Shown: positions 1 to 64,000 of the stretch, piece after piece | Numbering within the stretch: position 1 is the first letter of the stretch | Layout of the letters: each line of letters begins with the position of its first letter | Assembly: GCA_038116945.1 (NCBI GenBank) | Contig: JAYOEY010000011.1 | Span: forward strand, 14,480-78,479 | Direction of reading: 5' to 3' | Source of the DNA: Rhodospirillales bacterium | Lineage (GTDB): Bacteria > Pseudomonadota > Alphaproteobacteria > MPNO01 > UBA2964 | DNA: 64,000 bases | The notes under the pieces: generated by a model | What the model was told of the DNA's origin: nothing | Database searches by the model: none | The model's input: the letters and a program-made list of their open reading frames with translations, nothing else | Made by a program: the position numbers and the translations under genes

Positions 1-822
1 GGCTATCACGGGCTGCGGTTCGACCGCACCGGGCAGTGCATCGCGGTGCCGAGCCAGGACCTGGTGCCGCCGGGCGCCCGCGTGCGGTCCTATCCGCTGG
101 TCGAGAAGAACCGCTGGCTGTGGATCTGGATGGGCGACCCGGCGAAGGCCGACGAGGCGCTGATCCCGGATTATTTCTGGCTGGACAGCCCCGACTGGGC
201 GTCGATCGAGGATACGTTCCATGTCAGGTGCAACTACCAGGCCTATATAGATATCCAGCTCGACCAGACTCATTCGCCGTTCGTTCATCCCGATACGCTC
301 GGCAACGCGGCGAAGCTCCGCATCAAGCCCAGGGTCACGCGGGAAGAGCGCGCGGTGCGCTGCGAAAGGCTCATGCCGAACGACGATCCGCCGCCCTTGT
401 GGGCCAAGGCGGCCAGGATCGTGGGCAAGGGCGATTCATGGAACCGCTGGGTCTATACCCCGCCCGCCACCATCATGTTCGATGTCGGCGCGGCCCAGGC
501 CGGCACCGGCGCGTTCGAGGGCAACCGCGAGTTCGGCATCACGGTCCATAACGCCCATGCCATCACGCCGGAGACGTCCGGTTCGCTGCATCATTTCTGG
601 GCGAGCTCGCGCGATTTCGACATCGACGATGCGGCGACGACCGAGAAACTTTCCGTCATCCGCAAGGTGTTCCGGGAAGACGTTGCCATGTGCGAGGCGC
701 AGCAGGCCTGCCGCGACCGTTTCCCCGGCGCGCCCGAAATCGACGTGGCGATGGATGCGCCGTCGCTACAGGCGCGGAACCTGCTCGCCAGGATGATCGA
801 GGAGGAGCGGGGAGCGGCCTAG
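1..822 (+). CDS. Rieske-type non-haem iron aromatic-ring oxygenase alpha subunit (VanA-like), C-terminal catalytic part; 5' end lies outside the window
   Basis: Reading frame is open from nt 1 (GYHGLRFDRTGQCIAVPSQD is the tail of a Rieske CxH..CxxH region), followed by a catalytic domain; stop at 820-822. Confidence 0.6.
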   Translation, partial: GYHGLRFDRTGQCIAVPSQDLVPPGARVRSYPLVEKNRWLWIWMGDPAKADEALIPDYFWLDSPDWASIEDTFHVRCNYQAYIDIQLDQTHSPFVHPDTLGNAAKLRIKPRVTREERAVRCERLMPNDDPPPLWAKAARIVGKGDSWNRWVYTPPATIMFDVGAAQAGTGAFEGNREFGITVHNAHAITPETSGSLHHFWASSRDFDIDDAATTEKLSVIRKVFREDVAMCEAQQACRDRFPGAPEIDVAMDAPSLQARNLLARMIEEERGAA

Positions 823-1230
823 GCGTCAGGCCGGAAGCCGGCAAAACGGTTCGAGCCATCCCGTCGCGCGGGCTTCGATGGTCCGGCGGCAAAGGCGCGT
901 TTCCCGGTCCCGGCCGCCTGGGAGGGGCTGCATCCTGATGGCGCAGCGTCGCTCGTCGCCGAGAACGATTGGAATGCATCCGCTTCCGCGTCCGGGAGAG
1001 GCGGAAAACCCTGAATCAGCGGATCGGTAACGGCAGCGACGGCGCGATCGCGCTTGCCGCCCTCGTTCGGGGGGCTGCGGGTGCCGCGAGCCGGAGGCGT
1101 CAGGGACACTCGGGACTATTCAGCCCCCGGATATCAATTTATGATATTTCCGACGCTTCATATTGATATCGCGGGCATTTTGCGAACGGACCGGAGTTTC
1201 TGCGATCGCCGTCGATTTTGAGAGGTTTGC

Positions 1231-2190
1231 GTGAAGCTCATGCGTCTGATGAAGGACATTGTCCGACCGCTGGTGTATTTCCTGCCGGACCATATCCACC
1301 GTCAAAGGCGCAATGCCGCGTTGAAATCCAGCCTTCCGCCGGTTTCGAAGACGCAGCTTGCCGATCAGCTCCTGAAACTGGAGATTCCGCCGCGCTCCGT
1401 CGTTCTGGTCCATAGTTCTCTCAAGGCGTTCGGGTATGTCGAGGGCGGGCCAGCGGCGGTCGTGGACGCGCTCGTCGATGCGTTCGTCACCCGAAACCGG
1501 GGCACGGTCATGCTGCCGACTTTTTCGATCAAGGGGACGATGCATGGCGCGCTATCGTCCGGAGAGGTCTTCGACGTCGTTTCGACGCCCTCCAACCTTG
1601 GCGCCATTCCCGAAACGTTTCGGCGGCATCCCCAGGCGCGAAGAAGCCTGCATCCGACCCATTCCTTCGCAGCGATCGGCCCGGATGCGGATCGTTTGGT
1701 CGAAAGCCACCACACCTGCGGCACGAGTTTCGGGGCGGATTCGCCGATGGCCAGAATGCTCGAGTTTCCCAGCTATATCCTGGGGCTCGGCACAAACCTC
1801 GGAACCGTCACATTTTATCATTGCCTCGAGGAGATCGAGAGCGGTTTTCCGATCGACGTGTTTACGGCGGATTCACCTGTTTCGGCGGAATGCCGCGGGT
1901 ATGACGGGAAAGTGTATCGTCTTTCCTTGAACGCCCATGACAGCTCAATTGCGCGGACCCGGATAGACCGGCTGGAAAACAGCGAAATTCGGGACTTCTT
2001 TACGCGGCGGCTCGAACGAAATGCGGGTCTCAGCTGGCATCGGGTCGGCGAGGCCCGGTCATGGCTGGTGGAGGCGGCCGCGTTCTATGACGAGATCCGA
2101 GGCCTGATGTTGCGCGGCATGACGATCTACAGCCGTCCTTCGCAGATTGAGGCATTCGAACGAAACGATGAAACTGCGGTTCGCTGCTGA
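1231..2190 (+). CDS. Aminoglycoside N3-acetyltransferase-like protein (AAC(3)/Antibiotic_NAT family)
   Basis: 319 aa; SLKAFGYVEGG...HPTHSFAAIGPDA motifs typical of the AAC(3) fold; GTG start at 1231 (ATG alternatives at 1240 and 1249); AT-rich promoter with inverted repeat upstream. Confidence 0.6.
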   Translation: MKLMRLMKDIVRPLVYFLPDHIHRQRRNAALKSSLPPVSKTQLADQLLKLEIPPRSVVLVHSSLKAFGYVEGGPAAVVDALVDAFVTRNRGTVMLPTFSIKGTMHGALSSGEVFDVVSTPSNLGAIPETFRRHPQARRSLHPTHSFAAIGPDADRLVESHHTCGTSFGADSPMARMLEFPSYILGLGTNLGTVTFYHCLEEIESGFPIDVFTADSPVSAECRGYDGKVYRLSLNAHDSSIARTRIDRLENSEIRDFFTRRLERNAGLSWHRVGEARSWLVEAAAFYDEIRGLMLRGMTIYSRPSQIEAFERNDETAVRC

Positions 2191-2207
2191 ACCCGGCTGG
2201 AGCGACG

Positions 2208-3422
2208 ATGAGTTTCAAGAACAACGTTAAAAGGCTGGTTCCGGATAGTCTGCTCGAGAAATATTACGCCTTCCAGCTGGACCGCCGGCTTCCCGATTCT
2301 GCGCGCCGGCAGGACAGGCTCGACCGCCGGGGGCCGCCAAGCGAGGACCCGGGATGCCAAGCGGCGATTTCGGTGATCCTCGCATGGCTGTGCCGCGCGC
2401 AGGATTTTTCCGCTACGGGCGACGGCGGCGTCGCCAGACAGTTTTGCTATCTGAACGGTTGGGGAGATTCCTATCCGGAAACAACCGGTTACATTGTCCC
2501 GACGTTTCTGTCAGAAGCCGAGATACAGGCCGACGACTCGCTGTACAGGCGCGCCGAGCGGATGCTGGACTGGCTCGTCGCCATTCAGTTGCCGCAAGGC
2601 GCCTTTCAGGGGGGGCTGGTGACGCACCGGCCCGTGGTCCCGGTCACTTTCAACACGGGACAAATTCTTCTTGGCCTTGCCGCAGGGGCAGGGACGTCCG
2701 GGAAAGAGGAATATCTGTCGGCAATGCATCGAGCGGCGTCCTGGCTTGTCGAGACCCAGGATGCGGACGGGGCCTGGCGCCGTTTTCCGACGCCGTTCGC
2801 AGCGCCCGGCGAGAAAGTCTACGAGACTCACGTATCCTGGGGCCTCTTTGAAGCGGAGAGGGTCGCCCCTGGCAACGGCTACGGCGATGCGGGGCTCAGA
2901 CAGGTCCGGTGGGCCCTTTCGAAACAGGCGCCGAACGGCTGGTTCCAGGATTGCTGTCTCGATGCGCCTCAACGCCCGCTGACCCATACGATCGCCTATG
3001 CGCTGCGAGGAGTCCTGGAAGCCTACCGGCTTTGCGAAGACCGGATATTTCTTGACGCGGGCATTCGGACCGCGGATTCCCTGGTCGAATGCGTCCGGGA
3101 CGACGGGTTCCTGTCGGGCAGGTTTGACAGCCAGTGGCGCCCCATGGCCGCATGGGACTGCCTTACGGGGGCGGCTCAGCTGGCCTTTTGCTGGTTCCAG
3201 CTTTATCGCTGGACCGGAAACCCGCGATATCTGGAGGCCGGGTGCAGGGTGAACTCCTATGTCCGGCGCACGATCAGGACCGAAGGCGACCCCGACCTTG
3301 TCGGCGGCGTCGGCGGCTCGTTCCCGATTTCCGGAGATTACGGGAGATACCAGTACCTCAACTGGGCCGCAAAGTTTTGCATCGACGCCTTTCGGCAGGA
3401 ACTTGCCGTTGCGCGGACGTGA
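2208..3422 (+). CDS. alpha/alpha-toroid protein with prenyltransferase/squalene-oxidase (terpene cyclase-like) repeats
   Basis: 404 aa; QW-like repeats (AIQLPQGAFQGG, ETQDADGAWRRF) and aromatic-rich barrel; 18 bp after the upstream gene, so probably co-transcribed. Confidence 0.45.
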   Translation: MSFKNNVKRLVPDSLLEKYYAFQLDRRLPDSARRQDRLDRRGPPSEDPGCQAAISVILAWLCRAQDFSATGDGGVARQFCYLNGWGDSYPETTGYIVPTFLSEAEIQADDSLYRRAERMLDWLVAIQLPQGAFQGGLVTHRPVVPVTFNTGQILLGLAAGAGTSGKEEYLSAMHRAASWLVETQDADGAWRRFPTPFAAPGEKVYETHVSWGLFEAERVAPGNGYGDAGLRQVRWALSKQAPNGWFQDCCLDAPQRPLTHTIAYALRGVLEAYRLCEDRIFLDAGIRTADSLVECVRDDGFLSGRFDSQWRPMAAWDCLTGAAQLAFCWFQLYRWTGNPRYLEAGCRVNSYVRRTIRTEGDPDLVGGVGGSFPISGDYGRYQYLNWAAKFCIDAFRQELAVART

Positions 3423-3475
3423 CGCGCTGTCCGCAGATGCCCTCGGCTTGACTTCAGACTCCGGCTCTCCCCGTC

Positions 3476-5035
3476 TTACGCCACCGCGGCATTGGCCTTC
3501 TTCCATGCGTCGGCGAGGCTCTTGCGGTCGAGCTTGCCGCGATCGTTCTTGGGAAGCGACTCCACGAAAATCACCTGCTTCGGCGTCTTGAACGGGGCCA
3601 GCGTTTCGCCGCAATGGGCGATCACGGCCTCGGCCGTCAGGCCGCTGTCCGCGCGCGGGACGACGTAGGCGACGACTTCCTCCCCATAGACCCTGTCGGG
3701 CACGCCGCAGGCGGCGCCATCCTCGATATCCGGGTGGCGGGCGAGGATATTGTCGATCTCGACCGGCGAGATATTGACCCCGCCGCGGATGATCAGGTCC
3801 TTGAGGCGTCCTACCACCGTTAGATGCCCGTCCTCGTCGAACTGGCCCAGATCGCCGGTCCGGTGCTCGTCGGGCAGCTTCTCCACCCGCCCGTCGAAAT
3901 GCAGATAGCCCCATGATTTCTGCGGGCCGGAGACGACGATCTCGCCCGGCTCGCCATTGGGGACTTCGCTGTCGCCGTCCATCAGCCGGATGTTCTGGTA
4001 TTTGAGCGGCAGCCCGATGGTGCCGATCTTGCGGTCCGTGCCGCGGTGACTGCACATCAGCCCGCCCTCCGAACAGCCTGCCGACTGGCAGATTCGGATG
4101 CCGTATCGTTCCTCGAACCGGACCCAGTTTTCCGGCAGCATCGGCGCCGACGACGTCATCATCAGACGCAGGTGCGGGATGTCGCGCGCGTGGATATCGA
4201 CCGGCTCAACGAGGAACATGTTGAGGATGGTCGGTACCGCAACGCCGATATCGATCTCGTATTTCCGCACCCAGTCGAAATAGCGGCTGCGCGAAAACCG
4301 TTTCGCCATATAGACAGTCGCCCCGCGCGACAGCGGCCCGCCGAGGCTCATGTTCTGCGACGACAGCCAGGTCCAGGACCGGCTGTCGAGGATATGGTCT
4401 TTGTCCGTCATGCCGACCGCATCGGCTGTGGCATCGTAATTCGGCCAGATCGCCGAATGGGCCTGCAGCACGCCCTTGGGTTTCGCCTCTGTCCCGGAGG
4501 TATAAAAGATCACCGCGATATCGCCCGGGCCGCACACCTCGTCGATGTCGTCTTTGTCGGAACAGTCTTCGATGGCGCCGAAGAAGCCGGTAGAGCCGCC
4601 GTCTTCGCGCCACTCGCCGAGCGCCATCCACTCGGCATCGCCGGCATGGTCGCGCAACTCCTCGAGCCCGATCCCCTCCTGCACCAGCAGCAGTTTCGGG
4701 GCGATGGCGGAAATGATCTCCGCAATATGAGAGCGGTTCATCTCGACATTCGCGGTGGCGATGGTGGCGCCGTAGCGCTGCACCCCGAGGAACACGGCGA
4801 GAAACTCAGCCGAGTTTTCCGACAGCATCAGCACGCGGTCGTTTGCCCCGATTTCCCGGTCGCGGAAGAAATGCGCCATCCGGTTGCCGAGCCGCCACAA
4901 ATTGCGGTAGCTCAGGATTTTCCCGTCCTGGTCGATTGACACCATGTAGGGCTTGTCGCCGAACGCTTTCGCCTGATCGGCGAGGATGCGGCGAACCGGC
5001 CTGTATTCCGTTTCTTTTGCGCTCCCCATGAACAA
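3476..5035 (-). CDS. AMP-dependent synthetase/ligase (ANL superfamily acyl-CoA ligase)
   Basis: 519 aa; YTSGTEAKPKGV (AMP motif), GGVNISPVEIDNIL and C-terminal PKNDRGKLDRK lysine motif. Confidence 0.8.
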   Translation of the reverse strand: MFMGSAKETEYRPVRRILADQAKAFGDKPYMVSIDQDGKILSYRNLWRLGNRMAHFFRDREIGANDRVLMLSENSAEFLAVFLGVQRYGATIATANVEMNRSHIAEIISAIAPKLLLVQEGIGLEELRDHAGDAEWMALGEWREDGGSTGFFGAIEDCSDKDDIDEVCGPGDIAVIFYTSGTEAKPKGVLQAHSAIWPNYDATADAVGMTDKDHILDSRSWTWLSSQNMSLGGPLSRGATVYMAKRFSRSRYFDWVRKYEIDIGVAVPTILNMFLVEPVDIHARDIPHLRLMMTSSAPMLPENWVRFEERYGIRICQSAGCSEGGLMCSHRGTDRKIGTIGLPLKYQNIRLMDGDSEVPNGEPGEIVVSGPQKSWGYLHFDGRVEKLPDEHRTGDLGQFDEDGHLTVVGRLKDLIIRGGVNISPVEIDNILARHPDIEDGAACGVPDRVYGEEVVAYVVPRADSGLTAEAVIAHCGETLAPFKTPKQVIFVESLPKNDRGKLDRKSLADAWKKANAAVA

Positions 5036-5170
5036 ACGCTATCACGCGGTCCGCAAAACAGACAATCGCGCATGGCGCGGTTGGCAGCGGGGATTTTCCC
5101 GCTAAAGTGCCGCGCGGTTTCCAGAGAAGGAAGAATTTTGTCCGATCAGCCCGATACGCGGTCCGGTCCG

Positions 5171-6052
5171 ATGGCGCTGCTCACCTCGCCGGTCACGGCG
5201 GCGATCGCCACGGCTTTCCTGTGGGCCAGCACGACGGTGGTGGTGCGTTATTTTCACGAGGAAATCCCGCCGCTCAGCCTGTCCTTCTGGCGGACGACGG
5301 TGGCGTTCCTCATCCTGCTGCCGTTCGCCGCGCCGGCGCTGCGAACCCAGTGGCCGATCGTCGTCGCCAACCTGAAATGGCTGGCGCTGCTCGCGCTGCT
5401 GCTGTGGGTCGGCGGCAACGCTTTGCTGTTTCTCTCGCTGCAATACACCATCGCGCTCAACGCCGCGGTCATCAACTCTACCGAGCCGATCTTCATCGTG
5501 CTGTTCGCCGCGCTGATCTTTCGCGACCCGTTTACCTGGCGGCAGGGGGCGGGACTCGCGCTATCGCTTGCCGGCGTTCTGACGCTGGTCGCGCAGGGGT
5601 CGCTGGGCCGTCTCGCGTCGCTCGAATTCAACATCGGCGACCTGATCGTGACCTGCGCCTATCTGTCCTGGGGGCTTTATGTCGTGTTCCTGAGAAAGGC
5701 GCCGCACCAGCTCGATCACAAGCTGCTGCTATGTGCGCTCCTGGGGATCGGCGCGGTGTTCATGCTGCCGCTGCACCTGGCGGAGATCGCCTTTGTGCGC
5801 CCGATGCCGGTAAACGGCACCGTCGCGCTGACCGTGATCGGACTCGCCATCGGACCCGGCGTCCTCTCGATGCTGATGTGGAACTACACCATCCGCCAGA
5901 TCGGCCCGGCGCGGGCGGGACAGTTCATTCACACCATTCCGGCCTTTACCGTGGTCATGGCGCTGGTCTTCCTCGACGAAACGCTCCGGGCGTTTCACAT
6001 CGTCGGAATCGTGCTGATCGCGATCGGGCTGGTGGTGGCGTCGCGGAAATAG
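5171..6052 (+). CDS. DMT-superfamily (EamA-like) transporter
   Basis: About 10 TM helices with duplicated EamA-like halves; start taken at internal ATG 5171 (the ORF opens at 5072). Confidence 0.6.
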   Translation: MALLTSPVTAAIATAFLWASTTVVVRYFHEEIPPLSLSFWRTTVAFLILLPFAAPALRTQWPIVVANLKWLALLALLLWVGGNALLFLSLQYTIALNAAVINSTEPIFIVLFAALIFRDPFTWRQGAGLALSLAGVLTLVAQGSLGRLASLEFNIGDLIVTCAYLSWGLYVVFLRKAPHQLDHKLLLCALLGIGAVFMLPLHLAEIAFVRPMPVNGTVALTVIGLAIGPGVLSMLMWNYTIRQIGPARAGQFIHTIPAFTVVMALVFLDETLRAFHIVGIVLIAIGLVVASRK

Positions 6053-6076
6053 TTTGGTTGTGCCGCAGTTCGGAAA

Positions 6077-7654
6077 CTACTTCCCGAACTCTTCCTTCCA
6101 CTCTTCCAGCAATTGAAGCCGGTGCATCTTGCCGCGTTCGGTCTTGGGCAGGCGGTCGCGGACAACTACCTGCTTCGGCATGCGGAACTCGGGCAGCCTG
6201 CCGGCGCAGTGGGCCAGCACCGCCTCCGCCGTGGTCGACCGCCCGTCCTTCGGCGCGACATAGCACACGACCTCTTCGCCGTAGATCGGGTCCGGCACGC
6301 CGATGGTGGCGGCCTCGGCAAGATCGGACATCTGCAGCAGGATATTGTCGATCTCGGCCGGCGAGATATTGACCCCGCCGCGGATGATCAGGTCCTTGGC
6401 GCGGCCGGTGATCCGCACGTAGCCTTCCTCGTCCATGACGCCGAGGTCGCCGGTGCGCAGCCGGTCGCGGGCGTGGATCTGCTCGTCGCCGTTCTCGTCG
6501 AGATAGCGGTACAGGTTGGTTTCGAATCCGCCCAGCTCGACCTCGCCCATCTCGCCGCGCGGCAGCTCGTTTCCGTTCTCGTCGACGATGGCGAGTTCCA
6601 GATAGTCCAGCGGGCGGCCGACCGTGCCGAACTTGCGGGAATGCTCGTTCGACACTCCGATCCAGCCGACCTCGGAACAGCCGTAACCCTGCGCTACGGG
6701 GACGCCGTATTTCTCCTCGAACTGTTTCCATGTCTCCGGCATCAGGGGCGCGGACGACGAGGTCATGAAGCGCAGATGCGGGATGTCGCGATGATGGATA
6801 TCGATCGGCCGGTTCAGGAACATGGCGAGACCGGTCGGGTTGCAGACGCCGATGGTCGCCCGGTTGTCGCGTACCCAGTTGAAATAGCGGCTCTGCGAAA
6901 AATGGCGGGCGAGGATCAGCGTCGCGCCCTTGTAGAGCGAACTCAGCCCCGACAGCACCTGCGCCGAAATCCAGTTAAAGGCCCTGAATTCCAGAATCCG
7001 GTCGTCTTCCGTCATGCCGAGCGCCTCCGCCGTCGGCGGGGTGTTCGAGATCAGCTCGCGGAAGGTGACGATCACGCCCTTGGGCGCCGACGCGGTGCCG
7101 GAGGTATAGTAGATCGAAGCGTCGTCCTCCCACCGGCTGACCGGTTCGACCGGGTCGGGCGGGAACAGCTCAAGCTCGCCGTAAAAGCCGGTGCTGGCGA
7201 ATTCCGAATGCCATTCGCCGAGCGGCATCCAGTCGCCCGGGGTCACGGCGGCGAGCCGGTCGGCGTCGATGCGCGTTTCGGAATCTTCGAACAGGGTGAG
7301 TTTCGGCTTGAGTGCGCTGAGAATGCGCTCGAAATAGACCGCGTTCATCTCCACATGGATGGTGCAGACGGTCGCGCCGTATGCCATGACGCCGATATAG
7401 ACGGCGAGATGCTCGATGCGGTTGTTCGACAACATCGCGACCCGGTCGTTCGGGCCGATCCCTTCCGATTTCAGGAACTGCGCCATGCGGTTCGCGATAT
7501 CGCGAAACTGGCCGTATGTAATCGATTTGTTCTGGTCGACGCTGTGGATGAAGGTTTTGTCCGGGAACCGGTCCGCGTTCCGGTCGATCCAGTCGCGCAG
7601 GCTCGTCTCGGGGGCGTTTGTGCCGCTGGTTCGTTGATCCGCAGGCTGATTCAT
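6077..7654 (-). CDS. AMP-dependent synthetase/ligase, paralogue of 3476-5035
   Basis: 525 aa; YTSGTASAPKGV, GGVNISPAEIDNIL, PKTERGKMHR; same motif spacing as the 3476-5035 gene. Confidence 0.8.
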   Translation of the reverse strand: MNQPADQRTSGTNAPETSLRDWIDRNADRFPDKTFIHSVDQNKSITYGQFRDIANRMAQFLKSEGIGPNDRVAMLSNNRIEHLAVYIGVMAYGATVCTIHVEMNAVYFERILSALKPKLTLFEDSETRIDADRLAAVTPGDWMPLGEWHSEFASTGFYGELELFPPDPVEPVSRWEDDASIYYTSGTASAPKGVIVTFRELISNTPPTAEALGMTEDDRILEFRAFNWISAQVLSGLSSLYKGATLILARHFSQSRYFNWVRDNRATIGVCNPTGLAMFLNRPIDIHHRDIPHLRFMTSSSAPLMPETWKQFEEKYGVPVAQGYGCSEVGWIGVSNEHSRKFGTVGRPLDYLELAIVDENGNELPRGEMGEVELGGFETNLYRYLDENGDEQIHARDRLRTGDLGVMDEEGYVRITGRAKDLIIRGGVNISPAEIDNILLQMSDLAEAATIGVPDPIYGEEVVCYVAPKDGRSTTAEAVLAHCAGRLPEFRMPKQVVVRDRLPKTERGKMHRLQLLEEWKEEFGK

Positions 7655-7911
7655 CTCATTACATGCCCGGCAGGGAAATCTGACGCGCCAAGGCGGCCCC
7701 GGCGCAGCGTCGGCGCGAGCGTTGACCCGCGGAAACCGAGTCTCTAAAATATGATTGATTAGTCAACAATTAGCTATCGAAGGTTTTGTCAGCGTTGGAA
7801 TTCTGCCAAAAATCTATATAGTCCGCGGTACATTTAGGCAAGCGAACGCGCCCGCTGGGAGGCGAAAGCCGGGGTCCGGAACGGGCGCCGGCGAATGGAG
7901 GAAGACAGGAA

Positions 7912-9603
7912 ATGGCTGCACAGGACGCTGCGGCGGCGGACGCCGGCAACGAGCCGGTCCGTTTCGATACCAGCCCGGAAAAATACCGGCACTGGAAGCT
8001 GACGATCGACGGCAATGTCGCCACGCTGGCGATGGACGTCGACGAGAGCGCGACGCTGAAGCCGGGCTACGAGCTCAAGCTCAACTCCTACGATCTCGGC
8101 GTCGATATCGAGCTTTACGACGCGATCCAGCGGCTGCGGTTCGAGCATCCGGAAGTCGGTGCGGTGATCCTGCGGTCGGCCAAGCCGAACGTGTTCTGCG
8201 CCGGCGCCAATATCAGGATGCTGGGACAGTCGACCCACGACCATAAGGTCAATTTCTGCAAATTCACCAACGAGACCCGAAACGGGATCGAGGACGCGAC
8301 CGAGAACTCGCACCAGACCTACCTGTGCGCGATCAACGGGGCGGCCGCCGGCGGCGGGTACGAGCTGGCGCTGGCGACCGACCACATCATGCTGATCGAT
8401 GACGGCTCCTCGACCGTATCGCTGCCCGAACTGCCGCTGCTCGCCGTGCTGCCCGGGACCGGCGGGCTGACGCGCCTGGTCGACAAGCGCAAGGTTCGGC
8501 ATGACCGCGCCGATTTCTTCTGCACCACCTCCGAAGGCATGCGCGGCAAGCGCGCGGTCGACTGGAACATCATCGACGAGAGCGTGCCCAAATCCCGCTT
8601 CGAGGAAACCGTTGCCGAACGGGCGCAGGAATTCGCCGCAAGGTCGGACCGGCCGGCCGGCGCGAAAGGCGTCACGCTGACGCCGCTCAATGTCCGGATC
8701 GACGGAGATTCCATCGAATACGACCATGTTTCCATCGCGATCGACCGGAGCCGGAATCTCGCCGAATTCACGATTGCGGGTCCTGCCGGTGCGCCGCCTG
8801 CCGATGCCGTCGATGTGGCCGGGCTGGGCGTTGCCTTCTGGCCGTTCGCCCTGGCGCGCGAGCTTGACGCCGCGATCATGCATCTGCGTCTCAACGAGGG
8901 GGAGATCGGCACGTGGGTGTTCCGGACGAAGGGCGACGGGGCGCTGGTGGCGGCCTACGACGATCTGCTGGAACGCGAAGCCGCGGACTGGCTGGTGCGC
9001 GAGATTACGCTCTACCTCAAACGCACGCTCAAGCGCGTCGATGTTTCCTCGCGCAGCCTGATCGCGCTGGTCGAACCGGGCAGCTGCTTTGCCGGTACGC
9101 TGCTCGAACTCGTTCTGATCGCCGACCGCTCCTATATGCTGGACGGGCCGCTGGAGGGGTCGAACCTGCCGGATGCGACCGTCACGCTGACCGGCATGAA
9201 TTTCGGACCTTACCCGATGGGCAACGGGCTGACGCGGCTGGAAACCCGCCTGCTGGGCGAGCCAGACAGGGTCGAGGACGCGAAAAATTCCGTCGGCGAC
9301 GTGCTGGATGCGCAGGCCGCCGACGCGCTCGGTCTCGTGACCTTCATTCCCGACGATATCGACTGGGAAGACGAGGTGCGTATCGCCATCGAGGAACGCG
9401 CGTCGTTCTCGCCCGACGGGCTGATCGGCATGGAAGCCAATCTCCGCTTTGCCGGTCCCGAAACGATGGAAACCAAGATTTTCGGCCGTTTGAGCGCGTG
9501 GCAGAACTGGATTTTCCAGCGTCCCAACGCTGCCGGCGCAGAGGGCGCGCTCAAGCTCTACGGCACCGGCCAGCGCAGCCAGTTTGACAAGAAGAGAGTA
9601 TAG
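7912..9603 (+). CDS. boxC: Benzoyl-CoA-dihydrodiol lyase (2,3-epoxybenzoyl-CoA dihydrolase) BoxC, crotonase superfamily
   Basis: 563 aa; crotonase-fold N-terminus (VFCAGANI, GGGYELALATDHIML) plus the long BoxC-specific C-terminal domain; immediately followed by boxB. Confidence 0.75.
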   Translation: MAAQDAAAADAGNEPVRFDTSPEKYRHWKLTIDGNVATLAMDVDESATLKPGYELKLNSYDLGVDIELYDAIQRLRFEHPEVGAVILRSAKPNVFCAGANIRMLGQSTHDHKVNFCKFTNETRNGIEDATENSHQTYLCAINGAAAGGGYELALATDHIMLIDDGSSTVSLPELPLLAVLPGTGGLTRLVDKRKVRHDRADFFCTTSEGMRGKRAVDWNIIDESVPKSRFEETVAERAQEFAARSDRPAGAKGVTLTPLNVRIDGDSIEYDHVSIAIDRSRNLAEFTIAGPAGAPPADAVDVAGLGVAFWPFALARELDAAIMHLRLNEGEIGTWVFRTKGDGALVAAYDDLLEREAADWLVREITLYLKRTLKRVDVSSRSLIALVEPGSCFAGTLLELVLIADRSYMLDGPLEGSNLPDATVTLTGMNFGPYPMGNGLTRLETRLLGEPDRVEDAKNSVGDVLDAQAADALGLVTFIPDDIDWEDEVRIAIEERASFSPDGLIGMEANLRFAGPETMETKIFGRLSAWQNWIFQRPNAAGAEGALKLYGTGQRSQFDKKRV

Positions 9604-9605
9604 CC

Positions 9606-11033
9606 ATGTCGATCGATCTCACGGCCCGCATTCCGAACAACGTCGATCTGGGAGAGGACCGCCGCCTGCAGCGTGCGCTTGAAGGCTGGCAGCCCAGCTT
9701 TCTCGACTGGTGGAAGGATCTCGGACCCGAGGGCACGCTCGATTACGACGTCTATCTGCGTACCGCGATCAGCGTCGATGCCGACGGGTGGGCAAATTTC
9801 GGCTACGTCAAAATGCCCGAATACCGCTGGGGCATCTTTCTCGCGGAACCGGTCGAGGGACGAACCATCGCGTTCGGCGAAAACAGGGGACAGCCGGTCT
9901 GGAACGAGGTTCCCGGCGAGCATCGCTCGACGCTGCGCCGGCTGATCGTGACGCAGGGCGATACCGAGCCCGCCTCGGTCGAGCAGCAGCGCCTTCTCGG
10001 CCTGACCTGCCCGTCGCTTTACGATCTGCGCAACCTGTTCCAGGTGAACGTGGAAGAGGGGCGGCATCTGTGGGCGATGGTCTACCTGCTGCACGCCTAT
10101 TTCGGGCGCGACGGGCGCGAGGAAGCCGAGGCGATGCTGGAGCGCCATTCGGGCGATCCCGACAAGCCGCGCATTCTCGGCGCGTTCAACGAAAAGACGC
10201 CGGACTGGCTGGCCTATTTCATGTTCACCTACTTCACCGACCGCGACGGCAAGTACCAGCTCGGCTCGCTGGCCGAATCCGGCTTCGATCCGCTGGCGCG
10301 CACCTGCCGCTTCATGCTGACCGAGGAAGGCCACCACATGTTCATCGGCACGACCGGCATCCAGCGCGTCGTGACCCGGACGCTGGAGGTGATGAAGGAA
10401 ATCAAGTCGGAGGATCCCGACAAGGTGCGTGCGGCGGGCGCGATCGATCTGCCGACCATCCAGCGCTATCTCAACTTCCATTTCAGCGTGTCGCTCGACC
10501 TGTTCGGTCAGGAGCTCTCGACCAACGCGGCCAACTACTACACCGCAGGCCTGAAAGGCCGGTTCGAGGAAAGCAAGAACGAGGACGATCACGTTCTTTC
10601 CAACGGCACCTACAACGTGACGCTGCTGGAAAACAACGAGGTCCGCGAAACCACGCAGAACCAGCTGCTCGCTGTCAACGAACGGCTGCGCGACGATTAC
10701 ATCGCCGACTGCCAGCTCGGGGTGACCCGCTGGAGCAAGATCATCAAGAAGGCCGGGGTCGAATTCGAGCTGAAGCTGCCGCATCGCGGATTCAACCGCC
10801 ATATCGGCTCGTTCGCAGGGGCGAGGATTTCACCGCAGGGCAAGGTGCTGACCGAGGCCGAATGGACGCACCATTCCGCCGACTGGCTGCCGTCGACCGC
10901 CGACCGCGAATTCGTCCGTTCGCTGATGACGAAGCCGGTCACCGAGCCCGGCAAGTTCGCCGGCTGGGTCGCCCCTCCGGGACGCGGCATCGACGGCAAG
11001 CCGCTCGATTTCGAGTATGTGAAGTTCCACTGA
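9606..11033 (+). CDS. boxB: Benzoyl-CoA 2,3-epoxidase (oxygenase component) BoxB, di-iron enzyme
   Basis: 475 aa, the expected BoxB length; ferritin-like di-iron ligands (EEGRHLWAM, EEGHHMF); starts 3 nt after the boxC stop. Confidence 0.75.
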   Translation: MSIDLTARIPNNVDLGEDRRLQRALEGWQPSFLDWWKDLGPEGTLDYDVYLRTAISVDADGWANFGYVKMPEYRWGIFLAEPVEGRTIAFGENRGQPVWNEVPGEHRSTLRRLIVTQGDTEPASVEQQRLLGLTCPSLYDLRNLFQVNVEEGRHLWAMVYLLHAYFGRDGREEAEAMLERHSGDPDKPRILGAFNEKTPDWLAYFMFTYFTDRDGKYQLGSLAESGFDPLARTCRFMLTEEGHHMFIGTTGIQRVVTRTLEVMKEIKSEDPDKVRAAGAIDLPTIQRYLNFHFSVSLDLFGQELSTNAANYYTAGLKGRFEESKNEDDHVLSNGTYNVTLLENNEVRETTQNQLLAVNERLRDDYIADCQLGVTRWSKIIKKAGVEFELKLPHRGFNRHIGSFAGARISPQGKVLTEAEWTHHSADWLPSTADREFVRSLMTKPVTEPGKFAGWVAPPGRGIDGKPLDFEYVKFH

Positions 11034-11053
11034 TCCAGAGCGGATCGGAAACG

Positions 11054-11082
11054 AAAAGGGCGGCCTGGTGCCGCCCTTTTTC
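11054..11082. terminator. Bidirectional rho-independent terminator between boxB(+) and the araC-family gene(-)
   Basis: GGGCGGC-ctggt-GCCGCCC stem followed by TTTTT; A-run on the other side. Confidence 0.6.
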
Positions 11083-11110
11083 GTTGCCGCGGTTGGCTGG
11101 CGTCGGTTCC

Positions 11111-12235
11111 CTAGAGTGTTAAATGCCTGATCCAGTCTTCGTATCGACGATCGAGGCTGTTCGCATCTTCTCCGTCTCTTTCCAGCCGGGACCGGCCGTT
11201 TCGAACGTCTGTTGGCGATATCCCGAACCGTTTCCGGAACGCCCGGCTGAAGGCGGTATCGCTGGCATATCCGCAGCGCATGGCGATATCGAATACCGGC
11301 AGGTGAAAACGGTTTCTGTCTGCCAGCATGAACAGCGCCGACCGCAATCGTCGTTCCCGGATATAGCTTGCGATCCCGTCCTGGGATTCAAACATCCTGT
11401 AAAGCCTGGAACGCGAGATTCCGGCCTGGCGCGACACAAAGGCGACCGAAAGGTCGGGGCGCGACAGGTTCTGTTCGATGACCCGTTTTGCGACGGTGAT
11501 CTGGGCCAGTCGTATTCCCTCGCTCTGACCGGGACTGTCCCCGACCGCACCGTTGAGACAGGCCGCGACAAGGCCGGTGGTGGCAGGGCCAAGCTGCTGC
11601 GCCCGTTCCGCCGTCAGGTTATGTGAGCTCTTTTCAAGAGAAACCATATGATCTTTCAGAAGACCGGTCATCGGGTCCCCGGCGGACAGCACGCGGCCAT
11701 GTTGATCGTCTTCCGAACGCAGCAGCGGCGCGAGCTGGTCCCGGGGGACGATCAGGGACAGGTTCGTGAAATCGGAGGTTCTCGTGGTTACGTCGCGCGC
11801 CAGATCGTAAATGATGATGCTGCCTTCGGGACAGTCGATTTCGACATCGTCGATGCTCATCGTCTGGCCGCCCTCGAGGAAGAACTGGACCATGTAATGA
11901 TCCATGCCGTCCTGCCCGATGACCAGGGGCGTTCGCCGCCATTCCTGCGCGCGGGTGGTTGTTCTGGCGAGCATCAGGTTGCCGAACATCGCGGCATCGA
12001 CTTCTGCCAAAAACGGTCGGCCCCTGGCCGGGTCGAGAAGCTCCACGTCGAAGATGCAGGCGATGCTTTCGCGCCAGGCATCGAACCGTTCGGTTGCCGG
12101 CAGGTCCTCGACGGAGAAAACGGCGCGCGAAGCTCGTTCCGGGGCGTCCCGTCCCTCGTCGGACGTCATACCATCCCGCTTTCCGCAGTCGGGCCTTTTC
12201 GTTGCATTCGAGCCGTCTCCCGGCAGAAAAACCAT
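11111..12235 (-). CDS. AraC/XylS-family transcriptional regulator
   Basis: 374 aa; C-terminal double HTH (LSVAFVSRQAGISRSRLYRMF ... DTAFSRAFRKRFGISPTD) with an N-terminal ligand-binding domain. Confidence 0.8.
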   Translation of the reverse strand: MVFLPGDGSNATKRPDCGKRDGMTSDEGRDAPERASRAVFSVEDLPATERFDAWRESIACIFDVELLDPARGRPFLAEVDAAMFGNLMLARTTTRAQEWRRTPLVIGQDGMDHYMVQFFLEGGQTMSIDDVEIDCPEGSIIIYDLARDVTTRTSDFTNLSLIVPRDQLAPLLRSEDDQHGRVLSAGDPMTGLLKDHMVSLEKSSHNLTAERAQQLGPATTGLVAACLNGAVGDSPGQSEGIRLAQITVAKRVIEQNLSRPDLSVAFVSRQAGISRSRLYRMFESQDGIASYIRERRLRSALFMLADRNRFHLPVFDIAMRCGYASDTAFSRAFRKRFGISPTDVRNGRSRLERDGEDANSLDRRYEDWIRHLTL

Positions 12236-12483
12236 AATGACTGTATTGCATTATGCTGGGCAGGGCAATTTAGCGGGTTTATCCGTCGAATCCCGGGTTC
12301 TGATGCCGGATTTCGGCAAAATGGACGAATGGCGCGTGTTTTGGGACGAACGGCGCGGCACGCGGCGCGGGGCCGCTATACAGTGTAACCGGTTCGAAAG
12401 GGTTCGCGGTTTCTGCGCAATGCTCCGTTGGACTCAAAAGAATAAGGGGCACGGCCCGAACCGTGCTGACTGGAGGTCCGTCG

Positions 12484-13083
12484 ATGAACAAGTTTGGGTA
12501 TTTCGCGTTATCCGTCTGTCTCGGCATCGCCGCAATCGGCGGACAGGTCCGGCCTGTCGGCGCGACGCCGATCAACGGCGCGGCGACGGGGCTGGTATCG
12601 CCGACTGTGTCGATCGATTTCGAGACGCCGTCGCTCGCGCTCGGCACCGTCGCAACCAACCAGTTTGCCGGCGTGACGTTCGGCACCAATTTCGAGATCC
12701 GCGACAGCGTCGAATTCGCCAACATCACCGGGAAATATCTCGATGACATCAGTTCGGGGAACCCCGGCCCGATCGTCTTCGATCAGGTTTTGACGGCTGT
12801 CTCGTTCAATCTGCGTTCCGACCCCGGGTCCACGACTTTTCAGGCCTTTCTGAGCGGCGCCCTGGTCGAGAGCTTCTCGGCAGCGACAAACCTCACCAAT
12901 ACCAGCAATTTCTACGGGTTCGAGAATATCCTGTTCGACGAGATTCGCCTGTCCGGTGCGGTGAGCAACGGCTTCAATCTCGACAATCTCGAATTCATCA
13001 CAGTGCCGGAGCCGTCCTCCATCGCCCTTCTCGGGCTGGGCGTGATCGGCCTCGGCGCGATCCGGCGGCGCAGGAACGCCTGA
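12484..13083 (+). CDS. PEP-CTERM sorting-domain secreted protein
   Basis: Signal peptide MNKFGYFALSVCLGIAAIGG; C-terminal VPEPSSIALLGLGVIGLGAIRRRRNA (PEP motif + TM + Arg cluster); start taken at ATG 12484. Confidence 0.75.
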   Translation: MNKFGYFALSVCLGIAAIGGQVRPVGATPINGAATGLVSPTVSIDFETPSLALGTVATNQFAGVTFGTNFEIRDSVEFANITGKYLDDISSGNPGPIVFDQVLTAVSFNLRSDPGSTTFQAFLSGALVESFSAATNLTNTSNFYGFENILFDEIRLSGAVSNGFNLDNLEFITVPEPSSIALLGLGVIGLGAIRRRRNA

Positions 13084-13104
13084 TTTTCCGGAATGGCTGA
13101 ACTG

Positions 13105-13140
13105 AAAACGGCGGTCCCGTGGGGCCGCCGTTTCAGTTTC
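13105..13140 (+). terminator. Rho-independent terminator after the PEP-CTERM gene
   Basis: AAAACGGCGG-loop-CCGCCGTTT hairpin. Confidence 0.5.
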
Positions 13141-13180
13141 GTGCACGGTGCCTGAGGGCAACTGTTAGGGAAGTGAGTGC

Positions 13181-14374
13181 TCAATCCGGGTATTTATACA
13201 GCCACGCCATGCCCTGATACGCCGCTTCCGGGTCGCGACCGGATAGCGCCATGTTGCGCAGCTCCCGGACCACGCCGGCGGCGTGATAGATATCGCCGTA
13301 ATAGCGCGCCGTGGTCTGAACCCGGCCGGTCCGCAGATAGCGCGCTTCCGGATATTCGAGAAACGTCTTTTCGATGTCGCCGTCATTGGCCTTGAGCGTG
13401 TCGGCGATACAGACCGCATCCTCCATCGCCATGCCGGCGCCGGCGGCGAGGTACTGGAGCATCGGGTGCGCGGCGTCGCCCAGCAGCGTCACGCGGCCCT
13501 TCGACCATTCCCGCACCGGCAGCCGGTCGCACAGCACCCACATGCGCCAGGTCTCGATCTTGTCGAGCAGCGCCTGAACCTCGGGCGCGGTGCCTGCAAA
13601 CCGTTTGAACAGCTCCTCGGGGTCGCCGTGGCTGTCCCAGCCCTCGACATATCGGTCGCTGTGGAATACCGCGACGATATTGAACAGCTCGCCCCGGCGA
13701 AGCTTGTAATGCACCAGATGGTTCTTGGGACCGGCCCAGAGAACGACTTGGTTCATGTACCGTTCGAGAATTTCGGGGACGTCGTCGATCGGCAGCACGG
13801 CGCGATAGGCGATATGGCCGGACACGATGGGGTCGCCGTCGTCGACGATTGTCGGGCGGATCTTCGACCACAACCCGTCGGCGCCGACCAAAGCGGTTCC
13901 CTCGATGGCGCCGGCGGATTCGGTCTCGACCGAAACCGAGCCGCCATTGTCGGTGTAGCCCGTTACCCGCGTGCCGGCGCGAAGATCGATCAGGTCAGGC
14001 ATCGACCGGCAGGCCTCCAGCAGAACGGTATGGAGATCGGCGCGGTGGATGACGCCGTAGGGCCCGCCGTAAAAGGCGCGGTAGCCGTCGCCCAGCGGCA
14101 GGCGCGTGACCTCCTCGCCGGTCACGCTGTCCATCATGATCAGGTTTTCGGGATAGTAGGCGATGTCGCGCATTTCAGGCCGCACCTGAAGCCGCTCGAA
14201 CATCCGGTCCACATTGGGGCCGAGCTGAATGCCGGCGCCGATCTCGCCGAATTCGGGCGCCTGCTCCAGGACGATGCTGGACAGGCCGTTCAGCGCCAGC
14301 GCGCGCGCCATGGCAAGCCCGCCGATGCCGCCGCCGGCGATGACGAAGGGGAGTTTAGGATCGTTATTGCTCAT
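13181..14374 (-). CDS. FAD-dependent aromatic monooxygenase (salicylate / 3-hydroxybenzoate 6-hydroxylase family)
   Basis: 397 aa; N-terminal GxGxxG FAD fold (VIAGGGIGGLAMA) and a DG...GDAAH-type motif (LLGDAAHPM). Confidence 0.7.
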   Translation of the reverse strand: MSNNDPKLPFVIAGGGIGGLAMARALALNGLSSIVLEQAPEFGEIGAGIQLGPNVDRMFERLQVRPEMRDIAYYPENLIMMDSVTGEEVTRLPLGDGYRAFYGGPYGVIHRADLHTVLLEACRSMPDLIDLRAGTRVTGYTDNGGSVSVETESAGAIEGTALVGADGLWSKIRPTIVDDGDPIVSGHIAYRAVLPIDDVPEILERYMNQVVLWAGPKNHLVHYKLRRGELFNIVAVFHSDRYVEGWDSHGDPEELFKRFAGTAPEVQALLDKIETWRMWVLCDRLPVREWSKGRVTLLGDAAHPMLQYLAAGAGMAMEDAVCIADTLKANDGDIEKTFLEYPEARYLRTGRVQTTARYYGDIYHAAGVVRELRNMALSGRDPEAAYQGMAWLYKYPD

Positions 14375-14402
14375 GGTTCTATTAAACTGTCCTGTGTTCC
14401 TG

Positions 14403-14417
14403 AGCCGTGTGGCACGG
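14403..14417. promoter_or_regulatory. Palindrome in the divergent hydroxylase/ligase promoter
   Basis: GCCGTG-tgg-CACGGC. Confidence 0.25.
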
Positions 14418-14483
14418 CATAATAGGGGAAACCGGCGCCGTATCGAAGCGTCGAGACAATTGCAGCTCGTTCAGGGGGTTAAG

Positions 14484-16058
14484 ATGACGAAGAATACGAT
14501 ATCGGTCGATTCGTCGGTTCGCCCTGCGACAATAGGGTTTTCGTCTTCGTTCAACGTCGCGGTTCCCTTTGTCGACCGTCACATCGAAGAGGGACGCGGC
14601 GCCAAGGCGGCCATCGTCGGCGCGTTCGGTGAGGTCACCTATGCCGAGCTGGCCGCGCGTGTTAATCGCTGCGGCAACGCGCTCGCGGGGCTCGGGCTTG
14701 GCCCGGGCGCGCGGGTGGTCATGATCGTCAAGGACTGTCCGGAATTCTTTTATGTGTTCTGGGGGGCGATCAAGGCGGGCTTCGTGCCGGTGCCGCTCAA
14801 CACGCTGCTGCGGCAGGGCGATTACACCTACATGATGGAAGATTCCGCCTGCGAGGCGGTGATCTATTCCGCAGAATTTGCCGGCGAGGTCGAACCGGCC
14901 GCCAAAGCCGCGTCGCCCGGCCCGGCGCATGTTCTGCTGACCGAGGGCGAAGGCTCGATTTCCGCGCTGATGGAAAGCGCGTCCGATGCGCTCGACGCCG
15001 CGCCGGCGACACCGGACCGGGACTGTTTCTGGCTCTATTCCTCCGGTTCCACCGGGCGGCCCAAGGGCACGGTCCATTCGCACCGGGATATTCCGGTGAC
15101 GGCTGTCCATTACGCGGTGGGCGTGCTGGGCCTGACCGAGGACGATGTCTGTTTTTCGGCCGCCAAGCTGTTCTTCGCCTACGGGCTCGGCAACGCGATG
15201 ACGTTTACGCTCTGGGTCGGCGCGACGGCGGTACTTGATGCGCGGCCGCCAAGCCCGGCCATGACGTTCGAGGTGATAGAGGCGCGCCGCCCGACTTTCT
15301 ATTATGGTGTGCCCACGCTCTATGCCGCGCAGCTGAGGGCGATGGAGGAGTCCATGCCCGACATGTCGTCGCTGCGCTGCTACGTGTCCGCCGGCGAGGC
15401 GCTGCCGCCTGACATCTTCCGCCGCTGGCAGGAAAAGACCGGCGGCCGGATACTCGACGGCATCGGCTCGACCGAGATCCTGCATATCTTCATTTCCAAC
15501 GCCGAGAACGACCACAAGCCGGGCGCCAGCGGACGCATCGTGCCCGGCTACGAGGCAAAGATTCTCGACGAGGAGGGCAACGAGGTCGCCCGGGGCGAAT
15601 CCGGCGCGCTGATGATCAAGGGCGACTCGATCGCCAAATATTACTGGAACAATCCCGAAAAGACCGCCGCCACCATGCAGGGCGACTGGATCAACACCGG
15701 CGACACCTATTACCAGGACGAGGACGGGTTCTTTGTCTATTGCGGCCGCAACGACGACATGATGAAGGTCGGCGGCATCTGGTGTTCGCCGTTCGAGATC
15801 GAGGCCAAGCTGATCGAGCACCCCAAGGTGCTGGAAGCCGCCGTGGTGGCGCGCGCCGACGACGACGAGCTGATCAAGCCGGAAGCGTTCATCGTGCTCA
15901 ACGACGCGTCCGACGCTGGCGACGCCATGGCCGCCGAACTGCTGGAACACTGCAAGAACGGGCTCGCGCGCTACAAATATCCGCGCTGGTTCAACTTCGT
16001 CGAGGAACTGCCCAAGACGGCGACCGGCAAGATCCAGCGGTTTCAGTTGAGGCAGTAG
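14484..16058 (+). CDS. Benzoate-CoA ligase-type aryl-CoA ligase
   Basis: YSSGSTGRPKG AMP motif; GYEAKILDEEGNE...GALMIKGDS and C-terminal PKTATGKIQRFQLR resemble benzoate/4-hydroxybenzoate-CoA ligases; start at ATG 14484 inside the longer ORF. Confidence 0.7.
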   Translation: MTKNTISVDSSVRPATIGFSSSFNVAVPFVDRHIEEGRGAKAAIVGAFGEVTYAELAARVNRCGNALAGLGLGPGARVVMIVKDCPEFFYVFWGAIKAGFVPVPLNTLLRQGDYTYMMEDSACEAVIYSAEFAGEVEPAAKAASPGPAHVLLTEGEGSISALMESASDALDAAPATPDRDCFWLYSSGSTGRPKGTVHSHRDIPVTAVHYAVGVLGLTEDDVCFSAAKLFFAYGLGNAMTFTLWVGATAVLDARPPSPAMTFEVIEARRPTFYYGVPTLYAAQLRAMEESMPDMSSLRCYVSAGEALPPDIFRRWQEKTGGRILDGIGSTEILHIFISNAENDHKPGASGRIVPGYEAKILDEEGNEVARGESGALMIKGDSIAKYYWNNPEKTAATMQGDWINTGDTYYQDEDGFFVYCGRNDDMMKVGGIWCSPFEIEAKLIEHPKVLEAAVVARADDDELIKPEAFIVLNDASDAGDAMAAELLEHCKNGLARYKYPRWFNFVEELPKTATGKIQRFQLRQ

Positions 16059-16078
16059 ACGGAAATACGGAATTAAAG

Positions 16079-16107
16079 AACCGGTGGCGCCGAGAACGCC
16101 ACCGGTT
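16079..16107 (+). terminator. Hairpin after the aryl-CoA ligase (weak terminator, no T-run)
   Basis: AACCGGTGGCG-loop-CGCCACCGGTT. Confidence 0.35.
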
Positions 16108-16287
16108 CCCTCAACCCGGCTGGAGGGGATCCGATACCGGGTCTCGGCTCAGCAGTGCATGCCGCACCGAAGCCTGAATTCGAATTGCACGTGAGGGAAA
16201 ATCCCCTGTCCGTATGAACAGCGTTTAATCCCCTCCCATTCCGTCGTTAAATAGGCGCGTTCGAAAAATAAATCCACAGGGAAAACG

Positions 16288-17613
16288 ATGGCTGATCTTG
16301 GACAAAAAGGACCGATGGGGCTGAATGCGCTTACCGCGTCGGAAGCGGCGGAAAAGCTGGCGTCGGGGGCAATTACGTCGGAGGCGCTGGTACGCGACTG
16401 TCTGGAACGGATCGAGGCGCGCGAGGGTGCGGTGAAGGCCTGGGCCTTCCTCGATCCGGATCTGGCGCTCGCCCAGGCGCGGGCGCGCGATGCGGAGCCC
16501 CGGCGCGGACCGCTGCATGGCGTGCCGATCGGCATCAAGGACATTTTCGATACGGCCGACATGCCGACGGGGCACGGGTTTCCGGCCTATGAAGGCAAGG
16601 GCTGGGGTGTCGATTCGGCCTGTGTTGCCGCGTTCAGGAACGCCGGCATGGTGATCCTCGGCAAGACGGTGACGACCGAGTTTGCTTGTCCGCAGCCGCT
16701 CCGCACGACGAATCCGCACGATCCGACGCGGACGCCCGGCGTGTCGTCGAGCGGGTCGGCTGCTTCGGTTGCGGATTTCATGACGCCGCTTGCCAACGGC
16801 ACCCAGACCGGCGGGTCAGTGATCGGCCCATCCGCCAATTGCGGCGTCTACGGGTACAAGGCGAGCCTCGACGGGCTGGACCGGACAGGGCTGAGGCACT
16901 GCAAGAAATCGATCGATACGCTGGGGCTGATGGGGCGTTGCATGGACGACCTGTTGCTGGCGCGCGGAGCGAGCGTCGGCGGAGAGGCCTCGACGCCCGC
17001 CGGGACTGCGCCCCGGGTGGCGCTGGTGCGCACGGCCTACTGGGATCAGGCCGAGCCTTGCATGCAGAAGGCGATAGAGGACTCGGCGGACATGCTTCGC
17101 GAGGCCGGCGCGATGGTGACGGAGCTGGACCTGCCCGGCCTGTTCGTCGATATCGAGGATCATTTCGGGGTGGTAAACGGATGGGAGGGATGCCAGGTCC
17201 TGGCCGACGAAATCCGGCAGTACCGGGGACAGTTCAACGCCCATAACGCGGAACGGATCGATTATGTCGACGGGCTGACCGAGGCGGACTACATCGCGTC
17301 GGGCCGCATCCTCGATGGCGCGAGGGCGGAGATGGATGCGCTGTTCGACGGCATCGACCTGTTCCTGACGCCGAGCCTGACCGGGGAAGCACCGGTCGGG
17401 CTGGCGGAGGTGCGGTCCGCGGTCTTTGCCCGGCTGTGGACCCAGATGTACACGCCTTCGGTCAACTTGCCATTGTTCGAGGGGCCGAACGGAATGCCGG
17501 TCTGCGTTCAGCTGGTCGGGAAACGGGATGCCGACGATGCGACGCTTGCCAACGCCGCCTGGGCGGACGCCGCGCTCAGGAAGGCGCTGGGGACCGTTCC
17601 GAAAAAGACCTGA
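16288..17613 (+). CDS. Amidase (amidase-signature family, Ser-cisSer-Lys)
   Basis: 441 aa; GGSSSGSAA-like signature (PGVSSSGSAASVA) and GGSVIGPSANCGVYGYK. Confidence 0.8.
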   Translation: MADLGQKGPMGLNALTASEAAEKLASGAITSEALVRDCLERIEAREGAVKAWAFLDPDLALAQARARDAEPRRGPLHGVPIGIKDIFDTADMPTGHGFPAYEGKGWGVDSACVAAFRNAGMVILGKTVTTEFACPQPLRTTNPHDPTRTPGVSSSGSAASVADFMTPLANGTQTGGSVIGPSANCGVYGYKASLDGLDRTGLRHCKKSIDTLGLMGRCMDDLLLARGASVGGEASTPAGTAPRVALVRTAYWDQAEPCMQKAIEDSADMLREAGAMVTELDLPGLFVDIEDHFGVVNGWEGCQVLADEIRQYRGQFNAHNAERIDYVDGLTEADYIASGRILDGARAEMDALFDGIDLFLTPSLTGEAPVGLAEVRSAVFARLWTQMYTPSVNLPLFEGPNGMPVCVQLVGKRDADDATLANAAWADAALRKALGTVPKKT

Positions 17614-17619
17614 ATCCCG

Positions 17620-18870
17620 TTATTCGAACAGCCAGTAATAGCCGTAGGCGACGATGACAGCGGGAATCGCGCTGTAGAGGGTTGCGATGACCGCGGCCCT
17701 GGGCGCCATGGCGATGGCCGGGAACAGGGCGTCGCCGTCGTTGCTGATCGCGTTGCCAAGCTCGGCGGAGAGCGGCACCAGACCGTTGAGATACATCGCG
17801 GCGACCACCACCTGCGGGCCGCAGCCGGGGATAAAGCCGACCAGGATCGCCATGAGCGGCACCAGCGGTGCCCACACCTGGAACAGGTATTTCAGATCGA
17901 CGCCGGTGAAGTAGACGCCCAGCTCGTAGATCAGATAGGCGAACACCACCCAGACCGTGACGAAGCAGGTATCGCCGACGACGCGCGCCGGCGCATCGCC
18001 CAGCCTGCCCTCGCTCGCCGACGCCCAGCCGAGCGTCTCCGATTTCGCGTCGATGCTGGCGCGCGTCGGCGCGACCGTTCCCCACAGCAGCAGCGAGATC
18101 ACCGCGCCGATCACGCCAACCCAGACGACTGTCTCGACACCCATGAAGGTTCCGAACAGGGCCTCGGTATCGGCCTGGAATGCGACGAACCCGCCGAACA
18201 CCAGTCCCGGCAAAAGGAACACGGCCCAGACGCGCCGCCACAGCTTCGAATCGACGCGCCGGACGCAGGGGCTGCAGGACGGGTCCAGCCCGTCTCCCTT
18301 GTAGCGCAGGAAGTCGGTTCCGTGGATCGCATCGACGGCGTAGCCCGAAACGGTGCCGACCACGAATCCGACGGCGAAGATCGCGAGCCCGGTCATCGGC
18401 TCCTGCGCCAGCAGCAGGAAAGCGGCGTCGCCCATTGTCGCCGTCAGGACGGAGACCACCGAGCCGAAGCTGATGCCGCCGCGGATATATTGCGTGATCA
18501 CCATGATCGCGCCGCCGCAGCCCGGAAGCGCGCCAAGCGCCGCGGCGATGGGGACCTGCCATGCGGCGTGCCGCGCCAGCAGCTCCGCCGGGTCGACCCG
18601 GAACCAGGCCTCCAGCGTGTAGAAAATCGCCAGAGTCGCTGCGACAAAAACCGTGACCTGCAGATAGGCGTCCGAAATGCTCGTCGCGATGATCGAGCCG
18701 GCTTCCGGCGACATCACCGCCAGCAGCGCGAGGGCCGCCAGAATGCCAAGCCGGACCGCGCCGAAACGGTTTGCCCAGCGCGCCGTGCTTTCAATACCCC
18801 GACGTGTCACCATACCGATGGTGGTCATGTGCCTGTATCCGTTTTCATCCCTCGCGAAAACCGGCCGCAT
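17620..18870 (-). CDS. Uncharacterised polytopic membrane protein, putative metal transporter (possibly ArsP_2/DUF2899-like 10-TM family)
   Basis: 416 aa, ~10 hydrophobic segments; duplicated PGCG motifs (ALPGCGGAIMV, GFIPGCGPQVVVAAMY); divergent from an MntR-like gene; start uncertain. Confidence 0.4.
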   Translation of the reverse strand: MRPVFARDENGYRHMTTIGMVTRRGIESTARWANRFGAVRLGILAALALLAVMSPEAGSIIATSISDAYLQVTVFVAATLAIFYTLEAWFRVDPAELLARHAAWQVPIAAALGALPGCGGAIMVITQYIRGGISFGSVVSVLTATMGDAAFLLLAQEPMTGLAIFAVGFVVGTVSGYAVDAIHGTDFLRYKGDGLDPSCSPCVRRVDSKLWRRVWAVFLLPGLVFGGFVAFQADTEALFGTFMGVETVVWVGVIGAVISLLLWGTVAPTRASIDAKSETLGWASASEGRLGDAPARVVGDTCFVTVWVVFAYLIYELGVYFTGVDLKYLFQVWAPLVPLMAILVGFIPGCGPQVVVAAMYLNGLVPLSAELGNAISNDGDALFPAIAMAPRAAVIATLYSAIPAVIVAYGYYWLFE

Positions 18871-18890
18871 GGGCCAGCTTCGGATTAATT

Positions 18891-18906
18891 CTTAGCCTTG
18901 GCTAAG
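18891..18906. promoter_or_regulatory. Perfect 7-2-7 palindrome, candidate MntR/DtxR-family operator
   Basis: CTTAGCC-tt-GGCTAAG in the 55-bp divergent intergenic region. Confidence 0.45.
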
Positions 18907-18964
18907 ATTATCAGTATCCGCAATCTTGTTGTCAACGGAATCTGCTGTGCCATACTCCGCGACC

Positions 18965-19450
18965 ATGACGGATTTCAATTCGAGCGATCGACTGTCTCCA
19001 CCGCCGACCGGCACCGGCGCGATCTCGGCGCACATGACGCCGGACCGCCAGGCGAGCCATTTTCGCCGGGCTCGCCAGGCACGGGAGACCGAAATCATTG
19101 AGGATTACGTCGAACTGGTCGCCGACCTGATCGACGAGCAGGGCGAGGCACGGTCGGTCGACGTTGCAAAACGCCTCGGCGTGACCGGCGCGACGGTCAA
19201 CAAGATGGTCGCCCGGCTCAAGCAGATGGGGCTGGTGACGACCGAACCCTACCGCTCGATCTTTCTGACCGACGAAGGCCGTCAAATGGCCGAGGCCTCG
19301 CGGGCGCGCCATCATATCGTGGTGCAGTTCCTGTGCGCGGTCGGTGTCGACGAGGCCACCGCCTGGGCCGACGCGGAGGGCATGGAGCATCGCTGCAGCC
19401 CGGAAACGCTGGCCGCGTTCGAAAAATTCGTCAGGAAGAACGGCCGCTAG
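18965..19450 (+). CDS. mntR: Manganese-responsive transcriptional regulator MntR (DtxR family)
   Basis: EIIEDYVELVADLIDEQGEARSVDVAKRLGV...RHHIVVQFL...AEGMEHRCSPETLAAFEKFV closely matches E. coli MntR; start ambiguous within 18926-19030. Confidence 0.7.
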   Translation: MTDFNSSDRLSPPPTGTGAISAHMTPDRQASHFRRARQARETEIIEDYVELVADLIDEQGEARSVDVAKRLGVTGATVNKMVARLKQMGLVTTEPYRSIFLTDEGRQMAEASRARHHIVVQFLCAVGVDEATAWADAEGMEHRCSPETLAAFEKFVRKNGR

Positions 19451-19465
19451 GCCCGGGGGCAGGCG

Positions 19466-20029
19466 TCAGGGTTCGATATCGCCCGGCCGATGCTCCTTGC
19501 GGCCGTCGATCATCGATACGACCAGGTTTTCACGCTGACTCCATGATGTGAACGCGACGCCGGCGACATGGCCGGCGATCAGCAAAAGGAGCAGGTTTGC
19601 GAAGCCCTCGTGGATCGCCTCCATCCACTTCAGCCCCCAGAACGCATCGGTCGTATAGAGCCAGCCTGTGACGCCTGCCCCGGCGGCGGTGGCGATCAGG
19701 CAGGCGATCATCCATCCGCCGAGCGGGTTATGGCCGAGATAGCGAGGTTCGCTGTGGGTTGCCAGGGCAAGCGCGTAGCCCAGCGTCTCGTCGCGGGAAC
19801 GCATGAACCGGGAAAAGCGGGCGCTGCGCGGGCCGACGAAACCCCATGCCAGACGGACCGCCAGAACGGCGAGGGCGACATAGCCAGCACCGTCATGCAG
19901 GGAGGCGGGACCGTCCTCGGTCAGCCAGGCGACAGCGATCGCGGCGACCAGCGTCCAGTGCAGCACCCTGACAAGGATGTCCCAGACGCGGGTCTCAGGG
20001 AAAAATCTATCGCTTGCTGGTAAGGACAT
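19466..20029 (-). CDS. Cytochrome b561-family membrane protein
   Basis: 187 aa, 4 TM; conserved His in helices (VLHWTLV, IHEGFANLLLLLIAGHVAGV). Confidence 0.7.
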   Translation of the reverse strand: MSLPASDRFFPETRVWDILVRVLHWTLVAAIAVAWLTEDGPASLHDGAGYVALAVLAVRLAWGFVGPRSARFSRFMRSRDETLGYALALATHSEPRYLGHNPLGGWMIACLIATAAGAGVTGWLYTTDAFWGLKWMEAIHEGFANLLLLLIAGHVAGVAFTSWSQRENLVVSMIDGRKEHRPGDIEP

Positions 20030-20285
20030 GATCGAAGGTGACAGGGTGGAAATAGGATTCCACGAGTTCGCCCTTGTCGTTGATGGCGTACACTTCGTAG
20101 CACCCGCCGTCGATCTTGATCCGGCGGATTTTCCATCCCTTCGCGGAGAGCTGCGCTTTGAGGTCCTCCTGGGATTTCCAGCCGGACCGGTCTCCGGAAT
20201 CGCAGGTTGCCAGACCGGTGGCAGCAGCCGGAAGAGCGGCGCCGATCAGGACCGCGGAAACGAATGCATAAAGGGCCGATTTCAT
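20007..20285 (-). CDS. PepSY-domain periplasmic protein
   Basis: 92 aa; signal peptide then a PepSY-like GWKIRRIKIDGGCYEVYAINDKGELVESYFHPVT; 23-nt overlap with the downstream cytochrome b561 gene. Confidence 0.55.
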   Translation of the reverse strand: MKSALYAFVSAVLIGAALPAAATGLATCDSGDRSGWKSQEDLKAQLSAKGWKIRRIKIDGGCYEVYAINDKGELVESYFHPVTFDHVLTSKR

Positions 20286-20409
20286 GTTGGTGGCTCCGGA
20301 ATTCAGATGGTGGTGTACGGCACATGCCGTTACAGGCTTTCACGAACCGTGCGCCTAGATTCCGTTGCCGCTGCTTGTTGGATTTCGGGCGGACGGCTAG
20401 AATTGCATC

Positions 20410-21276
20410 ATGAAATACTGTCAGGGGCCGGATCCCGATACCAGGCAACCGAATTTTACCGCACCGGCGGGCGCCTGCGATGCGCACTGTCACGTTTTCG
20501 GGCCAGCCGCCGTATTTCCGTTCGCCGAAGGACGCTCCTACACGCCGCCGGATTCTCCTTTCGAGGCGTTTCAGGAGCTGCAGAGAACGCTCGGCCTCGA
20601 ACGTGCGGTGATCGTGCAGGCAACCTGTCACGGCACGGACAATACGGTGACGCTTGACGCTATCGCGCGCTCCGACGGGCGGTACAGGGGCGTGGCGCTG
20701 GTCGACGAGAGCTTCACGGACGATGACTACAAACGGCTGAACGACGGCGGGATTCGCGGGATACGCTTTTCCTTTGCCCGTCATATCGGCAATGCGCCGG
20801 ATTTTTCGAAGGTCCTGCCGCTGGTCGAGAAGGTCGCACCGATGGGCTGGCATGTGGTGCTGTATATGGAGGCGCCCGACATCGTCGAGAACGTAAAGGT
20901 GCTCGAGGATATGCCGGCGCCGGTCGTGATCGACCATATGGGGCGGGTAAAAACAAAAGACGGCGTCGGCCAGGAGGCTTTCCAGCTTCTTCTCGGGCTG
21001 CTGCGGGACAAGGACGATTTCTGGATCAAGATTTGCGGCGCGGAGCGGATTTCTTCCGGCGGCGCACCCTATGCCGATGCCGTGCCATTCGCGCAGGCCT
21101 GTATCGGAGCGGCGCCGGATCGTGTGCTGTGGGGAACCGACTGGCCCCACCCGAACATCGACGGCGTGATGCCGAACGATGGCGACCTGATGAACCTGCT
21201 GGCGCTGTACGCGCCGGACGAGGCCCAGCGAAACCGGATTCTGGTGGATAACCCCGCCCGCCTGTACGGGTTCTGA
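20410..21276 (+). CDS. Amidohydrolase-2 family hydrolase (LigI-like lactonase/decarboxylase fold)
   Basis: 288 aa; N-terminal CDAHCHVF metal motif and GTDWPHP near the C-terminus. Confidence 0.65.
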   Translation: MKYCQGPDPDTRQPNFTAPAGACDAHCHVFGPAAVFPFAEGRSYTPPDSPFEAFQELQRTLGLERAVIVQATCHGTDNTVTLDAIARSDGRYRGVALVDESFTDDDYKRLNDGGIRGIRFSFARHIGNAPDFSKVLPLVEKVAPMGWHVVLYMEAPDIVENVKVLEDMPAPVVIDHMGRVKTKDGVGQEAFQLLLGLLRDKDDFWIKICGAERISSGGAPYADAVPFAQACIGAAPDRVLWGTDWPHPNIDGVMPNDGDLMNLLALYAPDEAQRNRILVDNPARLYGF

Positions 21277-21397
21277 ATAAATCGCACTGATTCCGTGAAT
21301 CGGCACGCCGACGGGTTGTGGTTCGATCCGATCCATCACCCAATATGTTGGGGATGAAAAAAATTCTCAGGATGCGAGCCGGTCGCCCGCCTGTGAG

Positions 21398-21417
21398 TTA
21401 TCCACAGCTTATCCACA
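21398..21417 (+). promoter_or_regulatory. Two tandem perfect DnaA boxes upstream of nrdAB
   Basis: TTATCCACA-gc-TTATCCACA, each a 9/9 match to the DnaA box consensus. Confidence 0.5.
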
Positions 21418-21492
21418 GGATTTCCGCCATTTTTCCGACTCCGATCAGGGGGTTGTACAGGCCTTTCCCCAGCCTCCTGTGCACAAAATCTT

Positions 21493-21530
21493 GTATATAT
21501 ATGTCCCCAGTACACCAATTGTTGTTGACG
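21493..21530 (+). promoter_or_regulatory. AT-rich near-palindromes, candidate NrdR boxes / promoter of nrdAB
   Basis: cTTGTATATATATGTcc and ACACCAATTGTTGT, about 160-200 bp upstream of the nrdA start. Confidence 0.3.
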
Positions 21531-21694
21531 ATCCGTTAATCCTTCGCCAAACTTCCCGTGTTCCGTCAGGCGAGAGTCAGGAAGGTCTTTTCAGCATCTG
21601 CCCCGTGTGACCCGATCGGGTCGGCAGATGACGGCTCTCCGACTCCGAATCGGTCAAAAATCGCCGGCGGGTTCGGGGTTCGTACAGTAAGCGT

Positions 21695-23614
21695 ATGGGA
21701 GGTTTTGGGGTGTTAGATAACGTAAGTACCGACGAAATTGCGGAAATCTATCAGAACGAGCGCGGCATTCGCATTACCATTGATCGGAGCCGGGATGCGA
21801 AGCTCACCGAATTCGGCAAGGAGACCCTGTCCGACCGGTATCTGATGCCGGACGAGAGCTTTCAGGATCTGTTCGCCCGCGTGACCGCCCATTATGCCGA
21901 CGATTCCAGGCACGCCCAGCGGCTTTACGACTATGCCAGCAATCTCTGGTTCATGCCGGCGACACCCGTTCTGTCAAACGGGGGCACCAGGCGCGGCCTG
22001 CCGATTTCCTGCTTCCTGAACGAAGCGACGGATTCTCTTGAGGGCATCGTCGGGCTGTGGAACGAAAACGTCTGGCTGGCGGCCAAGGGCGGCGGTATCG
22101 GCAGCTACTGGGGCAATCTGCGCTCGATCGGCGAGAAAGTCGGCGCCAACGGCAAGACCTCCGGCATTATCCCCTTCATCCGCGTCATGGATTCCCTGAC
22201 GCTGGCAATCAGCCAGGGCAGCCTGCGCCGCGGGTCGGCGGCAATCTATCTGCCGATCGACCATCCGGAGATCGAGGAATTCATCGAGCTGCGCCGCCCG
22301 ACCGGCGGCGATCCGAACCGCAAGGCGCTCAACCTGCATCACGGCATCCTGCTGACCGACGAGTTCATGCGTCTGGTCGAATCGAACGGCGAACTGCCGC
22401 TCAGGAGCCCCAAGGACCGTCATGTGGTGCGCACGGTGTCCGCCCGCGCGCTGTGGGTCCGGCTTCTGACCTGCCGGGTCGAAACGGGCGAGCCCTATTT
22501 CATCTATATCGACCACGTCAACAAGGCGATCCCCGAGCATCACAAGCTGGCCGGTCTTGACGTCAAGATGTCGAACCTGTGCAGCGAGATCACGCTGCCG
22601 ACCGGGGTCGACAAGGACGGCAACCAGCGGACCGCGGTGTGCTGCCTGTCGTCGCTCAATCTCGAGACCTGGGACGAATGGAACGAGGATCCGCGCTTTA
22701 TCCCGGACGTGATGCGGTTCCTCGACAACGTGCTACAGGACTTCATCGACAATGCGCCGGACGAAATGGCGCGCGCCCGCTATTCGGCGGCCCGCGAACG
22801 TTCCGTCGGGCTCGGCGTCATGGGCATGCATTCCTTCTTCCAGTCCAAGATGATCCCCATCGAGTCGGTGATGGCGAAGGTCTGGAACAAGAAGGTTTTC
22901 AAACATATCCGCGAACAGGCCGATGCCGCGTCGCGCGACCTCGCGGAGGAGCGCGGGGCGTGTCCGGACGCCGCCGATTTCGGGATCATGGAGCGGTTCT
23001 CGAACAAGATGGCGATCGCGCCGACCGCCTCGATTTCGATCATCTGCGGCGGGTCGTCGCCCGGGATCGAGCCGAACGCGGCGAATTCCTTTACTCACAA
23101 GACCCTGTCCGGCTCGTTCAGCGTCAAGAACAAGTATCTGAAGATGCTGCTGGCCGAGAGGGGCAGGGACGATGACGATACATGGTCGTCGATCACCACC
23201 CACGAAGGGTCGGTTCAGCATCTCGATTTCCTGACCGACGACGAAAAGGACGTGTTCAAGACGGCGTTCGAACTCGACCAGCGCTGGATCGTCGAGCTTG
23301 CCGGCGACCGGGCGGAATATATCTGCCAGTCGCAGTCGATCAACGTCTTCCTGCCGGCCGACGTTCACAAGAAGACGCTGCACGACATCCACTGGACGGC
23401 ATGGAAGAAGGGCGTGAAGACGCTTTATTACTGCCGCTCCAAGTCGATCCAGCGGGCCGAGGCGGTGTCGCACAAGCAGGAAGTCTCGACCATGGATGCG
23501 GGCGGCGCGCTCCCGATCCCGTCTCCCGACGGGATACAGATCCCGCTGGCCGCCGCGCCGGCGGCAACGTCGGAGAACGATAACGATTACGAGGAATGCC
23601 TCGCCTGTCAGTAG
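21695..23614 (+). CDS. nrdA: Class I ribonucleoside-diphosphate reductase alpha subunit (no ATP-cone evident)
   Basis: 639 aa; catalytic NLCSEI, active-site cysteines, C-terminal TLYYCRS tail. Confidence 0.75.
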   Translation: MGGFGVLDNVSTDEIAEIYQNERGIRITIDRSRDAKLTEFGKETLSDRYLMPDESFQDLFARVTAHYADDSRHAQRLYDYASNLWFMPATPVLSNGGTRRGLPISCFLNEATDSLEGIVGLWNENVWLAAKGGGIGSYWGNLRSIGEKVGANGKTSGIIPFIRVMDSLTLAISQGSLRRGSAAIYLPIDHPEIEEFIELRRPTGGDPNRKALNLHHGILLTDEFMRLVESNGELPLRSPKDRHVVRTVSARALWVRLLTCRVETGEPYFIYIDHVNKAIPEHHKLAGLDVKMSNLCSEITLPTGVDKDGNQRTAVCCLSSLNLETWDEWNEDPRFIPDVMRFLDNVLQDFIDNAPDEMARARYSAARERSVGLGVMGMHSFFQSKMIPIESVMAKVWNKKVFKHIREQADAASRDLAEERGACPDAADFGIMERFSNKMAIAPTASISIICGGSSPGIEPNAANSFTHKTLSGSFSVKNKYLKMLLAERGRDDDDTWSSITTHEGSVQHLDFLTDDEKDVFKTAFELDQRWIVELAGDRAEYICQSQSINVFLPADVHKKTLHDIHWTAWKKGVKTLYYCRSKSIQRAEAVSHKQEVSTMDAGGALPIPSPDGIQIPLAAAPAATSENDNDYEECLACQ

Positions 23615-23712
23615 GGCGGTAACGGGAACGTTCCCGATTGAGCATTTCCCATGCGACGTACCGGGGCCATGGCGGCCCCGGTCTCGTCGGCGGATGCAAG
23701 AAGGAAGAAGAT

Positions 23713-24675
23713 ATGTCGCTGCTGGAAGAAAAGATCGTCTACAAGCCGTTTCGCTATCCGTGGTGCTACGATGCGTGGCTGACCCAGCAGCGGGTTCACT
23801 GGATCCCGGAGGAAGTGCCGCTCGCCGATGACGTGAAGGACTGGCACAACAAGCTGACTCCTGCGGAACGCCATACGCTGACGCAGATTTTCCGCTTCTT
23901 TACCCAGGCCGATATCGAGGTCAATAACTGCTACATGAAGCATTACACCCAGGTCTTTAAACCGACCGAGGTGCAGATGATGCTGGCGGCGTTCTCGAAC
24001 ATCGAGACCGTGCATATCGCAGCCTATTCCTATCTTCTGGATACGATCGGTATGCCGGAGACGGAATATCAGGCCTTCCTCCACTACAAGGAGATGAAGG
24101 ACAAGTACGACTACATGCAGGGCTTCAACTGCGACAGCAAGGTCGATATCGCCAAGACGCTGGCGGTTTTCGCCGGATTCACCGAGGGGCTCCAGCTGTT
24201 CGCGTCGTTCGCAATCCTCCTCAACTTCCCGCGCTTCAACAAGATGAAGGGGATGGGCCAGATCGTCTCATGGTCGGTACGCGACGAAAGCCTGCACACT
24301 GAATCGATGATCAAGCTGTTCCGCACCTTCGTGTCGGAAAATCCGGAAATCTGGAACCAGGACCTGCAGCGCGAGATCTATCTCGCCTGCAATACGGTGG
24401 TGGAGCATGAGGATGCGTTTATCAATCTCGCCTTCGAACTCGGCGGGGTCGAGGGGCTGACGGCTGCGGAGGTGAAGCAGTATATCCGCTACATCGCCGA
24501 CCGCCGGCTGTCGCAGCTCGGGCTGCAGCCGATCTTCCGGATCGAAAAGAATCCCCTGCCGTGGCTCGACGAAATCCTCAATGGCGTGGAGCACGCGAAT
24601 TTCTTCGAAAACCGGGCGACCGAATATTCCAAGGCCGCGACGCAGGGAAGCTGGGACGACGTCTGGAACGACTGA
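23713..24675 (+). CDS. nrdB: Class I ribonucleotide reductase beta (R2) subunit
   Basis: 320 aa from ATG 23713 (RBS AAGGAAG); ferritin-like di-iron ligands (ETVHIAAYSYLL, VRDESLH); NPLPWLDEIL C-terminal region. Confidence 0.75.
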   Translation: MSLLEEKIVYKPFRYPWCYDAWLTQQRVHWIPEEVPLADDVKDWHNKLTPAERHTLTQIFRFFTQADIEVNNCYMKHYTQVFKPTEVQMMLAAFSNIETVHIAAYSYLLDTIGMPETEYQAFLHYKEMKDKYDYMQGFNCDSKVDIAKTLAVFAGFTEGLQLFASFAILLNFPRFNKMKGMGQIVSWSVRDESLHTESMIKLFRTFVSENPEIWNQDLQREIYLACNTVVEHEDAFINLAFELGGVEGLTAAEVKQYIRYIADRRLSQLGLQPIFRIEKNPLPWLDEILNGVEHANFFENRATEYSKAATQGSWDDVWND

Positions 24676-24696
24676 TCCGGCCTGTTTTCAAACCGG

Positions 24697-24733
24697 AAAA
24701 GCCGCTATCCGATCCAGGACGGCGGCTTTTTTG
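24697..24733 (+). terminator. Rho-independent terminator after nrdB
   Basis: AAAAGCCGC-loop-GCGGCTTTTTT. Confidence 0.6.
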
Positions 24734-24859
24734 GGCGCTGGTCTTAACGACTCGCTAGCGACCTTTCCCTATCCTGCCTTCAGTTCGCCATTTTTTCTCG
24801 ACAGCGGCAGGGCCTTCGTGCATCTTCGGCGCATCGAGGATGGGGGGAAACCTTCTCGT

Positions 24860-25384
24860 ATGGACCATAATCGTGCACCAAAAGCCGCCCGGAAAGCGGC
24901 GAAGGCGGGCCGTTTCGGCGTGGTGCTGGCGCTGACGGCAATCCTGTCGGCACCCGCGCAGGCGCTGACCTGTCCGGCGGCCGACGAGCAGAGTTCCCTG
25001 ACCGTCCGCGTGCTTCAGGCGAAGCTTATGGTGGCCGCCCTGACCTGCCCGGCGCAATCCGACTACAACGCCTTCGTGCGCCGTTATACGCCGTACCTCG
25101 CCGATCATGCGGTTTCGCTCAAGCGCTGGTTTCGCAAGCTGCATGGCGGGCGACAGACGCAGGAAATTGACCGGTTCGTCACGACGCTTGCCAACGATGC
25201 GTCGATGAAAAGCACCCAGAACCGTGCGAAGTTCTGCGCGGCAAGCCGGTCGGCATTCACGGTGCTGCTGGGCGCGCCCAAGGCCGAGGCGCGCCAGATC
25301 CTGCAAAGCGTTGCGCTCGAACTCAACTGGCGCCGGGACATTCCGTCCGGCTGCGAGGCGCTGACCCAGAACGTCCGGAAGTAA
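24860..25384 (+). CDS. Hypothetical secreted protein (signal peptide, 4 Cys)
   Basis: 174 aa from ATG 24860; FGVVLALTAILSAPAQA signal; no recognisable domain. Confidence 0.4.
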   Translation: MDHNRAPKAARKAAKAGRFGVVLALTAILSAPAQALTCPAADEQSSLTVRVLQAKLMVAALTCPAQSDYNAFVRRYTPYLADHAVSLKRWFRKLHGGRQTQEIDRFVTTLANDASMKSTQNRAKFCAASRSAFTVLLGAPKAEARQILQSVALELNWRRDIPSGCEALTQNVRK

Positions 25385-25431
25385 GCCGGTCTCCCTCCGG
25401 CTCCCCGAACTCTAGGCCCGAAGCCCGAAAC

Positions 25432-26529
25432 CTATTCAAGGACGATCTGGACCCGGCGGTTCTGCGGCTCGCGTACGCCGTCCGCGGTCGGGACCAGCGG
25501 TTCGGTCTCGCCCTTTGCGAAAACGGCGATGTCGTCGGCGGGTACGCCCAGCCTGATCAGGCTGGCCCTGACCGCGACGGCGCGTCGCTGCGACAGGCGC
25601 TGGTTATATCCTTGCCGTCCGGCGCGGTCGGCGTGTCCCGTGACGCGCAGCCTGACCGGCGCAACCGATTTCGCCGCCTTGGCCGCGCTTTCGATGATCG
25701 CCTGGGCGTCCGTGGTGATGCTTGCCCGGTCGAAATCGAAGAACACGAGATAATTCCGGACGACTGGCGGGGGCGCGGGTTTCGGCGGCGGCGGAGCCGG
25801 TTCGGGTTCTGGCGCCGCCGCGACCGGAGCGGGCGTCGGGGCGGGCATCGGGGCCGGCTCGGCGGCCGCCATCTTTCTGGCCGGAGCGCCGAAGCTGTAC
25901 CGCAATCCGACCATGAGATCGTGGCTGGCGTAATCCGAATCGAACCTGGTTCCGGCGCTGCTGGTGAAGTCCGCGTCGGGCACCGCAAAATAACGGTAGC
26001 CCACCGTCAGCTTGACCTGGTCGTTCAGGTTGTATGCAACCCCGGCCATGGCCTGCCAGGCGAACGCCGTATCGGTGTCGTTGATGGTAACGCCGGCCGA
26101 GGGCACGGCGCCGTCCGCGTCGAGGCGCGCGATGCCGAGCCCAACCCCGAAATAGGGTTTCAGCGGAGTGTCGATCCTGAGGTCGTAGAGCGCATTGCCC
26201 ATGACGCTCCACGCTGAAACGTCTCCGGTGCCCGTGCCGCCGCCCGAAACCGAATCGACGTCGCTCCGGCGATATCCCACCTCGAGCTCAGCCCGCAGGC
26301 CGTTCGGGTAGGCATTTCCGAAGGCAAGGCTGCCGGCAACGCCGTTATCGAACTCGATTTTCTGGCTCGTGGTGGCGGTGTCGAGGTCGGCATCGGCGGG
26401 GATCGAAAAACCCGCCCGGCCTTCGAGATAGAGGCCGCTGTCGGCGGCCATCACCGGCGACGCGACCGAAAGGAATGCTGCGCTGCAGACCGCGGCGGCG
26501 ATCCTGGAACCTGTCGAAAGATGTGTCAT
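25432..26529 (-). CDS. OmpA-family outer-membrane protein (beta-barrel + Pro-rich linker + OmpA C-terminal domain)
   Basis: Signal peptide MTHLSTGSRIAAAVCSAAFLSVASPVMA; linker APTPAPVAAAPEPEPAPPPPKPAPPP; C-terminal OmpA-like motif (LSQRRAVAV). Confidence 0.75.
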   Translation of the reverse strand: MTHLSTGSRIAAAVCSAAFLSVASPVMAADSGLYLEGRAGFSIPADADLDTATTSQKIEFDNGVAGSLAFGNAYPNGLRAELEVGYRRSDVDSVSGGGTGTGDVSAWSVMGNALYDLRIDTPLKPYFGVGLGIARLDADGAVPSAGVTINDTDTAFAWQAMAGVAYNLNDQVKLTVGYRYFAVPDADFTSSAGTRFDSDYASHDLMVGLRYSFGAPARKMAAAEPAPMPAPTPAPVAAAPEPEPAPPPPKPAPPPVVRNYLVFFDFDRASITTDAQAIIESAAKAAKSVAPVRLRVTGHADRAGRQGYNQRLSQRRAVAVRASLIRLGVPADDIAVFAKGETEPLVPTADGVREPQNRRVQIVLE

Positions 26530-26695
26530 GAAACTCCCCATATCCGGGATGGCTTCCGTGTCCCGGTCAAGAATCACAGCTGATTCTGTCCATCCAAAAA
26601 CCGATTTCAATCGTTATTTCGGTCTTTTTTATGGCGCTGCATGACCGGGGCGAATCGAATGGTATGATGCGGTTCCAAAAACAGGAGGAACCCCC

Positions 26696-27088
26696 ATGAC
26701 CAACCGTTTTCTGAATCCCGACAATGTGCGCGCCCCGGGCGGCAGCTATACCCATTCCGTGGAGGTCGAGGCGGGGTCCCGCATGCTTTACGTGGCGGGA
26801 CAGACCGGCGTCGACAAGGATGGAAATATCCCGGAGGGCATCGAGGCCCAGGCCGAAATCGCCTTCGCCAGCATGGTGAAAATCCTCGAAGCCTCCGGTT
26901 TCGGGCTTGAGGATGTCGTGTTCATGAAGAGCTTTCTGACCCGGCGCGAGGATCGCGAGGGCTATCAGAAGGTTCGCACGAGGGTGTGGGGAAACAACAA
27001 GCCGGCATCGACCTTTTTGCTGGTCTCAGGTCTGGCGCAGCCCGAATTTCTGGTAGAGGTCGAGGCGATCGCCGCGAAGAAGGGCTGA
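26696..27088 (+). CDS. RidA/YjgF-family enamine/imine deaminase-like protein
   Basis: 130 aa; YjgF-like fold. Confidence 0.6.
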   Translation: MTNRFLNPDNVRAPGGSYTHSVEVEAGSRMLYVAGQTGVDKDGNIPEGIEAQAEIAFASMVKILEASGFGLEDVVFMKSFLTRREDREGYQKVRTRVWGNNKPASTFLLVSGLAQPEFLVEVEAIAAKKG

Positions 27089-27099
27089 GCCGTCCCTTC

Positions 27100-28050
27100 A
27101 TGGAAGACGACATGAATTCGGTGCCGGCGGCGCGGATGGCGCAGACGCCCGCGGGCGATCAGATCTTTCTCGACCATGTCGGCTGGTTCGTGCCGGACAT
27201 GGACGCGCACGCGCAGGCGTTCGAACGGCTGGGATTCGTTCTGACCCGGTTCGTCGCCCAGACGAACGCCGACCCCAAGGGCGGGCCGCCGGTGCCGGCC
27301 GGGACCGGAAACCGGTGCGCCATGCTGAAACGCGGCTATCTCGAATTCCTTTCCGCGGTGCCGGGTACCGACACGCCGCTGTCGCGCCAGCTCAACGACG
27401 CGCTTGCGCGCTATCGCGGCGTCCATCTGATCGCCTTTACGGTCGACGATCCGCTGGGGGCTCATGCGCGGCTGGCGAAGGAAGGGTTCGAGCCGCTGGA
27501 TCCGGTGCATCTGCGCCGGCCCCTGACGCTTGCCGGCGGAGGCGAGGCCGAGGTCGCGTTTACCGTGATCCGCGTACCGCCGGGCGCGATGGAGGAGGGG
27601 CGCATCCAGATGCTGCGCCAGGAAACGCCCGATCTGGTGTGGCAGGAAAACCTGATCGCACGCGACAACGGCGTGTCTGCGCTGGCCGGTGTCCTGATCT
27701 GTGTCGAGGACCCCGTGGCGGTAGCGGATCGATACGAGCGGTTTACGGGCAGACAGTCGACCGGCGATGCCGACTATCGGGTCATCGCACTCGACCGGGG
27801 GCGGATCGGATTTGTCTCGCGGAAGGCGCTTGCAGACGTTTTGCCCGGCGTGTCTGTGCCCGACATGCCATTCGTCGCCGCGGTCGCGCTTGAGGCGGAG
27901 GATCCTGCCGTTATCCGAACGCTGTGCGGCGAGAACGGGATCGCGCTGTTGCCGGGCGACGATGGTACCGTCCGGATATCGCCCGACTCCGCCGGCGGTG
28001 CGGCGCTGGTGATCTGCGGCGAAGACGCCGTCTGGCCGCCGGCGCCCTGA
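27100..28050 (+). CDS. VOC (glyoxalase/bleomycin-resistance/dioxygenase) superfamily protein, two-domain
   Basis: 316 aa from ATG 27100; VOC-like segments HVGWFVPDMDAH and GVHLIAFTVDD. Confidence 0.45.
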   Translation: MEDDMNSVPAARMAQTPAGDQIFLDHVGWFVPDMDAHAQAFERLGFVLTRFVAQTNADPKGGPPVPAGTGNRCAMLKRGYLEFLSAVPGTDTPLSRQLNDALARYRGVHLIAFTVDDPLGAHARLAKEGFEPLDPVHLRRPLTLAGGGEAEVAFTVIRVPPGAMEEGRIQMLRQETPDLVWQENLIARDNGVSALAGVLICVEDPVAVADRYERFTGRQSTGDADYRVIALDRGRIGFVSRKALADVLPGVSVPDMPFVAAVALEAEDPAVIRTLCGENGIALLPGDDGTVRISPDSAGGAALVICGEDAVWPPAP

Positions 28051-28060
28051 AAGGGAAAAC

Positions 28061-28648
28061 ATGCCGCCGGGCAACGAGTCGGACTTCTGGGTATTCGGAT
28101 ACGGATCGCTGATATGGCGGCCCGACATACCCTATGCGGAAAGCCATCCGGCGACGATCGATGGCTGGCGACGACGGTTCTGGCAAGGATCGACCGATCA
28201 CCGGGGCATTCCGGGCAATCCCGGCCGCGTCGTCACGCTGGTGCCGGAGGAAGGCGCAATCTGCTGGGGCATGGCGTACCGGGTCGATGCCGCCCAACGC
28301 GATGCCGTCTTTACCTATCTCGATTACCGGGAAAAAGGCGGCTATGCGCTCGAAACCGTATCCCTGTCGCTGCGTTCCCGGCAGGAGCAGGCGCCCGGCC
28401 ATGTCTATATCGCAACGCCGGACAATCCGAACTATCTCGGTCCCGCGGAGGAGCGCGAGATCGCCGAGACGGCATTCCGGTCGGTCGGTCCGAGCGGCCC
28501 GAACGACGAATATGTGCTGCGGCTGGCTGAATCGCTGAGAAACATGAATGCGGAAGATGACCATGTGTTCGCCATCGAGAAGCATTTACTTCTGCTCAAA
28601 CAGGCTGAACAGGGCGCACAACAAAAATTTTTTCCTAATCAGATTTGA
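28061..28648 (+). CDS. ChaC-like gamma-glutamylcyclotransferase
   Basis: 195 aa; FWVFGYGSLIWRP N-terminal motif and catalytic Glu region. Confidence 0.65.
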   Translation: MPPGNESDFWVFGYGSLIWRPDIPYAESHPATIDGWRRRFWQGSTDHRGIPGNPGRVVTLVPEEGAICWGMAYRVDAAQRDAVFTYLDYREKGGYALETVSLSLRSRQEQAPGHVYIATPDNPNYLGPAEEREIAETAFRSVGPSGPNDEYVLRLAESLRNMNAEDDHVFAIEKHLLLLKQAEQGAQQKFFPNQI

Positions 28649-28774
28649 TAAGAAAGAATGTTCTAAATATATATTTTTTCCATTTTATTTTCCGTATTTA
28701 TTGAATAATTAAGAAATCCTTGCCATAATGCCGGCCTAAAGAGAAATTTTTCCGTTTTCGCCGGGTTATGGGGC
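28649..28774. promoter_or_regulatory. Very AT-rich island (about 75% A+T) in a ~65% GC background; probable promoter/UP-element or nucleoid-protein target
   Basis: Seen directly: ...GATAAGAAAGAATGTTCTAAATATATATTTTTTCCATTTTATTTTCCGTATTTATTGAATAATTAAGAAATCC... Confidence 0.4.
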
Positions 28775-29347
28775 ATGCACGATATTCTCGCTTTTGACGA
28801 TTCTGACACTCAGGGCGCGGCGACGCCGGCAGTGCTGAAATCGTTCTGCCATGCGATCGGTCGGATAACGGCGGAATTGCCGGAAAGCGATATTCCTGCC
28901 GCCGTCGCGTCCCTGCTGCCGTCTCTTCTCTGCTGCCCGGACCTGCTGACGGCGGACCAGCGTCGTTCGCCCGACGACGCCTATGTTCGGCATCCTCTTT
29001 TCCTGTGCCCGGGCGACCGGTTCTCCCTGATGGCTGTCGTCTGGCCGTCGGGAATCCATTCCCCCATTCACGACCATTCCCAGTGGTGCGCCTACGGGGT
29101 CTATGAAGGCGTGGTCGAGGAAACGATTTACGAGGCGGCCGGTATTGAGAACGGCGATGCGCTCGCCAGACCGGTTGCGGTCAATCTGCGCCGTCCCGGC
29201 GACACGGCGCACATGCCTGCCGCTGCAACCCATATCCACCGAATGCACAATCCCGGAGCAGCGCCTGCGATTTCGCTGCATGTCTACGGCGGAAACTGCG
29301 AAAAAACCGGTCCCAACGTGGACACCGTCTACCGGACGAGGTCTTGA
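28775..29347 (+). CDS. Cupin-fold thiol dioxygenase-like protein (cysteine dioxygenase type I family)
   Basis: 190 aa; 3-His cupin site (IHSPIHDHSQW ... HIHRMHNP). Confidence 0.55.
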   Translation: MHDILAFDDSDTQGAATPAVLKSFCHAIGRITAELPESDIPAAVASLLPSLLCCPDLLTADQRRSPDDAYVRHPLFLCPGDRFSLMAVVWPSGIHSPIHDHSQWCAYGVYEGVVEETIYEAAGIENGDALARPVAVNLRRPGDTAHMPAAATHIHRMHNPGAAPAISLHVYGGNCEKTGPNVDTVYRTRS

Positions 29348-29452
29348 CGCACCCCGCATAGTGGGGCAAATCCCCCTGACCGGCGCGGCCGATGGCGTTG
29401 TCCCGGCTGCGTTTCGTTTTTCTGTTTTTCCGAACCGATTTCAGGAGTCGTC

Positions 29453-30466
29453 ATGAGAGCTGTTTGCCTGCACGAACAGGGAAGTATCGACAACCTCGTA
29501 CTGGAGGAGAATTTCCCCGACCCGAAGCCCGGCGAGGGACAGGTCGTCATCCGGGTCAAGGCAACATCCCTGAACTATCATGATGTCTTTACCTGCCGCG
29601 GCATGCCCGGCATCAAGCTTCCGTTGCCGATGATCATCGGTCTCGATATTTCCGGCGAGATCGCCGAAGTCGGGGCCGGCGTGACAGGCTGGAAGACCGG
29701 CGACCGGGTTCTGGTCAACCCGCTGGATCCGACCGATCCGACCAAGGGGCTGATGGGCGAAATGCTCCATGGCGGCAGCGCCGAATACTGCCTGGTCGAT
29801 GCCACGCGCCTGATCGCGATCCCCGACGGATGCAGCTACGAACAGGCCGCGTCCCTGCCGGTCGCCTACGGCACCGCGCACCGCATGATGTTCTCCAACG
29901 GCGGGATCGAGGGCGGCGAACGTGTGCTGATCTTGGGTGCGAGCGGCGGCGTCGGATCCTGCTGCGTCCTGCTCGCCAAGATGATGGGCTGCGAGGTGGT
30001 GGCCTGCGGCAGCACGCAGGAGAAGCTCGATGCGCTGAAAAGCTGGGGCGCGGACCATGTGGTCAACTATGTCGAGGAAGACCTGACCAAATGGATCTGG
30101 AACAAGTTCGACAAGCCGCATCGCCGCAAATACGAGGGCGGCGTCGATGTGGTCATCAACTTTACCGGCGGCGAGACCTGGGTTCCGTCCTTCAAGATGA
30201 CCCGGCGCGGCGGCAAGATTCTGACCTGCGGCGCGACCGCCGGTTTCGATCCCAAGACCGACCTGCGCTATATCTGGACGTTCGAGCTCAAGATTCTGGG
30301 TTCCAACAGCTGGCAGCCGTCCGATCTTGAAACCCTGATGAAGCTGATTGCGGAAGAACGGCTCAAGCCGATCATCGATACGGTTTTGCCGCTGGATCAG
30401 ACCGCGGAAGGCGTGCGCATGCTGGCCGACCGCGAAGTCATCGGAAAGATCGTTATCACGCCGTAA
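29453..30466 (+). CDS. Zn-dependent/MDR-family NAD(P)H oxidoreductase (quinone oxidoreductase-like)
   Basis: 337 aa; GLDISGEIAEVG and GASGGVGS Rossmann motif. Confidence 0.7.
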   Translation: MRAVCLHEQGSIDNLVLEENFPDPKPGEGQVVIRVKATSLNYHDVFTCRGMPGIKLPLPMIIGLDISGEIAEVGAGVTGWKTGDRVLVNPLDPTDPTKGLMGEMLHGGSAEYCLVDATRLIAIPDGCSYEQAASLPVAYGTAHRMMFSNGGIEGGERVLILGASGGVGSCCVLLAKMMGCEVVACGSTQEKLDALKSWGADHVVNYVEEDLTKWIWNKFDKPHRRKYEGGVDVVINFTGGETWVPSFKMTRRGGKILTCGATAGFDPKTDLRYIWTFELKILGSNSWQPSDLETLMKLIAEERLKPIIDTVLPLDQTAEGVRMLADREVIGKIVITP

Positions 30467-30476
30467 GGGGCTCTGG

Positions 30477-31997
30477 ATGACGCCTGAGACCCAAAAAGAG
30501 ACGAGAAACCTGGGCGACGTCTTTGCCGCCCACCGGGACAGCGACAGGATCGCCGTTATTGATCTCTATCGCAGCGAAGCGCCGCGCGAGATCGATTTCC
30601 GGACCCTGAACGCCGAGGTGGATGCGCTGGCGCGCGGTCTGGTCCGCGCCGGTCTCGGCAAGGGCGACAGGGTCGGGATTCTGGCGCTCAACAGGGTTGA
30701 ATTTCTGGAAGTTCTGTTCGGCTCGATGCGCGCGGGCTGCGTGCCGGTGATGATCAACGCCAAGCTGACGGCCGATCAGGTGCGCTATATCGTCGCCGAT
30801 TCCGGTTCGCGGGTGGTGTTCAGCGATGCCGAGTTCGCTCATCTCGGCGCGCCCGAAACGAATATCGTCCGGTTCGATGACGATTACGACGCGTTCAAGG
30901 ACCCCGGACCGTTCGACTCGTTCGTGCCGGGCCCCGAGGACATCGCCGAACAGCCTTACACGTCAGGATCGACCGGCAGGCCGAAGGGCGTGCTGCTGCA
31001 TCATCACGGCCAGTGCTGGATGATCGACCAGCTGGTCGACAGCCGGGACATGTCGGCGGACGATTGCGGCGTGATTTCGGCACCGCTCTATCACAAGAAC
31101 GCGCTTCTGGCGGTCAAGTCTGCGCTGGCGCCGGGCGGCCGCGTGGTGCTGCTGCCGCGTTTCGACGTCGAACTCTATATCCGCAGCATCGAACGATACC
31201 GTCTCACCATGCTGACGGGCGTGCCGACCATGTATGCGCTGATGCTGCAGCAGGAAGAGCTCCTGGAGGCAACGGACCGCAGCTCGGTGCGCGCGATGAG
31301 CATGGGATCGGCGCCGGCGTCCGAGGTCCTGCTCGATCGGCTGCAGGAAAAATTCCCCAGCGCGCGGATCAACCTGAATTACGGCATTACGGAAGGCGGA
31401 CCGGTGCTGCTTTCGTGGAAGCATCCCGACGGCATTCCGCGGCCGCGCGTTTCGGTCGGCTATCCGCTGCCCGACGTTGAAGTCCGGTTCGAGGACGGGC
31501 CGGATGAAAACCAGGGCATTCTCCACACGAGAAATCCGGGCGTCATGCTGGGCTATCACAATCTGCCGGCGGAAAGCGCGAAGGCGTTGAAGGACGGCTG
31601 GCTCGATACCGGCGATATCCTGCGCCGCGACGCCGACGGATGGTTCTATTTCGTCGGCCGCGCCGACGACATGTTCGTCACCGGCGGCGAAAACATTTAT
31701 CCGGGCGATGTGGAGACCATGCTGGAACGCCACGATGCGATCATGCAGGCGGTTGTGGTGCCCGCGCCGAACATGCTGAAGGCGCATGTTCCCCATGCTT
31801 TCATCGTGCTGCGCGACGGAGAGACGCTGACCGAGGAAGAGGTCAAGAAGTTTGCGCTCTCCAACGCGCCGGCCTACGCGCACCCGCGCCGGGTATTTTT
31901 CGTTGAAGCGTTGCCGCTCGCCGGCACCAACAAGATCGACCGCAAGCTGCTGATCGAACGCGCGACCGAAGCCGCCGAGGCTGACGGAACCGCTTAA
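30477..31997 (+). CDS. AMP-dependent synthetase/ligase (acyl-CoA ligase)
   Basis: 506 aa from ATG 30477; YTSGSTGRPKGV, GYGITEGG, C-terminal GTNKIDRK. Confidence 0.75.
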   Translation: MTPETQKETRNLGDVFAAHRDSDRIAVIDLYRSEAPREIDFRTLNAEVDALARGLVRAGLGKGDRVGILALNRVEFLEVLFGSMRAGCVPVMINAKLTADQVRYIVADSGSRVVFSDAEFAHLGAPETNIVRFDDDYDAFKDPGPFDSFVPGPEDIAEQPYTSGSTGRPKGVLLHHHGQCWMIDQLVDSRDMSADDCGVISAPLYHKNALLAVKSALAPGGRVVLLPRFDVELYIRSIERYRLTMLTGVPTMYALMLQQEELLEATDRSSVRAMSMGSAPASEVLLDRLQEKFPSARINLNYGITEGGPVLLSWKHPDGIPRPRVSVGYPLPDVEVRFEDGPDENQGILHTRNPGVMLGYHNLPAESAKALKDGWLDTGDILRRDADGWFYFVGRADDMFVTGGENIYPGDVETMLERHDAIMQAVVVPAPNMLKAHVPHAFIVLRDGETLTEEEVKKFALSNAPAYAHPRRVFFVEALPLAGTNKIDRKLLIERATEAAEADGTA

Positions 31998-32012
31998 AGG
32001 GGGCTGGCGCCC

Positions 32013-32519
32013 ATGGATTCCAACCTGACCAAGATCCTGGCCTTCGTCGCGGTAATGCTGCTGGGGTTCCTGCTGTCGCATGCGGTGTTCGGCAGTACCC
32101 CTGCAACGGTATCGGGGGCTCAGGCTCGCGCGCTGGAAGAAATCAACAGGTTCCGGAATCAGAACGGTCATGCGGACCTTGCGCATGACGAGCGTCTCGA
32201 CAGGGCGGCGAAGAGCCACGCGACGGCGATGGCGGTGGAGGATTTTTTCAGCCACACCGGCGCCGACGGATCGATCATTGGCGAGCGTGTCAGCCGGGCC
32301 GGATATGTCTGGCGGCTGGTTGCAGAAAATATCGCGGCGGGTATCGATGACCCCGTGAAGGTCGTCGCGATGTGGATCGCCAGCCCCGGTCACCGGAAAA
32401 ACATGCTGATGCCCGGTCTGGTCCATGCCGGGCTGGCCCACGTGCGCCGCGATCCCGATCCGGGCGCGGTCGATTACCGGGATTACTGGGTTCTCGTCCT
32501 CGCCGCGCCGGCGAAGTAG
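32013..32519 (+). CDS. CAP/SCP/PR1-like domain secreted protein
   Basis: 168 aa; signal/TM anchor then HTGADGS...GENIAAG...SPGHRKNML CAP motifs; 15 nt after the ligase stop. Confidence 0.6.
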   Translation: MDSNLTKILAFVAVMLLGFLLSHAVFGSTPATVSGAQARALEEINRFRNQNGHADLAHDERLDRAAKSHATAMAVEDFFSHTGADGSIIGERVSRAGYVWRLVAENIAAGIDDPVKVVAMWIASPGHRKNMLMPGLVHAGLAHVRRDPDPGAVDYRDYWVLVLAAPAK

Positions 32520-32524
32520 GGCGA

Positions 32525-33376
32525 TCAGCCCTCTTTCAGCGCCTCGATATAGGCCGGTACGCCGAAGGCGGCCCGATGCACCGCCGGCGTGTAATAGCCG
32601 GTCTCAAAGCCGGCGCGCGCGTACCGGGCTTCCAGGACATCGAGCGGCGTCTGGCGCGGTTCGGTGCTGTGACATCCCCAGCCGAGCGTCATGAATCCGG
32701 CGGCATAGGTCGGCACCTGTGTGACGTAGAGCGCCGGGTCGGCGAAGAATTTCTTCATGCGCCGGAAGGTGCCGCGGGCTTCCTCGAGCTGCATGAACGC
32801 AACGCCGCTCTGGGTGACCAGAATGCCTTTATCGGTCAGGCAGCGCGCGCAGTTTCCGTAGAACTCGTCAGTGAACAGAACCTCGCCGGGGCCGATCGGG
32901 TCGGTCGAATCGACGATGATGACGTCGAATTTTTCATCGGTTTCGGAGACGAACTTGATTCCGTCCATGAAGCGGACATCGGCGCGCGGATCGTCGAAGG
33001 CGCCGTCGCTCAGCGTCGGCATGTGTTCGCGGCAGATATCGACCACCGTTTCGTCGAGCTCGATCATGATCGGCGCAACGCCGGGATGCTTCAGGACTTC
33101 CCGTAACACGCCGCCGTCGCCGCCGCCGATGATGAGAACCCGCTCTGCCTCGCCGTGCGCGAAAATCGGCACGTGCGTGATCATGTCGTGATAGCAGAAC
33201 TCGTCCTTTTCGGTGGTCTGTACGACCCCGTCCAGCGCAAGCACGCGCCCGAAATGCTCGTTCTGGAAGATGACGGCTTCCTGAAACGCGGTGCGGCCGC
33301 GAAAGAGGATCTCGTCGATTTTCAGATTTTGCCGGAAACCCGGATAAAGGGTTTCGGCAAACCAGCCTTCCGTCAC
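32525..33376 (-). CDS. speE: Polyamine aminopropyltransferase (spermidine synthase)
   Basis: 283 aa; VLIIGGGDGGVLREV and IIVDSTDPIGPG motifs. Confidence 0.85.
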   Translation of the reverse strand: MTEGWFAETLYPGFRQNLKIDEILFRGRTAFQEAVIFQNEHFGRVLALDGVVQTTEKDEFCYHDMITHVPIFAHGEAERVLIIGGGDGGVLREVLKHPGVAPIMIELDETVVDICREHMPTLSDGAFDDPRADVRFMDGIKFVSETDEKFDVIIVDSTDPIGPGEVLFTDEFYGNCARCLTDKGILVTQSGVAFMQLEEARGTFRRMKKFFADPALYVTQVPTYAAGFMTLGWGCHSTEPRQTPLDVLEARYARAGFETGYYTPAVHRAAFGVPAYIEALKEG

Positions 33377-33837
33377 TCCACCAGGCCCCGGCGTTCGAGA
33401 CTGGTCTTCATCTCGCCAGGACGGAAATAGCGCCGCAAAACGGGAAGGGCCTTTTCAGGGTCGCATTCGCCGCACATGAAGACGTCGAAGGCGGCAAACC
33501 CGCGCTCCGGCCATGTGTGGACGCTGATATGCGATTCGGCGAGGACCGCAACGCCGGAAATGCCTCCGCCTTCGGTGAAACGGTGCAGGTGGATATGCAG
33601 CAGCGTCGCGCCGCATACGTCGATGGCCTCGCGCAGTGCTGTTTCAATCAGCTCCTGATTGTCCAGATTGGAAGCGCCCCAGAGATCGGCGAGCACGTGA
33701 GATCCGGCATAAACCTGACCGTCGCGCACGATAAAATAATCCTTGGGAGCGTTCGTATCGTTTGCCGGCGCATCGGCGGGAAGGGATTCATGCGCGAGCA
33801 AGGATTTCTGGACCATCCATGTTCCTCCAATCGACAA
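33373..33837 (-). CDS. speH: S-adenosylmethionine decarboxylase proenzyme (pyruvoyl-dependent, SpeH type)
   Basis: ESHISVHTWPE self-cleavage motif; 4-nt overlap with speE. Confidence 0.8.
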   Translation of the reverse strand: MSIGGTWMVQKSLLAHESLPADAPANDTNAPKDYFIVRDGQVYAGSHVLADLWGASNLDNQELIETALREAIDVCGATLLHIHLHRFTEGGGISGVAVLAESHISVHTWPERGFAAFDVFMCGECDPEKALPVLRRYFRPGEMKTSLERRGLVE

Positions 33838-33967
33838 GAACTGTCGGGGATTACGCCGAAAACAGGCCGCGTTGTTTCGCCCATAAATCTTCGCAATGCA
33901 AGTGAATATTTCAGGTTTTTTGCGGCTGGCGGAATCGGTCCGGGGGCGCTTCCGTCGGGCCGGGAAA

Positions 33968-35398
33968 CTACAGGATCTTCCCTGGATTCATGATGCCCCT
34001 GGGGTCGAGCGCATGTTTGATCGATTCCATGACGTCGATGGCGACCGGCGACTTGTAATGGCGCAATTCCTGACGTTTCAGAAGGCCGATTCCATGCTCC
34101 GCGCTGATCGAGCCGCGGAGGCCCGTCGCAATGTCGTGGACGATCCGGTTCAGCTCTTCCTGTCGCGCCATGAAGGCGGCGCCATCGGCTTCCGGGGGCT
34201 GGTTCAGGTTGTAGTGAACGTTGCCGTCGCCGATATGGCCGAACGAACAGATCTTTACGCCCGGCACCGCCTCCGAAACGGCCTTGTTGGCGCGCTCCAG
34301 GAAGACGGGCACCTGCGATACGGGGATCGAAATGTCGTGTTTGATTCCCTTTCCCGCAATCTGCTGCGCCTCCGGAATGGTCTCGCGCAGCTTCCAGAAA
34401 TCCTTTGCCTGAGCCCGGCTTTCGGCGATGGTCGCGTCCAGTACTTCGCCGCGTTCCATCGCGTCGGCGAGGATCGTTTCCAGCGTTTCCCGGAGCGTGC
34501 CGTCGTCATGTCCGGAAGACAGCTCGATCAGAAGATATTCCGGCCATTCCTGCGACAGCGGATCGCGCGTGTCGGGGATATGGTCGAGCACGAACGAGAT
34601 ACCGGTTCGTGCCATCCATTCGAAGGTCGTGACCCTGTCGCCGCTCGCGGTGCGCGCCCGAGCGAGAATTTCGATGGCGGCCGAGGCATCCCGAACCGCG
34701 GCGAACGCGGTTTGAACATCCCGCGGCCGGGGAAAGAGCTTCAGAACCGCCGCCGTGATGATGCCGAGCGTCCCTTCGCCGCCGATGAAAAGCTGTTTCA
34801 GGTCGTACCCGGTATTGTCCTTGCGAAGGGCGGAAAGCCCGTCCCAGATCCTGCCATCCGGCAGGACGACTTCGAGCCCCAGCGCCAGGTCGCGCGCGTT
34901 GCCGTAGCGCAGCACGCCCGTACCGCCCGCGTTGGTAGACAGGTTGCCGCCGATCCGTGCCGTTCCCTCCGCGCCGAGGCTGAGGGGAAACAGCCGGTCG
35001 GCTTCCTCCGCCGCCTTCTGGATATCGGCGAGGATCACGCCTGCTTCCACCGTCATGGTATAGTTGAGCGGGTCGACATCGCGGATCCGGTTCATCCGCG
35101 TCAGGCTCAGGATGATCTCGCTGTTGTCGTCATGCGGCGTGGCGCCGCCGCAAAGACCCGTATTGCCGCCCTGCGGAACGATCGGCGTGCCGGTTTCGGC
35201 GCAGATCGCGACGATCTCCGAAACTTCTTTCGTGCTGGCCGGACGAACCACCATCGGGGTACGGCCTTCGTAATATTTCCGCTGATCGAGAACGTAGGGC
35301 GCGATCTCGGAAGGGTCGGTAATCAGGCCCTTCTCGCCGACGATTGCGGCGATGCGGTCGAGCACGGTCTGACTGACGGGATGGGCTGGAGCGTCCAC
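33968..35398 (-). CDS. FAD-linked oxidase (GlcD / D-2-hydroxyacid dehydrogenase family)
   Basis: 476 aa; FAD-binding PCMH domain (VVRPASTKEVSEIVAICAETGTPIVPQGGNTGL) and C-terminal oxidase domain. Confidence 0.75.
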   Translation of the reverse strand: MDAPAHPVSQTVLDRIAAIVGEKGLITDPSEIAPYVLDQRKYYEGRTPMVVRPASTKEVSEIVAICAETGTPIVPQGGNTGLCGGATPHDDNSEIILSLTRMNRIRDVDPLNYTMTVEAGVILADIQKAAEEADRLFPLSLGAEGTARIGGNLSTNAGGTGVLRYGNARDLALGLEVVLPDGRIWDGLSALRKDNTGYDLKQLFIGGEGTLGIITAAVLKLFPRPRDVQTAFAAVRDASAAIEILARARTASGDRVTTFEWMARTGISFVLDHIPDTRDPLSQEWPEYLLIELSSGHDDGTLRETLETILADAMERGEVLDATIAESRAQAKDFWKLRETIPEAQQIAGKGIKHDISIPVSQVPVFLERANKAVSEAVPGVKICSFGHIGDGNVHYNLNQPPEADGAAFMARQEELNRIVHDIATGLRGSISAEHGIGLLKRQELRHYKSPVAIDVMESIKHALDPRGIMNPGKIL

Positions 35399-35458
35399 GG
35401 ATTTCCTCGTTTTGTACGACAGGCAGACTTAGCCGATAGGCTTAATTCCGGCAAGCCA

Positions 35459-36403
35459 TTAGCCGTGAGCGGCCCGGCGCAGTCGGTCGTTGATGGCCGC
35501 GCCGAGGCCGCTTTCCGGGATGGGCATGACGGCAATACCGGCCGCGTTGAGGGTGTCCAGGCGCCGCATCATGGCGAACAGGTTGGCGGCTGCCTCCCTC
35601 AGATCGCCCGACGGGCTCAGGTTTTCCACAAGATCGGCGCCGTCCGGGACATCGGTCCCGAAAGCCAGCAATGCTTCTCCGGTGCCGACTTCTGTCGCGT
35701 TCAGCCTGAGCGGCGTCTGCGTGGCGTAGTGGCTCGCCAGCTGGCCGGGCGAGCGCGGGTGCGCCTCATCGCCAGCCTCGGCAATCTCTCCCATGGTCTC
35801 CGCCAGTTCGGCCTTCGTCACGCCGCCCGGTCGCAGAATTGCCGGAAGGCTCCCCGTCAGGTCCAGTACCGTCGATTCCACGCCGACCGAACAAGGGCCG
35901 CCGTCGAGGATCAGGTCCACCGCTTCGCCGAGCGACTCCGCTACATGATCCGGCGTTGTCGGGCTGACGGCCCCCGACCGGTTTGCGCTCGGTGCGGCAA
36001 TGGGCCGGTCGGCGCGCGTTATCAAGGCGAGGGCGACCGGATGCGCTGGAATACGGATTGCCAGCGTGTCCAGACCGGCGCCCGCAAGAAGGCTGACGGG
36101 GCAGTCTTTCCGGCGCGGCAGGACGAGCGTCAGCGGTCCGGGCCAGAATTTTTTCGCCAACCGATCGGCGCGGCCATCGAAATGAACCAGGGCCCGGGCT
36201 GCGGCCGGGGTGGCGACGTGGACGATCAGCGGGTTGAATGCCGGCCTGCCCTTGGCGGCGAAGACCGCGGCGACGGCCTCGCCGTTGGTGGCGTCGCAGC
36301 CTAGCCCGTAGACGGTTTCCGTCGGGATGGCGACGAGCAGACCGGACCGGATGAGCGCGGCCGCCTCGCCGATCGCTGTTTCTGTGGCAGCGGCGATCTT
36401 CAG
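35459..36403 (-). CDS. L-threonylcarbamoyladenylate synthase (Sua5/YciO/YrdC/TsaC family, with Sua5 C-terminal domain)
   Basis: AIPTETVYGLGCDA signature; no ATG/GTG start clear of cysQ, so a start at CTG 36403 is inferred; the ORF track opens at 36535. Confidence 0.65.
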   Translation of the reverse strand: MKIAAATETAIGEAAALIRSGLLVAIPTETVYGLGCDATNGEAVAAVFAAKGRPAFNPLIVHVATPAAARALVHFDGRADRLAKKFWPGPLTLVLPRRKDCPVSLLAGAGLDTLAIRIPAHPVALALITRADRPIAAPSANRSGAVSPTTPDHVAESLGEAVDLILDGGPCSVGVESTVLDLTGSLPAILRPGGVTKAELAETMGEIAEAGDEAHPRSPGQLASHYATQTPLRLNATEVGTGEALLAFGTDVPDGADLVENLSPSGDLREAAANLFAMMRRLDTLNAAGIAVMPIPESGLGAAINDRLRRAAHG

Positions 36404-37173
36404 GAGTCGCGTCCCCGGGCGATGAATTCCGGATTCAGCAAATGGTCCTTGCCGTAGGACAGCTCCTCGCCCGAGAGTGTCCGGACCGAACCGCCCGCCG
36501 CCGACAGGACCGCGTGGGCGGCTGCCGTGTCCCATTCCCTGGTATGGCCGTAGCGCGGATAAACATCGGCCTTGCCCTCAGCGATCAGGCAGAACTTGAT
36601 CGAGCTGCCCGTGATGAGCATGCGGTCGATGGCAAGCGAACTCATCAGCTCCTGAATGCGTTTCTGGTCGCCGTGCGACCGGCTCGCGGTCACTACCGCG
36701 CCTGCCGCGGGCATGGCGCGTGCCGAGAGCGCCTGGGTGCCCGAGTTCCCTTCTTTCTTCGTCGCGATTCCTGAAATGTCGCCGGCATAGGTAATGCCCT
36801 GCGCCGGCACATGAACGACGCCCATGGTCGGCCGACCGTCTTCGATGAGCCCGATATTGACAGTGAACTCGTCGCGTCTGGCGATGAATTCCCTTGTGCC
36901 GTCCAGCGGGTCGACCAGCCAGAACGGACCCGATCCCACCTCTGCCGTGATGCCCTGGGACGATTCTTCCTCGCCGATGGCCGGGATGTCGGGCGTCATG
37001 GCGCGAAGACCGGCCATGATGTGCGCTTCGGCCCGCTCGTCGGCCACGGTAACCGGCGAGCCGTCGCCCTTTTCCTCGACATCGAAACCCGCATTGTAGA
37101 TGTCGAGGATCAGCGCGCCGGCTTCTTCCGCAAGACGCACGATCGCGGCCAGCATTTCTTCACGGTTATCCAT
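36400..37173 (-). CDS. cysQ: 3'(2'),5'-bisphosphate nucleotidase / inositol monophosphatase family (CysQ-like)
   Basis: 257 aa; WLVDPLDGTREF and IMPase-fold motifs. Confidence 0.7.
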   Translation of the reverse strand: MDNREEMLAAIVRLAEEAGALILDIYNAGFDVEEKGDGSPVTVADERAEAHIMAGLRAMTPDIPAIGEEESSQGITAEVGSGPFWLVDPLDGTREFIARRDEFTVNIGLIEDGRPTMGVVHVPAQGITYAGDISGIATKKEGNSGTQALSARAMPAAGAVVTASRSHGDQKRIQELMSSLAIDRMLITGSSIKFCLIAEGKADVYPRYGHTREWDTAAAHAVLSAAGGSVRTLSGEELSYGKDHLLNPEFIARGRDS

Positions 37174-37194
37174 GTCGGGATTGTACCGGTTTCG

Positions 37195-38037
37195 TCACGT
37201 TACGCGGGGACGCGTGACCGGAAGCGCTCCCCATGCGGCGGGCCCGCCCGCCGCCTTCGCGGCGTCTTCGTCGGGAAGCGCCGGGTCCCAGTCCCGGCCG
37301 ATGAAACGGCGGCGGGTGACCCCGTCGGACGCATTGGACGCCAGCCAGCGGATCGGTGCAATCATGACCTCCGGCTTGTTGAGCCGGCTCCGGTCGAGCG
37401 ATGAGTGTGCCGGTATCATCTGCGTGTCGGCGGCGCCGCCCGGAATCAGGACGTTGACGGTGACGCCGGTGCCGTCGAGATCTTCCGCCCAGCTGGCCGC
37501 GGCGGCTTCGATCGCCGCCTTCGACTGGCCGTAGGGCATGTTGCCGCCGCGCATCATCGAATCCAGGCTGGTCGTCACGCAGACGATGCGGCCCCAGCCC
37601 TGCGCCATCATGTGATGCACAACCGCCTGCGACATCAGGAAGGTTCCGGTCACATTGACATCCATCAGCGCCTGGAAGCGGTCGGGCGGGTATTCCCAGA
37701 ATTTGGGCGGCCTGTCGGTGAAGTCCTCGCTGATGAACCGCATGCCGATGGCGGCATTGTTAACGAGCACGTGCAGCCCGCCTAGTTCATCGATGGTGCG
37801 TTCAACCGCGACCCGGCATTCCGACTGGTTGGCGATGCTGCAGGAAATCGCGATGGCGGATTCGTCGCCGTGCGCGTTCCGGATCTCGCTGGCTACTGCT
37901 TCGGCGGAAGCGCGGTCGATGTCGAGAACGGCGACGCGCGCACCGCATTCCGCAAGGCCGAGCGCCATCGCCCCGCCGAGACCGCCGCCTCCGCCGGTTA
38001 CGATGACGCTTTTGCCCCGCAGATCGGGTTTTCCCAT
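37195..38037 (-). CDS. SDR-family oxidoreductase with C-terminal extension
   Basis: TGGGGGLG Rossmann, NNAA, YGQSK catalytic motif; paralogue of the adjacent gene. Confidence 0.75.
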   Translation of the reverse strand: MGKPDLRGKSVIVTGGGGGLGGAMALGLAECGARVAVLDIDRASAEAVASEIRNAHGDESAIAISCSIANQSECRVAVERTIDELGGLHVLVNNAAIGMRFISEDFTDRPPKFWEYPPDRFQALMDVNVTGTFLMSQAVVHHMMAQGWGRIVCVTTSLDSMMRGGNMPYGQSKAAIEAAAASWAEDLDGTGVTVNVLIPGGAADTQMIPAHSSLDRSRLNKPEVMIAPIRWLASNASDGVTRRRFIGRDWDPALPDEDAAKAAGGPAAWGALPVTRPRVT

Positions 38038-38904
38038 CTACGCAGTCCGGGGCATGTTTTTGCCGATGCTTGTGGTGGGCTGGCCGACCGCGGCCTGATC
38101 GGCCAGGGACGGCCACGCTGCAGGCGACCCGGCAGACTTGATGTTGTCCTCGTCCGCTCCGTCCGGATTCCAGTTGCGTCCGAGGAACCGCATTGAGGTG
38201 TATCCGTCGGAATCGTTCGAAGCGAGCCAGCAGATGGGCGCCACCATGGCGTCCGGCTGCACCAGCTCTTCGCGGTTGTAGGGCGACTCATGCGGCACCA
38301 TCGGCGTATCCGCCGCACCGCCCGGCACGAGAACGTTGCAGGTCACACCGGTATCCAGCAGATCGTCCGCCCAGGCGGAGCTGGCGGCTTCGAGGGCAGC
38401 CTTCGACTGACCGTACGGCATGTTGCCGCCCCGGATCATGGTGTTCATGCTGGTGGTGACGTTGACGATGCGGCCCCATCCCTGGTTCCGAAGATGTCCG
38501 ACCGCGGCGCGGCCCATCAGGAACGCGCCCCGCACGTTCACATCCATCAGCTTCTGCCACAGCTCCGGCTCGACGTCCCAGAAATTGAGCCGGTTGCGCC
38601 AGTAGTCGCGCCGGATCATCGACATGCCGAGCCCCGCGCAATTGACCAGCACGTGCAGCCCGCCAAGCTGGTCGATGACGGCCTTGATCGTGGCTTCCGT
38701 GTCGGCGACGCTGGTGATGTCGCAGGCGAACGGCGTGATGTTCTTGCCCGCTTCGTCAGCCGTCGCCTTCGCGGCATCGAGGTTGATGTCGACGCCGGCG
38801 ACCGTCGCGCCTGCCCTGGCGAGGCCCAGAGCCATCGCTTTTCCGAGTCCGCTTCCGGCGCCCGTAACGATGCAGATTTTTCCGTTGAGATCGCGTGTCG
38901 GCAT
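38038..38904 (-). CDS. SDR-family oxidoreductase, tandem paralogue
   Basis: 288 aa from ATG 38904; TGAGSGLG, YGQSK; the rest of the 578-aa ORF is non-coding overlap with the SRAP gene. Confidence 0.7.
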   Translation of the reverse strand: MPTRDLNGKICIVTGAGSGLGKAMALGLARAGATVAGVDINLDAAKATADEAGKNITPFACDITSVADTEATIKAVIDQLGGLHVLVNCAGLGMSMIRRDYWRNRLNFWDVEPELWQKLMDVNVRGAFLMGRAAVGHLRNQGWGRIVNVTTSMNTMIRGGNMPYGQSKAALEAASSAWADDLLDTGVTCNVLVPGGAADTPMVPHESPYNREELVQPDAMVAPICWLASNDSDGYTSMRFLGRNWNPDGADEDNIKSAGSPAAWPSLADQAAVGQPTTSIGKNMPRTA

Positions 38905-39021
38905 TTTCGTTTTCTCCCTGAGGTCCGATATCGACTGGTTGAGGCGAGAATAGGGGGCGAGTGTCCGGGCGACAACCCGTCGGCGGTTTTGCCGAATCCC
39001 CCGTAGGGTTAGCATTTCCGC

Positions 39022-39729
39022 ATGTGCGGTCGTTTCTCGATTACCACGGCGCCCGAAGCGATGCGGGCGTTGTTCGATTACGAAAACCTGCCGAATCTGG
39101 AGCCGCGCTTCAATGTCGCGCCGACCCAGATGATCGCCTGCGTTGCCGCCAACGATGCCGGCGTGCGACAGCTCGAATTCTTTCGCTGGGGGCTCATTCC
39201 GGCCTGGTCGAAGGACGCGTCGGCGGGCGCCAGGATGATCAACGCGCGCGGCGAGACGGTGGCGGAAAAGCCATCCTTTCGCGATGCCTTCGCGGCGCGA
39301 CGCTGTCTTGTCGCGGCGGACGGTTTCTACGAATGGCGGATGGAGAATGGACGCAAGCAGCCTTTCCGGATCGGTATGAAAGGCGGCGCGCCGTTTGCAT
39401 TTGCCGGGCTGTGGGAGGAATGGACGGCGACGGCGGATGGGGGCGGGCTGTCGGCCGGCGAGATTGTCCGGACAGTGACGATCGTAACGACCGTCGCGAA
39501 CGACAAGTTGCGTCCGATCCATCCGCGCATGCCGGTCATTCTGCCGCCCGAAGCCTATTCGCCGTGGCTCGATGCAGCCAATGACCGGGATCGGCTGCTT
39601 TCCCTGCTGAAGCCCTATCCGGCGGAACCGATGGCGTTTTATCGGGTGGGGACGGCGGTCAACAATGTGCGGAACGACGGGCCCGAATGTATCAGGCCGC
39701 TGAAAAGCGCAGTATCGGGTGGCGAATAG
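39022..39729 (+). CDS. SOS-response-associated peptidase (SRAP/YedK, abasic-site DNA-protein crosslink protein)
   Basis: MCGRFS N-terminus (catalytic Cys2), WGLIPAW, FYEW motifs. Confidence 0.8.
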   Translation: MCGRFSITTAPEAMRALFDYENLPNLEPRFNVAPTQMIACVAANDAGVRQLEFFRWGLIPAWSKDASAGARMINARGETVAEKPSFRDAFAARRCLVAADGFYEWRMENGRKQPFRIGMKGGAPFAFAGLWEEWTATADGGGLSAGEIVRTVTIVTTVANDKLRPIHPRMPVILPPEAYSPWLDAANDRDRLLSLLKPYPAEPMAFYRVGTAVNNVRNDGPECIRPLKSAVSGGE

Positions 39730-39925
39730 CCTCCGAATTTCCATTCCTTGGCCCGATTTTCGCCAGTTTTCCACAGAAACTGCGGAGCTTCGGCTGTTTT
39801 TGGGATTGAATCACCACCTCATCTATATATAGTGGTTGTGTTGCCACCATCTACGATATCTTGTCCGATTAATTATGGGGCAACAGGGGCAATAACCACC
39901 CGGCGTAATCAGGAGGGCGGCGGAA

Positions 39926-40291
39926 ATGCAGTGGACACCGGAACGAGTAGAGATTCTGACAAGGCTCTGGGCGGAAGGCCTTTCGGCGCGCCAGATCGCG
40001 CAGAAACTGGGCGGAGTCACCCGAAATGCCGTCATCGGCAAGGCGCACAGGCTGAACCTGCAGCGCGGCGCCCCCGTGCCCGAGCCGCAACCCGAGCCGG
40101 AGCCCGTCATCCCGGTCGAGCCGCCCATGCCGCTCAGCCCCGACGTCAAACCCTGGATGTGCCGCTGGTCCACCGACGAGGCCGGTCGCCTCGGCCTCCA
40201 CATCTGTGGAAAGACCGTTCAGCCGGGTCGGCATTACTGCGCCGAGCACCTGACGGCGGCCTATCTGCAGCGCCGACGGTCGGCGGCCTGA
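39926..40291 (+). CDS. gcrA: GcrA cell-cycle transcriptional regulator
   Basis: MQWTPERVEILTRLWAEGLSARQIAQKLGGVTRNAVIGKAHRL N-domain, Pro-rich linker, C-terminal C.W...CG...HYCAEH. Confidence 0.8.
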   Translation: MQWTPERVEILTRLWAEGLSARQIAQKLGGVTRNAVIGKAHRLNLQRGAPVPEPQPEPEPVIPVEPPMPLSPDVKPWMCRWSTDEAGRLGLHICGKTVQPGRHYCAEHLTAAYLQRRRSAA

Positions 40292-40313
40292 TAACGCAGC
40301 TCGGGTCATTTGC

Positions 40314-40342
40314 AAACGGCGGCCCGCGAGGCCGCCGTTTTG
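40314..40342 (+). terminator. Rho-independent terminator after gcrA
   Basis: AAACGGCGGCC-cgcgag-GCCGCCGTTTT. Confidence 0.6.
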
Positions 40343-40496
40343 CATCCGTCTGGAGAATATTTTTTAGCCTTGATGAGGATGACACGATTCCTCAAGACAA
40401 ATAAAAAGACCGGGTGATTGAGAAAATCCAGTAACCGCACAGGGGCTCCGGCAAGACGGGCCGGCGCCATCCTTCTTTAGTTTAGGGAGATCTCGA

Positions 40497-41531
40497 ATGA
40501 AGAAAATTCTTGTCGCGGCTTTTGCCGTTTCAACGATGTCCGGCGTAACGACTGCCACGGACGTTTCCGCCGACGATTTCTACAAGGGCAAGCAGCTCGT
40601 GCTGACGATTGCGTCCCGTCCCGGCGGCGGATTCAACGCATACGGCCGCGGTCTCGCCCGCTACATGGTGAAGCACCTGCCCGAAGGCGCGACGATCATC
40701 GTCAAGAACATGCCGGGCGCCGGCGGACGCAAGGCGACGGCGTGGCTCGACAAGCTGGCGCCGAAAGACGGTTCAAACTTTCTCGCAACCATGCCGGGCT
40801 CGCTGGTCGAGCCGATCCTCGGCGACCCGAAGCGGGTCAAGTACAAGCCGCTCGAATTCGGCTATATCGGCAGCGCTGCGGGGTTCAAGACGCTCTGCCT
40901 GCTGCGCTCCGATCACCCGGCCAAGTCGTTCGCCGACATGATGAAGACGCAGGTCGTGTTCGGCGGCGACCAGATCGGCTCCACCACCCACGATCACGCC
41001 AACATGATGCGCAACCTGACGGGCGCGAACATCAAGCTGGTCAAGGGCTACAGCGGATCGAAGACGCTTGTGCTTGCGGTGCAGCAGAAGGAAATCGACG
41101 GATTCTGCGGTTATGCGTGGGCTTCGCTGATGAGCCGTGCGCCGCATCTGGTTAAGGACAATATCGTCCGTATGGTCGTCCAGTTCGGTCTGGAAGAACA
41201 TCCGGGCGCAACCGCGATGGGCGTTCCGCCGGTCTGGAAATTCGTCAAGAACGAAAAGGACCGCAAGGCGCTGGAGCTTCTGTCATCGGTTCAGGTATTC
41301 GGGCGCCCCTATATAACGCCGGTGGGCGTGCCGAAGGAACGGCTGGAAGCGCTGCAGAAGGCGTTCGACGCGACGATGAAGGATCCTGCCTTCCAGGCGG
41401 AGATGAAGAAGCGCAAGCTCGATCTGTCGCCCACCTCGGGTCCGCAGGTCAAGAAGCTGATCGAGGCGATCTATCTCGCCCCGAAGGACGTGCAGAAGCA
41501 CGCCCGCTGGGCCATCGCGACCTCGAAATAG
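40497..41531 (+). CDS. Tripartite tricarboxylate transporter substrate-binding protein (TctC/Bug family), orphan
   Basis: Signal peptide; IIVKNMPGAGG and KGYSGSKTLVLAVQQKEIDG motifs. Confidence 0.55.
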   Translation: MKKILVAAFAVSTMSGVTTATDVSADDFYKGKQLVLTIASRPGGGFNAYGRGLARYMVKHLPEGATIIVKNMPGAGGRKATAWLDKLAPKDGSNFLATMPGSLVEPILGDPKRVKYKPLEFGYIGSAAGFKTLCLLRSDHPAKSFADMMKTQVVFGGDQIGSTTHDHANMMRNLTGANIKLVKGYSGSKTLVLAVQQKEIDGFCGYAWASLMSRAPHLVKDNIVRMVVQFGLEEHPGATAMGVPPVWKFVKNEKDRKALELLSSVQVFGRPYITPVGVPKERLEALQKAFDATMKDPAFQAEMKKRKLDLSPTSGPQVKKLIEAIYLAPKDVQKHARWAIATSK

Positions 41532-41535
41532 AACC

Positions 41536-42510
41536 TTATTTCAGCAACCCGGGAAGGCGAGAGGAAAGAATTTCCTCCGCCTCCCGGACGATGCGTTCCA
41601 CAACCTCTCCGGCCGGCGGGATGTCGTGAATCAGGCCGGCATCCTGTCCCATCGACAGCGACGCTTCTTCCACATCGCCAGTCCTGCGCGCTTCGATCAG
41701 GTCTGCCAGCGCCGCGGCCTGGTTCTGGCGGAGCGCCCACTCGCGACCCGACCACCGCTCGATAAACCGGTTCCGCTTCGCGCGCGACATGGCGCCCGGC
41801 CAGACTGTCGCCTGCGCGATATCCGGGATTTCGGTCAGCACCGTGTCGTGCCCGTCAGCGTCCACGATGGCCTGCTTGAAGTTCTGATGCAGCGGCGATT
41901 CCTCCGTCGCGAGAAACCGCGTGCCGAGCAAGACACCCTGCGCGCCGAGCGCCAGCGCGGCGGCGAGCCCGCGCCCGTCGGCGATGCCGCCGGCGGCGAT
42001 CACGGGGGTATTACCGACGGCGTCCACCACCATCGGTACCAGCGACAATGTGGCGTTCCAGCTGACATGACCCCCGCCTTCGGTTCCCTGAGCGACAATC
42101 GCGTCCGCGCCGGCATCGACGCCGACCAGGGCTTCCGGCACGCCGCCGGCCATGTACGTCACCTTGCAGCCCGCATCCTTGGCCCGCCCGACGAAGGATT
42201 TCACGTCCTGGTCGGGGCGCGGCCAGGCGAATGCCATGGCCGACGGGCGTTCGTCGAGGGCAGCCTGAAAACTCTCTTCGTCTGCGTGAAAGATCAGAAA
42301 ATTCAGCGCAAACGACCGGTTGGTGCGTCTTCGGATGTCAGCCGTGGCTTCCCGTATCCGCTCCGGGTTCAGCCCGTGGCACCCCATGGCGCCGAGACCG
42401 CCGGCTTCCGATACCGCCGCCACCAGCGGCGGCGAATAGATGGATCCCATGCCGCCGAGAAAGATCGGATGGTCGATATCGAAAATGTCGCAGACAGGCG
42501 TCCTGATCAT
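41536..42510 (-). CDS. Nitronate monooxygenase / 2-nitropropane dioxygenase-like FMN enzyme
   Basis: 324 aa; TIM-barrel FMN motifs (PIFLGGMG, IAAGGIADGRG). Confidence 0.7.
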   Translation of the reverse strand: MIRTPVCDIFDIDHPIFLGGMGSIYSPPLVAAVSEAGGLGAMGCHGLNPERIREATADIRRRTNRSFALNFLIFHADEESFQAALDERPSAMAFAWPRPDQDVKSFVGRAKDAGCKVTYMAGGVPEALVGVDAGADAIVAQGTEGGGHVSWNATLSLVPMVVDAVGNTPVIAAGGIADGRGLAAALALGAQGVLLGTRFLATEESPLHQNFKQAIVDADGHDTVLTEIPDIAQATVWPGAMSRAKRNRFIERWSGREWALRQNQAAALADLIEARRTGDVEEASLSMGQDAGLIHDIPPAGEVVERIVREAEEILSSRLPGLLK

Positions 42511-42661
42511 GGGATCTCTCCATTTATTCTCATGCGAGAATAATAGGGGTGAATCGATCCGGAGAAAACAGTCGTCGCGTCGATTCCGCCAAGGGGTGAC
42601 GCCCCACCGGCGTTACGATAAAACTCGGCCTTCTCGTCAATACGGAAAGTTCTGAAAAATA

Positions 42662-44752
42662 ATGGCTTCGGATTCGCGTTACCGGCTGGGTGTCGATGTC
42701 GGCGGCACTCATACCGACCTGGTTCTCCTCGATGTCGATTCCGGTGAAATCGCTGTCGAAAAGGTGTCCTCGACCCCGGCCAATCCCGCCCTTGGTGTTC
42801 TGAACGGGGTCAATAATTTTATCGCCAGGGGCACGGCGCCCGGTTCCATTGAGTTTTTCAGCCACGGGACGACGATCACGACCAACGCGCTGCTGCAGAT
42901 GCGGGGCGCGCGCGTCGGGCTGATGATCACAAAGGGCTATCGCGCAATCCAGGAAGTCCAGACCCAGGCGCGCGACGGCAATCCGTTCGATTATTTTTAC
43001 GAAAAGCCGGAACCCATCGCGCCGCAGAGCATGACGCGCGAAATAGCCGGCCGGATCGGCTGGGAAGGCGCAGAGATCGAGCCGCTCGACGAGGACGCCG
43101 TACGCATCGCTACCCGCGCCTTCCGCGACGACGGGGTAACGTCGATTGCGGTCTGCTACCTGTTTTCCTACGCCAATACCTCGCATGAGGACCGTACGCG
43201 CGCGATCGTCCAGGAGGAATTTCCGGAGGCACATGTGTCGCTCTCGTCGGAGGTGCTGCCGCGTATCCGGGAATGGCCGCGGCTGTCGACGACGTTGCTC
43301 AACGCCTATCTGGGTCCGGTTCTGGTGGATTACATCGCCGACCTGAACAGGGGGCTGGACGAGGGCGGGGTGGAGACCCAGCAGAGATTCCTGATGCAGT
43401 CGAACGGCGGCGTCATGCCTTTCGCTGCAGCGGTTCAGGGCGGCAAGACGGTCTATACGCTGTTCTCGGGCCCGGCGGCGGGCGCGCAGGCGAGCGCCTA
43501 TCTGGCGGGCGACGATGCAATGAAAGGTATCGTGACGCTGGATATGGGCGGAACATCCGCCGATATCGCCTTTATCGAAGGCGGAACGCCGCTCGAGGTA
43601 ACCGAAGTGATGCTGGCGCGGCGACCGCTGGGCGTTCCGGCGCTCGACATGACGACGATTTCCGCCGGCGGCGGCTCGATCGCCTGGGTCGACAAGGGCG
43701 GCTTTCTCTGCGTCGGACCGCACAGCGCGGGCGCCGATCCGGGGCCGGCCTGCTACGGCAAGGGCGGCGACGAGCCGGCGGTTACGGACGCCGATATCGT
43801 GCTCGGATACCTCAACCCCGATTATTTCCTCGGCGGCTCGCAGTCGCTCGATGTCGCGGCGTCTGAAAAGGCGCTCAGGGAGAAGGTCGGCGATCCGCTC
43901 GGCATGTCGATCCGCGAGGCGGCGGCAGGCATCCGCCGCATCGTCGATCTGCGCATGGCGGACGAGGTCAAGGTGTTCGGCGCGAAGCGGGGCGTGAACC
44001 CGCAGGAATTCACGCTGCTGCCGTTCGGCGGCGCCGGCGCGGTGCATGCCGGTTCGGTCGCCGACGAACTCGGCATCAACCGGATTTTCGTTCCGCCCCG
44101 TCCCGGCGCGTTTTCGGCGCTGGGGCTTCTTTGTACCGACGTCGTCCACGATTACGTGCGGTCCGAGCTCCGTCCCATGGAGCAGGTGACGGCCGATCAC
44201 GCCGAGGCGGTGTTCTCCGAACTCGAAGCGCGCGGCCATGCCGAACTGGCCGAAGAGGGTCTGTCCGACGATGGCGCGCGCTTCGAACGCGAACTCGACA
44301 TGCGCTATACGGGGCAGGGGTACGAGCTTCGCGTGTCGCTCGACGGGCTCGGGTCGGGAGGCCTGAGCGCCGACGACATGGCCGGTGCGCGAGACCGGTT
44401 CGACGACCGGCATGCGCAAATCCACGGCCATGCCGCCAAGGACCGGTCGGTGGAGATCGTTTCCTATCGCGTGCGGTTGCGGGTCGCCGTGCCGAAATAC
44501 GCGCCGCGGCCGGTGGGGGACCCTGTGGAGGCGCCCGCGCCCGCCGATTCCGTCAAGGGAACCCGCACGGTCTATTTTACCGCCGATACCGGCACGGAAA
44601 CCACGCTTTACGAACGCGACCGGCTGCCGCTCGGAGCGTTCGTCGATGGGCCCGCCATTATCGAGCAGTTCGATTCGACCATCGTCGTGCCCGACAAATG
44701 GCGCGCATCGGTTGACGCATACCGGAACCTGATCCTGACCCGGGAGAGATAG
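42662..44752 (+). CDS. Hydantoinase A / N-methylhydantoinase A-type subunit (HyuA family)
   Basis: 696 aa; N-terminal GVDVGGTHTDLVL. Confidence 0.8.
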   Translation: MASDSRYRLGVDVGGTHTDLVLLDVDSGEIAVEKVSSTPANPALGVLNGVNNFIARGTAPGSIEFFSHGTTITTNALLQMRGARVGLMITKGYRAIQEVQTQARDGNPFDYFYEKPEPIAPQSMTREIAGRIGWEGAEIEPLDEDAVRIATRAFRDDGVTSIAVCYLFSYANTSHEDRTRAIVQEEFPEAHVSLSSEVLPRIREWPRLSTTLLNAYLGPVLVDYIADLNRGLDEGGVETQQRFLMQSNGGVMPFAAAVQGGKTVYTLFSGPAAGAQASAYLAGDDAMKGIVTLDMGGTSADIAFIEGGTPLEVTEVMLARRPLGVPALDMTTISAGGGSIAWVDKGGFLCVGPHSAGADPGPACYGKGGDEPAVTDADIVLGYLNPDYFLGGSQSLDVAASEKALREKVGDPLGMSIREAAAGIRRIVDLRMADEVKVFGAKRGVNPQEFTLLPFGGAGAVHAGSVADELGINRIFVPPRPGAFSALGLLCTDVVHDYVRSELRPMEQVTADHAEAVFSELEARGHAELAEEGLSDDGARFERELDMRYTGQGYELRVSLDGLGSGGLSADDMAGARDRFDDRHAQIHGHAAKDRSVEIVSYRVRLRVAVPKYAPRPVGDPVEAPAPADSVKGTRTVYFTADTGTETTLYERDRLPLGAFVDGPAIIEQFDSTIVVPDKWRASVDAYRNLILTRER

Positions 44753-44753
44753 A

Positions 44754-46439
44754 ATGGCTGAAACCACCGCTGCAACCATCGATCCCGTTACCGTCCAGGT
44801 ACTGCGCAACAAGGTCGCGAGCCTCGTCGACGAGATGCACTATCATTTCTACCGGTCGGGTTATTCGACGATCATCCGCGAATCGCGCGATTTCTCCTGC
44901 GTCATTCTTGACCGGCGCGGCCGGCTGATCGTGCCGCCGCCGATGTTTTTTCACGGCATCGCCTACCGGACGTTCGTGGACAGCATCTTCTCGCTTTACA
45001 GGGAAGACGAAATAGAGGACGGCGACGTCTTCGTCTCGAATCATCCGTACCAGGCGGGGATGCCGCATGTCTCCGACATGGGGTTCGTTGCGCCGATCTT
45101 CGCACAGGGAACGCTGGTGGGATTCTCGGCATCCATCGCGCACAAGGCCGATATCGGTGGCACCAACCCGGGAAGCACGTCGGCCAACTCGACCGAGCTC
45201 TATCACGAAGGACTCCTGCTGCCGCCCATCAAGTTTCACCGTGCCGGAGAGCTGGATGAAGACCTGCTGCGGGTGATCCTCGGCAACAGCCGCCATCCGG
45301 ATCTCGTGCGGGGCGACATTCATGCGCAGGTCGCGGCGACCAACATGGGCGTCGAGCGGATGAAGGAAAATGCCGAGCGGTTCGGCGCCGACACGGTAAT
45401 CGCCGCGTTCGACGCCATTCTGAACGGGGCGGCGGAGGAGCTGCGGGCCGCCATCGCGGCGCTGCCCGACGGGACTTCCTCGGCCGAAGGCTACATGGAC
45501 GACGACGGGGTCGAGCGCGACAAGCCGGTCAAGTTCGCCGTGACCATCACCATCGAAGGCGACAGGGCAATCTTCGACTATTCCGACAGCGGACCGCAGG
45601 CCAAGGGTCCGGTCAATCTGCGTCCCGCCATGGTCGAGGCCTGCACGTTCTACTGCCTCGTTGGCGCGCTTGGGCCGCACGACCTGCATTACAACGGCGG
45701 TATGGGAGACGTGGTCGAGCTGCGTTTCGCCCCCAACACCGTGACGAATGCGAGCCCGCCCGCGCCGGTCTCGTCCTATCAGAAAGCGAATTTGAAGCTG
45801 GTCGACGTGATCCTCGAGGCGATGGCGCATTTCGCGCCGGAGCGCGCGATCGCCGGGTCGGGGTCGTCCGGCTCGCTGCTGATTTCCTGGCAGGGCGGCG
45901 GACGCGAAGGCCATTCGACCATGCAGTACGAGATCTTCGGCTCGGCCTATGGCGGCGGCAAGGGCCATGACGGGACGTCGATGACGGCGACCCATCTGTC
46001 GAACCTGCATGTCACGCCGATCGAAATTCTCGAATCCGAATTTCCCTGCCGTATTACCGAGTTCTCGTTCATTCCGGATTCCGGCGGGCCGGGCGAATAT
46101 CGCGGCGGCGTCGCCTTCCGGCGGCGCTACGAGCTGCTGCAGGATGCGATGGTGGTGCGCCGCTACGAGCGCGCCAAATTTCCGCCGACCGGCATGGAAG
46201 GCGGCAAGGACGGGCGCGCCAGCCGGTTTGTCTCCATCGGCCATAACGGCGACCAGACCGACCTGCCGGCGGCGGGGCGGTTCGACATGAAAGCCGGCGA
46301 GGGGTTCTTCCTCGACAAGGCGGGCGGCGGCGGGTACGGCGATCCGCAGAAGCGCGATCCCGAAGCGATCCGTCGCGATCTGAAGGAAGGGTACGTCACG
46401 CCCGAAGGCGCGAAGCGGGATTACGGATTCGAAGGGTAA
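44754..46439 (+). CDS. Hydantoinase B / oxoprolinase-type subunit (HyuB family)
   Basis: 561 aa; starts 2 nt after the hyuA stop. Confidence 0.8.
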   Translation: MAETTAATIDPVTVQVLRNKVASLVDEMHYHFYRSGYSTIIRESRDFSCVILDRRGRLIVPPPMFFHGIAYRTFVDSIFSLYREDEIEDGDVFVSNHPYQAGMPHVSDMGFVAPIFAQGTLVGFSASIAHKADIGGTNPGSTSANSTELYHEGLLLPPIKFHRAGELDEDLLRVILGNSRHPDLVRGDIHAQVAATNMGVERMKENAERFGADTVIAAFDAILNGAAEELRAAIAALPDGTSSAEGYMDDDGVERDKPVKFAVTITIEGDRAIFDYSDSGPQAKGPVNLRPAMVEACTFYCLVGALGPHDLHYNGGMGDVVELRFAPNTVTNASPPAPVSSYQKANLKLVDVILEAMAHFAPERAIAGSGSSGSLLISWQGGGREGHSTMQYEIFGSAYGGGKGHDGTSMTATHLSNLHVTPIEILESEFPCRITEFSFIPDSGGPGEYRGGVAFRRRYELLQDAMVVRRYERAKFPPTGMEGGKDGRASRFVSIGHNGDQTDLPAAGRFDMKAGEGFFLDKAGGGGYGDPQKRDPEAIRRDLKEGYVTPEGAKRDYGFEG

Positions 46440-46457
46440 AATATGCTGACGCGAAAT

Positions 46458-46484
46458 GGGGCCGGCCCCATCTGGCCGGCCCCT
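46458..46484. terminator. Bidirectional hairpin between convergent hyuB and the binding-protein gene
   Basis: GGGGCCGGCCCC-atct-GGCCGGCCCC. Confidence 0.45.
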
Positions 46485-46502
46485 CGATTCGTCAGACCGT
46501 AA

Positions 46503-47591
46503 TCAGCGGGCGGGGCGTCCTCGCCTTTCCCTCGGCGAAGTTTCTCCCTCGACCTTGCGCCCTCTGACCATGATCGCTTCCCGCGCCATTGTGGCCACTT
46601 CCGGCGATACCTTCATCATTTCGCCCACGACCTTCTGAAGGTCTTCGCCCTTCATCGGGGCGACATCGAGCTTGCGTCTGTTCGCTTCTTCCTTGAAGGC
46701 CGGGCTGTAGGCCATCTTCTCGAAGGCGGCGCGCAGGGAGGCCGAAATATGAGCCGGCGTCTTCGGCGGCACCGTAAGCGACCGGCCCACCGCGCCCAGC
46801 GACGCCATGAACCCGACAATCTGCTTCTGTTCCGGCGTGACGGCCAGATCGGTCAGCATGGGCAGGTTCTGAAGCGCGGGGTCCTTGTTGACGCCCAGCT
46901 GAAGCACCGGCTTTGCGTAACCGGTTTCGAACCATTTGCCGCGCGTCGCGGTCCAGGACGCCCACGTCAGCGAGGCACCGTCGGTTTCCTTCTGCTCCAT
47001 CGCCAGCATGGCTTTCTGGGAGCCCTTGTAGCCCTGGATGATCTTGATCTTGGTCCCGAAGACGCCGTTCAGCATCGCCGGCAGCAGGAAGGTCTGCGAA
47101 CCGGTGCCGGTCGATCCGGCGATGACCGGCGTTTTCTGGAGGTCGGCGAGCGTGTTGATGTTCTTGTCGGAGCGGAAGACGAGGACCGAGTTGGTCTGTA
47201 CCGCGTTGCCGAGATAGTAGAACTGGTTCGCCTTGTATCGGGTTGTCTTGGGCTCGAGAATGTTCGAAATCACCACCGTGTCGGGCGGCATGAACAGGTT
47301 GAGGCCGGTTTTCGCCGCGACGTTAAAGGCGTAGTTGCTCGCCTTGATGCCGCCTGCGCCCGGCATGTACTGGACAACGATGGTCGGATGGCCGGGGATA
47401 AACGGCTTCAGGTGGTGAGCCATGATCTGGGAATAGAGACCGTACGTCCCGCCGGCATCGAAGCCGACGGTAATGGTCACTTTCTTGTCCTTGAACGCGC
47501 GCTCGACCGCAGCGTCATTGGCGAGAGCGGGCAGGGCAAGGCTTGTCGCGAGGACGAGTGCGCCTGCAGCGCAACTGGTCTTGCTTTTCAT
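46503..47591 (-). CDS. TctC/Bug-like periplasmic substrate-binding protein
   Basis: Signal peptide; VVQYMPGAGG, QGYKGSQKAMLAMEQKETDG. Confidence 0.5.
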   Translation of the reverse strand: MKSKTSCAAGALVLATSLALPALANDAAVERAFKDKKVTITVGFDAGGTYGLYSQIMAHHLKPFIPGHPTIVVQYMPGAGGIKASNYAFNVAAKTGLNLFMPPDTVVISNILEPKTTRYKANQFYYLGNAVQTNSVLVFRSDKNINTLADLQKTPVIAGSTGTGSQTFLLPAMLNGVFGTKIKIIQGYKGSQKAMLAMEQKETDGASLTWASWTATRGKWFETGYAKPVLQLGVNKDPALQNLPMLTDLAVTPEQKQIVGFMASLGAVGRSLTVPPKTPAHISASLRAAFEKMAYSPAFKEEANRRKLDVAPMKGEDLQKVVGEMMKVSPEVATMAREAIMVRGRKVEGETSPRERRGRPAR

Positions 47592-47786
47592 AATGTTCCT
47601 CCAAGGGATAGGTCACGGGTTGACCGGCAATTGCCGGGAGGTGCGTCCGGCGATCGTTCGCCGGACGAATAACCCTTCTTCGGAGGCTGGGGACCGGTTG
47701 GCCGGTTTTGGGCATCCCGCCATTTCTGTGTCGGCGTTCAGGGCGGCGTGTATTTCGGCATTCCCAACGCGCTTTCAAGTGGGCGG

Positions 47787-47820
47787 CGAAAAAAAAGGCC
47801 GGGGAAATCCCCGGCCTTTC
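47787..47820 (-). terminator. Rho-independent terminator (minus strand) after the 47839-48891 gene
   Basis: GGCCGGGG-aaat-CCCCGGCC followed on the minus strand by TTTTTTTTT. Confidence 0.6.
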
Positions 47821-47838
47821 TGTAAGACGCCTGCGCGC

Positions 47839-48891
47839 CTATTTCTTCATCGTCGGCTTCTTGCCGAAGATATACTTGGTCGCCTTGGCGACGGCCGACG
47901 GCGACATGGTCGCGATCGCATCGGCAAGCGTCTTCTGCAGCTTGGCGCCGGAAATCGGCTGGACCGGAAGCTTGCGCTTCTGAGCATCCGACCTGAAGGC
48001 CGGATCGGCGACCGTGGCCGCGAAAGAGGCGCGCAACGGCTCGACCAGCCCCTGCGGGACGCCCGGCGGATAGGCCAGACCGCGGCCGATCACGGAGGCG
48101 GTCGACAGCATGGCCGCCGCTGCCCTGTCGTCGTCGGTCTTCGCCAGCTCATGCAGCAGAGGGACGTTCGGAAGGTCGGGTTCCTTCTCGAAGCCCGTCT
48201 GAAGAAGCATCAGGGCGAAATCCTTGTCGGTGCCCTTGAACCACTGCGGACGGTTGGCCTTCCAGGAGACCCAGCTGTTCGTCATGCCGAACGTTTCGCC
48301 CTGCTCGACCGAGAGGGAGGTGCCCGCGGAGCCCTTGTAGCCCGTGACGATCTTGAACTTGGTCTTGAGAATGCCGTTCATCATCGCCGGCAGGAGATAG
48401 GTCGGCGAGCCGGTGCCGGTCGAGGCAACGATGACTTCCTTCTTCTGAAGGTCCTCGATTCCTTTAACGCCGGTATCGCGGCGCACGATCATCACCTGGT
48501 TCGCGCCGAACACGGTACCGAGCCAGTGGAACTTCGTGGTCTTGTACTTGACCTTCTTGGGCCGCAGCATTTCCGACACCACCGACATTTCCGGCGGCAT
48601 CAGAATGTTGAACCCGTTCTTCGGCATGACAACGTAGGCGTAGTTCGCGGCCTTCAGCCCGCCTGCGCCCGGCATGTGCTGCACGATGACGCTGGGTTTG
48701 CCCGGAATATGCTTGCCGATGTGGTTCGACAGAAGCAGCGCCGTCTGACCGTACGTGCCGCCCGCGCCGTAACCGACCAGAATGGTGACGGTACGGTCCT
48801 TGAACACGTTTGCAACCGATTGCGCAGTCGCCGGCGCCGCCATGGCAGCCGCCGATGCGATGGCAGCAAACGAAATAAGAGTGCGTTTCAT
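47839..48891 (-). CDS. TctC/Bug-like periplasmic substrate-binding protein, paralogue
   Basis: Start taken at MKRTLISFAAIASAAAMAAPATA signal; VIVQHMPGAGG, TGYKGSAGTSLSVEQGE. Confidence 0.5.
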   Translation of the reverse strand: MKRTLISFAAIASAAAMAAPATAQSVANVFKDRTVTILVGYGAGGTYGQTALLLSNHIGKHIPGKPSVIVQHMPGAGGLKAANYAYVVMPKNGFNILMPPEMSVVSEMLRPKKVKYKTTKFHWLGTVFGANQVMIVRRDTGVKGIEDLQKKEVIVASTGTGSPTYLLPAMMNGILKTKFKIVTGYKGSAGTSLSVEQGETFGMTNSWVSWKANRPQWFKGTDKDFALMLLQTGFEKEPDLPNVPLLHELAKTDDDRAAAAMLSTASVIGRGLAYPPGVPQGLVEPLRASFAATVADPAFRSDAQKRKLPVQPISGAKLQKTLADAIATMSPSAVAKATKYIFGKKPTMKK

Positions 48892-49160
48892 GAAAAGCTC
48901 CCTGTCTATTGGGTTAAACACCCGCCGACCTCCCATAAACCGGCGAGGACGCGCTATATTGCGTGGATTCCTCGCGTAAGAAAAGGGAAAAGGATTTCTC
49001 TGCCGGAACGTCCCCGCGGCGGACCGAGTTGTGCCCTCGCCGGCTCAGGTGTAGATTCTCCTCAACCATAAGAAAAAAACGGCTTTTCCTGTTCTGGTGC
49101 GCAGGTTCGGCTGTCCGTTGCGGTGGTCGAATGAAACCTAACGAAAAGAGGGAGGATCAC

Positions 49161-50111
49161 ATGAAAATTCTATCGACGGCACTGGCCCTTGGGGCATTAG
49201 CACTTCCGACCGCGGCGCTTGCGGCGGGCGGGGCCGATCTCAATTTCGGTTCGGGCCGCCAGGGCGGCTCGCAATATCCGGTTACGGTCGCGATCGGACA
49301 GGTTCTCGAGAAACTGCCGGAATTCGGCAAGATTTCGCTTCAGCCGGGCGGGTCGATCGGCAATATCATCCGCGTCGATACGGGCAAGTCCGACCTGGCG
49401 ATTTCGATGTCGATCAGCCTGCGCGACGGTCGGGCCGGCAACGCACCCTTCAAGAAGAAGACCAGCAACGCGGTGCAGCTCATGACGCTTCACGCCTTCA
49501 ACGTTATGGCGCTGGTGCCGGCCGATTCCCCGATCAAGAGCTTCCGGGATTTCGCCGGCAAGAAGGTCAATTTCGCGCCCAAGGGCTATTCGATCACCCA
49601 TGTCGGATTCCGCATCCTCGAAAAGATGGGAATCAAGGACAAGGTCAAGGTCGGCTATCTGCGGATCGGCGGCGCCGTTCAGGCCTTCAAGGACGGGCAT
49701 GTCGACGGCATTCTCTACGCGCCGTCCAACCGCTACGGACCGATCATCAACCTGGCCCAGACCCGCAAGATCAGGGCGGTCCAGCTCGATGAAAAGATCA
49801 TGGACGACCTGATCGCGGAAAACCCGAGCTTCTTCAAGACGACCTGGCCGAAATCGAAGGGGATCTACAAGAATCTGGTCAACTCGGTCACAAACCTCGC
49901 CTATCCCAACATCATCCTCGCCAACAAGGACAGGATCTCGGATTCGCAGGCCTATGCCATCGTGAAGGCGGTCGCCGAGAATTTCGACAAGGTCCGGGTC
50001 GGCGATCCGTCGCTCAACGACTTCCAGCCAAAGGAAATGGCGCTGCAGGTCGGAAGCCCGTTTCATCCCGGCGCGCTCCGCTACTACAAGGAACGCGGCT
50101 GGATAAAATAA
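49161..50111 (+). CDS. TRAP transporter solute receptor, TAXI family
   Basis: 316 aa from ATG 49161 (RBS GGAGG); signal peptide; GGSQYPVTVAIGQVL and C-terminal HPGALRYYKERG typical of TAXI. Confidence 0.7.
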   Translation: MKILSTALALGALALPTAALAAGGADLNFGSGRQGGSQYPVTVAIGQVLEKLPEFGKISLQPGGSIGNIIRVDTGKSDLAISMSISLRDGRAGNAPFKKKTSNAVQLMTLHAFNVMALVPADSPIKSFRDFAGKKVNFAPKGYSITHVGFRILEKMGIKDKVKVGYLRIGGAVQAFKDGHVDGILYAPSNRYGPIINLAQTRKIRAVQLDEKIMDDLIAENPSFFKTTWPKSKGIYKNLVNSVTNLAYPNIILANKDRISDSQAYAIVKAVAENFDKVRVGDPSLNDFQPKEMALQVGSPFHPGALRYYKERGWIK

Positions 50112-50183
50112 CGCCCGCCTGACGAAGCAGGGAACGGCGCTCCGCGCCGGTCCCTGCCGTTACCCATTGTCTAATGTCGGGAC

Positions 50184-52082
50184 GTGGCTTTCATGGACGT
50201 TAAAGCGGTTGTCATTCGCTACATCGCCATCGCGATGGCGCTGTTCCATCTATACACGTCGGCGACCGGCGTGCTCGATGCCGTGCTGCAGCGGAGCGCG
50301 CACCTTGCTTTCACGGCGACGCTGATCCTGCTGATCTACGCGCATCCCCGTTTCGGCGCGGGCCGGGCAGGCGCGCTGGCTTCCGGTATTTTTTCCGCCG
50401 TTGTGATCGTTGCGTCGCTCGCGCCGCTGGGATTTCTTCTGTTCAACCACGAATATTTCACGGCGGGGCGTATTCAGTTCGTCACCGACGTCACGCCGGT
50501 CGAGCTTACGCTCGGCATCTGCATGATCGTCACCGTGCTCGAGCTGTGCCGGCGCGTCACCGGTCCGGTGCTGCCGCTGATCACGGCGGGTTTCGTCGTC
50601 TTTCCCTTTATTCCGGGGTTGCCCGGCGTCCTGCAGCATGCCGGGTACAGCATCGCCGAGGTGGTCGAAATCCAGTACCTGACACTCGCCGGCATTTTCG
50701 GCGTGCCGGTCGCGGCGTCCGCCAATTTCGTGATCATGTTCATCATTTTCGGCGCATTTCTTGAGCGCAGCGGGCTCGGCGGGTTCATCATCGATTTCAC
50801 CACCGGGCTGGTCGGCCGGTACCGCGGAGGCCCTGCCAAGGTCGCGGTAATGGCGAGCGCCATGACCGGCACCATTTCGGGCAGCGCCATGGCCAACGTC
50901 CTGACAACGGGCACGCTGACCATCCCGTTGATGCGGCGGATCGGGTATCCGCCCTTCATGGCCGGTGCAATCGAGGCGGCGGCGTCGACGGGCGGCGCGC
51001 TGATGCCGCCGATCATGGGCAATGTCGCCTTTATCATGGCGCAGTTTTCTGCCGTCCCATACGCGCTGATCGCGCTCTACGGGCTGATTCCGGCGGTTCT
51101 CTATTTCTTCGGCGTGTTCTGTACCGTTCACTGGGCGGCGGTGCGCTATGGCGCCGGCGGGCTGCCGCCCGACGAACTGCCTGCCTGGATGGAAAGCCTG
51201 AAGGAACGCGGCCATCTTCTTCTGCCGCTGATCCTGCTGGTCACGCTGATGATCAAGGATTTCTCGCCGCAGTTTGCCGTGGTGTACAGCATCGCTGCGG
51301 TAATCGTGGTCTCGTGGTTCCGGAAATCGACCCGCATGAATTTCCGGGCGATCCTCGATGCGCTTGAAAACGGCGCCAAAGGGGCGGTTCTGGTGGCGGT
51401 CGCCACGGCCTGCGCGGGCGTTATCGTCGGGGTCTTCGAACTGACGACGGTCGGCGTAAAGCTTGCCCAGTCGGGCAACGAGCTGGCCGGCAGCCTGTTC
51501 GTCGGGTTGCTGATCACCATGGCGGTGTCGATCATTCTGGGCATGGGCGTGCCGCCGTCGGTGAGCTATATCGCCCAGATCGCCGTGACCATTCCCATGC
51601 TGCAGATCTTTCTCAAGGCGGAGGGCGTGGACCCGGAAGTTGCCAAGGTGGCGACCCATTTCTTCGTGATGTATTTCGCGACCATGGCGGTGCTGACGCC
51701 GCCCGATGCGCTTGCCTCGATCGCGGCGGCGGGCGTGGCGCAGAGTCCGTTTCTCAAGACGGCGATTCATGCGACGCGAACGGCATTCGTCGCGTTCATC
51801 GTGCCGTTCATGTTCGTCTATCGGCCGGCGCTTCTGACTTTCGGCACATGGGACGAAATCCTGATCGCCGTGTTTCTGGCGCTGGCTGGCATCTTCGTCC
51901 TGTCGGCAGCCCTGGAAGGCTACTGGTTCCGCAAGATGAGCGTCTTCGAACGCCTTGCGGGCGTGGCGTCCGGTTTCGCCCTGGTGGTGCCTGACGCCGC
52001 CTGGGACATCGCCGGGCTGTGCGGGTTAGGGCTTCTCCTGTTATGGCAGTGGAAGCCGTGGCAGCGCGGTAACGCTGCCTGA
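50184..52082 (+). CDS. TRAP transporter fused permease (4TM+12TM, DctQM-like) partner of the TAXI receptor
   Basis: 632 aa, highly hydrophobic throughout; immediately downstream of the TAXI gene. Confidence 0.7.
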   Translation: MAFMDVKAVVIRYIAIAMALFHLYTSATGVLDAVLQRSAHLAFTATLILLIYAHPRFGAGRAGALASGIFSAVVIVASLAPLGFLLFNHEYFTAGRIQFVTDVTPVELTLGICMIVTVLELCRRVTGPVLPLITAGFVVFPFIPGLPGVLQHAGYSIAEVVEIQYLTLAGIFGVPVAASANFVIMFIIFGAFLERSGLGGFIIDFTTGLVGRYRGGPAKVAVMASAMTGTISGSAMANVLTTGTLTIPLMRRIGYPPFMAGAIEAAASTGGALMPPIMGNVAFIMAQFSAVPYALIALYGLIPAVLYFFGVFCTVHWAAVRYGAGGLPPDELPAWMESLKERGHLLLPLILLVTLMIKDFSPQFAVVYSIAAVIVVSWFRKSTRMNFRAILDALENGAKGAVLVAVATACAGVIVGVFELTTVGVKLAQSGNELAGSLFVGLLITMAVSIILGMGVPPSVSYIAQIAVTIPMLQIFLKAEGVDPEVAKVATHFFVMYFATMAVLTPPDALASIAAAGVAQSPFLKTAIHATRTAFVAFIVPFMFVYRPALLTFGTWDEILIAVFLALAGIFVLSAALEGYWFRKMSVFERLAGVASGFALVVPDAAWDIAGLCGLGLLLLWQWKPWQRGNAA

Positions 52083-52095
52083 CCCAGACGTCTGC

Positions 52096-53145
52096 TCAGT
52101 TCAGCCCGTAAAGTCGCTTCGCGTTGTCGTCGAGAATCCTGTCGGCCGATTTTTTCGGAATCTTGCCGTCGCTGCGGAGCCGTCGCAGCGCCTCGATTTC
52201 GGTTGAAGTGTCGTTGTGGCCGTAATCGGTGCCGACGACGATGTTGTTGTCGCCCACTGAGTCCAGAATATAGTCGAGATCGTCGGTCACCTGGCAGGCG
52301 ACATAAATATTGTTGTCGCCCAGTGGATCGCTGCCGAGGTCGCGTCCCATGCGGCTCAGCCGCAGATTGAGGTCGTTGATCGCGTATGGCACCCACTGCG
52401 CGCTGAGTTCGACGAAGCCCCAGCGGACTTTGGGGAATTTCTCCGGAATGCTGTTCCACAGCAGGTCGTGAAACGCGCCGACGCCTGAAAGCTTGAATCG
52501 GTTGAAGCCCGGATCGGTACGGTAGGCCTCGTGAATCGTGAAGCTGGCGATGCCCGAATGCAGACAGATCGGCAGGTCGAGTTCCCCCGCCATGTCATAG
52601 AACGGGAAGAAGTACGGGTCGGATGCCAGCCTCTCGGCTTCGAGCGCGCGGACGAAGATGCCGCAGGCGCCATTCTCCTTGCCGAATTCGAGTTCCTCCC
52701 GGACCTTGTCCATCGACAGCAGGGGAGGGCAGACCACCCAGCGGAGTTCCTCCGGCGCGGCCTTGTTGATGTCGGCCAGCCAGCGGTTGTAGCCGGTGCA
52801 CAGCGCGTAATCGACTTCCGGATTTGTCGTCAGAGGCCGCAGGAAGAGCGTCGGGAACAGGACCTGCACGTCGATTTCAAGCTCTTTCATGTGATCGAGC
52901 CGGGCCTGAATGTCGGTCATCTCCCGCGATTCCATCGACGTGTCGAGGCCGACATTGAATTGCTTGTTGTGGATCCGCCCGTCGACCACCCAGTATTCCC
53001 GCAGCACGTTGCCGCTGGAGCCGTACTGGGTCTCGCCGGTCTGCTGGTTCACCACCATGGGCGTGTGGCGTTTGAGATCCGGAGGGATGTGTTCCCACGT
53101 GCGTGGGGTTTCCAGGACGTGTGCGTCGGCGTCGATCGTCGGCAT
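52096..53145 (-). CDS. Amidohydrolase-2 family metal-dependent hydrolase/decarboxylase (ACMSD-like)
   Basis: 349 aa; N-terminal DADAHV and C-terminal VGTDYGHND. Confidence 0.65.
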   Translation of the reverse strand: MPTIDADAHVLETPRTWEHIPPDLKRHTPMVVNQQTGETQYGSSGNVLREYWVVDGRIHNKQFNVGLDTSMESREMTDIQARLDHMKELEIDVQVLFPTLFLRPLTTNPEVDYALCTGYNRWLADINKAAPEELRWVVCPPLLSMDKVREELEFGKENGACGIFVRALEAERLASDPYFFPFYDMAGELDLPICLHSGIASFTIHEAYRTDPGFNRFKLSGVGAFHDLLWNSIPEKFPKVRWGFVELSAQWVPYAINDLNLRLSRMGRDLGSDPLGDNNIYVACQVTDDLDYILDSVGDNNIVVGTDYGHNDTSTEIEALRRLRSDGKIPKKSADRILDDNAKRLYGLN

Positions 53146-53226
53146 TTCAGTCTCCCGTGCTGATTTTCAGGCAAGCATAAGGGTTTCTTGCGTCCAGCCA
53201 AGTCCGGCAGGACGAATTTCCGAAAG

Positions 53227-54324
53227 TCAGCCGCGCCGTCGCAGTCCGAGGATGCCCACAAGACCGAATGCAAACAGCCAGACGGCGCCAGGCGCCGAGA
53301 TCTCTACCGTGGGTACTTCGTTGGAGACCTGATTGAAGAACCAGTTCGATCCGGTATTGAAGAAAATGGCCGTGCTGGTGATGACGGCATGATCCGCCGT
53401 CAGGAGCGAGCCGTTCGATTGCGACACCGCAAACGTCGTCTGGGCGTTGTCGAAATCGATGACGATGTCGGCGCCGGCGTCGAGCCCGACGAAATCGAGC
53501 GTCACCGTATAGTCGTCCAATGTACCCGCGATCTCGTCGATACCGGCGTTTGCGTAAAGCAGGCCGGCGACGTCGTCCATTCCGAGGGTGCGTTGATGCT
53601 CGTTCGTGAAGGCGCCTTGCTGCATGACGGCTTCGGTGTTGACGAAGCCCAAAGCGGCCGCCACCGCCCGGTCGGCGTTGGCGGAGTAGGTATTGCCGAC
53701 CGGCAGATCCGCGAGATTCCGGCTATAGGTCGTCGAATCGACAACGCCCGCTCCAATGCTGACCGGATTGTTGTCGGCTCTCCGGAAATAGTTGAGGTTG
53801 ACGTCGTCTCCGCGAATGTCGTCGGCCGTCCCGATGATGCCGTCGGCTCCGGGATTGAAGTCAAACGTGTTGTTCGCGCCGTCGGTGGAAATCGTATAGT
53901 TCGTATTGCTGCCGCTGACGCCCGTCTGCACGCCCAGGTTGGTATGCGCCAGCCCGAGCGAGTGACCCATCTCGTGCAGCAGCGTGGATTCGAAATCGAC
54001 CTGTGAAGCGCCGATGCCGGCGGAACTGATATTGCCTGTCGTCGGCACCAGACCGTTCCAGGTATTCACGACATTCTGAGTCGGAATGACCATCTGGGCG
54101 GCAAATGTGCTGGTCGGGTCGATGCCGACGGAAATGACGAGATTGCCGCCTAGCCCGTTATAGCCGAGCGCGTGCGTTACGATATCGACGCCGTTTGCTT
54201 CGCCTGCGAAGACATAGGCAAAGGAATTCGCATCCCGGGGCGCGGACAGCGTCATCGTGGCTCCCAGGACGGCGCACACAGACCCCAGATATCTGAAAAA
54301 TCCGATCTTCGCCCCTCGGATCAT
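53227..54324 (-). CDS. Secreted metzincin zinc metalloprotease with PEP-CTERM-like C-terminal anchor
   Basis: Signal peptide; HEMGHSLGLAH matches HEXXHXXGXXH; C-terminal VPTVEISAPGAVWLFAFGLVGILGLRRRG (TM + RRR). Confidence 0.6.
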   Translation of the reverse strand: MIRGAKIGFFRYLGSVCAVLGATMTLSAPRDANSFAYVFAGEANGVDIVTHALGYNGLGGNLVISVGIDPTSTFAAQMVIPTQNVVNTWNGLVPTTGNISSAGIGASQVDFESTLLHEMGHSLGLAHTNLGVQTGVSGSNTNYTISTDGANNTFDFNPGADGIIGTADDIRGDDVNLNYFRRADNNPVSIGAGVVDSTTYSRNLADLPVGNTYSANADRAVAAALGFVNTEAVMQQGAFTNEHQRTLGMDDVAGLLYANAGIDEIAGTLDDYTVTLDFVGLDAGADIVIDFDNAQTTFAVSQSNGSLLTADHAVITSTAIFFNTGSNWFFNQVSNEVPTVEISAPGAVWLFAFGLVGILGLRRRG

Positions 54325-54653
54325 GGATGGCTCTCAATTGTTTCGCGTTTCGCGCGGAAACCGTTCTGCCGCCATGTTACCCGATTCCTGTACTGAAACC
54401 AGCCCCAATGCGGGAAAACCAAAGAATTCCGGTGGTTTGGTTAATTTTTCTTAACCTGTCGTCCGCCGTTTTGCCGGAGTGCAAGCGGTGGCGCCGGCGC
54501 CGTCCCGGCAGATGAAAACAGCGGGAGAACTGCCGGAAATCGCCGGCCGACCTCGCCGGCTAACCAAGCCTTAACTTGAGAATGGTGAAATACGCTTTGC
54601 AAAACCCTTCCAAAAACGGGGCGCGCGGAACTGAACCCCGTGCGGTGTGAAAA

Positions 54654-56888
54654 GTGTCAGATGCTCCGGGCGTCGTTGCTCTGAAAAAACGCCTTGCCGA
54701 GGCTGAATCCGCGCTCGCGGAGCTGCAACGGGAAAAGGCCGTCAGCGAAGAGCGTCTCGAGCAGGCGCTGGCGGACCTGGCAGCGCGGACAAATACCGAG
54801 CAGGCCCTGCTCGAAAGCGAAGCGCGGCTGAGCGCGATCGTCAACAACAGTCCGTCGCTGATATATCTCAAGGACACGGATTCACGCCTGTTGATGATCA
54901 ACGACGCCTACGCGCGTCATTACGGCGTCGAAAAGGACGCCGCGATCGGCCGCAGGGGAGAGGCATGGGTGGATCCCGAAGCCTACGCCGCGATGTTGGA
55001 AAACGACCGGGCTGTCATCAGCAGCGGCGAGCCGAGCCGGTTCGAGTACACGCTGAGGCCAAACGATGGCCCGCCACGATACATGAGTTCGATAAAGTTT
55101 CCGGTCAGGGACAAGTCCGGAGCCGTCGTCGGAGTGGGCGGCCATAGTGTCGACGTGACCGAACTGAAACAGGCAAGGCAGCTCGACGAACAAAAATCGT
55201 TACTGTTGCAGACGACGCTCGACCATCTTCGCGAGGGCATAACGGTCTACGATTCAACGCTGAGGCTGACAGCGTTCAACCAGCGCTTCGTGGAACTCTT
55301 CGGGTATCCGGCAGGCTTTATCCGGCTTGGAATGCATTACGGCGAAATCGCCCGTTTCAATGCGGAGGCGGGACATTACGGCCCAGGCGAGATCGAGGAG
55401 CTTGCCCGTATCCGTGTGGAACGCGCCCAGACCGGGGCGCCCCGAAAACTGGAGCGAACCGGGGACGACGGCAAGACCATCGTCGTCATGAGAACGCCTC
55501 TTTCAGATGGCGGGTTCGTTTCCACGTTCATGGATGTGACCGAGCGCAAGCAGGCGGAAATCGCCCGGGAAGAGGCCAGAAAGGCTGCCGAGCACGCGGC
55601 GGAGTCAGCGCGTGAGGCCAACGAGGCGAAGAGCAAATTCCTCGCCAATATGAGTCACGAGCTTCGGACTCCGATGAACGGCATTCTCGGCATGGTCGAA
55701 CTGCTGGCGGACAGCAATCTGACCCAGGAGCAGCGGGAAAAAGTCGATATCATAAAGTTTTCCGGAAAATCGCTTCTCAGCCTGCTTAACGACATTCTCG
55801 ATCTTTCGAAGATCGAGGCCGGTCGATTCGAGATGGATGTCTGTGAATTTTCGATCTCCGAGATGCTCGCGTCGCTCGATAGGCTGTGGTCGCCTCAACT
55901 GCAGCAAAAAGGGGTGGCGTTCGCGATTCGCAACGATCTGACCGGCCCGAACCTGTTCCGAAGCGACGAAAGCCGGATCCGTCAGGTTCTCGTCAACCTG
56001 ATCGGCAATGCTGCCAAGTTTACGTCTCGCGGATGCATCGACGTCTGCGTTTCCCGCGAGGCCGGTCCGAGAAACGAGCGGTTGCTGCGGTTCGAAGTCC
56101 GCGACACCGGAATCGGCATCAAACCGGACGAGATGGAACGGCTTTTCCAGCCTTTCAACCAGGCGGACCCGTCGATCACGCGGGATTTCGGGGGCACCGG
56201 TCTGGGGCTGTCGATCAGCCGGAACCTGGTCGAGATGCTGGGCGGCGAGATCGGGGTCGAGAGTGAATTCGGCAGAGGGTCGACCTTCTGGTTCACCATC
56301 GCCGTCGACGAGGTCGAGGTGGCGGCGCCGCTGCCCGAGCCCGTCGACGGAAATTCTCCGGTCGCCGGGAGCAGTACCCCCTGCCGCCCGCTGAAGATAC
56401 TGATCGCGGAAGACAACAAGATCAATCAGCGCGTCACGACGCTCATGCTGCGATCTCTCGATTGCACGGTCGAGATCGTGGAGGACGGCGAAGGCGCCGT
56501 TGCTGCTGCTGCCCGCTCCGATTACGACATTATCCTGATGGATGTGCAGATGCCGAATATGGACGGCGTCACGGCTACCGGAAAAATCCGGGCCTTGCCG
56601 CCGCCCGCATGCGATGTCCCGATAATAGCCATGACGGCGAACGCCATGATCGGCGACAGGGAATCCTACCTGCAGAACGGCATGTCCGATTACGTTCCCA
56701 AGCCGATAGATCGCGAGCTCCTTATGGAAACCATCGGCAAATGGACAGGCGGCACGAAGGTGGAGCGTGTCGATATTCTCCCTGCAACGGCGGAGATCGA
56801 CAGGCATGATGCCGACATGCATGTCTCGGAGTTCGAGGATCTTATGGATCGCTTCGACCCCGGGCGGACTTCGTCCGGAGGCGGCTGA
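54654..56888 (+). CDS. Hybrid sensor histidine kinase / response regulator, cytoplasmic (coiled coil, PAS, PAS, HisKA, HATPase, REC)
   Basis: GTG start 54654; no TM segment; H-box ANMSHELRTPMNGILG; G-boxes; REC with ILIAEDNKINQ...ILMDVQMPNMDG. Confidence 0.8.
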   Translation: MSDAPGVVALKKRLAEAESALAELQREKAVSEERLEQALADLAARTNTEQALLESEARLSAIVNNSPSLIYLKDTDSRLLMINDAYARHYGVEKDAAIGRRGEAWVDPEAYAAMLENDRAVISSGEPSRFEYTLRPNDGPPRYMSSIKFPVRDKSGAVVGVGGHSVDVTELKQARQLDEQKSLLLQTTLDHLREGITVYDSTLRLTAFNQRFVELFGYPAGFIRLGMHYGEIARFNAEAGHYGPGEIEELARIRVERAQTGAPRKLERTGDDGKTIVVMRTPLSDGGFVSTFMDVTERKQAEIAREEARKAAEHAAESAREANEAKSKFLANMSHELRTPMNGILGMVELLADSNLTQEQREKVDIIKFSGKSLLSLLNDILDLSKIEAGRFEMDVCEFSISEMLASLDRLWSPQLQQKGVAFAIRNDLTGPNLFRSDESRIRQVLVNLIGNAAKFTSRGCIDVCVSREAGPRNERLLRFEVRDTGIGIKPDEMERLFQPFNQADPSITRDFGGTGLGLSISRNLVEMLGGEIGVESEFGRGSTFWFTIAVDEVEVAAPLPEPVDGNSPVAGSSTPCRPLKILIAEDNKINQRVTTLMLRSLDCTVEIVEDGEGAVAAAARSDYDIILMDVQMPNMDGVTATGKIRALPPPACDVPIIAMTANAMIGDRESYLQNGMSDYVPKPIDRELLMETIGKWTGGTKVERVDILPATAEIDRHDADMHVSEFEDLMDRFDPGRTSSGGG

Positions 56889-57165
56889 CGCGACCGGCTG
56901 GCCCGGCGCTCGACCGGACGCCGGTTTCCCCTTTCCCTTGTTTTGCAGACGATCCCGTGAAACAAACGGGTGCGAACTGACCGGTTCGGTGAACATGAGA
57001 TGTCCGACATGATCGTTGTTGTCTCCTTTGGATGGCGCCCGGGACGGGCCAGCGTCCGCCGCCCGCTCGACAGGTCTTGCATGGTCGCGATTGCCGGTTT
57101 AAATGCCAGCGGATCGGCGACGGAGAAAACCGGTCCGGCGGCAGACCGGACCTGACGGGCGAGCG

Positions 57166-58509
57166 ATGGCGGGAAACGGCGTAAAACGCGCTCTGGCGAT
57201 GAAGAATCTCCGGTCTCAGATGATGATCGTGGTTCCGGCGCTGCTGGTTGTGATCGCAGGGTTCGTTCTGGCGTATCAGTTTGTCGGCCCCGCCCCACCC
57301 GATCGCGTTCTGATGGCGACCGGATCCGACAGCGGCGCCTATCACGCTTTCGGGAAACTCTATGCCGAGCGGTTCCGCAAGGAAGGCATCGAACTGGCGC
57401 TCAGAACGACGGCCGGCTCATCGGAAAACCTGTCCCTGATTGGCGATCCGGCGAAAAACGTGCCGGTCGCCTTCGTCCAGGGAGGCGTGGCGGTGGCGGA
57501 CGATTTTCCCGATCTGCGTTCGCTCGGCAGCGTCTATTTCGAGCCTTTATGGGTATTCGTCAGGGGAAGCGAACCCCTCCGCCAGCTGACCGGTCTGGCC
57601 GGGCGAAGAATTGCGGTTGGCGGCGAGGGGAGCGGCACCCGGACGCTCGCGCTGAAACTGCTGGCCGAGAACGGGATTGCCGCGGGGAAGGCAACACTTC
57701 TGGAGATAGGCGGACCCGAAGCGGCGGCTGCGCTGATCGATGGCTCTGTCGACGCGGCGTTCTTCATCACCTCCGCCAACTCGCGGACGGTCCGCGATCT
57801 GGTTGGTGCGGACGGCATTCACCTGACCAGTTTCGAGCGGGCGGAGGCGTATCTCAGGCGTCACCGCTACCTGTCCGCGGTAACGCTGCCGCGGGGGGGT
57901 ATCGATCTGGCGCGCGACCTGCCGCGCCGGGATGTCGTGCTGCTTGCGCCGACCGCGACGGTCGTGGCCAATCCCGATCTTCATCCCGCCCTGATCGATC
58001 TTTTCCTGACGACCATGCGCGACGCGCACCGCGCCGGCGGATTGCTCGAGACGCCGGGAGAATTTCCAACGGCAAAGTTCGTCACCTTTCCCCTCGAGCC
58101 GGCGGCGGACCGTTTCTACGAGCGGGGTCCTCCTTTTCTGCAGCGATATCTGCCGTTCTGGGCGGCCAATCTGGTGGATCGTCTGAAGATCATGATCCTG
58201 CCGCTGCTGACTCTTCTCTACCCGCTCTTCAAGGTATTGCCGCCCATGTATAACTGGCGGATGAAGACGCGGGTGAATCGCTGGTATCGCGATCTGCAGG
58301 CTCTTGACGACAGGGTGCGGTCGAATGCGATCTCGAATGCCGACGCGAAGGCTGAAATCGATCGTATCGAGCGCGCAGTCGAGCGGGTCACTGTGCCGGC
58401 CGGATTCGCATCGAGCGCATATACGCTCCGCCTTCACATCGATTTTCTGCGCCACCGTATCGAGGACGGCGGCGGCGAGGCCGGACCGGCGGACTCGGCT
58501 TCTGTCTGA
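57166..58509 (+). CDS. TAXI-family solute-binding domain protein with an N-terminal TM anchor, a C-terminal TM helix and a cytoplasmic coiled-coil tail
   Basis: N-terminal LRSQMMIVVPALLVVIAGFVL; TAXI-like core (MATGSDSGAYHAFG...); second TM LKIMILPLLTLLYPLF then about 100 aa of charged/coiled tail. Confidence 0.5.
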   Translation: MAGNGVKRALAMKNLRSQMMIVVPALLVVIAGFVLAYQFVGPAPPDRVLMATGSDSGAYHAFGKLYAERFRKEGIELALRTTAGSSENLSLIGDPAKNVPVAFVQGGVAVADDFPDLRSLGSVYFEPLWVFVRGSEPLRQLTGLAGRRIAVGGEGSGTRTLALKLLAENGIAAGKATLLEIGGPEAAAALIDGSVDAAFFITSANSRTVRDLVGADGIHLTSFERAEAYLRRHRYLSAVTLPRGGIDLARDLPRRDVVLLAPTATVVANPDLHPALIDLFLTTMRDAHRAGGLLETPGEFPTAKFVTFPLEPAADRFYERGPPFLQRYLPFWAANLVDRLKIMILPLLTLLYPLFKVLPPMYNWRMKTRVNRWYRDLQALDDRVRSNAISNADAKAEIDRIERAVERVTVPAGFASSAYTLRLHIDFLRHRIEDGGGEAGPADSASV

Positions 58510-58560
58510 ACGCCTCTAACGTCCGAAATTCAAGTTGTCCGGGTGTACGCCTGCCTGCCG

Positions 58561-58737
58561 TCAGTGGCAGGGAAAGGCCATGCTGTGCCGGCTGTCGTGC
58601 GCAGCGTTGTGGATCGTGTCCGAATGCGCGAAGCCGACGCCAAGTATGAGAAACGCGCCCAGCAGGATTGCGCAGATCGCCGGTATCGTCGGCGCTGCTG
58701 ATGTTGCGGTCTCAATGGTTTGTGCGTTTCTGTCCAT
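58561..58737 (-). CDS. cbtB: CbtB-like small membrane protein (putative cobalt/nickel transporter subunit), missing from the ORF track
   Basis: 58 aa: MDRNAQTIETATSAAPTIPAICAILLGAFLILGVGFAHSDTIHNAAHDSRHSMAFPCH; one TM plus the CbtB signature C-terminus HD.RH...FPCH. Confidence 0.55.
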   Translation of the reverse strand: MDRNAQTIETATSAAPTIPAICAILLGAFLILGVGFAHSDTIHNAAHDSRHSMAFPCH

Positions 58738-58861
58738 CGTTCTGTATCCGCCGAAATGCCAGCCTGCCTGCCGGAGGATACTGCCCCTCCGATGAAATGT
58801 ATACGGCGGCGTCCGAACGGGCGATCAGACCCGGACGGACGCAAGCCCCGCAAGGGCCCGG

Positions 58862-60151
58862 CTAGACCGTCGTCCTGATTTTGCCGGGAGCCGCCCTGAA
58901 GTCTTCCTGGCAGGCCTCGGCGTAATTCAGTTCGGGATCGAGGACCGTTGCAATCGACCTCACCTTCATGTGCTCCGGGGCACGGCCCGGCGGCATGATG
59001 CCCTTATCTTTCAGGTCGAGCGCCGCGCGCCGCAGGCGGTTCCGGGTCAGCACGATGCCGTAATCGCACTGCACCAGGTTTTCCCGCGACCGGTCGACGA
59101 TCGGACCCATGGATTCCTGAAGGCTGCCGTCCTGCATCCCGAATCCCGCGATACCGGAATAGGATTCGCCACGCTTTTGCGCCTCCCGGTCCATAAGGTA
59201 GTCGTTGCTCTTGTTCTGGACCGGAATGTAGGTGCCCGGAATAACGGCCACGTGCACGCCCTTGCCGTCGAGGCAGGCCTGACGTTCTACGTCCGTGAGG
59301 GGACGGTTGGGGTGGTAGTCGTAGCTCCAGGTCCAGCAGTTCTCGTCGTTGATGGGAACCCAGAAATGCCCGTGTTGCGGATGATCCGCGCGCGGCGGGA
59401 TCATGGTGAAGCACGGCATGACCCACTGGGTGACGCGCCAGTAATACTTGCCTTCTTCCGCGTTGCGGCGGGCGCCGATGTAAAGACCGCCCTCGGATTC
59501 GGCGACTTCGAAATAGGGCTTCAAATCGCCGAGATTGTAATTGTTGGCCTTGGCGCCCTGAAACAGCGGGTCGCGCTCCAGCTCCTGGGAATGCAGGAAC
59601 GACACATGGCTCGAGTCGATTCCGCCTTCAAGCGCCTGAAGCCAGTTGCATTCCTGGAGGCGCTTGGTCGAGACCGTCTGTTCGGGCGCGACCGTGCAGA
59701 ACTCCCATGCGGGTTCCGGCGGGGTATTCGCGGGATCGCCCATATAGGTCCACAGCACGTCCCCGACCTTGATCAGCGGATAGGCCTGAAGCTTGACCTC
59801 CTCGCGGAACTTGGCGTTGTCCGGTTCCGACGGAATCTCGACGCAGTTTCCTTCCACGTCGAATTTCCAGCCGTGGTAGGGGCAGCGCAGCCCGCAATCC
59901 TCGTTGCGGCCGAACCACAGCGAAACGCGGCGGTGCGCGCAGAATTCCTCGATCAGACCGTACCGGCCTTCCGAGTCGCGGAACGCAATCATCTTTTCGC
60001 CCAGCAGTTCGCACCGAACCGGCGGGCAGTCGTTCTCGGGCAGCTCTTCGGCCAGCAGGGCCGGCAGCCAGTACTGACGGAACAGCTCGCCCATCGGGGT
60101 CCCCTTGTCCGTCTGTGTCAGCAGATCGTTCACTTCCTTGCGAAGCGACAT
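58862..60151 (-). CDS. Rieske non-haem iron aromatic-ring-hydroxylating oxygenase alpha subunit (phthalate-dioxygenase-like)
   Basis: 429 aa from ATG 60151; Rieske CAHRRVSLWFGRNEDCGLRCPYHGW; mononuclear-iron catalytic domain. Confidence 0.7.
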   Translation of the reverse strand: MSLRKEVNDLLTQTDKGTPMGELFRQYWLPALLAEELPENDCPPVRCELLGEKMIAFRDSEGRYGLIEEFCAHRRVSLWFGRNEDCGLRCPYHGWKFDVEGNCVEIPSEPDNAKFREEVKLQAYPLIKVGDVLWTYMGDPANTPPEPAWEFCTVAPEQTVSTKRLQECNWLQALEGGIDSSHVSFLHSQELERDPLFQGAKANNYNLGDLKPYFEVAESEGGLYIGARRNAEEGKYYWRVTQWVMPCFTMIPPRADHPQHGHFWVPINDENCWTWSYDYHPNRPLTDVERQACLDGKGVHVAVIPGTYIPVQNKSNDYLMDREAQKRGESYSGIAGFGMQDGSLQESMGPIVDRSRENLVQCDYGIVLTRNRLRRAALDLKDKGIMPPGRAPEHMKVRSIATVLDPELNYAEACQEDFRAAPGKIRTTV

Positions 60152-60243
60152 GGTTCCTCTCCTCCTCTTTTGCGCATCGCCTCTCGCCGGGCCGCGCAGA
60201 AATCTCGGGTCCGGGCGCGAAATCTTCCGAAACAAACCCTCGC

Positions 60244-60268
60244 CATTGCCAAAATCTGAGCGGCAATG
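60244..60268. promoter_or_regulatory. 7-bp perfect inverted repeat in the divergent oxygenase/hydrolase promoter
   Basis: CATTGCC-aaaatctgagc-GGCAATG. Confidence 0.3.
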
Positions 60269-60456
60269 CAATTCCATGCCGGTGGCACGGTTATGTCCAG
60301 AAGCGATGCGTCGCCGGGGACCGCCAATCGGCAGAAGAACTAAAGGAACCTGCCTTTTGCGTCAATGCCGGAGGGATATTCCGGCGTGCTTGCCGCGAGC
60401 GGCCGGAAACACCATTATCCTGCGCGTTCGGACAGGCAGAAAACGGGGCCGAAAGG

Positions 60457-61311
60457 ATGCCGACAGCAGACATCGACGGGATCGAAACGCGTTATGAGGT
60501 GATGGGCGACGGTCCGGCCATTTTAATGTACTCGCCGGGCGGATTCGATGCGCGGATCGAGCAATGGTCGGACCTCGGCGTTTACAAACGCATCCGGCTG
60601 CTCGACTACCTGCCGGAAAGATATCGCTGCATCCTGTTCGACCGGCGCGAGAACGGGCAATCCGGCGGCCGCGTCGAGCGAATTACCTGGGACCATTACG
60701 TGCGGCAGGGAGCCGGTCTGCTGGACGCGCTGGGCGTCGAAAAGGCTCATGTCATGGGCGGCTGCATGGGATGCTGTCCGGTCTCGGCGTTCGGCGCAGC
60801 GTTGCCCGGCCGCACGCTTTCAATGGTGCATTACTGGCCGGTCGGCGGCGCCAAATACCGGATAAGTAGCCACCAGCGTTTTGCCCGGCATTTGGCGTTT
60901 GTCGAGGAAAACGGGCTGCAAGCGGTCGTCGATCTGGTGCGGAGCCACGACAAAAACTTTTCTTCCGATCCGCGCGGTGGCCCATGGGGCCAGCCGATCC
61001 GCAATTCAGATGCCTTTGCCGACGCCTACGCCGCGCTGGATCGTTCGAAATACCTGCTGACCGTTACCGCCATGGTACGCGGGCTGATGGACCGGGACAC
61101 TTCGCCGGGTGCGGAGCCGGAGGAGCTGATGCGGCTCGACATTCCGGCCCTGATCGTGCCCGGCAACGATCCGTTCCATGCAACGTCGGCGGCGCGCTAC
61201 CTGCATGAATGTCTCGAAGGCTCCCAATACTGGGACATGCCGGTGGACGATCAGACCGAGGACAACGCGCCGGGGCGGATTCTTGATTTTCTGGACGGAA
61301 TTTCCGCCTGA
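60457..61311 (+). CDS. alpha/beta-hydrolase fold protein
   Basis: 284 aa from ATG 60457; nucleophile-elbow-like HVMGGCMG. Confidence 0.6.
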   Translation: MPTADIDGIETRYEVMGDGPAILMYSPGGFDARIEQWSDLGVYKRIRLLDYLPERYRCILFDRRENGQSGGRVERITWDHYVRQGAGLLDALGVEKAHVMGGCMGCCPVSAFGAALPGRTLSMVHYWPVGGAKYRISSHQRFARHLAFVEENGLQAVVDLVRSHDKNFSSDPRGGPWGQPIRNSDAFADAYAALDRSKYLLTVTAMVRGLMDRDTSPGAEPEELMRLDIPALIVPGNDPFHATSAARYLHECLEGSQYWDMPVDDQTEDNAPGRILDFLDGISA

Positions 61312-62253
61312 TCAGGCATTCAGGTTCAGCGTCGATTTTGCGAACAGGTCATCGAGCGCCATCGGGCCGGGGATGATTTTCTGGGTCACCGCATGCGCCA
61401 TCAACCCTTCGAGCGTGTCGCGGTTGGGCTCGATGCCGTAGGGCAGCGGATCGTCCAGCGTCTCCATGACCGCCATATGTACCCTGTCGGCGCGCGTCGG
61501 CTCCGAAATCTGCCCGGCTTTCAGCGCCGCAACATATCGCCGCTTCGATTCTGCGAATGCCTCGAACACCTGAACGGCAACGTCGGGGTTTTTCGCAAGC
61601 ACCTCGTCGCTGATCGCGACCGTGTGGTTGATCGGATAGAGCCCGCGCCCCCTGAACGCGGCGAGACCGGCCTCGAACTCGTTCGGGATGAGTTGACCGA
61701 TATTCTCGTTCTTGAACGTGGCGCCCACCGCGGCGACAAGATCGCCCGATGTCAGGTGTGCTTCCAGATCACCGTCTTCCAGAGGTACGACGTTATCCGG
61801 CGCCTGATACTGCGCCACGTGTTCGTCGCCTGATGGCGCCCAGGTGATCGACGACAGATCGACGTCGTACTCGTCCTGAATGATGGCACGCGCCCAGACG
61901 CCGGTGGTGACCGTATAGCCGCGATTGACGCCGACCCGCTTGCCGGCGAGGTCGGCCGGAGATTTAAGGCCCGACGGCACGTGATGGGCGATGGCGCCAT
62001 GATGGAAGTCGCGCACCAGAAAGACCGGAATCGCGGTGAATTTCACGCCGTGCGCCTTGGCGCAGATATAGGTGGTCAACGCCATCTCGCAGACGTCGAA
62101 CTCCATCTCCCGCACCATGCGGCGGAATCCCTGCACGAGGACGGGGATCTCCTCCCAGTCCATCTCGAAATCGGGAAGGGTAACCTCTCCTTCCTTGAGC
62201 GCCCGGTTGTTGCCCTGTGTGCGCGATACCGCGTGCAGTCTGGTCTTGCTCAT
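61312..62253 (-). CDS. 4,5-dihydroxyphthalate decarboxylase-like protein
   Basis: 313 aa; PVFLVRDFHHGAI, LAGKRVGVNRGYTVTTGVWARAIIQDEYDVDL resemble the PhtD/OphC family. Confidence 0.55.
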   Translation of the reverse strand: MSKTRLHAVSRTQGNNRALKEGEVTLPDFEMDWEEIPVLVQGFRRMVREMEFDVCEMALTTYICAKAHGVKFTAIPVFLVRDFHHGAIAHHVPSGLKSPADLAGKRVGVNRGYTVTTGVWARAIIQDEYDVDLSSITWAPSGDEHVAQYQAPDNVVPLEDGDLEAHLTSGDLVAAVGATFKNENIGQLIPNEFEAGLAAFRGRGLYPINHTVAISDEVLAKNPDVAVQVFEAFAESKRRYVAALKAGQISEPTRADRVHMAVMETLDDPLPYGIEPNRDTLEGLMAHAVTQKIIPGPMALDDLFAKSTLNLNA

Positions 62254-62295
62254 CCTTTTTTCCTGTCTTTCTTTCTCTTGTTTCTGTCGTTGAAA

Positions 62296-62586
62296 TCAGC
62301 AGCACTCGCCCTCGCCGAGATCCTCCAGCGCCGGCAGCAGCCAGGCGACCGGCAGGTCGGCGTCTGTGACGTCGGCGACGCGAGAGAAGATTTTCAGCCG
62401 GTAACGCTTCTCTCCCTTCCAGAAAATAGCGTTCGTTTCGTGGGGCGGGAAACCCGGCTTGGTGCCCCGGTCCTCGGAGACCAGCACGATCGCGTCGTCA
62501 TCGATGGAAAATCGGTGCCGCAAAAGGCCTTCGACGCGCGAAATGTCGCCAAGCGTGTTTGCTTCCGGTCCAAGCCGTCTGAACAT
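62296..62586 (-). CDS. Hypothetical small protein (96 aa), tentative
   Basis: Terminal part of a long minus-strand ORF that otherwise runs antisense to the ADH gene; fills a 455-bp gap; no recognisable domain. Confidence 0.25.
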   Translation of the reverse strand: MFRRLGPEANTLGDISRVEGLLRHRFSIDDDAIVLVSEDRGTKPGFPPHETNAIFWKGEKRYRLKIFSRVADVTDADLPVAWLLPALEDLGEGECC

Positions 62587-62709
62587 TTTCGTCGGTGTCC
62601 CGACTCCCTTCTTTATTCCGGCCAACACGCGACCCAGCTCGTATGCCCGGTTGCCGCGACTTTGCCGCTTTGCTAAATCAGGGTCAACATCATATCGGGA
62701 GAGAACAAC

Positions 62710-63816
62710 GTGGCAGAAAAAGTAGTCGCCGCCGTACGGACGGCGCCCCAGACGACCGAATTCCGCGAATACGACATGCCGGACATTCCGGAGGAAGCCG
62801 CGCTTCTGAAAGTCGAGGTCGCGGGTATCTGCGGCACCGACGTCAAATTCTATTCCAAGCCGCCATTCGAAGGCCCGGTCATCATGGGGCACGAGAATAT
62901 CGGCTACATCGCCAAGGCCGGGAAGGTGTTCCAGGAGCGCAAGGGGCTCAAGGAAGGCGATCTCGTGTTCGTCGAACATTATGTCGGCTGCATGAACTGC
63001 GAACACTGCCACCGCGGCGACTACCGGCTCTGCATGTTTACCGACTGGCGCAAATGCCCCGAAGGGCTGCGTTTCGGCTATACGCTGGCCGAACGCGCGC
63101 CGCATCTGTTCGGCGGGTTCGCCCATTACATGTACCTGCCGTGGAATTCCGTGATCCACAAGGTGCCGGACGGGCTGTCGCCTGAATATGCCGGCGTCGT
63201 CACGCCGATGGCGAACGGCATCCAGTGGGCGCTGTTCGATTGCCAGGTCGGCTACGACAGCAAGGTCCTGATCCAGGGGCCGGGCCAGCAGGGATTGTGC
63301 AACACCATCGCGTCCAAGACGGCCGGCGCGTCGCTGATCATCGTTACCGGAACCAGCAAGGACAAGAAACGCCTCGACGTCGCGAAGAAACTCGGCGCGG
63401 ATTACACCATCGTGGTGGACGAGGAAGACCCGCTGGAGCGGATCATGGAAATCACCAATGGCGAGGGGCTCGACGTTTCGCTCGACTGCACGGCCGGCGC
63501 GGGCACGATCCCGACGCTGCTCGGCATCGAAGCGCTCAAGCGCAAGGGCGGCACGCTGCAGTTCCAGGGCGAGGACGTCAACGAGTTCCCTGCCTTCCCG
63601 ATGAACAAGGTCGGCAACAAGTACATCACCATCAAGGCGGCCCGCGGCCACAATTACCAGAGCTGCGAGCTGGGGCTGAAACAGCTTGCCTCCGACCGGT
63701 ACGACATCGGCCTGATTACCACGCACAAGTACGGCCTCAAGGACGTGCACGAGGCGATCAATGCGGTCGGCGGCAGCGGCGACGTGATCCACTGCTCGCT
63801 GATGCCGTGGGAGTGA
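62710..63816 (+). CDS. Zn-dependent alcohol/diol dehydrogenase (MDR family)
   Basis: 368 aa; GHENIGY, structural-Zn cysteines CMNCEHCHRGDYRLC, GPGQQGL Rossmann. Confidence 0.75.
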   Translation: MAEKVVAAVRTAPQTTEFREYDMPDIPEEAALLKVEVAGICGTDVKFYSKPPFEGPVIMGHENIGYIAKAGKVFQERKGLKEGDLVFVEHYVGCMNCEHCHRGDYRLCMFTDWRKCPEGLRFGYTLAERAPHLFGGFAHYMYLPWNSVIHKVPDGLSPEYAGVVTPMANGIQWALFDCQVGYDSKVLIQGPGQQGLCNTIASKTAGASLIIVTGTSKDKKRLDVAKKLGADYTIVVDEEDPLERIMEITNGEGLDVSLDCTAGAGTIPTLLGIEALKRKGGTLQFQGEDVNEFPAFPMNKVGNKYITIKAARGHNYQSCELGLKQLASDRYDIGLITTHKYGLKDVHEAINAVGGSGDVIHCSLMPWE

Positions 63817-63826
63817 GCACCCCGCT

Positions 63827-64000
63827 TTGACGCAAGCGCCCGGTAGCGACGAACGGATTCCGGTCACTGTCGTCACCGGGTTTCTCGGCGCGGGCAAGAC
63901 GACGCTCGTCAACCGGCTGCTGGCGGACATCGCCGGCAAGCGCTACGCCGTCATCGTCAACGAGTTCGGCGATATCGGCATCGACGGCGACCTGATCGCC
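63827..64000 (+). CDS. COG0523-family G3E GTPase (CobW/zinc metallochaperone-like), N-terminal fragment; continues past the window end
   Basis: IPVTVVTGFLGAGKTTLVNRLL (P-loop) and YAVIVNEFGDIGIDGDL; start tentatively TTG 63827. Confidence 0.55.
   Translation, partial: MTQAPGSDERIPVTVVTGFLGAGKTTLVNRLLADIAGKRYAVIVNEFGDIGIDGDLIA

Follow-up and report, generated by a model that had tools for sequence, protein, structure and literature searches.

A conserved acyltransferase–toroid gene pair in a Rhodospirillales genome with a probable role in glycan tailoring

The adjacent genes for an AAC(3)-fold N-acyltransferase (NAT) and a protein with an (alpha/alpha)6 toroid fold form a genuine conserved unit, for which the literature searches turned up no account, in agreement with an earlier sequence-only reading that had not recognised the pairing as a described system. 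The functional unit is probably a horizontally acquired glycan-tailoring cassette that comprises these two genes and not five, as proposed in that reading, and its two proteins most likely act together in decorating a cell-surface polysaccharide. The toroid appears to be the fixed element of a widespread system, itself uncharacterised, in which the transferase partners are swapped.

All five open reading frames, their domain assignments, the QW-like repeats and an inverted repeat were confirmed by the ORF list, Pfam and a repeat search in the window, i.e., the whole 64-kb stretch of DNA analysed (Table 1). The earlier interpretation of these features holds in part: the pairing of NAT and toroid and the distinction of NAT from a plain AAC(3) stand, the link to the neighbouring ANL ligases and the DMT exporter does not.

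Table 1. Positions of the cassette, its genes and the neighbouring genes in the window.
Feature	Position	Strand	Length	Description
Two-gene cassette	826..3470			Present here, missing in the collinear relative L092 (blastn)
Inverted repeat	1125..1175			5' of the NAT gene, core GATATCAAT / ATTGATATC
NAT	1231..2190	+	319 aa	AAC(3)-fold (Antibiotic_NAT) N-acyltransferase, Pfam PF02522
Toroid	2208..3422	+	404 aa	Predicted cytoplasmic six-hairpin (alpha/alpha)6 protein, QW-type repeats
ANL1	3476..5035	-		Acyl-CoA ligase, Pfam AMP-binding; neighbour outside the unit
EamA/DMT	5171..6052	+		Transporter, Pfam EamA; neighbour outside the unit
ANL2	6077..7654	-		Acyl-CoA ligase, divergent from boxC; neighbour outside the unit

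A probable insertion in an aromatic-acid cluster

The closest available relative, L092, is collinear with the window at 85% nucleotide identity and shows the order VanA-like oxygenase, ANL1 remnant, DMT, ANL2, boxC and boxB. By blastn, window positions 1-825 correspond to L092 positions 2452-3276 and window positions 3471-3647 to L092 positions 3350-3526, leaving only 73 bp in L092 where the window holds positions 826-3470. This clean 2.6-kb indel is exactly the NAT–toroid pair. Moreover, GC3 is 0.71 in the NAT gene and 0.73 in the toroid gene vs. 0.83-0.87 in the genes for VanA, ANL1, DMT, ANL2, BoxC and BoxB, showing that the deviating composition is confined to the first two genes and does not extend over the whole five-gene block, as had been suggested.

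The gene neighbourhood of the window is not conserved in relatives. L092 and L091, the closest relatives with respect to the DMT gene, keep DMT-ANL2-boxC-boxB without the pair, and DMT orthologues with 80-86% identity adjoin ANL2-boxC-boxB in its absence. Vice versa, a DMT homologue is found in none of 87 loci encoding toroid homologues, and ANL matches occur in only seven of them, with 22-30% identity and at variable distance. ANL1 is convergent to the toroid gene and 46% identical to ANL2; since L092 has only a 171-aa remnant of it and L091 none, it can be regarded as a dispensable paralogue of the aromatic-acid cluster. The DMT protein is annotated with 293 aa by another source, fitting the start given in Table 1. 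The flanks with the VanA-like oxygenase, BoxC, BoxB, a 3-hydroxybenzoate 6-monooxygenase and a benzoate-CoA ligase constitute an aromatic-acid catabolic cluster.

Because the indel in L092, the GC3 shift and the missing synteny in relatives agree, the pair is independent of the ANL and DMT genes. These are unrelated to it and part of the aromatic-acid/benzoyl-CoA (box) catabolic cluster; the NAT–toroid cassette seems to have been placed there by chance. A single small-molecule tailoring, export or self-resistance module formed by NAT, toroid, ANL1, DMT and ANL2, as proposed in the sequence-only reading, would fit the physical adjacency of the genes and the fact that secondary metabolism makes use of AAC(3)-fold enzymes, FrbF being an example. 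However, the comparative genomics, together with the convergent orientation of ANL1 and the catabolic nature of the flanks, largely refutes such a module, making it extremely improbable. Two of the outcomes that the reading itself had named as refuting it were observed, i.e., a barrel of non-terpenoid type and the lack of conservation of the five-gene neighbourhood.

The arms of the inverted repeat upstream of the NAT gene comprise 14 nt (1125-1138 and 1162-1175) with 23 nt between them. The repeat had been described as perfect, which is correct for its 9-nt core, the full arms being 86% complementary. Exact copies of the 9-mer core within the 64-kb window are restricted to the two arms; the repeat showed no conservation when the DNA upstream of the orthologous pairs of four relatives was compared, and its region gave no Rfam match. 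The former label of an AT-rich promoter is not supported, as a sigma-70 promoter scan of positions 800-1230 found nothing and the GC content dips only to 0.57 at 1051-1350. It is possible that the repeat serves as an operator.

A constant toroid with exchanged partners

The toroid family is large and uncharacterised; clustering at 50% identity divides it into about 1,000 groups, distributed over many phyla. The neighbours were counted in 84 non-redundant toroid loci, which also cover many phyla. The loci derive from the best 80 matches by similarity to the query and are thus a biased sample of the family. NAT adjoins the toroid on the same strand in 36/84 loci and is fused to it in three. The gene order varies, with NAT preceding the toroid in close alphaproteobacterial relatives and the toroid preceding NAT in Oxalobacteraceae and Rhodocyclaceae. 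Similarly, fusions of both proteins exist in one order (P0058, P0065, P0072 and P0103; in P0072 the toroid domain was verified to precede NAT) and in the reverse order (P0362, P0369, P0370, P0444 and P0504). Many of the closest NAT homologues and toroid matches fall on contigs of equal size. The occurrence as neighbours in either order and as fusions in both orders among relatives bears out the view that NAT and toroid are a true functional pair.

NAT is one of several partners. A FemAB-like GNAT adjoins the toroid in 11 and an ATP-grasp-like protein in 8 of the 84 loci; 25 loci have neither of these nor NAT next to the toroid, several of these contigs being short. Furthermore, 27 fusions were found among the best 150 representatives of the toroid family, the fusion partners being NAT, ATP-grasp-like and FemAB-like proteins, a SAM methyltransferase, a sulfotransferase (P0368, P0415), a formyltransferase, GT4 and GT2 glycosyltransferases and a Wzx flippase. 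The median identity of the toroids is equal between (53-56%) and within partner classes (55-58%).

In relatives the toroid is associated with polysaccharide biosynthesis. Genes for Wzx, Wzy-like, Asn-synthase-like, GT2 or acyltransferase-3 proteins lie within 10 kb of the toroid gene in 54/84 loci, the Wzy-like neighbour being a TIGR03097 exosortase-A O-glycosylation ligase (488 bits). Two loci (L002, L006) contain PrsK/PrsR-like regulators, Bac_transf and a UDP-glucose dehydrogenase. As a further example, L089 is a Wza/Wzc locus with genes for a GFO/IDH/MocA oxidoreductase, a DegT aminotransferase, a hexapeptide acetyltransferase and a 2-epimerase, an amino-sugar gene set that may be read as WbpB/E/D/I-like. 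Polysaccharide genes were not found within 10 kb of the pair in the window or in the four closest relatives (L004, L008, L009/L088 and L090), nor are genes for Wzx, Wzy, AsnS, GT2, AT3, FemAB-like or ATP-grasp-like proteins present anywhere in the 64-kb window. This counts against the glycan-tailoring model; the glycan target of the window copy must be encoded elsewhere.

Properties of the two proteins

NAT matches Pfam PF02522 (Antibiotic_NAT) with 151.4 bits (E 3.8e-44, cut-off 25), confirming its assignment, and carries an N-terminal extension of approximately 55 residues ahead of the Pfam domain; another source places the ATG at 1240, resulting in a protein of 316 aa. A transmembrane segment was looked for and not found. 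The AAC(3) catalytic motif is Thr-x-hydrophobic-His-hydrophobic-Ala-Glu (PMC8956665). In NAT the motif T194-x-x-H197-x-x-E200 is intact (TFYHCLE, residues 194-200), is of the TxFHxxE type, has Leu in place of Ala relative to the AAC(3) consensus and aligns with the motif of YokD. Among 28 NATs with a toroid partner, H197 and E200 hardly vary (at least 93% conserved). Because the Thr-x-x-His-x-x-Glu motif is kept, NAT is expected to catalyze the acyl-CoA-dependent N-acylation of an amine.

The intact domain and motif, the public annotation of NAT homologues as 'AAC(3) family N-acetyltransferase' and the resistance conferred by many environmental Antibiotic_NAT proteins (PMC8956665) might suggest that NAT is a working aminoglycoside 3-N-acetyltransferase mediating resistance and that the toroid is an unrelated passenger. 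However, NAT stays far below all curated NCBIfam cut-offs for AAC(3), among them those of AAC_3 (114.8 vs. 270 bits), AAC_3_II (80.3 vs. 480) and AAC_3_IV (72.3 vs. 420). Its relatives in the PDB are YokD, AAC(3)-VIa and FrbF with E values of about 1e-19, placing solved AAC(3) enzymes only as remotely similar and level with the non-resistance proteins YokD and FrbF, whose clade has members without aminoglycoside activity. Moreover, the kept adjacency or fusion to the toroid and the polysaccharide loci point to another substrate. A role in resistance is thus very unlikely, as anticipated in the sequence-only reading.

The toroid gene starts after an 18-bp gap behind NAT with a GGAG 7 nt 5' of its ATG. 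Scored with the family HMMs, the window proteins reach 627 bits (toroid) and 353 bits (NAT). Four QW-like repeats are located at residues 122, 179, 235 and 292 with a spacing of about 57, and the family profile aligns with five QW repeats of squalene-hopene cyclase. Pfam matches are weak, with SQHop_cyclase_C at 26.9 bits being borderline (cut-off 26.1) and GH127 at 24.7 bits; in the family, weak matches to SQHop_cyclase_C occur in 71/71 and to Prenyltrans in 59/71 members. By sequence, the strongest relationships of the toroid are hence the terpene-cyclase QW repeats, which counts against a sugar-processing enzyme. The designation as terpene-cyclase-like is correct for these repeats only: the catalytic DxDD is missing, with D.DD or DD..D in 0/71 family members, and the toroid scores 26.5 bits against TIGR01787, under the cut-off of 322.7.

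The structure model of the toroid (pLDDT 95.5) shows a non-terpenoid barrel. The top 50 Foldseek matches comprise only GH88, AGE-type epimerases, GH76 and further barrels of the glycoside-hydrolase type, and terpene cyclases are not among these closest structural neighbours; of the solved folds, those of sugar epimerases and GH88 are nearest. Identity to the fold neighbours is only 9-16%, and the toroid has no significant sequence or profile match to the AGE/GH88 families; a Pfam search of the window toroid gave no match to GlcNAc_2-epim or Glyco_hydro_88. Within the family, weak matches to GH88 (E up to 0.1) were obtained for 28/71 members and to C5-epim_C (PF06662) for 39/71, the window toroid itself scoring 15.2 bits against PF06662, under the threshold of 23.3. 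At a median identity of 36%, the ionisable residues that occupy the first turn of alternate helices show a conservation of at least 95%. E91, H260, Y264, C318, K389, D393, Y89 and Y378 stay almost unchanged even where identity falls to about 31%, and the window toroid has the complete family-conserved set of Y89/E91, H260/Y264, C318/Q324, Y378 and K389/D393.

Two further explanations of toroid function were considered. As an adaptor, a non-enzymatic toroid would bind the portion that lipid-linked intermediates (undecaprenyl-diphosphate-glycan) have in common, presenting them to the paired or fused transferase, here NAT. The highly diverse partners including Wzx, a flippase of Und-PP-linked units, the equal conservation of the toroid whatever its partner, the QW repeats and the weak Prenyltrans/SQHop_cyclase similarity tying it to isoprenoid-binding toroids, and the conserved basic residues K389 (wider family), R115 and R267 (close members) are in line with this model. 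Nevertheless, we consider it unlikely: the near-invariant residues lie at the canonical (alpha/alpha)6 catalytic face and are more typical of catalysis, a search for a membrane-binding segment in the toroid found none, and there is one toroid per locus despite many transferases there. Alternatively, the toroid might be a hydrolase, lyase or transglycosylase of the GH88/GH127/GH76 type trimming or remodelling the repeat unit, instead of an epimerase. Its cytoplasmic location in biosynthetic loci argues against such cleavage, as enzymes trimming EPS chains mostly work in the periplasm; the Zn/Cys ligand set of GH127 is missing, C250 not being conserved in the family, and the window toroid meets no threshold of a GH family. 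A glycan-cleaving activity is therefore judged to be quite unlikely.

A proposed mechanism and its relation to known systems

In the preferred glycan-tailoring model, the toroid would be a soluble cytoplasmic (alpha/alpha)6 barrel that elsewhere lies in Wzx/Wzy-type and exosortase (PEP-CTERM)-type loci beside or fused to one group-transfer enzyme, and NAT would be one such partner, acting as acyl-CoA-dependent N-acyltransferase with its Thr194/His197/Glu200 motif. In a first step, the barrel might apply a common acid-base step to a sugar residue in a lipid-linked or nucleotide-linked cytoplasmic glycan intermediate, most likely epimerising or isomerising this residue in a reversible manner by means of the invariant face of Y89/E91, H260/Y264, C318/Q324 and K389/D393. 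In a second step, the partner transferase would cap the product, here by N-acylating a sugar amine, thereby making the change irreversible. Since no member of the family is characterised, we infer the type of reaction from the distant fold neighbours, and the substrate and the logic of processing followed by capping likewise represent a proposal. Direct observations are the pairing, the fusions, the diverse partners, the polysaccharide surroundings in relatives, the indel, the fold and the conserved residues.

The heparan-sulfate D-glucuronyl C5-epimerase is a reversible epimerase with a toroid domain, the product of which is locked by the partner 2-O-sulfotransferase. The cassette may be functionally analogous to this system, as suggested by the weak C5-epim_C matches and the toroid–sulfotransferase fusions in the family. 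In contrast to it, the window toroid remains below the PF06662 threshold, the partners are far more varied and the epimerase role is only proposed. With the AGE superfamily (cellobiose 2-epimerase, N-acylglucosamine 2-epimerase, mannose isomerase and YihS) and GH88 the toroid shares the (alpha/alpha)6 fold and is, judged from the model, structurally close. It differs from them in its low identity, in its QW repeats and in its conserved set of E91, H260, Y264, C318, K389 and D393, which is probably distinct from the two-His constellation of AGE and the Asp constellation of GH88. QW-type repeats also occur in class II terpene cyclases and the beta-subunits of protein prenyltransferases; unlike the cyclases, the toroid lacks DxDD and a score at the level of TIGR01787 and has its nearest folds elsewhere.

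NAT shares the sequence-level fold family and the catalytic motif with the Antibiotic_NAT/AAC(3) family, to which FrbF, YokD and BA2930 belong without being resistance enzymes, and is set apart from the AAC(3) resistance families by its scores and its N-terminal extension. It is further marked by its obligate association or fusion with a toroid and by the polysaccharide loci, for which no described Antibiotic_NAT member was found in the literature searched. Finally, in XrtA/PEP-CTERM (exosortase) and Wzx/Wzy loci, the toroids of relatives, with or without a partner, sit among the TIGR03097 ligase, XrtA-type amidotransferase-like Asn synthases, FemAB-like proteins, Wzx, GT2/GT4 and PrsK/PrsR-like regulators, whereas in the window and in the four closest relatives the pair stands alone as an orphan two-gene cassette.

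The cassette and the surrounding aromatic-acid catabolic island

The five open reading frames that the sequence-only reading had combined to a tailoring, export or self-resistance module were all found in place, i.e., the genes for an Antibiotic_NAT/AAC(3)-fold acyltransferase (NAT), a QW-repeat six-hairpin protein (the toroid), two AMP-binding ligases (ANL1 and ANL2) and a transporter (DMT). Between the stop codon of the NAT gene and the start codon of the toroid gene lie 18 bp, with GGAG positioned 7 nt ahead of the toroid ATG. The annotated NAT start differs by source, GTG at 1231 (319 residues, Logan) versus ATG at 1240 (316 residues, NCBI), and the ATG of the relatives' NAT aligns with window position 1231.

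Features of the aromatic-acid island, the enclosed pair and the genes downstream
Feature	Position	Strand	Remark
VanA-like Rieske oxygenase, C-terminal part	46-822		island member
NAT	1231-2190	+	PF02522, 151 bits
Toroid	2208-3422	+	borderline only: SQHop_cyclase_C 26.9 bits, GH127 catalytic domain 24.7 bits, Pec_lyase
ANL1	3476-5035	-	AMP-binding ligase
DMT	5171-6052	+	EamA/DMT transporter
ANL2	6077-7654	-	AMP-binding ligase; 46% identity to ANL1
BoxC	7912-9603		922 bits
BoxB	9606-11033		836 bits
FeaR/AraC-type regulator	11111-12235	-	island member
3-Hydroxybenzoate 6-monooxygenase	13181-14374	-	496 bits, exceeds its cut-off
Benzoate-CoA ligase family gene	ORF 14229-16058		620 bits; family match from about residue 107
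Amidase	16288-17613		downstream, unrelated to pair
Arsenic-efflux-family membrane protein	17620-18870	-	downstream, unrelated to pair
Class I ribonucleotide reductase alpha + beta	21695-23614 + 23638-24675		downstream, unrelated to pair

Window positions 1-16058 form an aromatic-acid catabolic island that encloses the pair of NAT and toroid. In the locus encoding the closest DMT relative (L092, 86% amino-acid identity) the order is UbiD, Rieske/VanA oxygenase, an ANL1 remnant, DMT, ANL2, BoxC and BoxB, and in the next one (L091, DMT 80%) it is DMT, two unrelated genes, ANL2, BoxC, BoxB and an AraC regulator; the pair is absent from both. By blastn, window 1-825 corresponds to L092 2452-3276, and window 3471-3647 and 4665-11033 are collinear with L092 at ~82% and 85% identity, while the intervening window 826-3470 corresponds to merely 73 bp. 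Moreover, GC3 is 0.71 and 0.73 for NAT and toroid versus 0.83-0.87 for VanA, ANL1, DMT, ANL2, BoxC and BoxB. Collinearity without the pair, the difference in GC3 and the island flanks together show that the pair is a 2.6-kb cassette that was inserted into, or lost from, the island. Mobile-element scars were not evident by eye at the indel borders, and a plasmid origin was rejected as a megablast search of 1100-7700 against PLSDB returned zero matches.

The ligases and the transporter are members of the island and their adjacency to the pair is accidental. When 80 fetched genomic loci with toroid relatives and the loci from contig look-ups were searched with all window proteins, a DMT homologue was present in 0 of 87 loci, and ANL ligases gave matches of 22-30% identity only, at variable distance, in 7 of 87. 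The proposed five-gene module therefore does not hold, its neighbourhood being kept neither in the toroid loci nor in the loci of the DMT relatives.

Several further differences were observed within the island. ANL1 is intact in the window, its copy in L092 is a 171-residue remnant lacking ~1 kb of internal sequence (window 3648-4664 versus L092 3355-3870), and it is absent in L091, suggesting that ANL1 is a dispensable paralogue of ANL2. A second indel separates window 11034-13179 from L092 9869-11594, where genes for HU-like and JmjC-domain proteins replace the region of the AraC/FeaR-type regulator, which has a low GC3 (0.71) resembling that of the NAT-toroid pair.

The inverted repeat reported from the sequence alone is present in the 405-bp leader of the pair (arms 1125-1138 and 1162-1175, perfect core GATATCAAT/ATTGATATC), and the promoter claimed with it was not confirmed, as a sigma-70-like site was not found in the leader. 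The 9-mer core has no exact copies in the window beyond its two arms. The repeat was ruled out as a conserved element because it is missing upstream of orthologous pairs, which have a TATAAGTAG motif instead; the pairs in L004, L008, L009 and L090 have this AT-rich motif in common, ~40 nt ahead of the NAT start codon, and the window lacks it and has the palindrome in its stead. With no Rfam match at E<=0.1 within 1-8000, the idea that the leader holds a riboswitch or another RNA element was rejected.

Conservation of the pair and exchange of the toroid's partner

NAT and toroid constitute a genuine conserved unit. Of 84 non-redundant toroid loci, 36 have a NAT gene that directly adjoins the toroid gene on the same strand, in most cases such that the stop codon of one overlaps the start codon of the other, and three have the two fused. 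The closest alphaproteobacterial relatives show the order NAT-toroid (NAT identity 57-59%), and Oxalobacteraceae and Rhodocyclaceae the order toroid-NAT (NAT identity ~35%). Natural fusions exist in both orders, i.e., toroid-NAT proteins of 669 residues (P0058, P0065, P0072, P0103; further examples are P0444 and P0504) and NAT-toroid proteins of 712-744 residues (P0362, P0369, P0370). Furthermore, many of the closest NAT homologues lie on contigs equal in size to those with toroid matches. The pair stands alone in a variable spot in three genomes of related Alphaproteobacteria, with argJ-mutT on one side and a methyltransferase-isochorismatase-accA block on the other, suggesting that it behaves as a self-contained mobile cassette.

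This spot looks like an integration hot-spot, and two of these genomes carry large TIR/NB-ARC/TPR (STAND-like) genes immediately upstream of the pair (L088 4341-7268; L090 6346-8886). The anti-phage defence role raised by these genes was rejected, since PADLOC returned zero matches to the pair, with neither protein nor a fusion being recognized. In the searchable literature, neither the pair nor the toroid family was found to be described.

In the loci sampled, the toroid is found mostly in polysaccharide contexts. Genes for Wzx, Wzy-like, Asn-synthase-like, GT2 or acyltransferase-3 proteins occur within 10 kb in 54 of the 84 toroid loci. The Wzy-like neighbour matches TIGR03097, 'O-glycosylation ligase, exosortase A system-associated', with 488 bits, where the cut-off is 188, and the best match of the Asn-synthase neighbour is the XrtA/PEP-CTERM amidotransferase. 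Single loci carry PrsK/PrsR-like regulators, Bac_transf and UDP-glucose dehydrogenase, or Wza/Wzc together with a GFO/IDH/MocA oxidoreductase, a DegT aminotransferase, a hexapeptide acetyltransferase and a 2-epimerase, an amino-sugar gene set that we read as WbpB/E/D/I-like.

Without an adjacent NAT, the toroid is adjoined by a FemAB-like GNAT in 11 and by an ATP-grasp-like protein in eight of the 84 loci. Fusions of at least 500 residues account for 27 of the best 150 toroid family representatives, and the partners are Antibiotic_NAT (five and two partial), GT4 (five), ATP-grasp-like proteins (three), SAM methyltransferases (three; P0365, P0421, P0431), sulfotransferases (two; P0368, P0415), formyltransferases (two; P0436, P0481), GT2 (two), a FemAB-like protein, a Wzx flippase (P0420, 954 residues) and one unknown. 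P0371 (836 residues) has an N-terminal part of ~420 residues without Pfam match. Of the methyltransferase fusions, two carry a Trm112p-like zinc ribbon at the N terminus. Toroids of different partner classes are as similar to each other (median identity 53-56%) as toroids within one class (55-58%), in a sample of loci that consists of the top 80 matches to the query. Fusions, swapped neighbours and equal identity thus indicate that the toroid is the constant element coupled to one variable enzyme that builds or decorates a glycan. The pattern of the family is a constant toroid with a variable transferase; the instance in the window is an orphan cassette, with no polysaccharide genes within the 64 kb.

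The two proteins

The NAT can be aligned with solved members of its family, among them YokD, AAC(3)-VIa and FrbF, at E of about 1e-19. The catalytic motif of the AAC(3) family consists of Thr, His and Glu, and YokD, BA2930 and FrbF are members without aminoglycoside activity (PMC8956665). In the NAT the motif is T194/H197/E200, of which H197 and E200 recur in at least 93% of 28 NATs that have a toroid as partner. The retained motif and the YokD/FrbF-type relatives let us expect an acyl-CoA-dependent N-acylation of an amine, which most plausibly resides on a sugar. The protein scores far under every AAC(3) NCBIfam cut-off, which bears out the earlier statement that it is not a lone aminoglycoside-resistance gene.

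For the toroid, the QW-like repeats were recovered at residues 122, 179, 235 and 292, and the family profile aligns to five squalene-hopene cyclase QW repeats. The AlphaFold model (pLDDT 95.5, pTM 0.92) consists of one (alpha/alpha)6 barrel after ~45 residues of short helices, without a transmembrane segment. The terpene-cyclase-like interpretation was not upheld by the structure search: the top 50 Foldseek matches are all GH88, AGE-type epimerases, GH76 or other glycoside-hydrolase-type barrels, at 9-16% sequence identity, and sequence searches against the PDB (single sequence and family profile) yielded only marginal, QW-repeat-driven matches. The 71 closest family members have weak Pfam matches to SQHop_cyclase_C (71), Prenyltrans (59), the GH127 catalytic domain (58), Pec_lyase (48), C5-epim_C (39) and GH88 (28), and DxDD and DDxxD motifs are found in 0 of 71. 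By the sequence and motif tests applied, the family does not qualify as terpene cyclases, as GH88 or as AGE-type epimerases; it is an unassigned member of the six-hairpin clan. The unit as a whole is neither a canonical AAC(3) resistance gene nor a terpene cyclase, nor is it part of a ligase/exporter module. The toroid family is highly conserved and comprises 1,009 clusters (50% identity) at E<=1e-30, from Proteobacteria, Acidobacteriota, Gemmatimonadota, Nitrospirota, Planctomycetota and others, and 3,106 at E<=1e-3; no member is characterized, and in the absence of a dedicated annotation model the usual labels are 'hypothetical' or 'prenyltransferase/squalene oxidase repeat protein'.

Among 128 toroid domains that share 31-56% of their residues with the window protein (median 36%), the polar residues Y89, E91, Y95, Q127, T150, H260, Y264, C318, Q324, Y378, K389 and D393 and the aromatic residues W60, W85, F148 and W386 are at least 95% conserved. 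These residues are located in the first turn, or immediately ahead of it, of helices 90-107, 147-164, 259-276, 319-336 and 385-403, which by the general architecture of (alpha/alpha)6 enzymes would form the active-site face. We take this face for an enzyme active site and not for a passive surface. A zinc site with Cys-Cys-His ligands, as in LanC, prenyltransferases or GH127, was rejected because C250 is poorly kept (C in only 32 of 128); C318 and H260 are kept across the wider family, and CHG and WCxG motifs are absent.

Proposed role and comparison with known systems

With considerable doubt, we propose that the toroid represents a new, very widespread enzyme family of bacterial polysaccharide biosynthesis, acting as a reversible sugar epimerase/isomerase or Und-PP-glycan handler whose product is locked by the coupled or fused transferase. 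In the most economical reading, a cytoplasmic glycan intermediate would first have one of its sugar residues processed by the toroid, as the common step, and the coupled transferase would modify the product at once, such that capping might render a reversible epimerase/isomerase step irreversible. Locking would be accomplished by N-acyl, aminoacyl, formyl, methyl, sulfo or glycosyl transfer or by Wzx flipping. This model is suggested by the sugar epimerases among the structural neighbours, by the ionisable residues at the catalytic face, by the tight coupling up to fusion and by the diversity of the partners, which range from any group transfer to the next glycosyl transfer and flipping. Alternatively, the toroid may be a non-catalytic docking module for Und-PP-glycans, for which the QW/prenyl-binding ancestry and the Wzx fusion speak and with which our reading of the conserved face as an active site disagrees, or it may be a hydrolase, lyase or transglycosylase.

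If the role as a locked sugar-processing enzyme is right, thousands of genes would receive a corrected annotation, since glycan transferases of exopolysaccharide loci recurrently have a member of the family as partner, and resistome surveys would no longer count the 'AAC(3) family' genes of such pairs among the resistance determinants. Moreover, an overlooked step in EPS/biofilm-matrix formation would have been found, including in activated-sludge Accumulibacter and Dechloromonas, and the AAC(3) antibiotic-resistance fold would be given an ancestral physiological role in glycan N-acylation.

An analogy for processing followed by locking is the eukaryotic couple of heparan-sulfate C5-epimerase and 2-O-sulfotransferase, and the proposed mechanism, if true, would constitute a general 'process-and-lock' logic akin to it. 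The toroid family echoes this couple by its sulfotransferase fusions and its weak C5-epim_C matches. Finally, in its way of working the unit resembles other paired sugar-modifying enzymes of polysaccharide loci, from which it differs by its two unusual folds.

Follow-up and report, generated by a model that had tools for sequence, protein, structure and literature searches.

The 447-residue protein encoded at 57166-58509 in the window, the whole 64-kb stretch of DNA analysed here, belongs to a large, widespread and uncharacterised family of solitary inner-membrane proteins of fixed architecture, in which a transmembrane (TM) helix is followed by a TAXI-type Venus-flytrap domain, a second TM helix and a three-helix bundle. 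From sequence comparison, we put at about one in two the probability that it works as a stand-alone amino-acid receptor in the membrane, with its partner encoded elsewhere, and is neither a transporter subunit nor an accessory of the histidine kinase encoded next to it. The protein is made up as follows.

57166-58509, forward strand: TM-TAXI-TM-three-helix-bundle protein, 447 aa (Pfam, NCBIfam, AF2, Foldseek and homologue alignments)
57220-57288, forward strand: TM1, aa 19-41, KD 2.64, with a basic stretch on its N-terminal (predicted cytoplasmic) side
57304-58125, forward strand: TAXI-type Venus-flytrap domain, predicted periplasmic, aa 47-320 (Pfam, NCBIfam, AF2 model, Foldseek and PDB profile alignments)
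58126-58176, forward strand: juxtamembrane segment before TM2, GPPFLQRYLPFWAANLVDR, aa 321-337
58177-58248, forward strand: TM2, LKIMILPLLTLLYPLFKVLPPMY, aa 338-361, proline-rich and strongly conserved, KD 1.86 (family median 2.01)
58249-58464, forward strand: three-helix bundle, predicted cytoplasmic, aa 362-433, covered by no Pfam or NCBIfam model

The inside-positive charge pattern, together with the two hydrophobic segments, predicts an N-in/C-in topology with the TAXI domain in the periplasm: Lys plus Arg number 3.79 per 15 residues before TM1 and 1.32 after it, and 1.05 before TM2 and 5.31 after it. Hydropathy and charge bias thus bear out the N-terminal TM anchor and the second TM helix after the binding domain that a preliminary description of this DNA had put forward. 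The C-terminal half of TM1 (GF..AYQFV.PAPP in the family consensus) is conserved. Measured as the mean fraction of sequences with the commonest residue, conservation is 0.85 in the segment preceding TM2, 0.75 in TM2 and 0.61 in the binding domain; the pre-TM2 segment, with invariant columns in the alignments, is the best-conserved stretch of the protein. A cytoplasmic tail after TM2 had also been proposed and stands as predicted, but not as a coiled coil of about 100 aa: it comprises 86 aa (362-447) and is predicted to fold as a three-helix bundle. In the AF2 model, TM2 runs on into this compact bundle, formed by helices 361-385, 391-406 and 412-433, whose conserved residues are R372, Y374, L377, D381, E402, V405, P411, Y419, L421, R422, H424 and I425. 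Pfam and NCBIfam detect no recognised output domain in the tail (HisKA/HATPase, MCP, GGDEF/EAL, cyclase or Ser/Thr kinase), an observation that speaks against a receptor, and the tail matches generic helical bundles only.

The core of the protein is a divergent TAXI fold. The NMT1_3 model (PF16868) scores 69.8 bits against a cut-off of 27, with profile positions 1-244 of 289 aligned, and TIGR02122 reaches 74.9 bits where its cut-off is 84.35. Residues 47-320 of the AF2 model have pLDDT values mostly of 82-96, and the top seven Foldseek matches are all TAXI proteins (E 1e-16 to 1e-18; target-normalised TM-score 0.70-0.76), the best being VcGluP (9ibo/8s4j), 4ddd and 1us4 with TM-scores of 0.72-0.76 at 18-22% identity. 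The earlier assignment of a TAXI/TRAP-type binding core holds by predicted fold and Foldseek. Within this domain, Tyr59, Ser85, Gln105, Glu126 and the stretch G155-S-G-T-R159 are kept across the family. The VcGluP residues Tyr45, Ser75, Gln93 and Glu125, which contact glutamate (PMC11574862), map by an alignment at about 20% identity to Tyr59, Ser85, Gln105 and Glu126, conserved in 73-78 of 81 family members; the canonical TAXI protein of the window carries Q, S, M and F at these four positions. Because the four VcGluP contacts to the amino and alpha-carboxyl groups are kept, the flytrap is expected to bind a small alpha-amino acid, probably a glutamate-like one.

Standard TAXI binding proteins consist of two lobes and a hinge only (PMC12344293). 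The TAXI binding proteins of TRAP transporters (TIGR02122/NMT1_3; VcGluP, 8S4J/9IBO; Thermus TT1099, 1US4) have the same two-lobed fold as the 447-aa protein and the motifs GxxGxY, GS..N, Q, E-P and GSGT in common with it, the VcGluP Tyr, Ser, Gln and Glu also being kept. However, at 18-22% identity to them, the protein is neither soluble nor lipid-anchored, its two TM helices, bundle and 86-aa tail depart from their free or singly anchored two-lobe-only plan, and the family is not encoded beside a fused DctQM permease. PMC12344293 cites Roden et al. 2023 for membrane-anchored TAXI binding proteins, and describes in the TAXI-GltS system an elongated, dimeric lipoprotein TAXI, BP0403, with no adjacent TRAP permease. 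As far as these sources describe them, both resemble the family in having a membrane-held TAXI domain with non-standard additions, but they have a single N-terminal anchor or lipid, no cytoplasmic part and a gene beside the transporter, in all of which the family differs. An extracytoplasmic ligand-binding domain between two TM helices, as the protein possesses, is also the arrangement of sensor kinases with an SBP_bac_3 domain, which have the same N-in start, periplasmic flytrap, second TM helix and cytoplasmic portion. Whereas such two-TM receptors end in a recognisable output (HisKA/HATPase, MCP or GGDEF), the family carries a bundle of ~70 aa that matches no known family.

Relatives of the protein occur in at least 556 species genomes, and the 80 loci fetched come from Alpha-, Beta- and Gammaproteobacteria, Desulfobacterales, Methylomirabilota, Nitrospinaceae and Planctomycetota. 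Searching with the C-terminal module yields 2107 cluster representatives (50% identity), 1182 of them at E<=1e-10, and in every full-length match among the 150 listed the module lies at or near the C-terminus of an NMT1_3 protein of ~430-480 aa. All members are currently annotated as 'TAXI family TRAP transporter solute-binding subunit', a label that probably overstates what is known. The preliminary description had remarked that a sensory use of the TAXI fold was not known to be characterised; the searchable literature yielded no description of the TM-TAXI-TM-bundle architecture.

The family has no conserved gene neighbour. When the kinase and permease of the window are compared by tblastn with 80 loci, 7 contain a kinase-like gene no more than 10 kb from the TAXI gene and 2 contain a permease at that range; none of the seven kinase-containing loci matches the position and orientation of the kinase in the window. 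The largest true flanking family in ORF clustering reaches at most 14 of 81 loci, the larger clusters being ORFs that overlap the TAXI gene itself, and the commonest Pfam family among 78 immediate neighbours is PMSR (4/78). HisKA is found in 2 of 140 genes at positions ±2-3, both in L002, a locus where two sensor kinases with SBP_bac_3 domains adjoin the family member. Of 39 dereplicated loci, one has HisKA among the three genes on either side, and the 25 most frequent families listed for these neighbours include neither DctM nor DctQ. Annotated records from Pseudomonas, Burkholderia, Caballeronia and Roseovarius agree in having no conserved neighbour. Neither genomic linkage to a histidine kinase nor an operon with, or adjacency to, a fused DctQM permease, as in the TAXI family, is thus conserved. 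The suggestion that the protein is not an ordinary TRAP receptor is upheld by its two TM helices, its conserved cytoplasmic module and these permease counts; the family is not one that sits mostly beside TRAP permeases.

The gene immediately upstream in the window encodes a soluble hybrid histidine kinase.

54654-56888, forward strand: hybrid histidine kinase ORF, 744 aa, GTG start, no TM segment, no Hpt domain
about aa 8-55 of the kinase, forward strand: coiled coil, with a heptad-like pattern visible by eye in residues 8-55
54840-55169, forward strand: PAS_4, aa 63-172 (Pfam)
55218-55559, forward strand: PAS_7, aa 189-302 (Pfam)
55626-55823, forward strand: HisKA, aa 325-390 (Pfam, E 1.5e-22)
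55965-56306, forward strand: HATPase_c, aa 438-551 (Pfam, E 4e-29)
56397-56735, forward strand: Response_reg (REC), aa 582-694 (Pfam, E 5.4e-26)
56889-57165, forward strand: intergenic region, 277 bp, between the kinase and TAXI genes

The hallmarks of a hybrid histidine kinase are all present, i.e., HisKA with its H-box, HATPase_c and a C-terminal receiver domain, and the sequence shows the motifs SHELRTPMN and DVQMP. Its highest 19-residue Kyte-Doolittle hydropathy is 1.10, with no TM segment, and no Hpt domain is matched by Pfam. Pfam and hydropathy agree here with the preliminary description of a soluble kinase with a coiled coil, two PAS domains, HisKA, HATPase and REC. The ORF of the TAXI-like protein is open over 57103-58509; the gap amounts to 277 bp because the start is taken as 57166, which is the choice of public gene callers and begins the 447-aa form to which homologues align. 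Coordinates and gene content match the earlier placing of a 447-aa gene on the same strand, 277 bp downstream of the kinase. No significant terminator or sigma-70 promoter is found in this 277-bp region. A motif of ~40 nt at about 56925-56975 is common, in DNA alignments, to the TAXI upstream regions of the window and of the related loci L090 and L084, and L084 carries it despite having a different upstream gene. Its conservation would fit control of the TAXI gene from a 5' region of its own. Three further features upstream of the kinase enter the comparison with related loci.

48963-52082, forward strand: canonical TAXI-TRAP transporter (binding protein 48963-50111; fused DctQM permease 50184-52082)
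52096-53145, reverse strand: Amidohydro_2 gene, a conserved synteny anchor of the clade
53227-54324, reverse strand: metalloprotease-like gene with a weak HExxH-type, M10-like motif, divergent from the kinase

The preliminary description had the TAXI protein sense a periplasmic ligand and its tail signal to the N-terminal coiled coil of the adjacent kinase. The idea of a non-enzymatic membrane transducer acting on a soluble kinase is that of the GlnH/GlnX/PknG relay, in which a non-enzymatic membrane protein passes the signal of a binding protein to a soluble cytoplasmic kinase (PMC8050422). In that relay, however, the binding protein, transducer and kinase are separate and their gene linkage is conserved, whereas the 447-aa protein unites binding domain and TM helices in one chain and linkage to the kinase is not conserved. 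The two genes do lie on the same strand, 277 bp apart, and the kinase has neither a TM sensor of its own nor a partner regulator in the 64-kb window, where tblastn (E<1e-3) detects no second REC-like sequence or kinase core. The kinase is also directly upstream in L090, the closest relative, and stands at the corresponding syntenic position in L088, whose contig stops 173 bp beyond it. This arrangement is confined to a narrow clade of the window, L090 and, probably, L088: the kinase is missing from the next relatives, at 74-76% identity, where the amidohydrolase or other genes adjoin the TAXI gene (in L081, the Amidohydro_2 gene directly), and the adjacency is absent from the other 80 loci. 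The kinase and the metalloprotease-like gene are a narrow-clade insertion between the amidohydrolase and TAXI genes; the metalloprotease-like gene, which L088 carries and of which L084 keeps a remnant, seems to have entered along with the kinase. Kinase orthologues are very scarce compared with the TAXI family (four clusters, 53-63% identity over >=89% of the length), and the kinase diverges much faster (61-63% identity; 61% in L090) than the TAXI protein (82% in L090). Hundreds of genomes without the window kinase have a conserved tail, and the tail of the 447-aa protein looks about 80% identical, by eye, to that of P0005, encoded in L081 with no kinase within 10 kb, which suggests that the constraint on the tail does not come from this kinase. 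In addition, the upstream motif shared with L084 hints at independent transcription of the TAXI gene. We consider coupling to the adjacent kinase improbable. The survey of co-occurrence with kinases that the preliminary description had proposed comes close to the result it had itself set against this coupling, 'never genomically linked to kinases'. The kinase is a lineage-specific neighbour that we do not regard as part of the TAXI protein's system, and the pairing is probably a local accident.

The main rival to a receptor is a binding protein, tethered twice, that serves a transporter encoded at a distance; TM2 and the tail would dock to or regulate this carrier, which could be a TAXI-type DctQM permease, for instance that of the upstream TAXI-TRAP system, or, as with GltS, one outside the TRAP class. 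The TAXI fold with its intact predicted ligand pocket agrees with this, and PMC12344293 reports orphan TRAP binding proteins as well as membrane-anchored TAXI proteins and a TAXI protein paired with GltS, the last two being precedents that also count against a receptor. No permease gene adjoins the TAXI-like gene, as had been stated earlier, yet ~5 kb upstream the same strand carries a complete TAXI-TRAP system, parted from that gene by opposite-strand genes. TAXI-TRAP systems occur within a few kb in three alphaproteobacterial loci, the window, L020 and L018, an observation that likewise runs against the receptor reading; in L018 it is a weak permease-like tblastn match 1 kb downstream, and L020 has a tight, operon-like array on one strand, composed of a TAXI binding protein, a DctQM permease, a TPR protein, an unidentified ORF and the family member. 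Nevertheless, the systems of the window and L020 are not orthologous (37% and 25% identity), that of the window is absent from the corresponding position in L081 and L088, and genes for TRAP binding proteins are mostly operonic with their permease (PMC12344293), which those of the family, by the permease counts given above, are not. A mere tether, moreover, would need neither a bundle kept across phyla nor greater conservation in TM2 than in the flytrap. On balance we find a distant transporter doubtful, though it weighs well above coupling to the kinase. Least probable of all, and pure speculation, is a homo-oligomer in which TM1/TM2 pairs form a ligand-gated pore or other membrane machine, a prokaryotic analogue of clamshell-over-two-helices receptors. 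Both TM helices are conserved far beyond the needs of an anchor, the membrane holds the binding domain at each of its ends, and the closest solved folds bind glutamate, one being deposited as a 'putative GluR0 ligand binding core'; TM2, however, is almost wholly hydrophobic and proline-rich, with no pore-lining polar pattern and no P-loop.

If the protein is a stand-alone receptor, ligand binding would close the periplasmic flytrap domain, the closure would be relayed to the cytoplasmic bundle via the pre-TM2 helix and TM2, and the bundle would act on a partner encoded elsewhere in the genome. A relay through TM2 is expected because membrane helices hold the domain at its two ends and no part of the protein is better conserved than the pre-TM2 helix and TM2. 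More tentatively, the family may constitute a new receptor class, in which a TAXI flytrap is coupled by a uniquely conserved juxtamembrane helix and TM2 to an undescribed three-helix output module, ranging from Alphaproteobacteria to Methylomirabilota and Planctomycetota, with an unlinked and probably universal partner.

To our knowledge, no branch of TRAP transport has been studied less than the TAXI proteins, which recent papers still present as soluble or singly anchored, two-lobed proteins serving an adjacent permease. A family of hundreds of species that differs in its two TM helices, conserved cytoplasmic domain and lack of a linked transporter would extend the known uses of the TAXI fold, and the kinase and sensor genes paired in the window should not be read as one functional unit. 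Culturable strains with members of the family (Cupriavidus metallidurans CH34, Burkholderia, Caballeronia and a Pseudomonas aeruginosa isolate) should make the function open to experiment. If the receptor reading is true, the bundle would be a new output module in bacterial signal transduction.

The reading frame of the TAXI gene is open from 57103. We place its start at 57166, the position used by public gene callers and matched by homologue alignments; this gives the 447-aa form and, consequently, a same-strand gap of 277 bp behind the kinase gene. The window genes that enter the analysis are as follows.

47839-48936, minus strand: possibly a divergent TctC-like binding protein
48963-50111, plus strand: canonical TAXI binding protein, full NMT1_3 match
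50184-52082, plus strand: fused DctQM permease, weak DUF3394 match
52096-53145, minus strand: Amidohydro_2 gene
53227-54324, minus strand: metalloprotease-like gene, 365 aa
54654-56888, plus strand: hybrid histidine kinase, 744 aa
57166-58509, plus strand: TAXI protein, 447 aa
58862-60277, minus strand: Rieske and LigXa_C-type oxygenase
60115-61311: alpha/beta hydrolase

A TAXI fold of divergent type forms the core of the TAXI protein. NMT1_3 matches it at 69.8 bits, with the profile covered in part only, and TIGR02122 at 74.9 bits, short of its cut-off of 84.35. In an AlphaFold2 model built from 19 homologues (mean pLDDT 81), most of residues 47-320 score 82-96, and solved TAXI proteins, i.e., VcGluP, Ehrlichia 4DDD and Thermus 1US4, occupy the top Foldseek ranks with target-normalised TM-scores of 0.72-0.76 at 18-22% identity. 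The structure paper on VcGluP names the residues that hold L-glutamate, and its mutagenesis marks a tyrosine and a glutamine as critical (PMC11574862). In a profile alignment with 8S4J, after a check of the numbering against that paper, Y45 of VcGluP corresponds to Y59 of the TAXI protein (kept in 76 of 81 family members), S75 to S85 (73/81), Q93 to Q105 (78/81), E125 to E126 (77/81) and G156 to G157 (77/81). The Y59/S85/Q105/E126 set is not universal among TAXI proteins, since the first four mapped positions read Q, S, M and F in the canonical TAXI protein of the window. The kept residues, read from an alignment of about 20% identity, point to an alpha-amino-acid ligand, probably a glutamate-like one.

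Two hydrophobic segments flank this domain, at residues ~19-41 (TM1, KD 2.64) and ~338-361 (TM2, KD 1.86). In an alignment of 81 family members, which supplies the topology and conservation figures, the median of the maximum hydropathy in the TM2 region is 2.01, and lysine plus arginine amount to 3.79 per 15 residues before TM1 and 1.32 after it, and to 1.05 before TM2 and 5.31 after it. This bias reads as an inside-positive pattern, predicting that both termini are cytoplasmic and the TAXI domain periplasmic. The tail comprises 86 aa; in full-length and tail-only models alike, TM2 leads into helices 361-385, 391-406 and 412-433, a small predicted bundle of helices and not one long coiled coil. 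The preliminary description is borne out for the gap and product length, the TAXI-type core and the two flanking helices; its cytoplasmic tail module also stands, and its coiled coil of about 100 aa gives way to the shorter three-helix prediction.

Conservation, taken as the mean fraction of sequences with the commonest residue in each segment, is 0.85 in the juxtamembrane segment before TM2 (GPPFLQRYLPFWAANLVDR), 0.75 in the proline-rich TM2, 0.61 in the binding domain and 0.61-0.65 in tail helices one and three, so that the juxtamembrane/TM2 element exceeds the ligand-binding domain in conservation. The C-terminal module is covered by no model of Pfam or NCBIfam, and a fold search with the tail alone returns only generic helical bundles (BAG domains, designed three-helix bundles, SPX, PhoU), which give no functional lead. 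The invariant His424 was considered as an Hpt-like phosphoacceptor and dropped, with no Hpt match and nothing in support. One family protein of 634 aa (P0177) carries an additional C-terminal DUF697 at residues 493-602, beyond the three-helix tail; this lone fusion is a possible clue to the partner. Two other apparent fusions were set aside as likely chimeras of gene calling or assembly: P0255, with an HMGL-like N-terminus, and P0098, with three stretches of NMT1_3.

The family is large and its architecture is fixed. A word-indexed search with the TAXI protein gives 5360 matches at E ≤ 1e-3; the best 120 of these are nearly all 420-476 aa long, with coverage of 88-100%, identity of at least 53% in all and generic names ('TAXI family TRAP transporter solute-binding subunit'). 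With each species represented by a single genome, relatives occur in at least 556 genomes. A profile of aa 318-447, searched against 1.84 billion cluster representatives, finds the C-terminal module 2107 times at E ≤ 1e-3 and 1182 times at E ≤ 1e-10. In the full-length matches among the 150 listed, the module always lies at the C-terminal end, or close to it, in a protein of ~430-480 aa, and NMT1_3 lies upstream of it in all the longer module-bearing proteins scanned. Taxonomically, the 80 fetched loci range over Alphaproteobacteria, Gammaproteobacteria (Sedimenticola, Motiliproteus, Halopseudomonas), Burkholderiales, Desulfobacterales, Methylomirabilota, Nitrospinaceae and Planctomycetota. 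In Caballeronia, Burkholderia, Cupriavidus metallidurans CH34 and Roseovarius, members are carried by large replicons. A 451-aa member from P. aeruginosa (locus L093, 6992-8347, CP109682.1) has the same TM-TAXI-TM-tail layout and adjoins yejK; CP109682.1 is labelled a 425-kb plasmid, yet bears genes that look chromosomal (rlmF, yejK, a CesT-family type III chaperone). PA3848 was considered, on gene order, as the PAO1 tag of this member and set aside: the papers naming PA3848 do not confirm the identity, and one of them lists it as cytoplasmic.

Neighbouring genes show no comparable constancy. In tblastn searches of the 80 loci, most of them taken with 10 kb on either side, the window kinase matches in 7, none of them in the upstream same-strand position seen in the window, and the window permease matches in 2. 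In ORF clustering, each flanking family is confined to at most 14 of 81 loci; the larger clusters consist of ORFs that overlap the TAXI gene, and flanking clusters track clade-level synteny. Among 39 usable loci dereplicated at 70% identity, whose neighbours were scanned against Pfam, the commonest family at the 78 immediate neighbours is PMSR (4/78), HisKA accounts for 2 of 140 genes at positions ±2-3 (both in locus L002, on the opposite strand), and DctM/DctQ are not in the 25 most frequent families listed for those 140 genes. Annotated records give the same picture. In essence, then, members of the family stand alone, without linkage to kinases or to TRAP permeases. The lack of a TRAP permease directly beside the window gene, reported earlier, is borne out. 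As functional hints, PMSR, a DksA-type zinc finger (3/140) and DUF3108 (two alphaproteobacterial loci) are too sparse or clade-bound. The sole operon-like TRAP linkage among the 80 loci is in a Kiloniellaceae MAG (L020, 5597-12181, plus strand), where a TAXI binding protein, a DctQM permease, a TPR protein (8565-9107), a 233-aa ORF without assignment, the family member and another ORF form a tight head-to-tail array on one strand with several stop/start overlaps.

The kinase itself matches its first description as a soluble hybrid enzyme. Residues 1-55 show a heptad-like pattern on inspection, followed by PAS_4 (63-172), PAS_7 (189-302), HisKA (325-390), HATPase_c (438-551) and Response_reg (582-694) in Pfam, and with a peak 19-residue hydropathy of 1.10 the protein lacks a membrane segment. 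The 64-kb window contains neither a partner receiver nor an Hpt for it. Orthologues are scarce (four clusters, 53-63% identity, coverage of at least 89% of the kinase length).

In the alphaproteobacterial clade the stable neighbour is instead the Amidohydro_2 gene, 71-93% identical across loci L081, L084, L088, L002, L003 and L008, and the interval between it and the TAXI gene is variable. It is empty (about 190 bp) in L081 (TAXI protein 74% identical), holds a metalloprotease-like remnant followed by DUF350, DUF1190, GSP_synth, AdoMet_dc and DUF3326 in L084 (76%), and holds unrelated opposite-strand kinases in L002 and L003 (66-67%). In the window it holds the metalloprotease-like gene and the kinase, as in L088 (kinase 63% identical), whose contig ends 173 bp past the kinase with the TAXI protein not seen. 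Locus L090, with the closest TAXI homologue (82% identity), has directly upstream a partial same-strand gene that is a kinase orthologue, 61% identical over the last 240 residues. The pairing is thus real and the kinase insertion is limited to a very narrow clade. The slot has acquired signalling genes repeatedly, in different lineages: in L002 (3453-9309, minus strand) two large sensor kinases lie there on the opposite strand, and a scan of one of them (821 aa) shows a periplasmic SBP_bac_3 domain. The metalloprotease-like gene, divergent from the kinase, travels with it (74% identical in L088, a 135-aa remnant in L084); its sole signal is a short HExxH-type motif, with weak Peptidase_M10/M66/M43 matches at residues ~100-133.

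The TAXI gene appears to have a 5' region of its own. A ~40-nt motif (CTTGTC.C..TTGT....G...C.A.CCC.TG.AA.A) is kept upstream of the TAXI gene in three genomes, at ~56925-56975 (plus strand) in the window, ~770-815 in L090 and ~8255-8300 in L084; its recurrence in L084, though the upstream gene there differs, suggests such independence, and the motif may be a promoter or operator. A terminator and promoter scan of the gap on the plus strand finds none, which fits co-transcription and separate transcription alike, and the folding of a short stem after the kinase stop does not stand out from that of shuffled sequence (z = 0.41).

Some 5 kb upstream of the TAXI gene, on the same strand, the window has a complete canonical TAXI-TRAP system, with two opposite-strand genes and the kinase between; DUF3394, which its permease matches weakly, is described as the 'claw' domain of VcGluQM (PMC11574862). 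It too looks like a local insertion, because it is missing at this position in L081 and L088. A long plus-strand ORF at 47473-49071, which has no Pfam match and overlaps 47839-48936, was rejected as a gene: its tblastn matches land on minus-strand called genes in L081, L084 and L088 (in L081, a Bug-type TctC gene and an unannotated gene), and it probably arises as a high-GC shadow of the gene on the minus strand. The latter may encode a divergent TctC-like binding protein, since the translated plus-strand ORF matches the L081 TctC region. Directly downstream of the TAXI gene, the oxygenase on the opposite strand is followed by the alpha/beta hydrolase; together with the amidohydrolase, hydantoinase and TctC genes of relatives, they make the neighbourhood look like a catabolic region of variable content.

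The preliminary description had the TAXI protein signal to the adjacent kinase. We consider this relay very unlikely: besides the narrow range of the pairing, sequence divergence is much faster in the kinase than in the TAXI protein, and the tail of the window protein looks ~80% identical (alignment, by eye) to that of family protein P0005, at whose locus the 10 kb around the TAXI gene are free of kinase genes. The constraint on the tail therefore does not appear to come from the adjacent kinase, and the pairing most likely arose by local chance. The main rival, itself rather doubtful, is a binding protein with two anchors that serves a transporter encoded elsewhere. Anchored and orphan TAXI proteins, and TAXI-GltS, provide a precedent (PMC12344293), and the L020 array sets a family member beside a TAXI-TRAP system. 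However, the TAXI protein departs from TAXI transporter receptors in two features that define them: linkage to a permease, and a build of two lobes that is free or held by one anchor. TRAP binding proteins are still described in 2025 as two lobes and a hinge only (PMC12344293). A ligand-gated oligomer is speculative and scarcely probable.

In topology the TAXI protein resembles transmembrane receptors, although it lacks a recognised output domain. We found no description of the TM-TAXI-TM-tail architecture in the literature searched, whose coverage is incomplete, so that it may be described elsewhere. The analysis shows the architecture, the topology signals, the size and uniformity of the family, its want of constant neighbours and the clade-bound insertion of the kinase; ligand class and mechanism are inferred. 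A passive tether accounts less well than a transmembrane receptor for anchoring at both ends, a juxtamembrane/TM2 element conserved beyond the binding domain and a conserved cytoplasmic module. We therefore favour, at a probability of about 0.5 for the whole statement, a stand-alone amino-acid receptor, in which the binding domain would be tied at both its ends to the membrane and the conserved cytoplasmic module would act on an unlinked partner.

Follow-up and report, generated by a model that had tools for sequence, protein, structure and literature searches.

An intact cbtB gene in a Rhodospirillales bacterium, very probably orphaned by a lineage-specific deletion of cbtA

A small gene on the minus strand of a 64-kb stretch of Rhodospirillales DNA (hereafter the window), flanked by the gene for a Rieske oxygenase and by a convergent gene for a solute-binding protein, belongs to the cbtB family, and we consider it very probable that it is a genuine cbtB which was orphaned when its cbtA partner was deleted in this lineage. 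Its family is known and its unusual context can be accounted for; the case would be one of ordinary gene loss, and no new system. An earlier note, made from the letters of the window, had described an unannotated CbtB-like gene of 58 aa here and had proposed either that it is an orphan or decaying copy or that its product works with a different partner, such as the Rieske oxygenase next to it.

The ATG-initiated ORF at 58561..58737 on the minus strand translates to MDRNAQTIETATSAAPTIPAICAILLGAFLILGVGFAHSDTIHNAAHDSRHSMAFPCH, the same peptide as had been read there before, and its assignment to CbtB was confirmed when the peptide was scored against the family profiles. The 58-aa protein matches PF09489 with 70.7 bits against a gathering score of 27 (E=1.2e-19) and the NCBIfam model TIGR02459 with 81.1 bits against a cut-off of 64.4 (E=6.2e-23). 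A hydropathy scan places a single TM segment at about residues 18-36 (peak 2.53), and the C-terminus is a His/Cys-rich tail (AHSDTIHNAAHDSRHSMAFPCH). In an alignment of the window CbtB with 20 homologues from a protein search, all 26 invariant columns are kept, H38, H43, H47, H51, C57 and H58 among them, together with seven of the eight nearly invariant ones, and the start codon aligns with the starts of the homologues. As both cut-offs are passed and the invariant residues, the start and the TM segment are retained, 58561..58737 is, judging from its sequence, a genuine and intact cbtB and not a chance ORF. The geometry of the gap was also as had been described, with 352 bp in all, of which 124 bp form the leader (58738..58861) and 51 bp the 3′ gap (58510..58560).

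When the window CbtB was used to query 5.8 billion proteins, 149 matches were returned, the top one being 78% identical. PF09489 is present in each of the 120 matches listed (the best 120 of the 149), which are 58-67 aa long, come from marine Alphaproteobacteria and, where the source gives a name, are mostly called CbtB or ‘cobalt transporter’. The named marine alphaproteobacterial CbtB proteins are 60-78% identical to the window protein and share with it their length (58 aa), a single TM helix and the invariant C-terminal motif AHSDT.HNAAHD.RH..AFPCH; homologues of this same length are regularly called as genes, and named CbtB, by JGI and NCBI. No record of the exact window CbtB or of the exact Rieske protein was returned by exact-protein look-ups.

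The CbtAB system was reportedly predicted from comparative genomics of B12 regulons, by Rodionov et al. in 2003. By its family resemblance, the window CbtB would be a single-pass inner-membrane peptide with a Co2+-binding, His/Cys-rich tail, and CbtB is predicted to act as an accessory subunit of the multi-TM CbtA permease; metal binding, expression and a current function are what we infer for the window copy. A paper of 2016 presents CbtA as a predicted inner-membrane channel specific for Co, at that time still awaiting experimental confirmation (PMC4771312). In Methylococcus capsulatus, CRISPRi knock-down of cbtB relieved cobalt toxicity and gave better growth with cobalt at 1 uM, an indirect phenotype that fits a role in import (PMC13108547).

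That cbtA should follow cbtB, which the earlier note had taken as the canonical order, proved true of each of the nine CbtB clusters examined on their contigs, where cbtA starts 12-24 bp after cbtB. These nine contexts comprise cbi/cob clusters, a cobNW / cobT-cobS cluster, a locus with a Co-type nitrile hydratase, one with znuA-type ABC genes and the sister locus described below, and none of them is a CbtB-only locus. Where cbtBA lies in B12 clusters (L001-L009, L181-L189) or in contig L178, the CbtB is 60-71% identical to that of the window and has the same architecture, but unlike the window copy it is always paired with cbtA and flanked by cob/cbi or nitrile hydratase genes. Contig L178 is of some interest in its own right: at 4001-8180 cbtB-cbtA adjoins a convergent NMT1-type binding protein gene, an esterase gene and the beta and alpha subunit genes of a Co-type nitrile hydratase, which suggests that enzymes unrelated to B12 metabolism also receive cobalt by way of cbtBA, and the arrangement of cbtBA facing an NMT1-type gene recurs there.

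Compared with this family norm, the window cbtB has no cbtA, no cob/cbi cluster and no cobalamin riboswitch. The absence of a cbtA partner, as claimed in the earlier note, was verified both for the adjacent positions and for the window at large, as none was found in the 64 kb by tblastn, for which the queries were five CbtA proteins representing three sequence types (the best E, ~0.03, is noise). Two ORFs were considered as places where cbtA might lie and were rejected, namely a 302-aa minus-strand ORF (57547..58455) under the 3′ part of the solute-binding-protein ORF and a 107-aa ORF (58530..58853); neither has a CbtA signal, and tblastn was also empty. The locus therefore lacks the adjacent PF09490 / TIGR02458 gene that marks a CbtAB two-gene unit and, because CbtA is missing, by inference it could not encode the predicted CbtAB transporter by itself. 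Neither a cobalamin riboswitch nor a cob/cbi neighbourhood gives the window a B12-related context, and a Pfam scan of ~50 further ORFs across it found no cob/cbi gene, B12-dependent enzyme or nitrile hydratase; no other cobalt enzyme was found in the window either.

Several other features of the window were recorded along the way. A metal-homeostasis cluster at 17620-20029 consists of an ArsP_2 ‘10TM heavy-metal exporter’ gene (17620-18870, minus strand, 429 bits), a DtxR/MntR-type metal-dependent repressor gene divergent from it (18926-19450, plus strand) and, after the latter, a cytochrome b561 gene (19466-20029, minus strand). At 21695-24675 lie the genes for both subunits, large and small, of a B12-independent (class I) ribonucleotide reductase, and their 418-bp leader (21277-21694) has no Rfam match. 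C-terminal PEP-CTERM sorting motifs occur in two proteins (12463-13083 and 53227-54324), the second of which also has a zinc-metalloprotease HEXXH-type region with weak Pfam matches; a PEP-CTERM protein is likewise encoded right after cbtA in L005. Five long ORFs of 475-802 aa have no Pfam match (62296-63939, 42530-44812, 33896-36304, 6113-7747 and 9606-11033); in some of these GC3 is low, and they may have been picked on the wrong strand; for 62296-63939 the gene order is conserved with L014 and the outgroup loci.

Evidence for what happened at the locus comes from a sister lineage. Eight metagenome contigs (L010-L017) hold the two CbtB clusters closest to the window protein, P0001 (78% identical) and P0002 (74%), and in blastn they match the window over 57235..63000 at 78-86% nucleotide identity, covering a 547-aa ORF, an SsuA-like gene, an alpha/beta-hydrolase gene, the Rieske gene, cbtB and the TAXI-like solute-binding-protein gene. 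Gene order and orientation are as in the window over at least 5.7 kb, the small ORF included, and the encoded proteins are 97% (Rieske; L010, L012 and L014, with a dN/dS of 0.017), 74-78% (CbtB) and 82% (TAXI-like; L015) identical to their window counterparts. The difference lies downstream of cbtB, where the sister contigs have a 238-aa CbtA starting after 24 bp and the window has the 51-bp spacer. The sister order is Rieske, cbtB and cbtA on one strand, facing the TAXI-like gene, which cbtA overlaps by its last 36 bp, and the cbtA product is a genuine CbtA, scoring 245 bits with TIGR02458 (cut-off 182.9). Contig L012 was considered as a second locus without cbtA and was set aside: its sequence after cbtB is the start of the L010 cbtA, and the contig ends there.

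The spacer at 58510..58560, to which no strand is assigned, thus occupies the place of ~703 bp in the syntenic relatives, as delimited by the blastn boundaries, and the window lacks the cbtB-cbtA spacer and the whole of cbtA but for the 36 bp that overlap the TAXI-like gene. Homology ends at window position 58559 (L014 4490), at the cbtB stop codon, and restarts at 58465 (L014 5238), the TAXI-like stop codon lying 44 nt from this right-hand boundary in both sequences. The last 15 TAXI-like residues are wholly different from those of the sister lineage, their number being unchanged, and neither the stretch encoding this tail nor the 51-bp spacer gives a convincing alignment to the relatives.

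As to the direction of the change, dS between the window and the sister lineage is 0.99 for cbtB and 0.99 for the Rieske gene; this equality indicates that the two genes diverged together, that cbtB was not acquired separately and that it would already have stood at this position in the common ancestor. Given a shared ancestral cbtB, and cbtB-cbtA pairing in nine of nine clusters, loss of cbtA in the window lineage appears far more parsimonious than its gain in the sister lineage, and it is from parsimony together with this universal pairing that we infer loss rather than gain. The ancestral order would then be the one kept in the sister lineage, with Rieske, cbtB and cbtA followed by the convergent TAXI-like gene. 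In the window lineage ~0.7 kb, beginning immediately past the cbtB stop codon and reaching to that of the TAXI-like gene, would have been exchanged for the 51-bp spacer, a deletion that would have taken out cbtA and left both flanking genes intact.

A mechanism by slippage was considered. The relatives have an 8-bp direct repeat, TCAGGCGC, at L014 4517 and 5194 (also in L010 and L015), with one copy on codons 2-4 of cbtA and the other on the TAXI-like stop codon, so that the two bracket the missing segment almost exactly. The product predicted from slippage between the two copies aligns with the window no better than shuffled sequences do, 287 of 500 shuffles scoring as well, and for this reason the mechanism is unsupported. 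The same comparison bears on whether cbtA is present in the real genome and was merely lost from the assembled sequence. Among the matches listed, no independent contig of the window lineage was found that would confirm the junction; against such an artefact, the junction is not a clean repeat collapse, since its 51-bp spacer is unique and differs from the predicted repeat-mediated product, and both flanking genes have proper stop codons, the TAXI-like tail having the same length as in relatives. We therefore regard an assembly artefact as very improbable, and retain a true deletion as the explanation.

Regulatory signals at the locus were also compared with those of relatives. The 124-nt leader on the minus strand (58738..58861) contains a stable hairpin and no riboswitch; the hairpin, at about 58809..58842, falls just after the Rieske stop codon and has no U-run, the leader as a whole folds with an MFE of -56.8 kcal/mol (z = -2.2), and by blastn its nucleotide sequence is not conserved with the sister lineage. 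The statement that no B12 riboswitch stands at cbtB was correct, as a scan of all 64 kb against Rfam gave no match that attained a gathering score. A degenerate cobalamin riboswitch in the leader was rejected as well, nothing cobalamin-like being found at E<=10 in 58400..60500. What did not hold is the accompanying assumption that a riboswitch canonically precedes cbtB: it is not universal, and was seen at one of the eight relatives' loci scanned, that of L005, which in this differs from the window (6678-6871, 114 bits). None was found in the cbtA-bearing sister contigs L010, L012 and L014-L016, nor in two of the three B12-cluster loci scanned. Since sister contigs with cbtA are also without a riboswitch, its absence is uninformative about the window copy. 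A consensus scan of 58300..59000 found neither a sigma-70-like promoter nor an intrinsic terminator, and the Shine-Dalgarno-like GGCGGA upstream of the cbtB start codon is weak.

Upstream of some of the other cbt genes, a further gene was observed. In three contexts a signal-peptide protein of ~355-390 aa with no Pfam or NCBIfam match is encoded directly upstream of cbtB-cbtA (L005 6903-7970; L187 2768-3931, identical in L188 and L189; L184 3473-3970), the copies having 53-66% aa identity, and in L005 the riboswitch at 6678-6871 precedes the 355-aa gene, which in turn precedes cbtB. Some cbt operons may include this protein as a third component, regulated by B12 and so far undescribed; the window encodes no homologue of it.

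The genes on either side of cbtB are relevant to the proposal that CbtB has found another partner. Upstream, on the minus strand at 58862..60151, lies the gene for a 429-aa Rieske [2Fe-2S] / LigXa_C-type oxygenase (PF00355, 64.2 bits; PF19301, 112.5 bits), whose ORF runs in frame to 60277; all homologues start at 60151, 42 codons less, and this is probably the real start. The convergent gene on the plus strand at 57103..58509 encodes an NMT1_3 / TAXI-like solute-binding protein (PF16868, 69.8 bits), which scores 74.7 bits with TIGR02122, below the cut-off of 84.35, and of which the ~165 C-terminal residues of the ORF are without a Pfam domain. Orthologous Rieske loci were listed from GTDB representative genomes (at least 80) and from JGI metagenomes (at least 80), with 63-85% aa identity to the window protein. 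The closest match among these is 85% identical, and the nearest loci share their upstream gene order with the window. Neither cbtB nor cbtA nor the TAXI-like gene occurs in any of the 160 listed, so that, among the loci listed, cbtB adjoins the Rieske gene in the window and in its sister lineage and nowhere else. In an outgroup genome, UBA830, the Rieske orthologue is on one contig (L022) and cbtBA is on another (L181), between cobNW and cobT/cobS. A conserved Rieske-CbtB partnership was accordingly dropped, there being 160 orthologous Rieske loci without cbtB.

In its broader form this proposal would have CbtB recruited to some other partner or function, be it metal delivery to the Rieske oxygenase, the TAXI-like or a TRAP transporter, or a CbtA-independent role. 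It could draw on the shared strand of cbtB and the Rieske gene, which ends 124 bp before cbtB with no consensus terminator in the interval, on the strong constraint on a cbtB that has no adjacent cbtA, and on the occurrence of cbtBA outside B12 clusters, as in L178 with its Co-type nitrile hydratase and convergent NMT1 gene. Yet the sister lineage, with the same neighbours, has kept a normal cbtA, the listed Rieske loci carry none of the three genes, a Rieske protein requires Fe and not Co, and no CbtB-only locus was met in the nine contexts inspected. We hold such a recruitment to be improbable, and the earlier suggestion of the Rieske oxygenase as an alternative partner was not borne out: on the sequence evidence, a functional link between the Rieske protein and CbtB has no support. 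The locus does not tie cobalt transport to the Rieske oxygenase, and deletion of cbtA from a once normal cbtBA pair remains the preferred account.

Considering next whether the orphaned gene is decaying or in use, the pattern of substitution is informative. Whole-gene dN/dS of cbtB against L010 is 0.185, the differences being concentrated in the N-terminal 25 codons (dN/dS 0.40), which are variable throughout the family. The conserved half, codons 26-58, has 11.5 differences that are synonymous and 1.5 that are nonsynonymous, a dN/dS of 0.024 at a dS of ~1. A rough model, which places half of this dS on the window branch and sets the neutral nonsynonymous rate equal to the synonymous rate, would lead one to expect ~38 nonsynonymous changes in codons 26-58 under full neutrality on that branch. 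Under the same model a neutral phase would leave so few changes with P = 0.076 if it took up 15% of the branch and P = 0.019 at 20%, which makes a neutral phase beyond ~15-20% of the window branch unlikely. Strong purifying selection on these codons over a dS of ~1 would thus mean either that cbtA was deleted recently or that CbtB is still used. Of the two descriptions offered in the earlier note, orphan was apt, the lack of an adjacent cbtA being explained by the deletion, and decaying is not supported by the sequence, as the ORF is intact, all invariant residues are kept and dN/dS is ~0.02 in the conserved half.

It is possible, although doubtful, that cbtB is a non-functional remnant in which cbtA was lost too recently for disabling mutations to have accumulated. 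Judging from the family, both subunits would be needed for the predicted transporter, a consensus scan recognised no promoter at the locus, and a deletion within roughly the last 15% of the branch fits the substitution counts. The intact ORF, the full set of invariant residues and the dN/dS of 0.024 in the conserved half speak against it, as does a rough integration by which, were the time of deletion uniform along the branch, only ~8% of cases (3/38) would leave two or fewer nonsynonymous changes. Should the orphaned CbtB still be in use, it would most plausibly, though this is conjecture, work with a CbtA whose gene lies at another place in the genome, such as a B12 cluster; a related genome keeps its cbtBA in a cluster of this kind.

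For annotation, the value of the finding is that a conserved 58-aa gene lies in a gap which an ORF-length cut-off had left empty, and the label for the locus should be cbtB, with its cbtA partner deleted. There is a small chance that CbtB is under selection with no CbtA anywhere in the genome and, if this were true, a 58-aa His-rich membrane peptide would have an autonomous role and be more than an accessory of CbtA; it could be a metal-binding or chaperone peptide anchored in the membrane, for instance, or belong to another transporter as a subunit. The window lineage offers a natural cbtB-only genotype beside a sister lineage with cbtBA, and this pair could be used to ask whether CbtB acts without CbtA.
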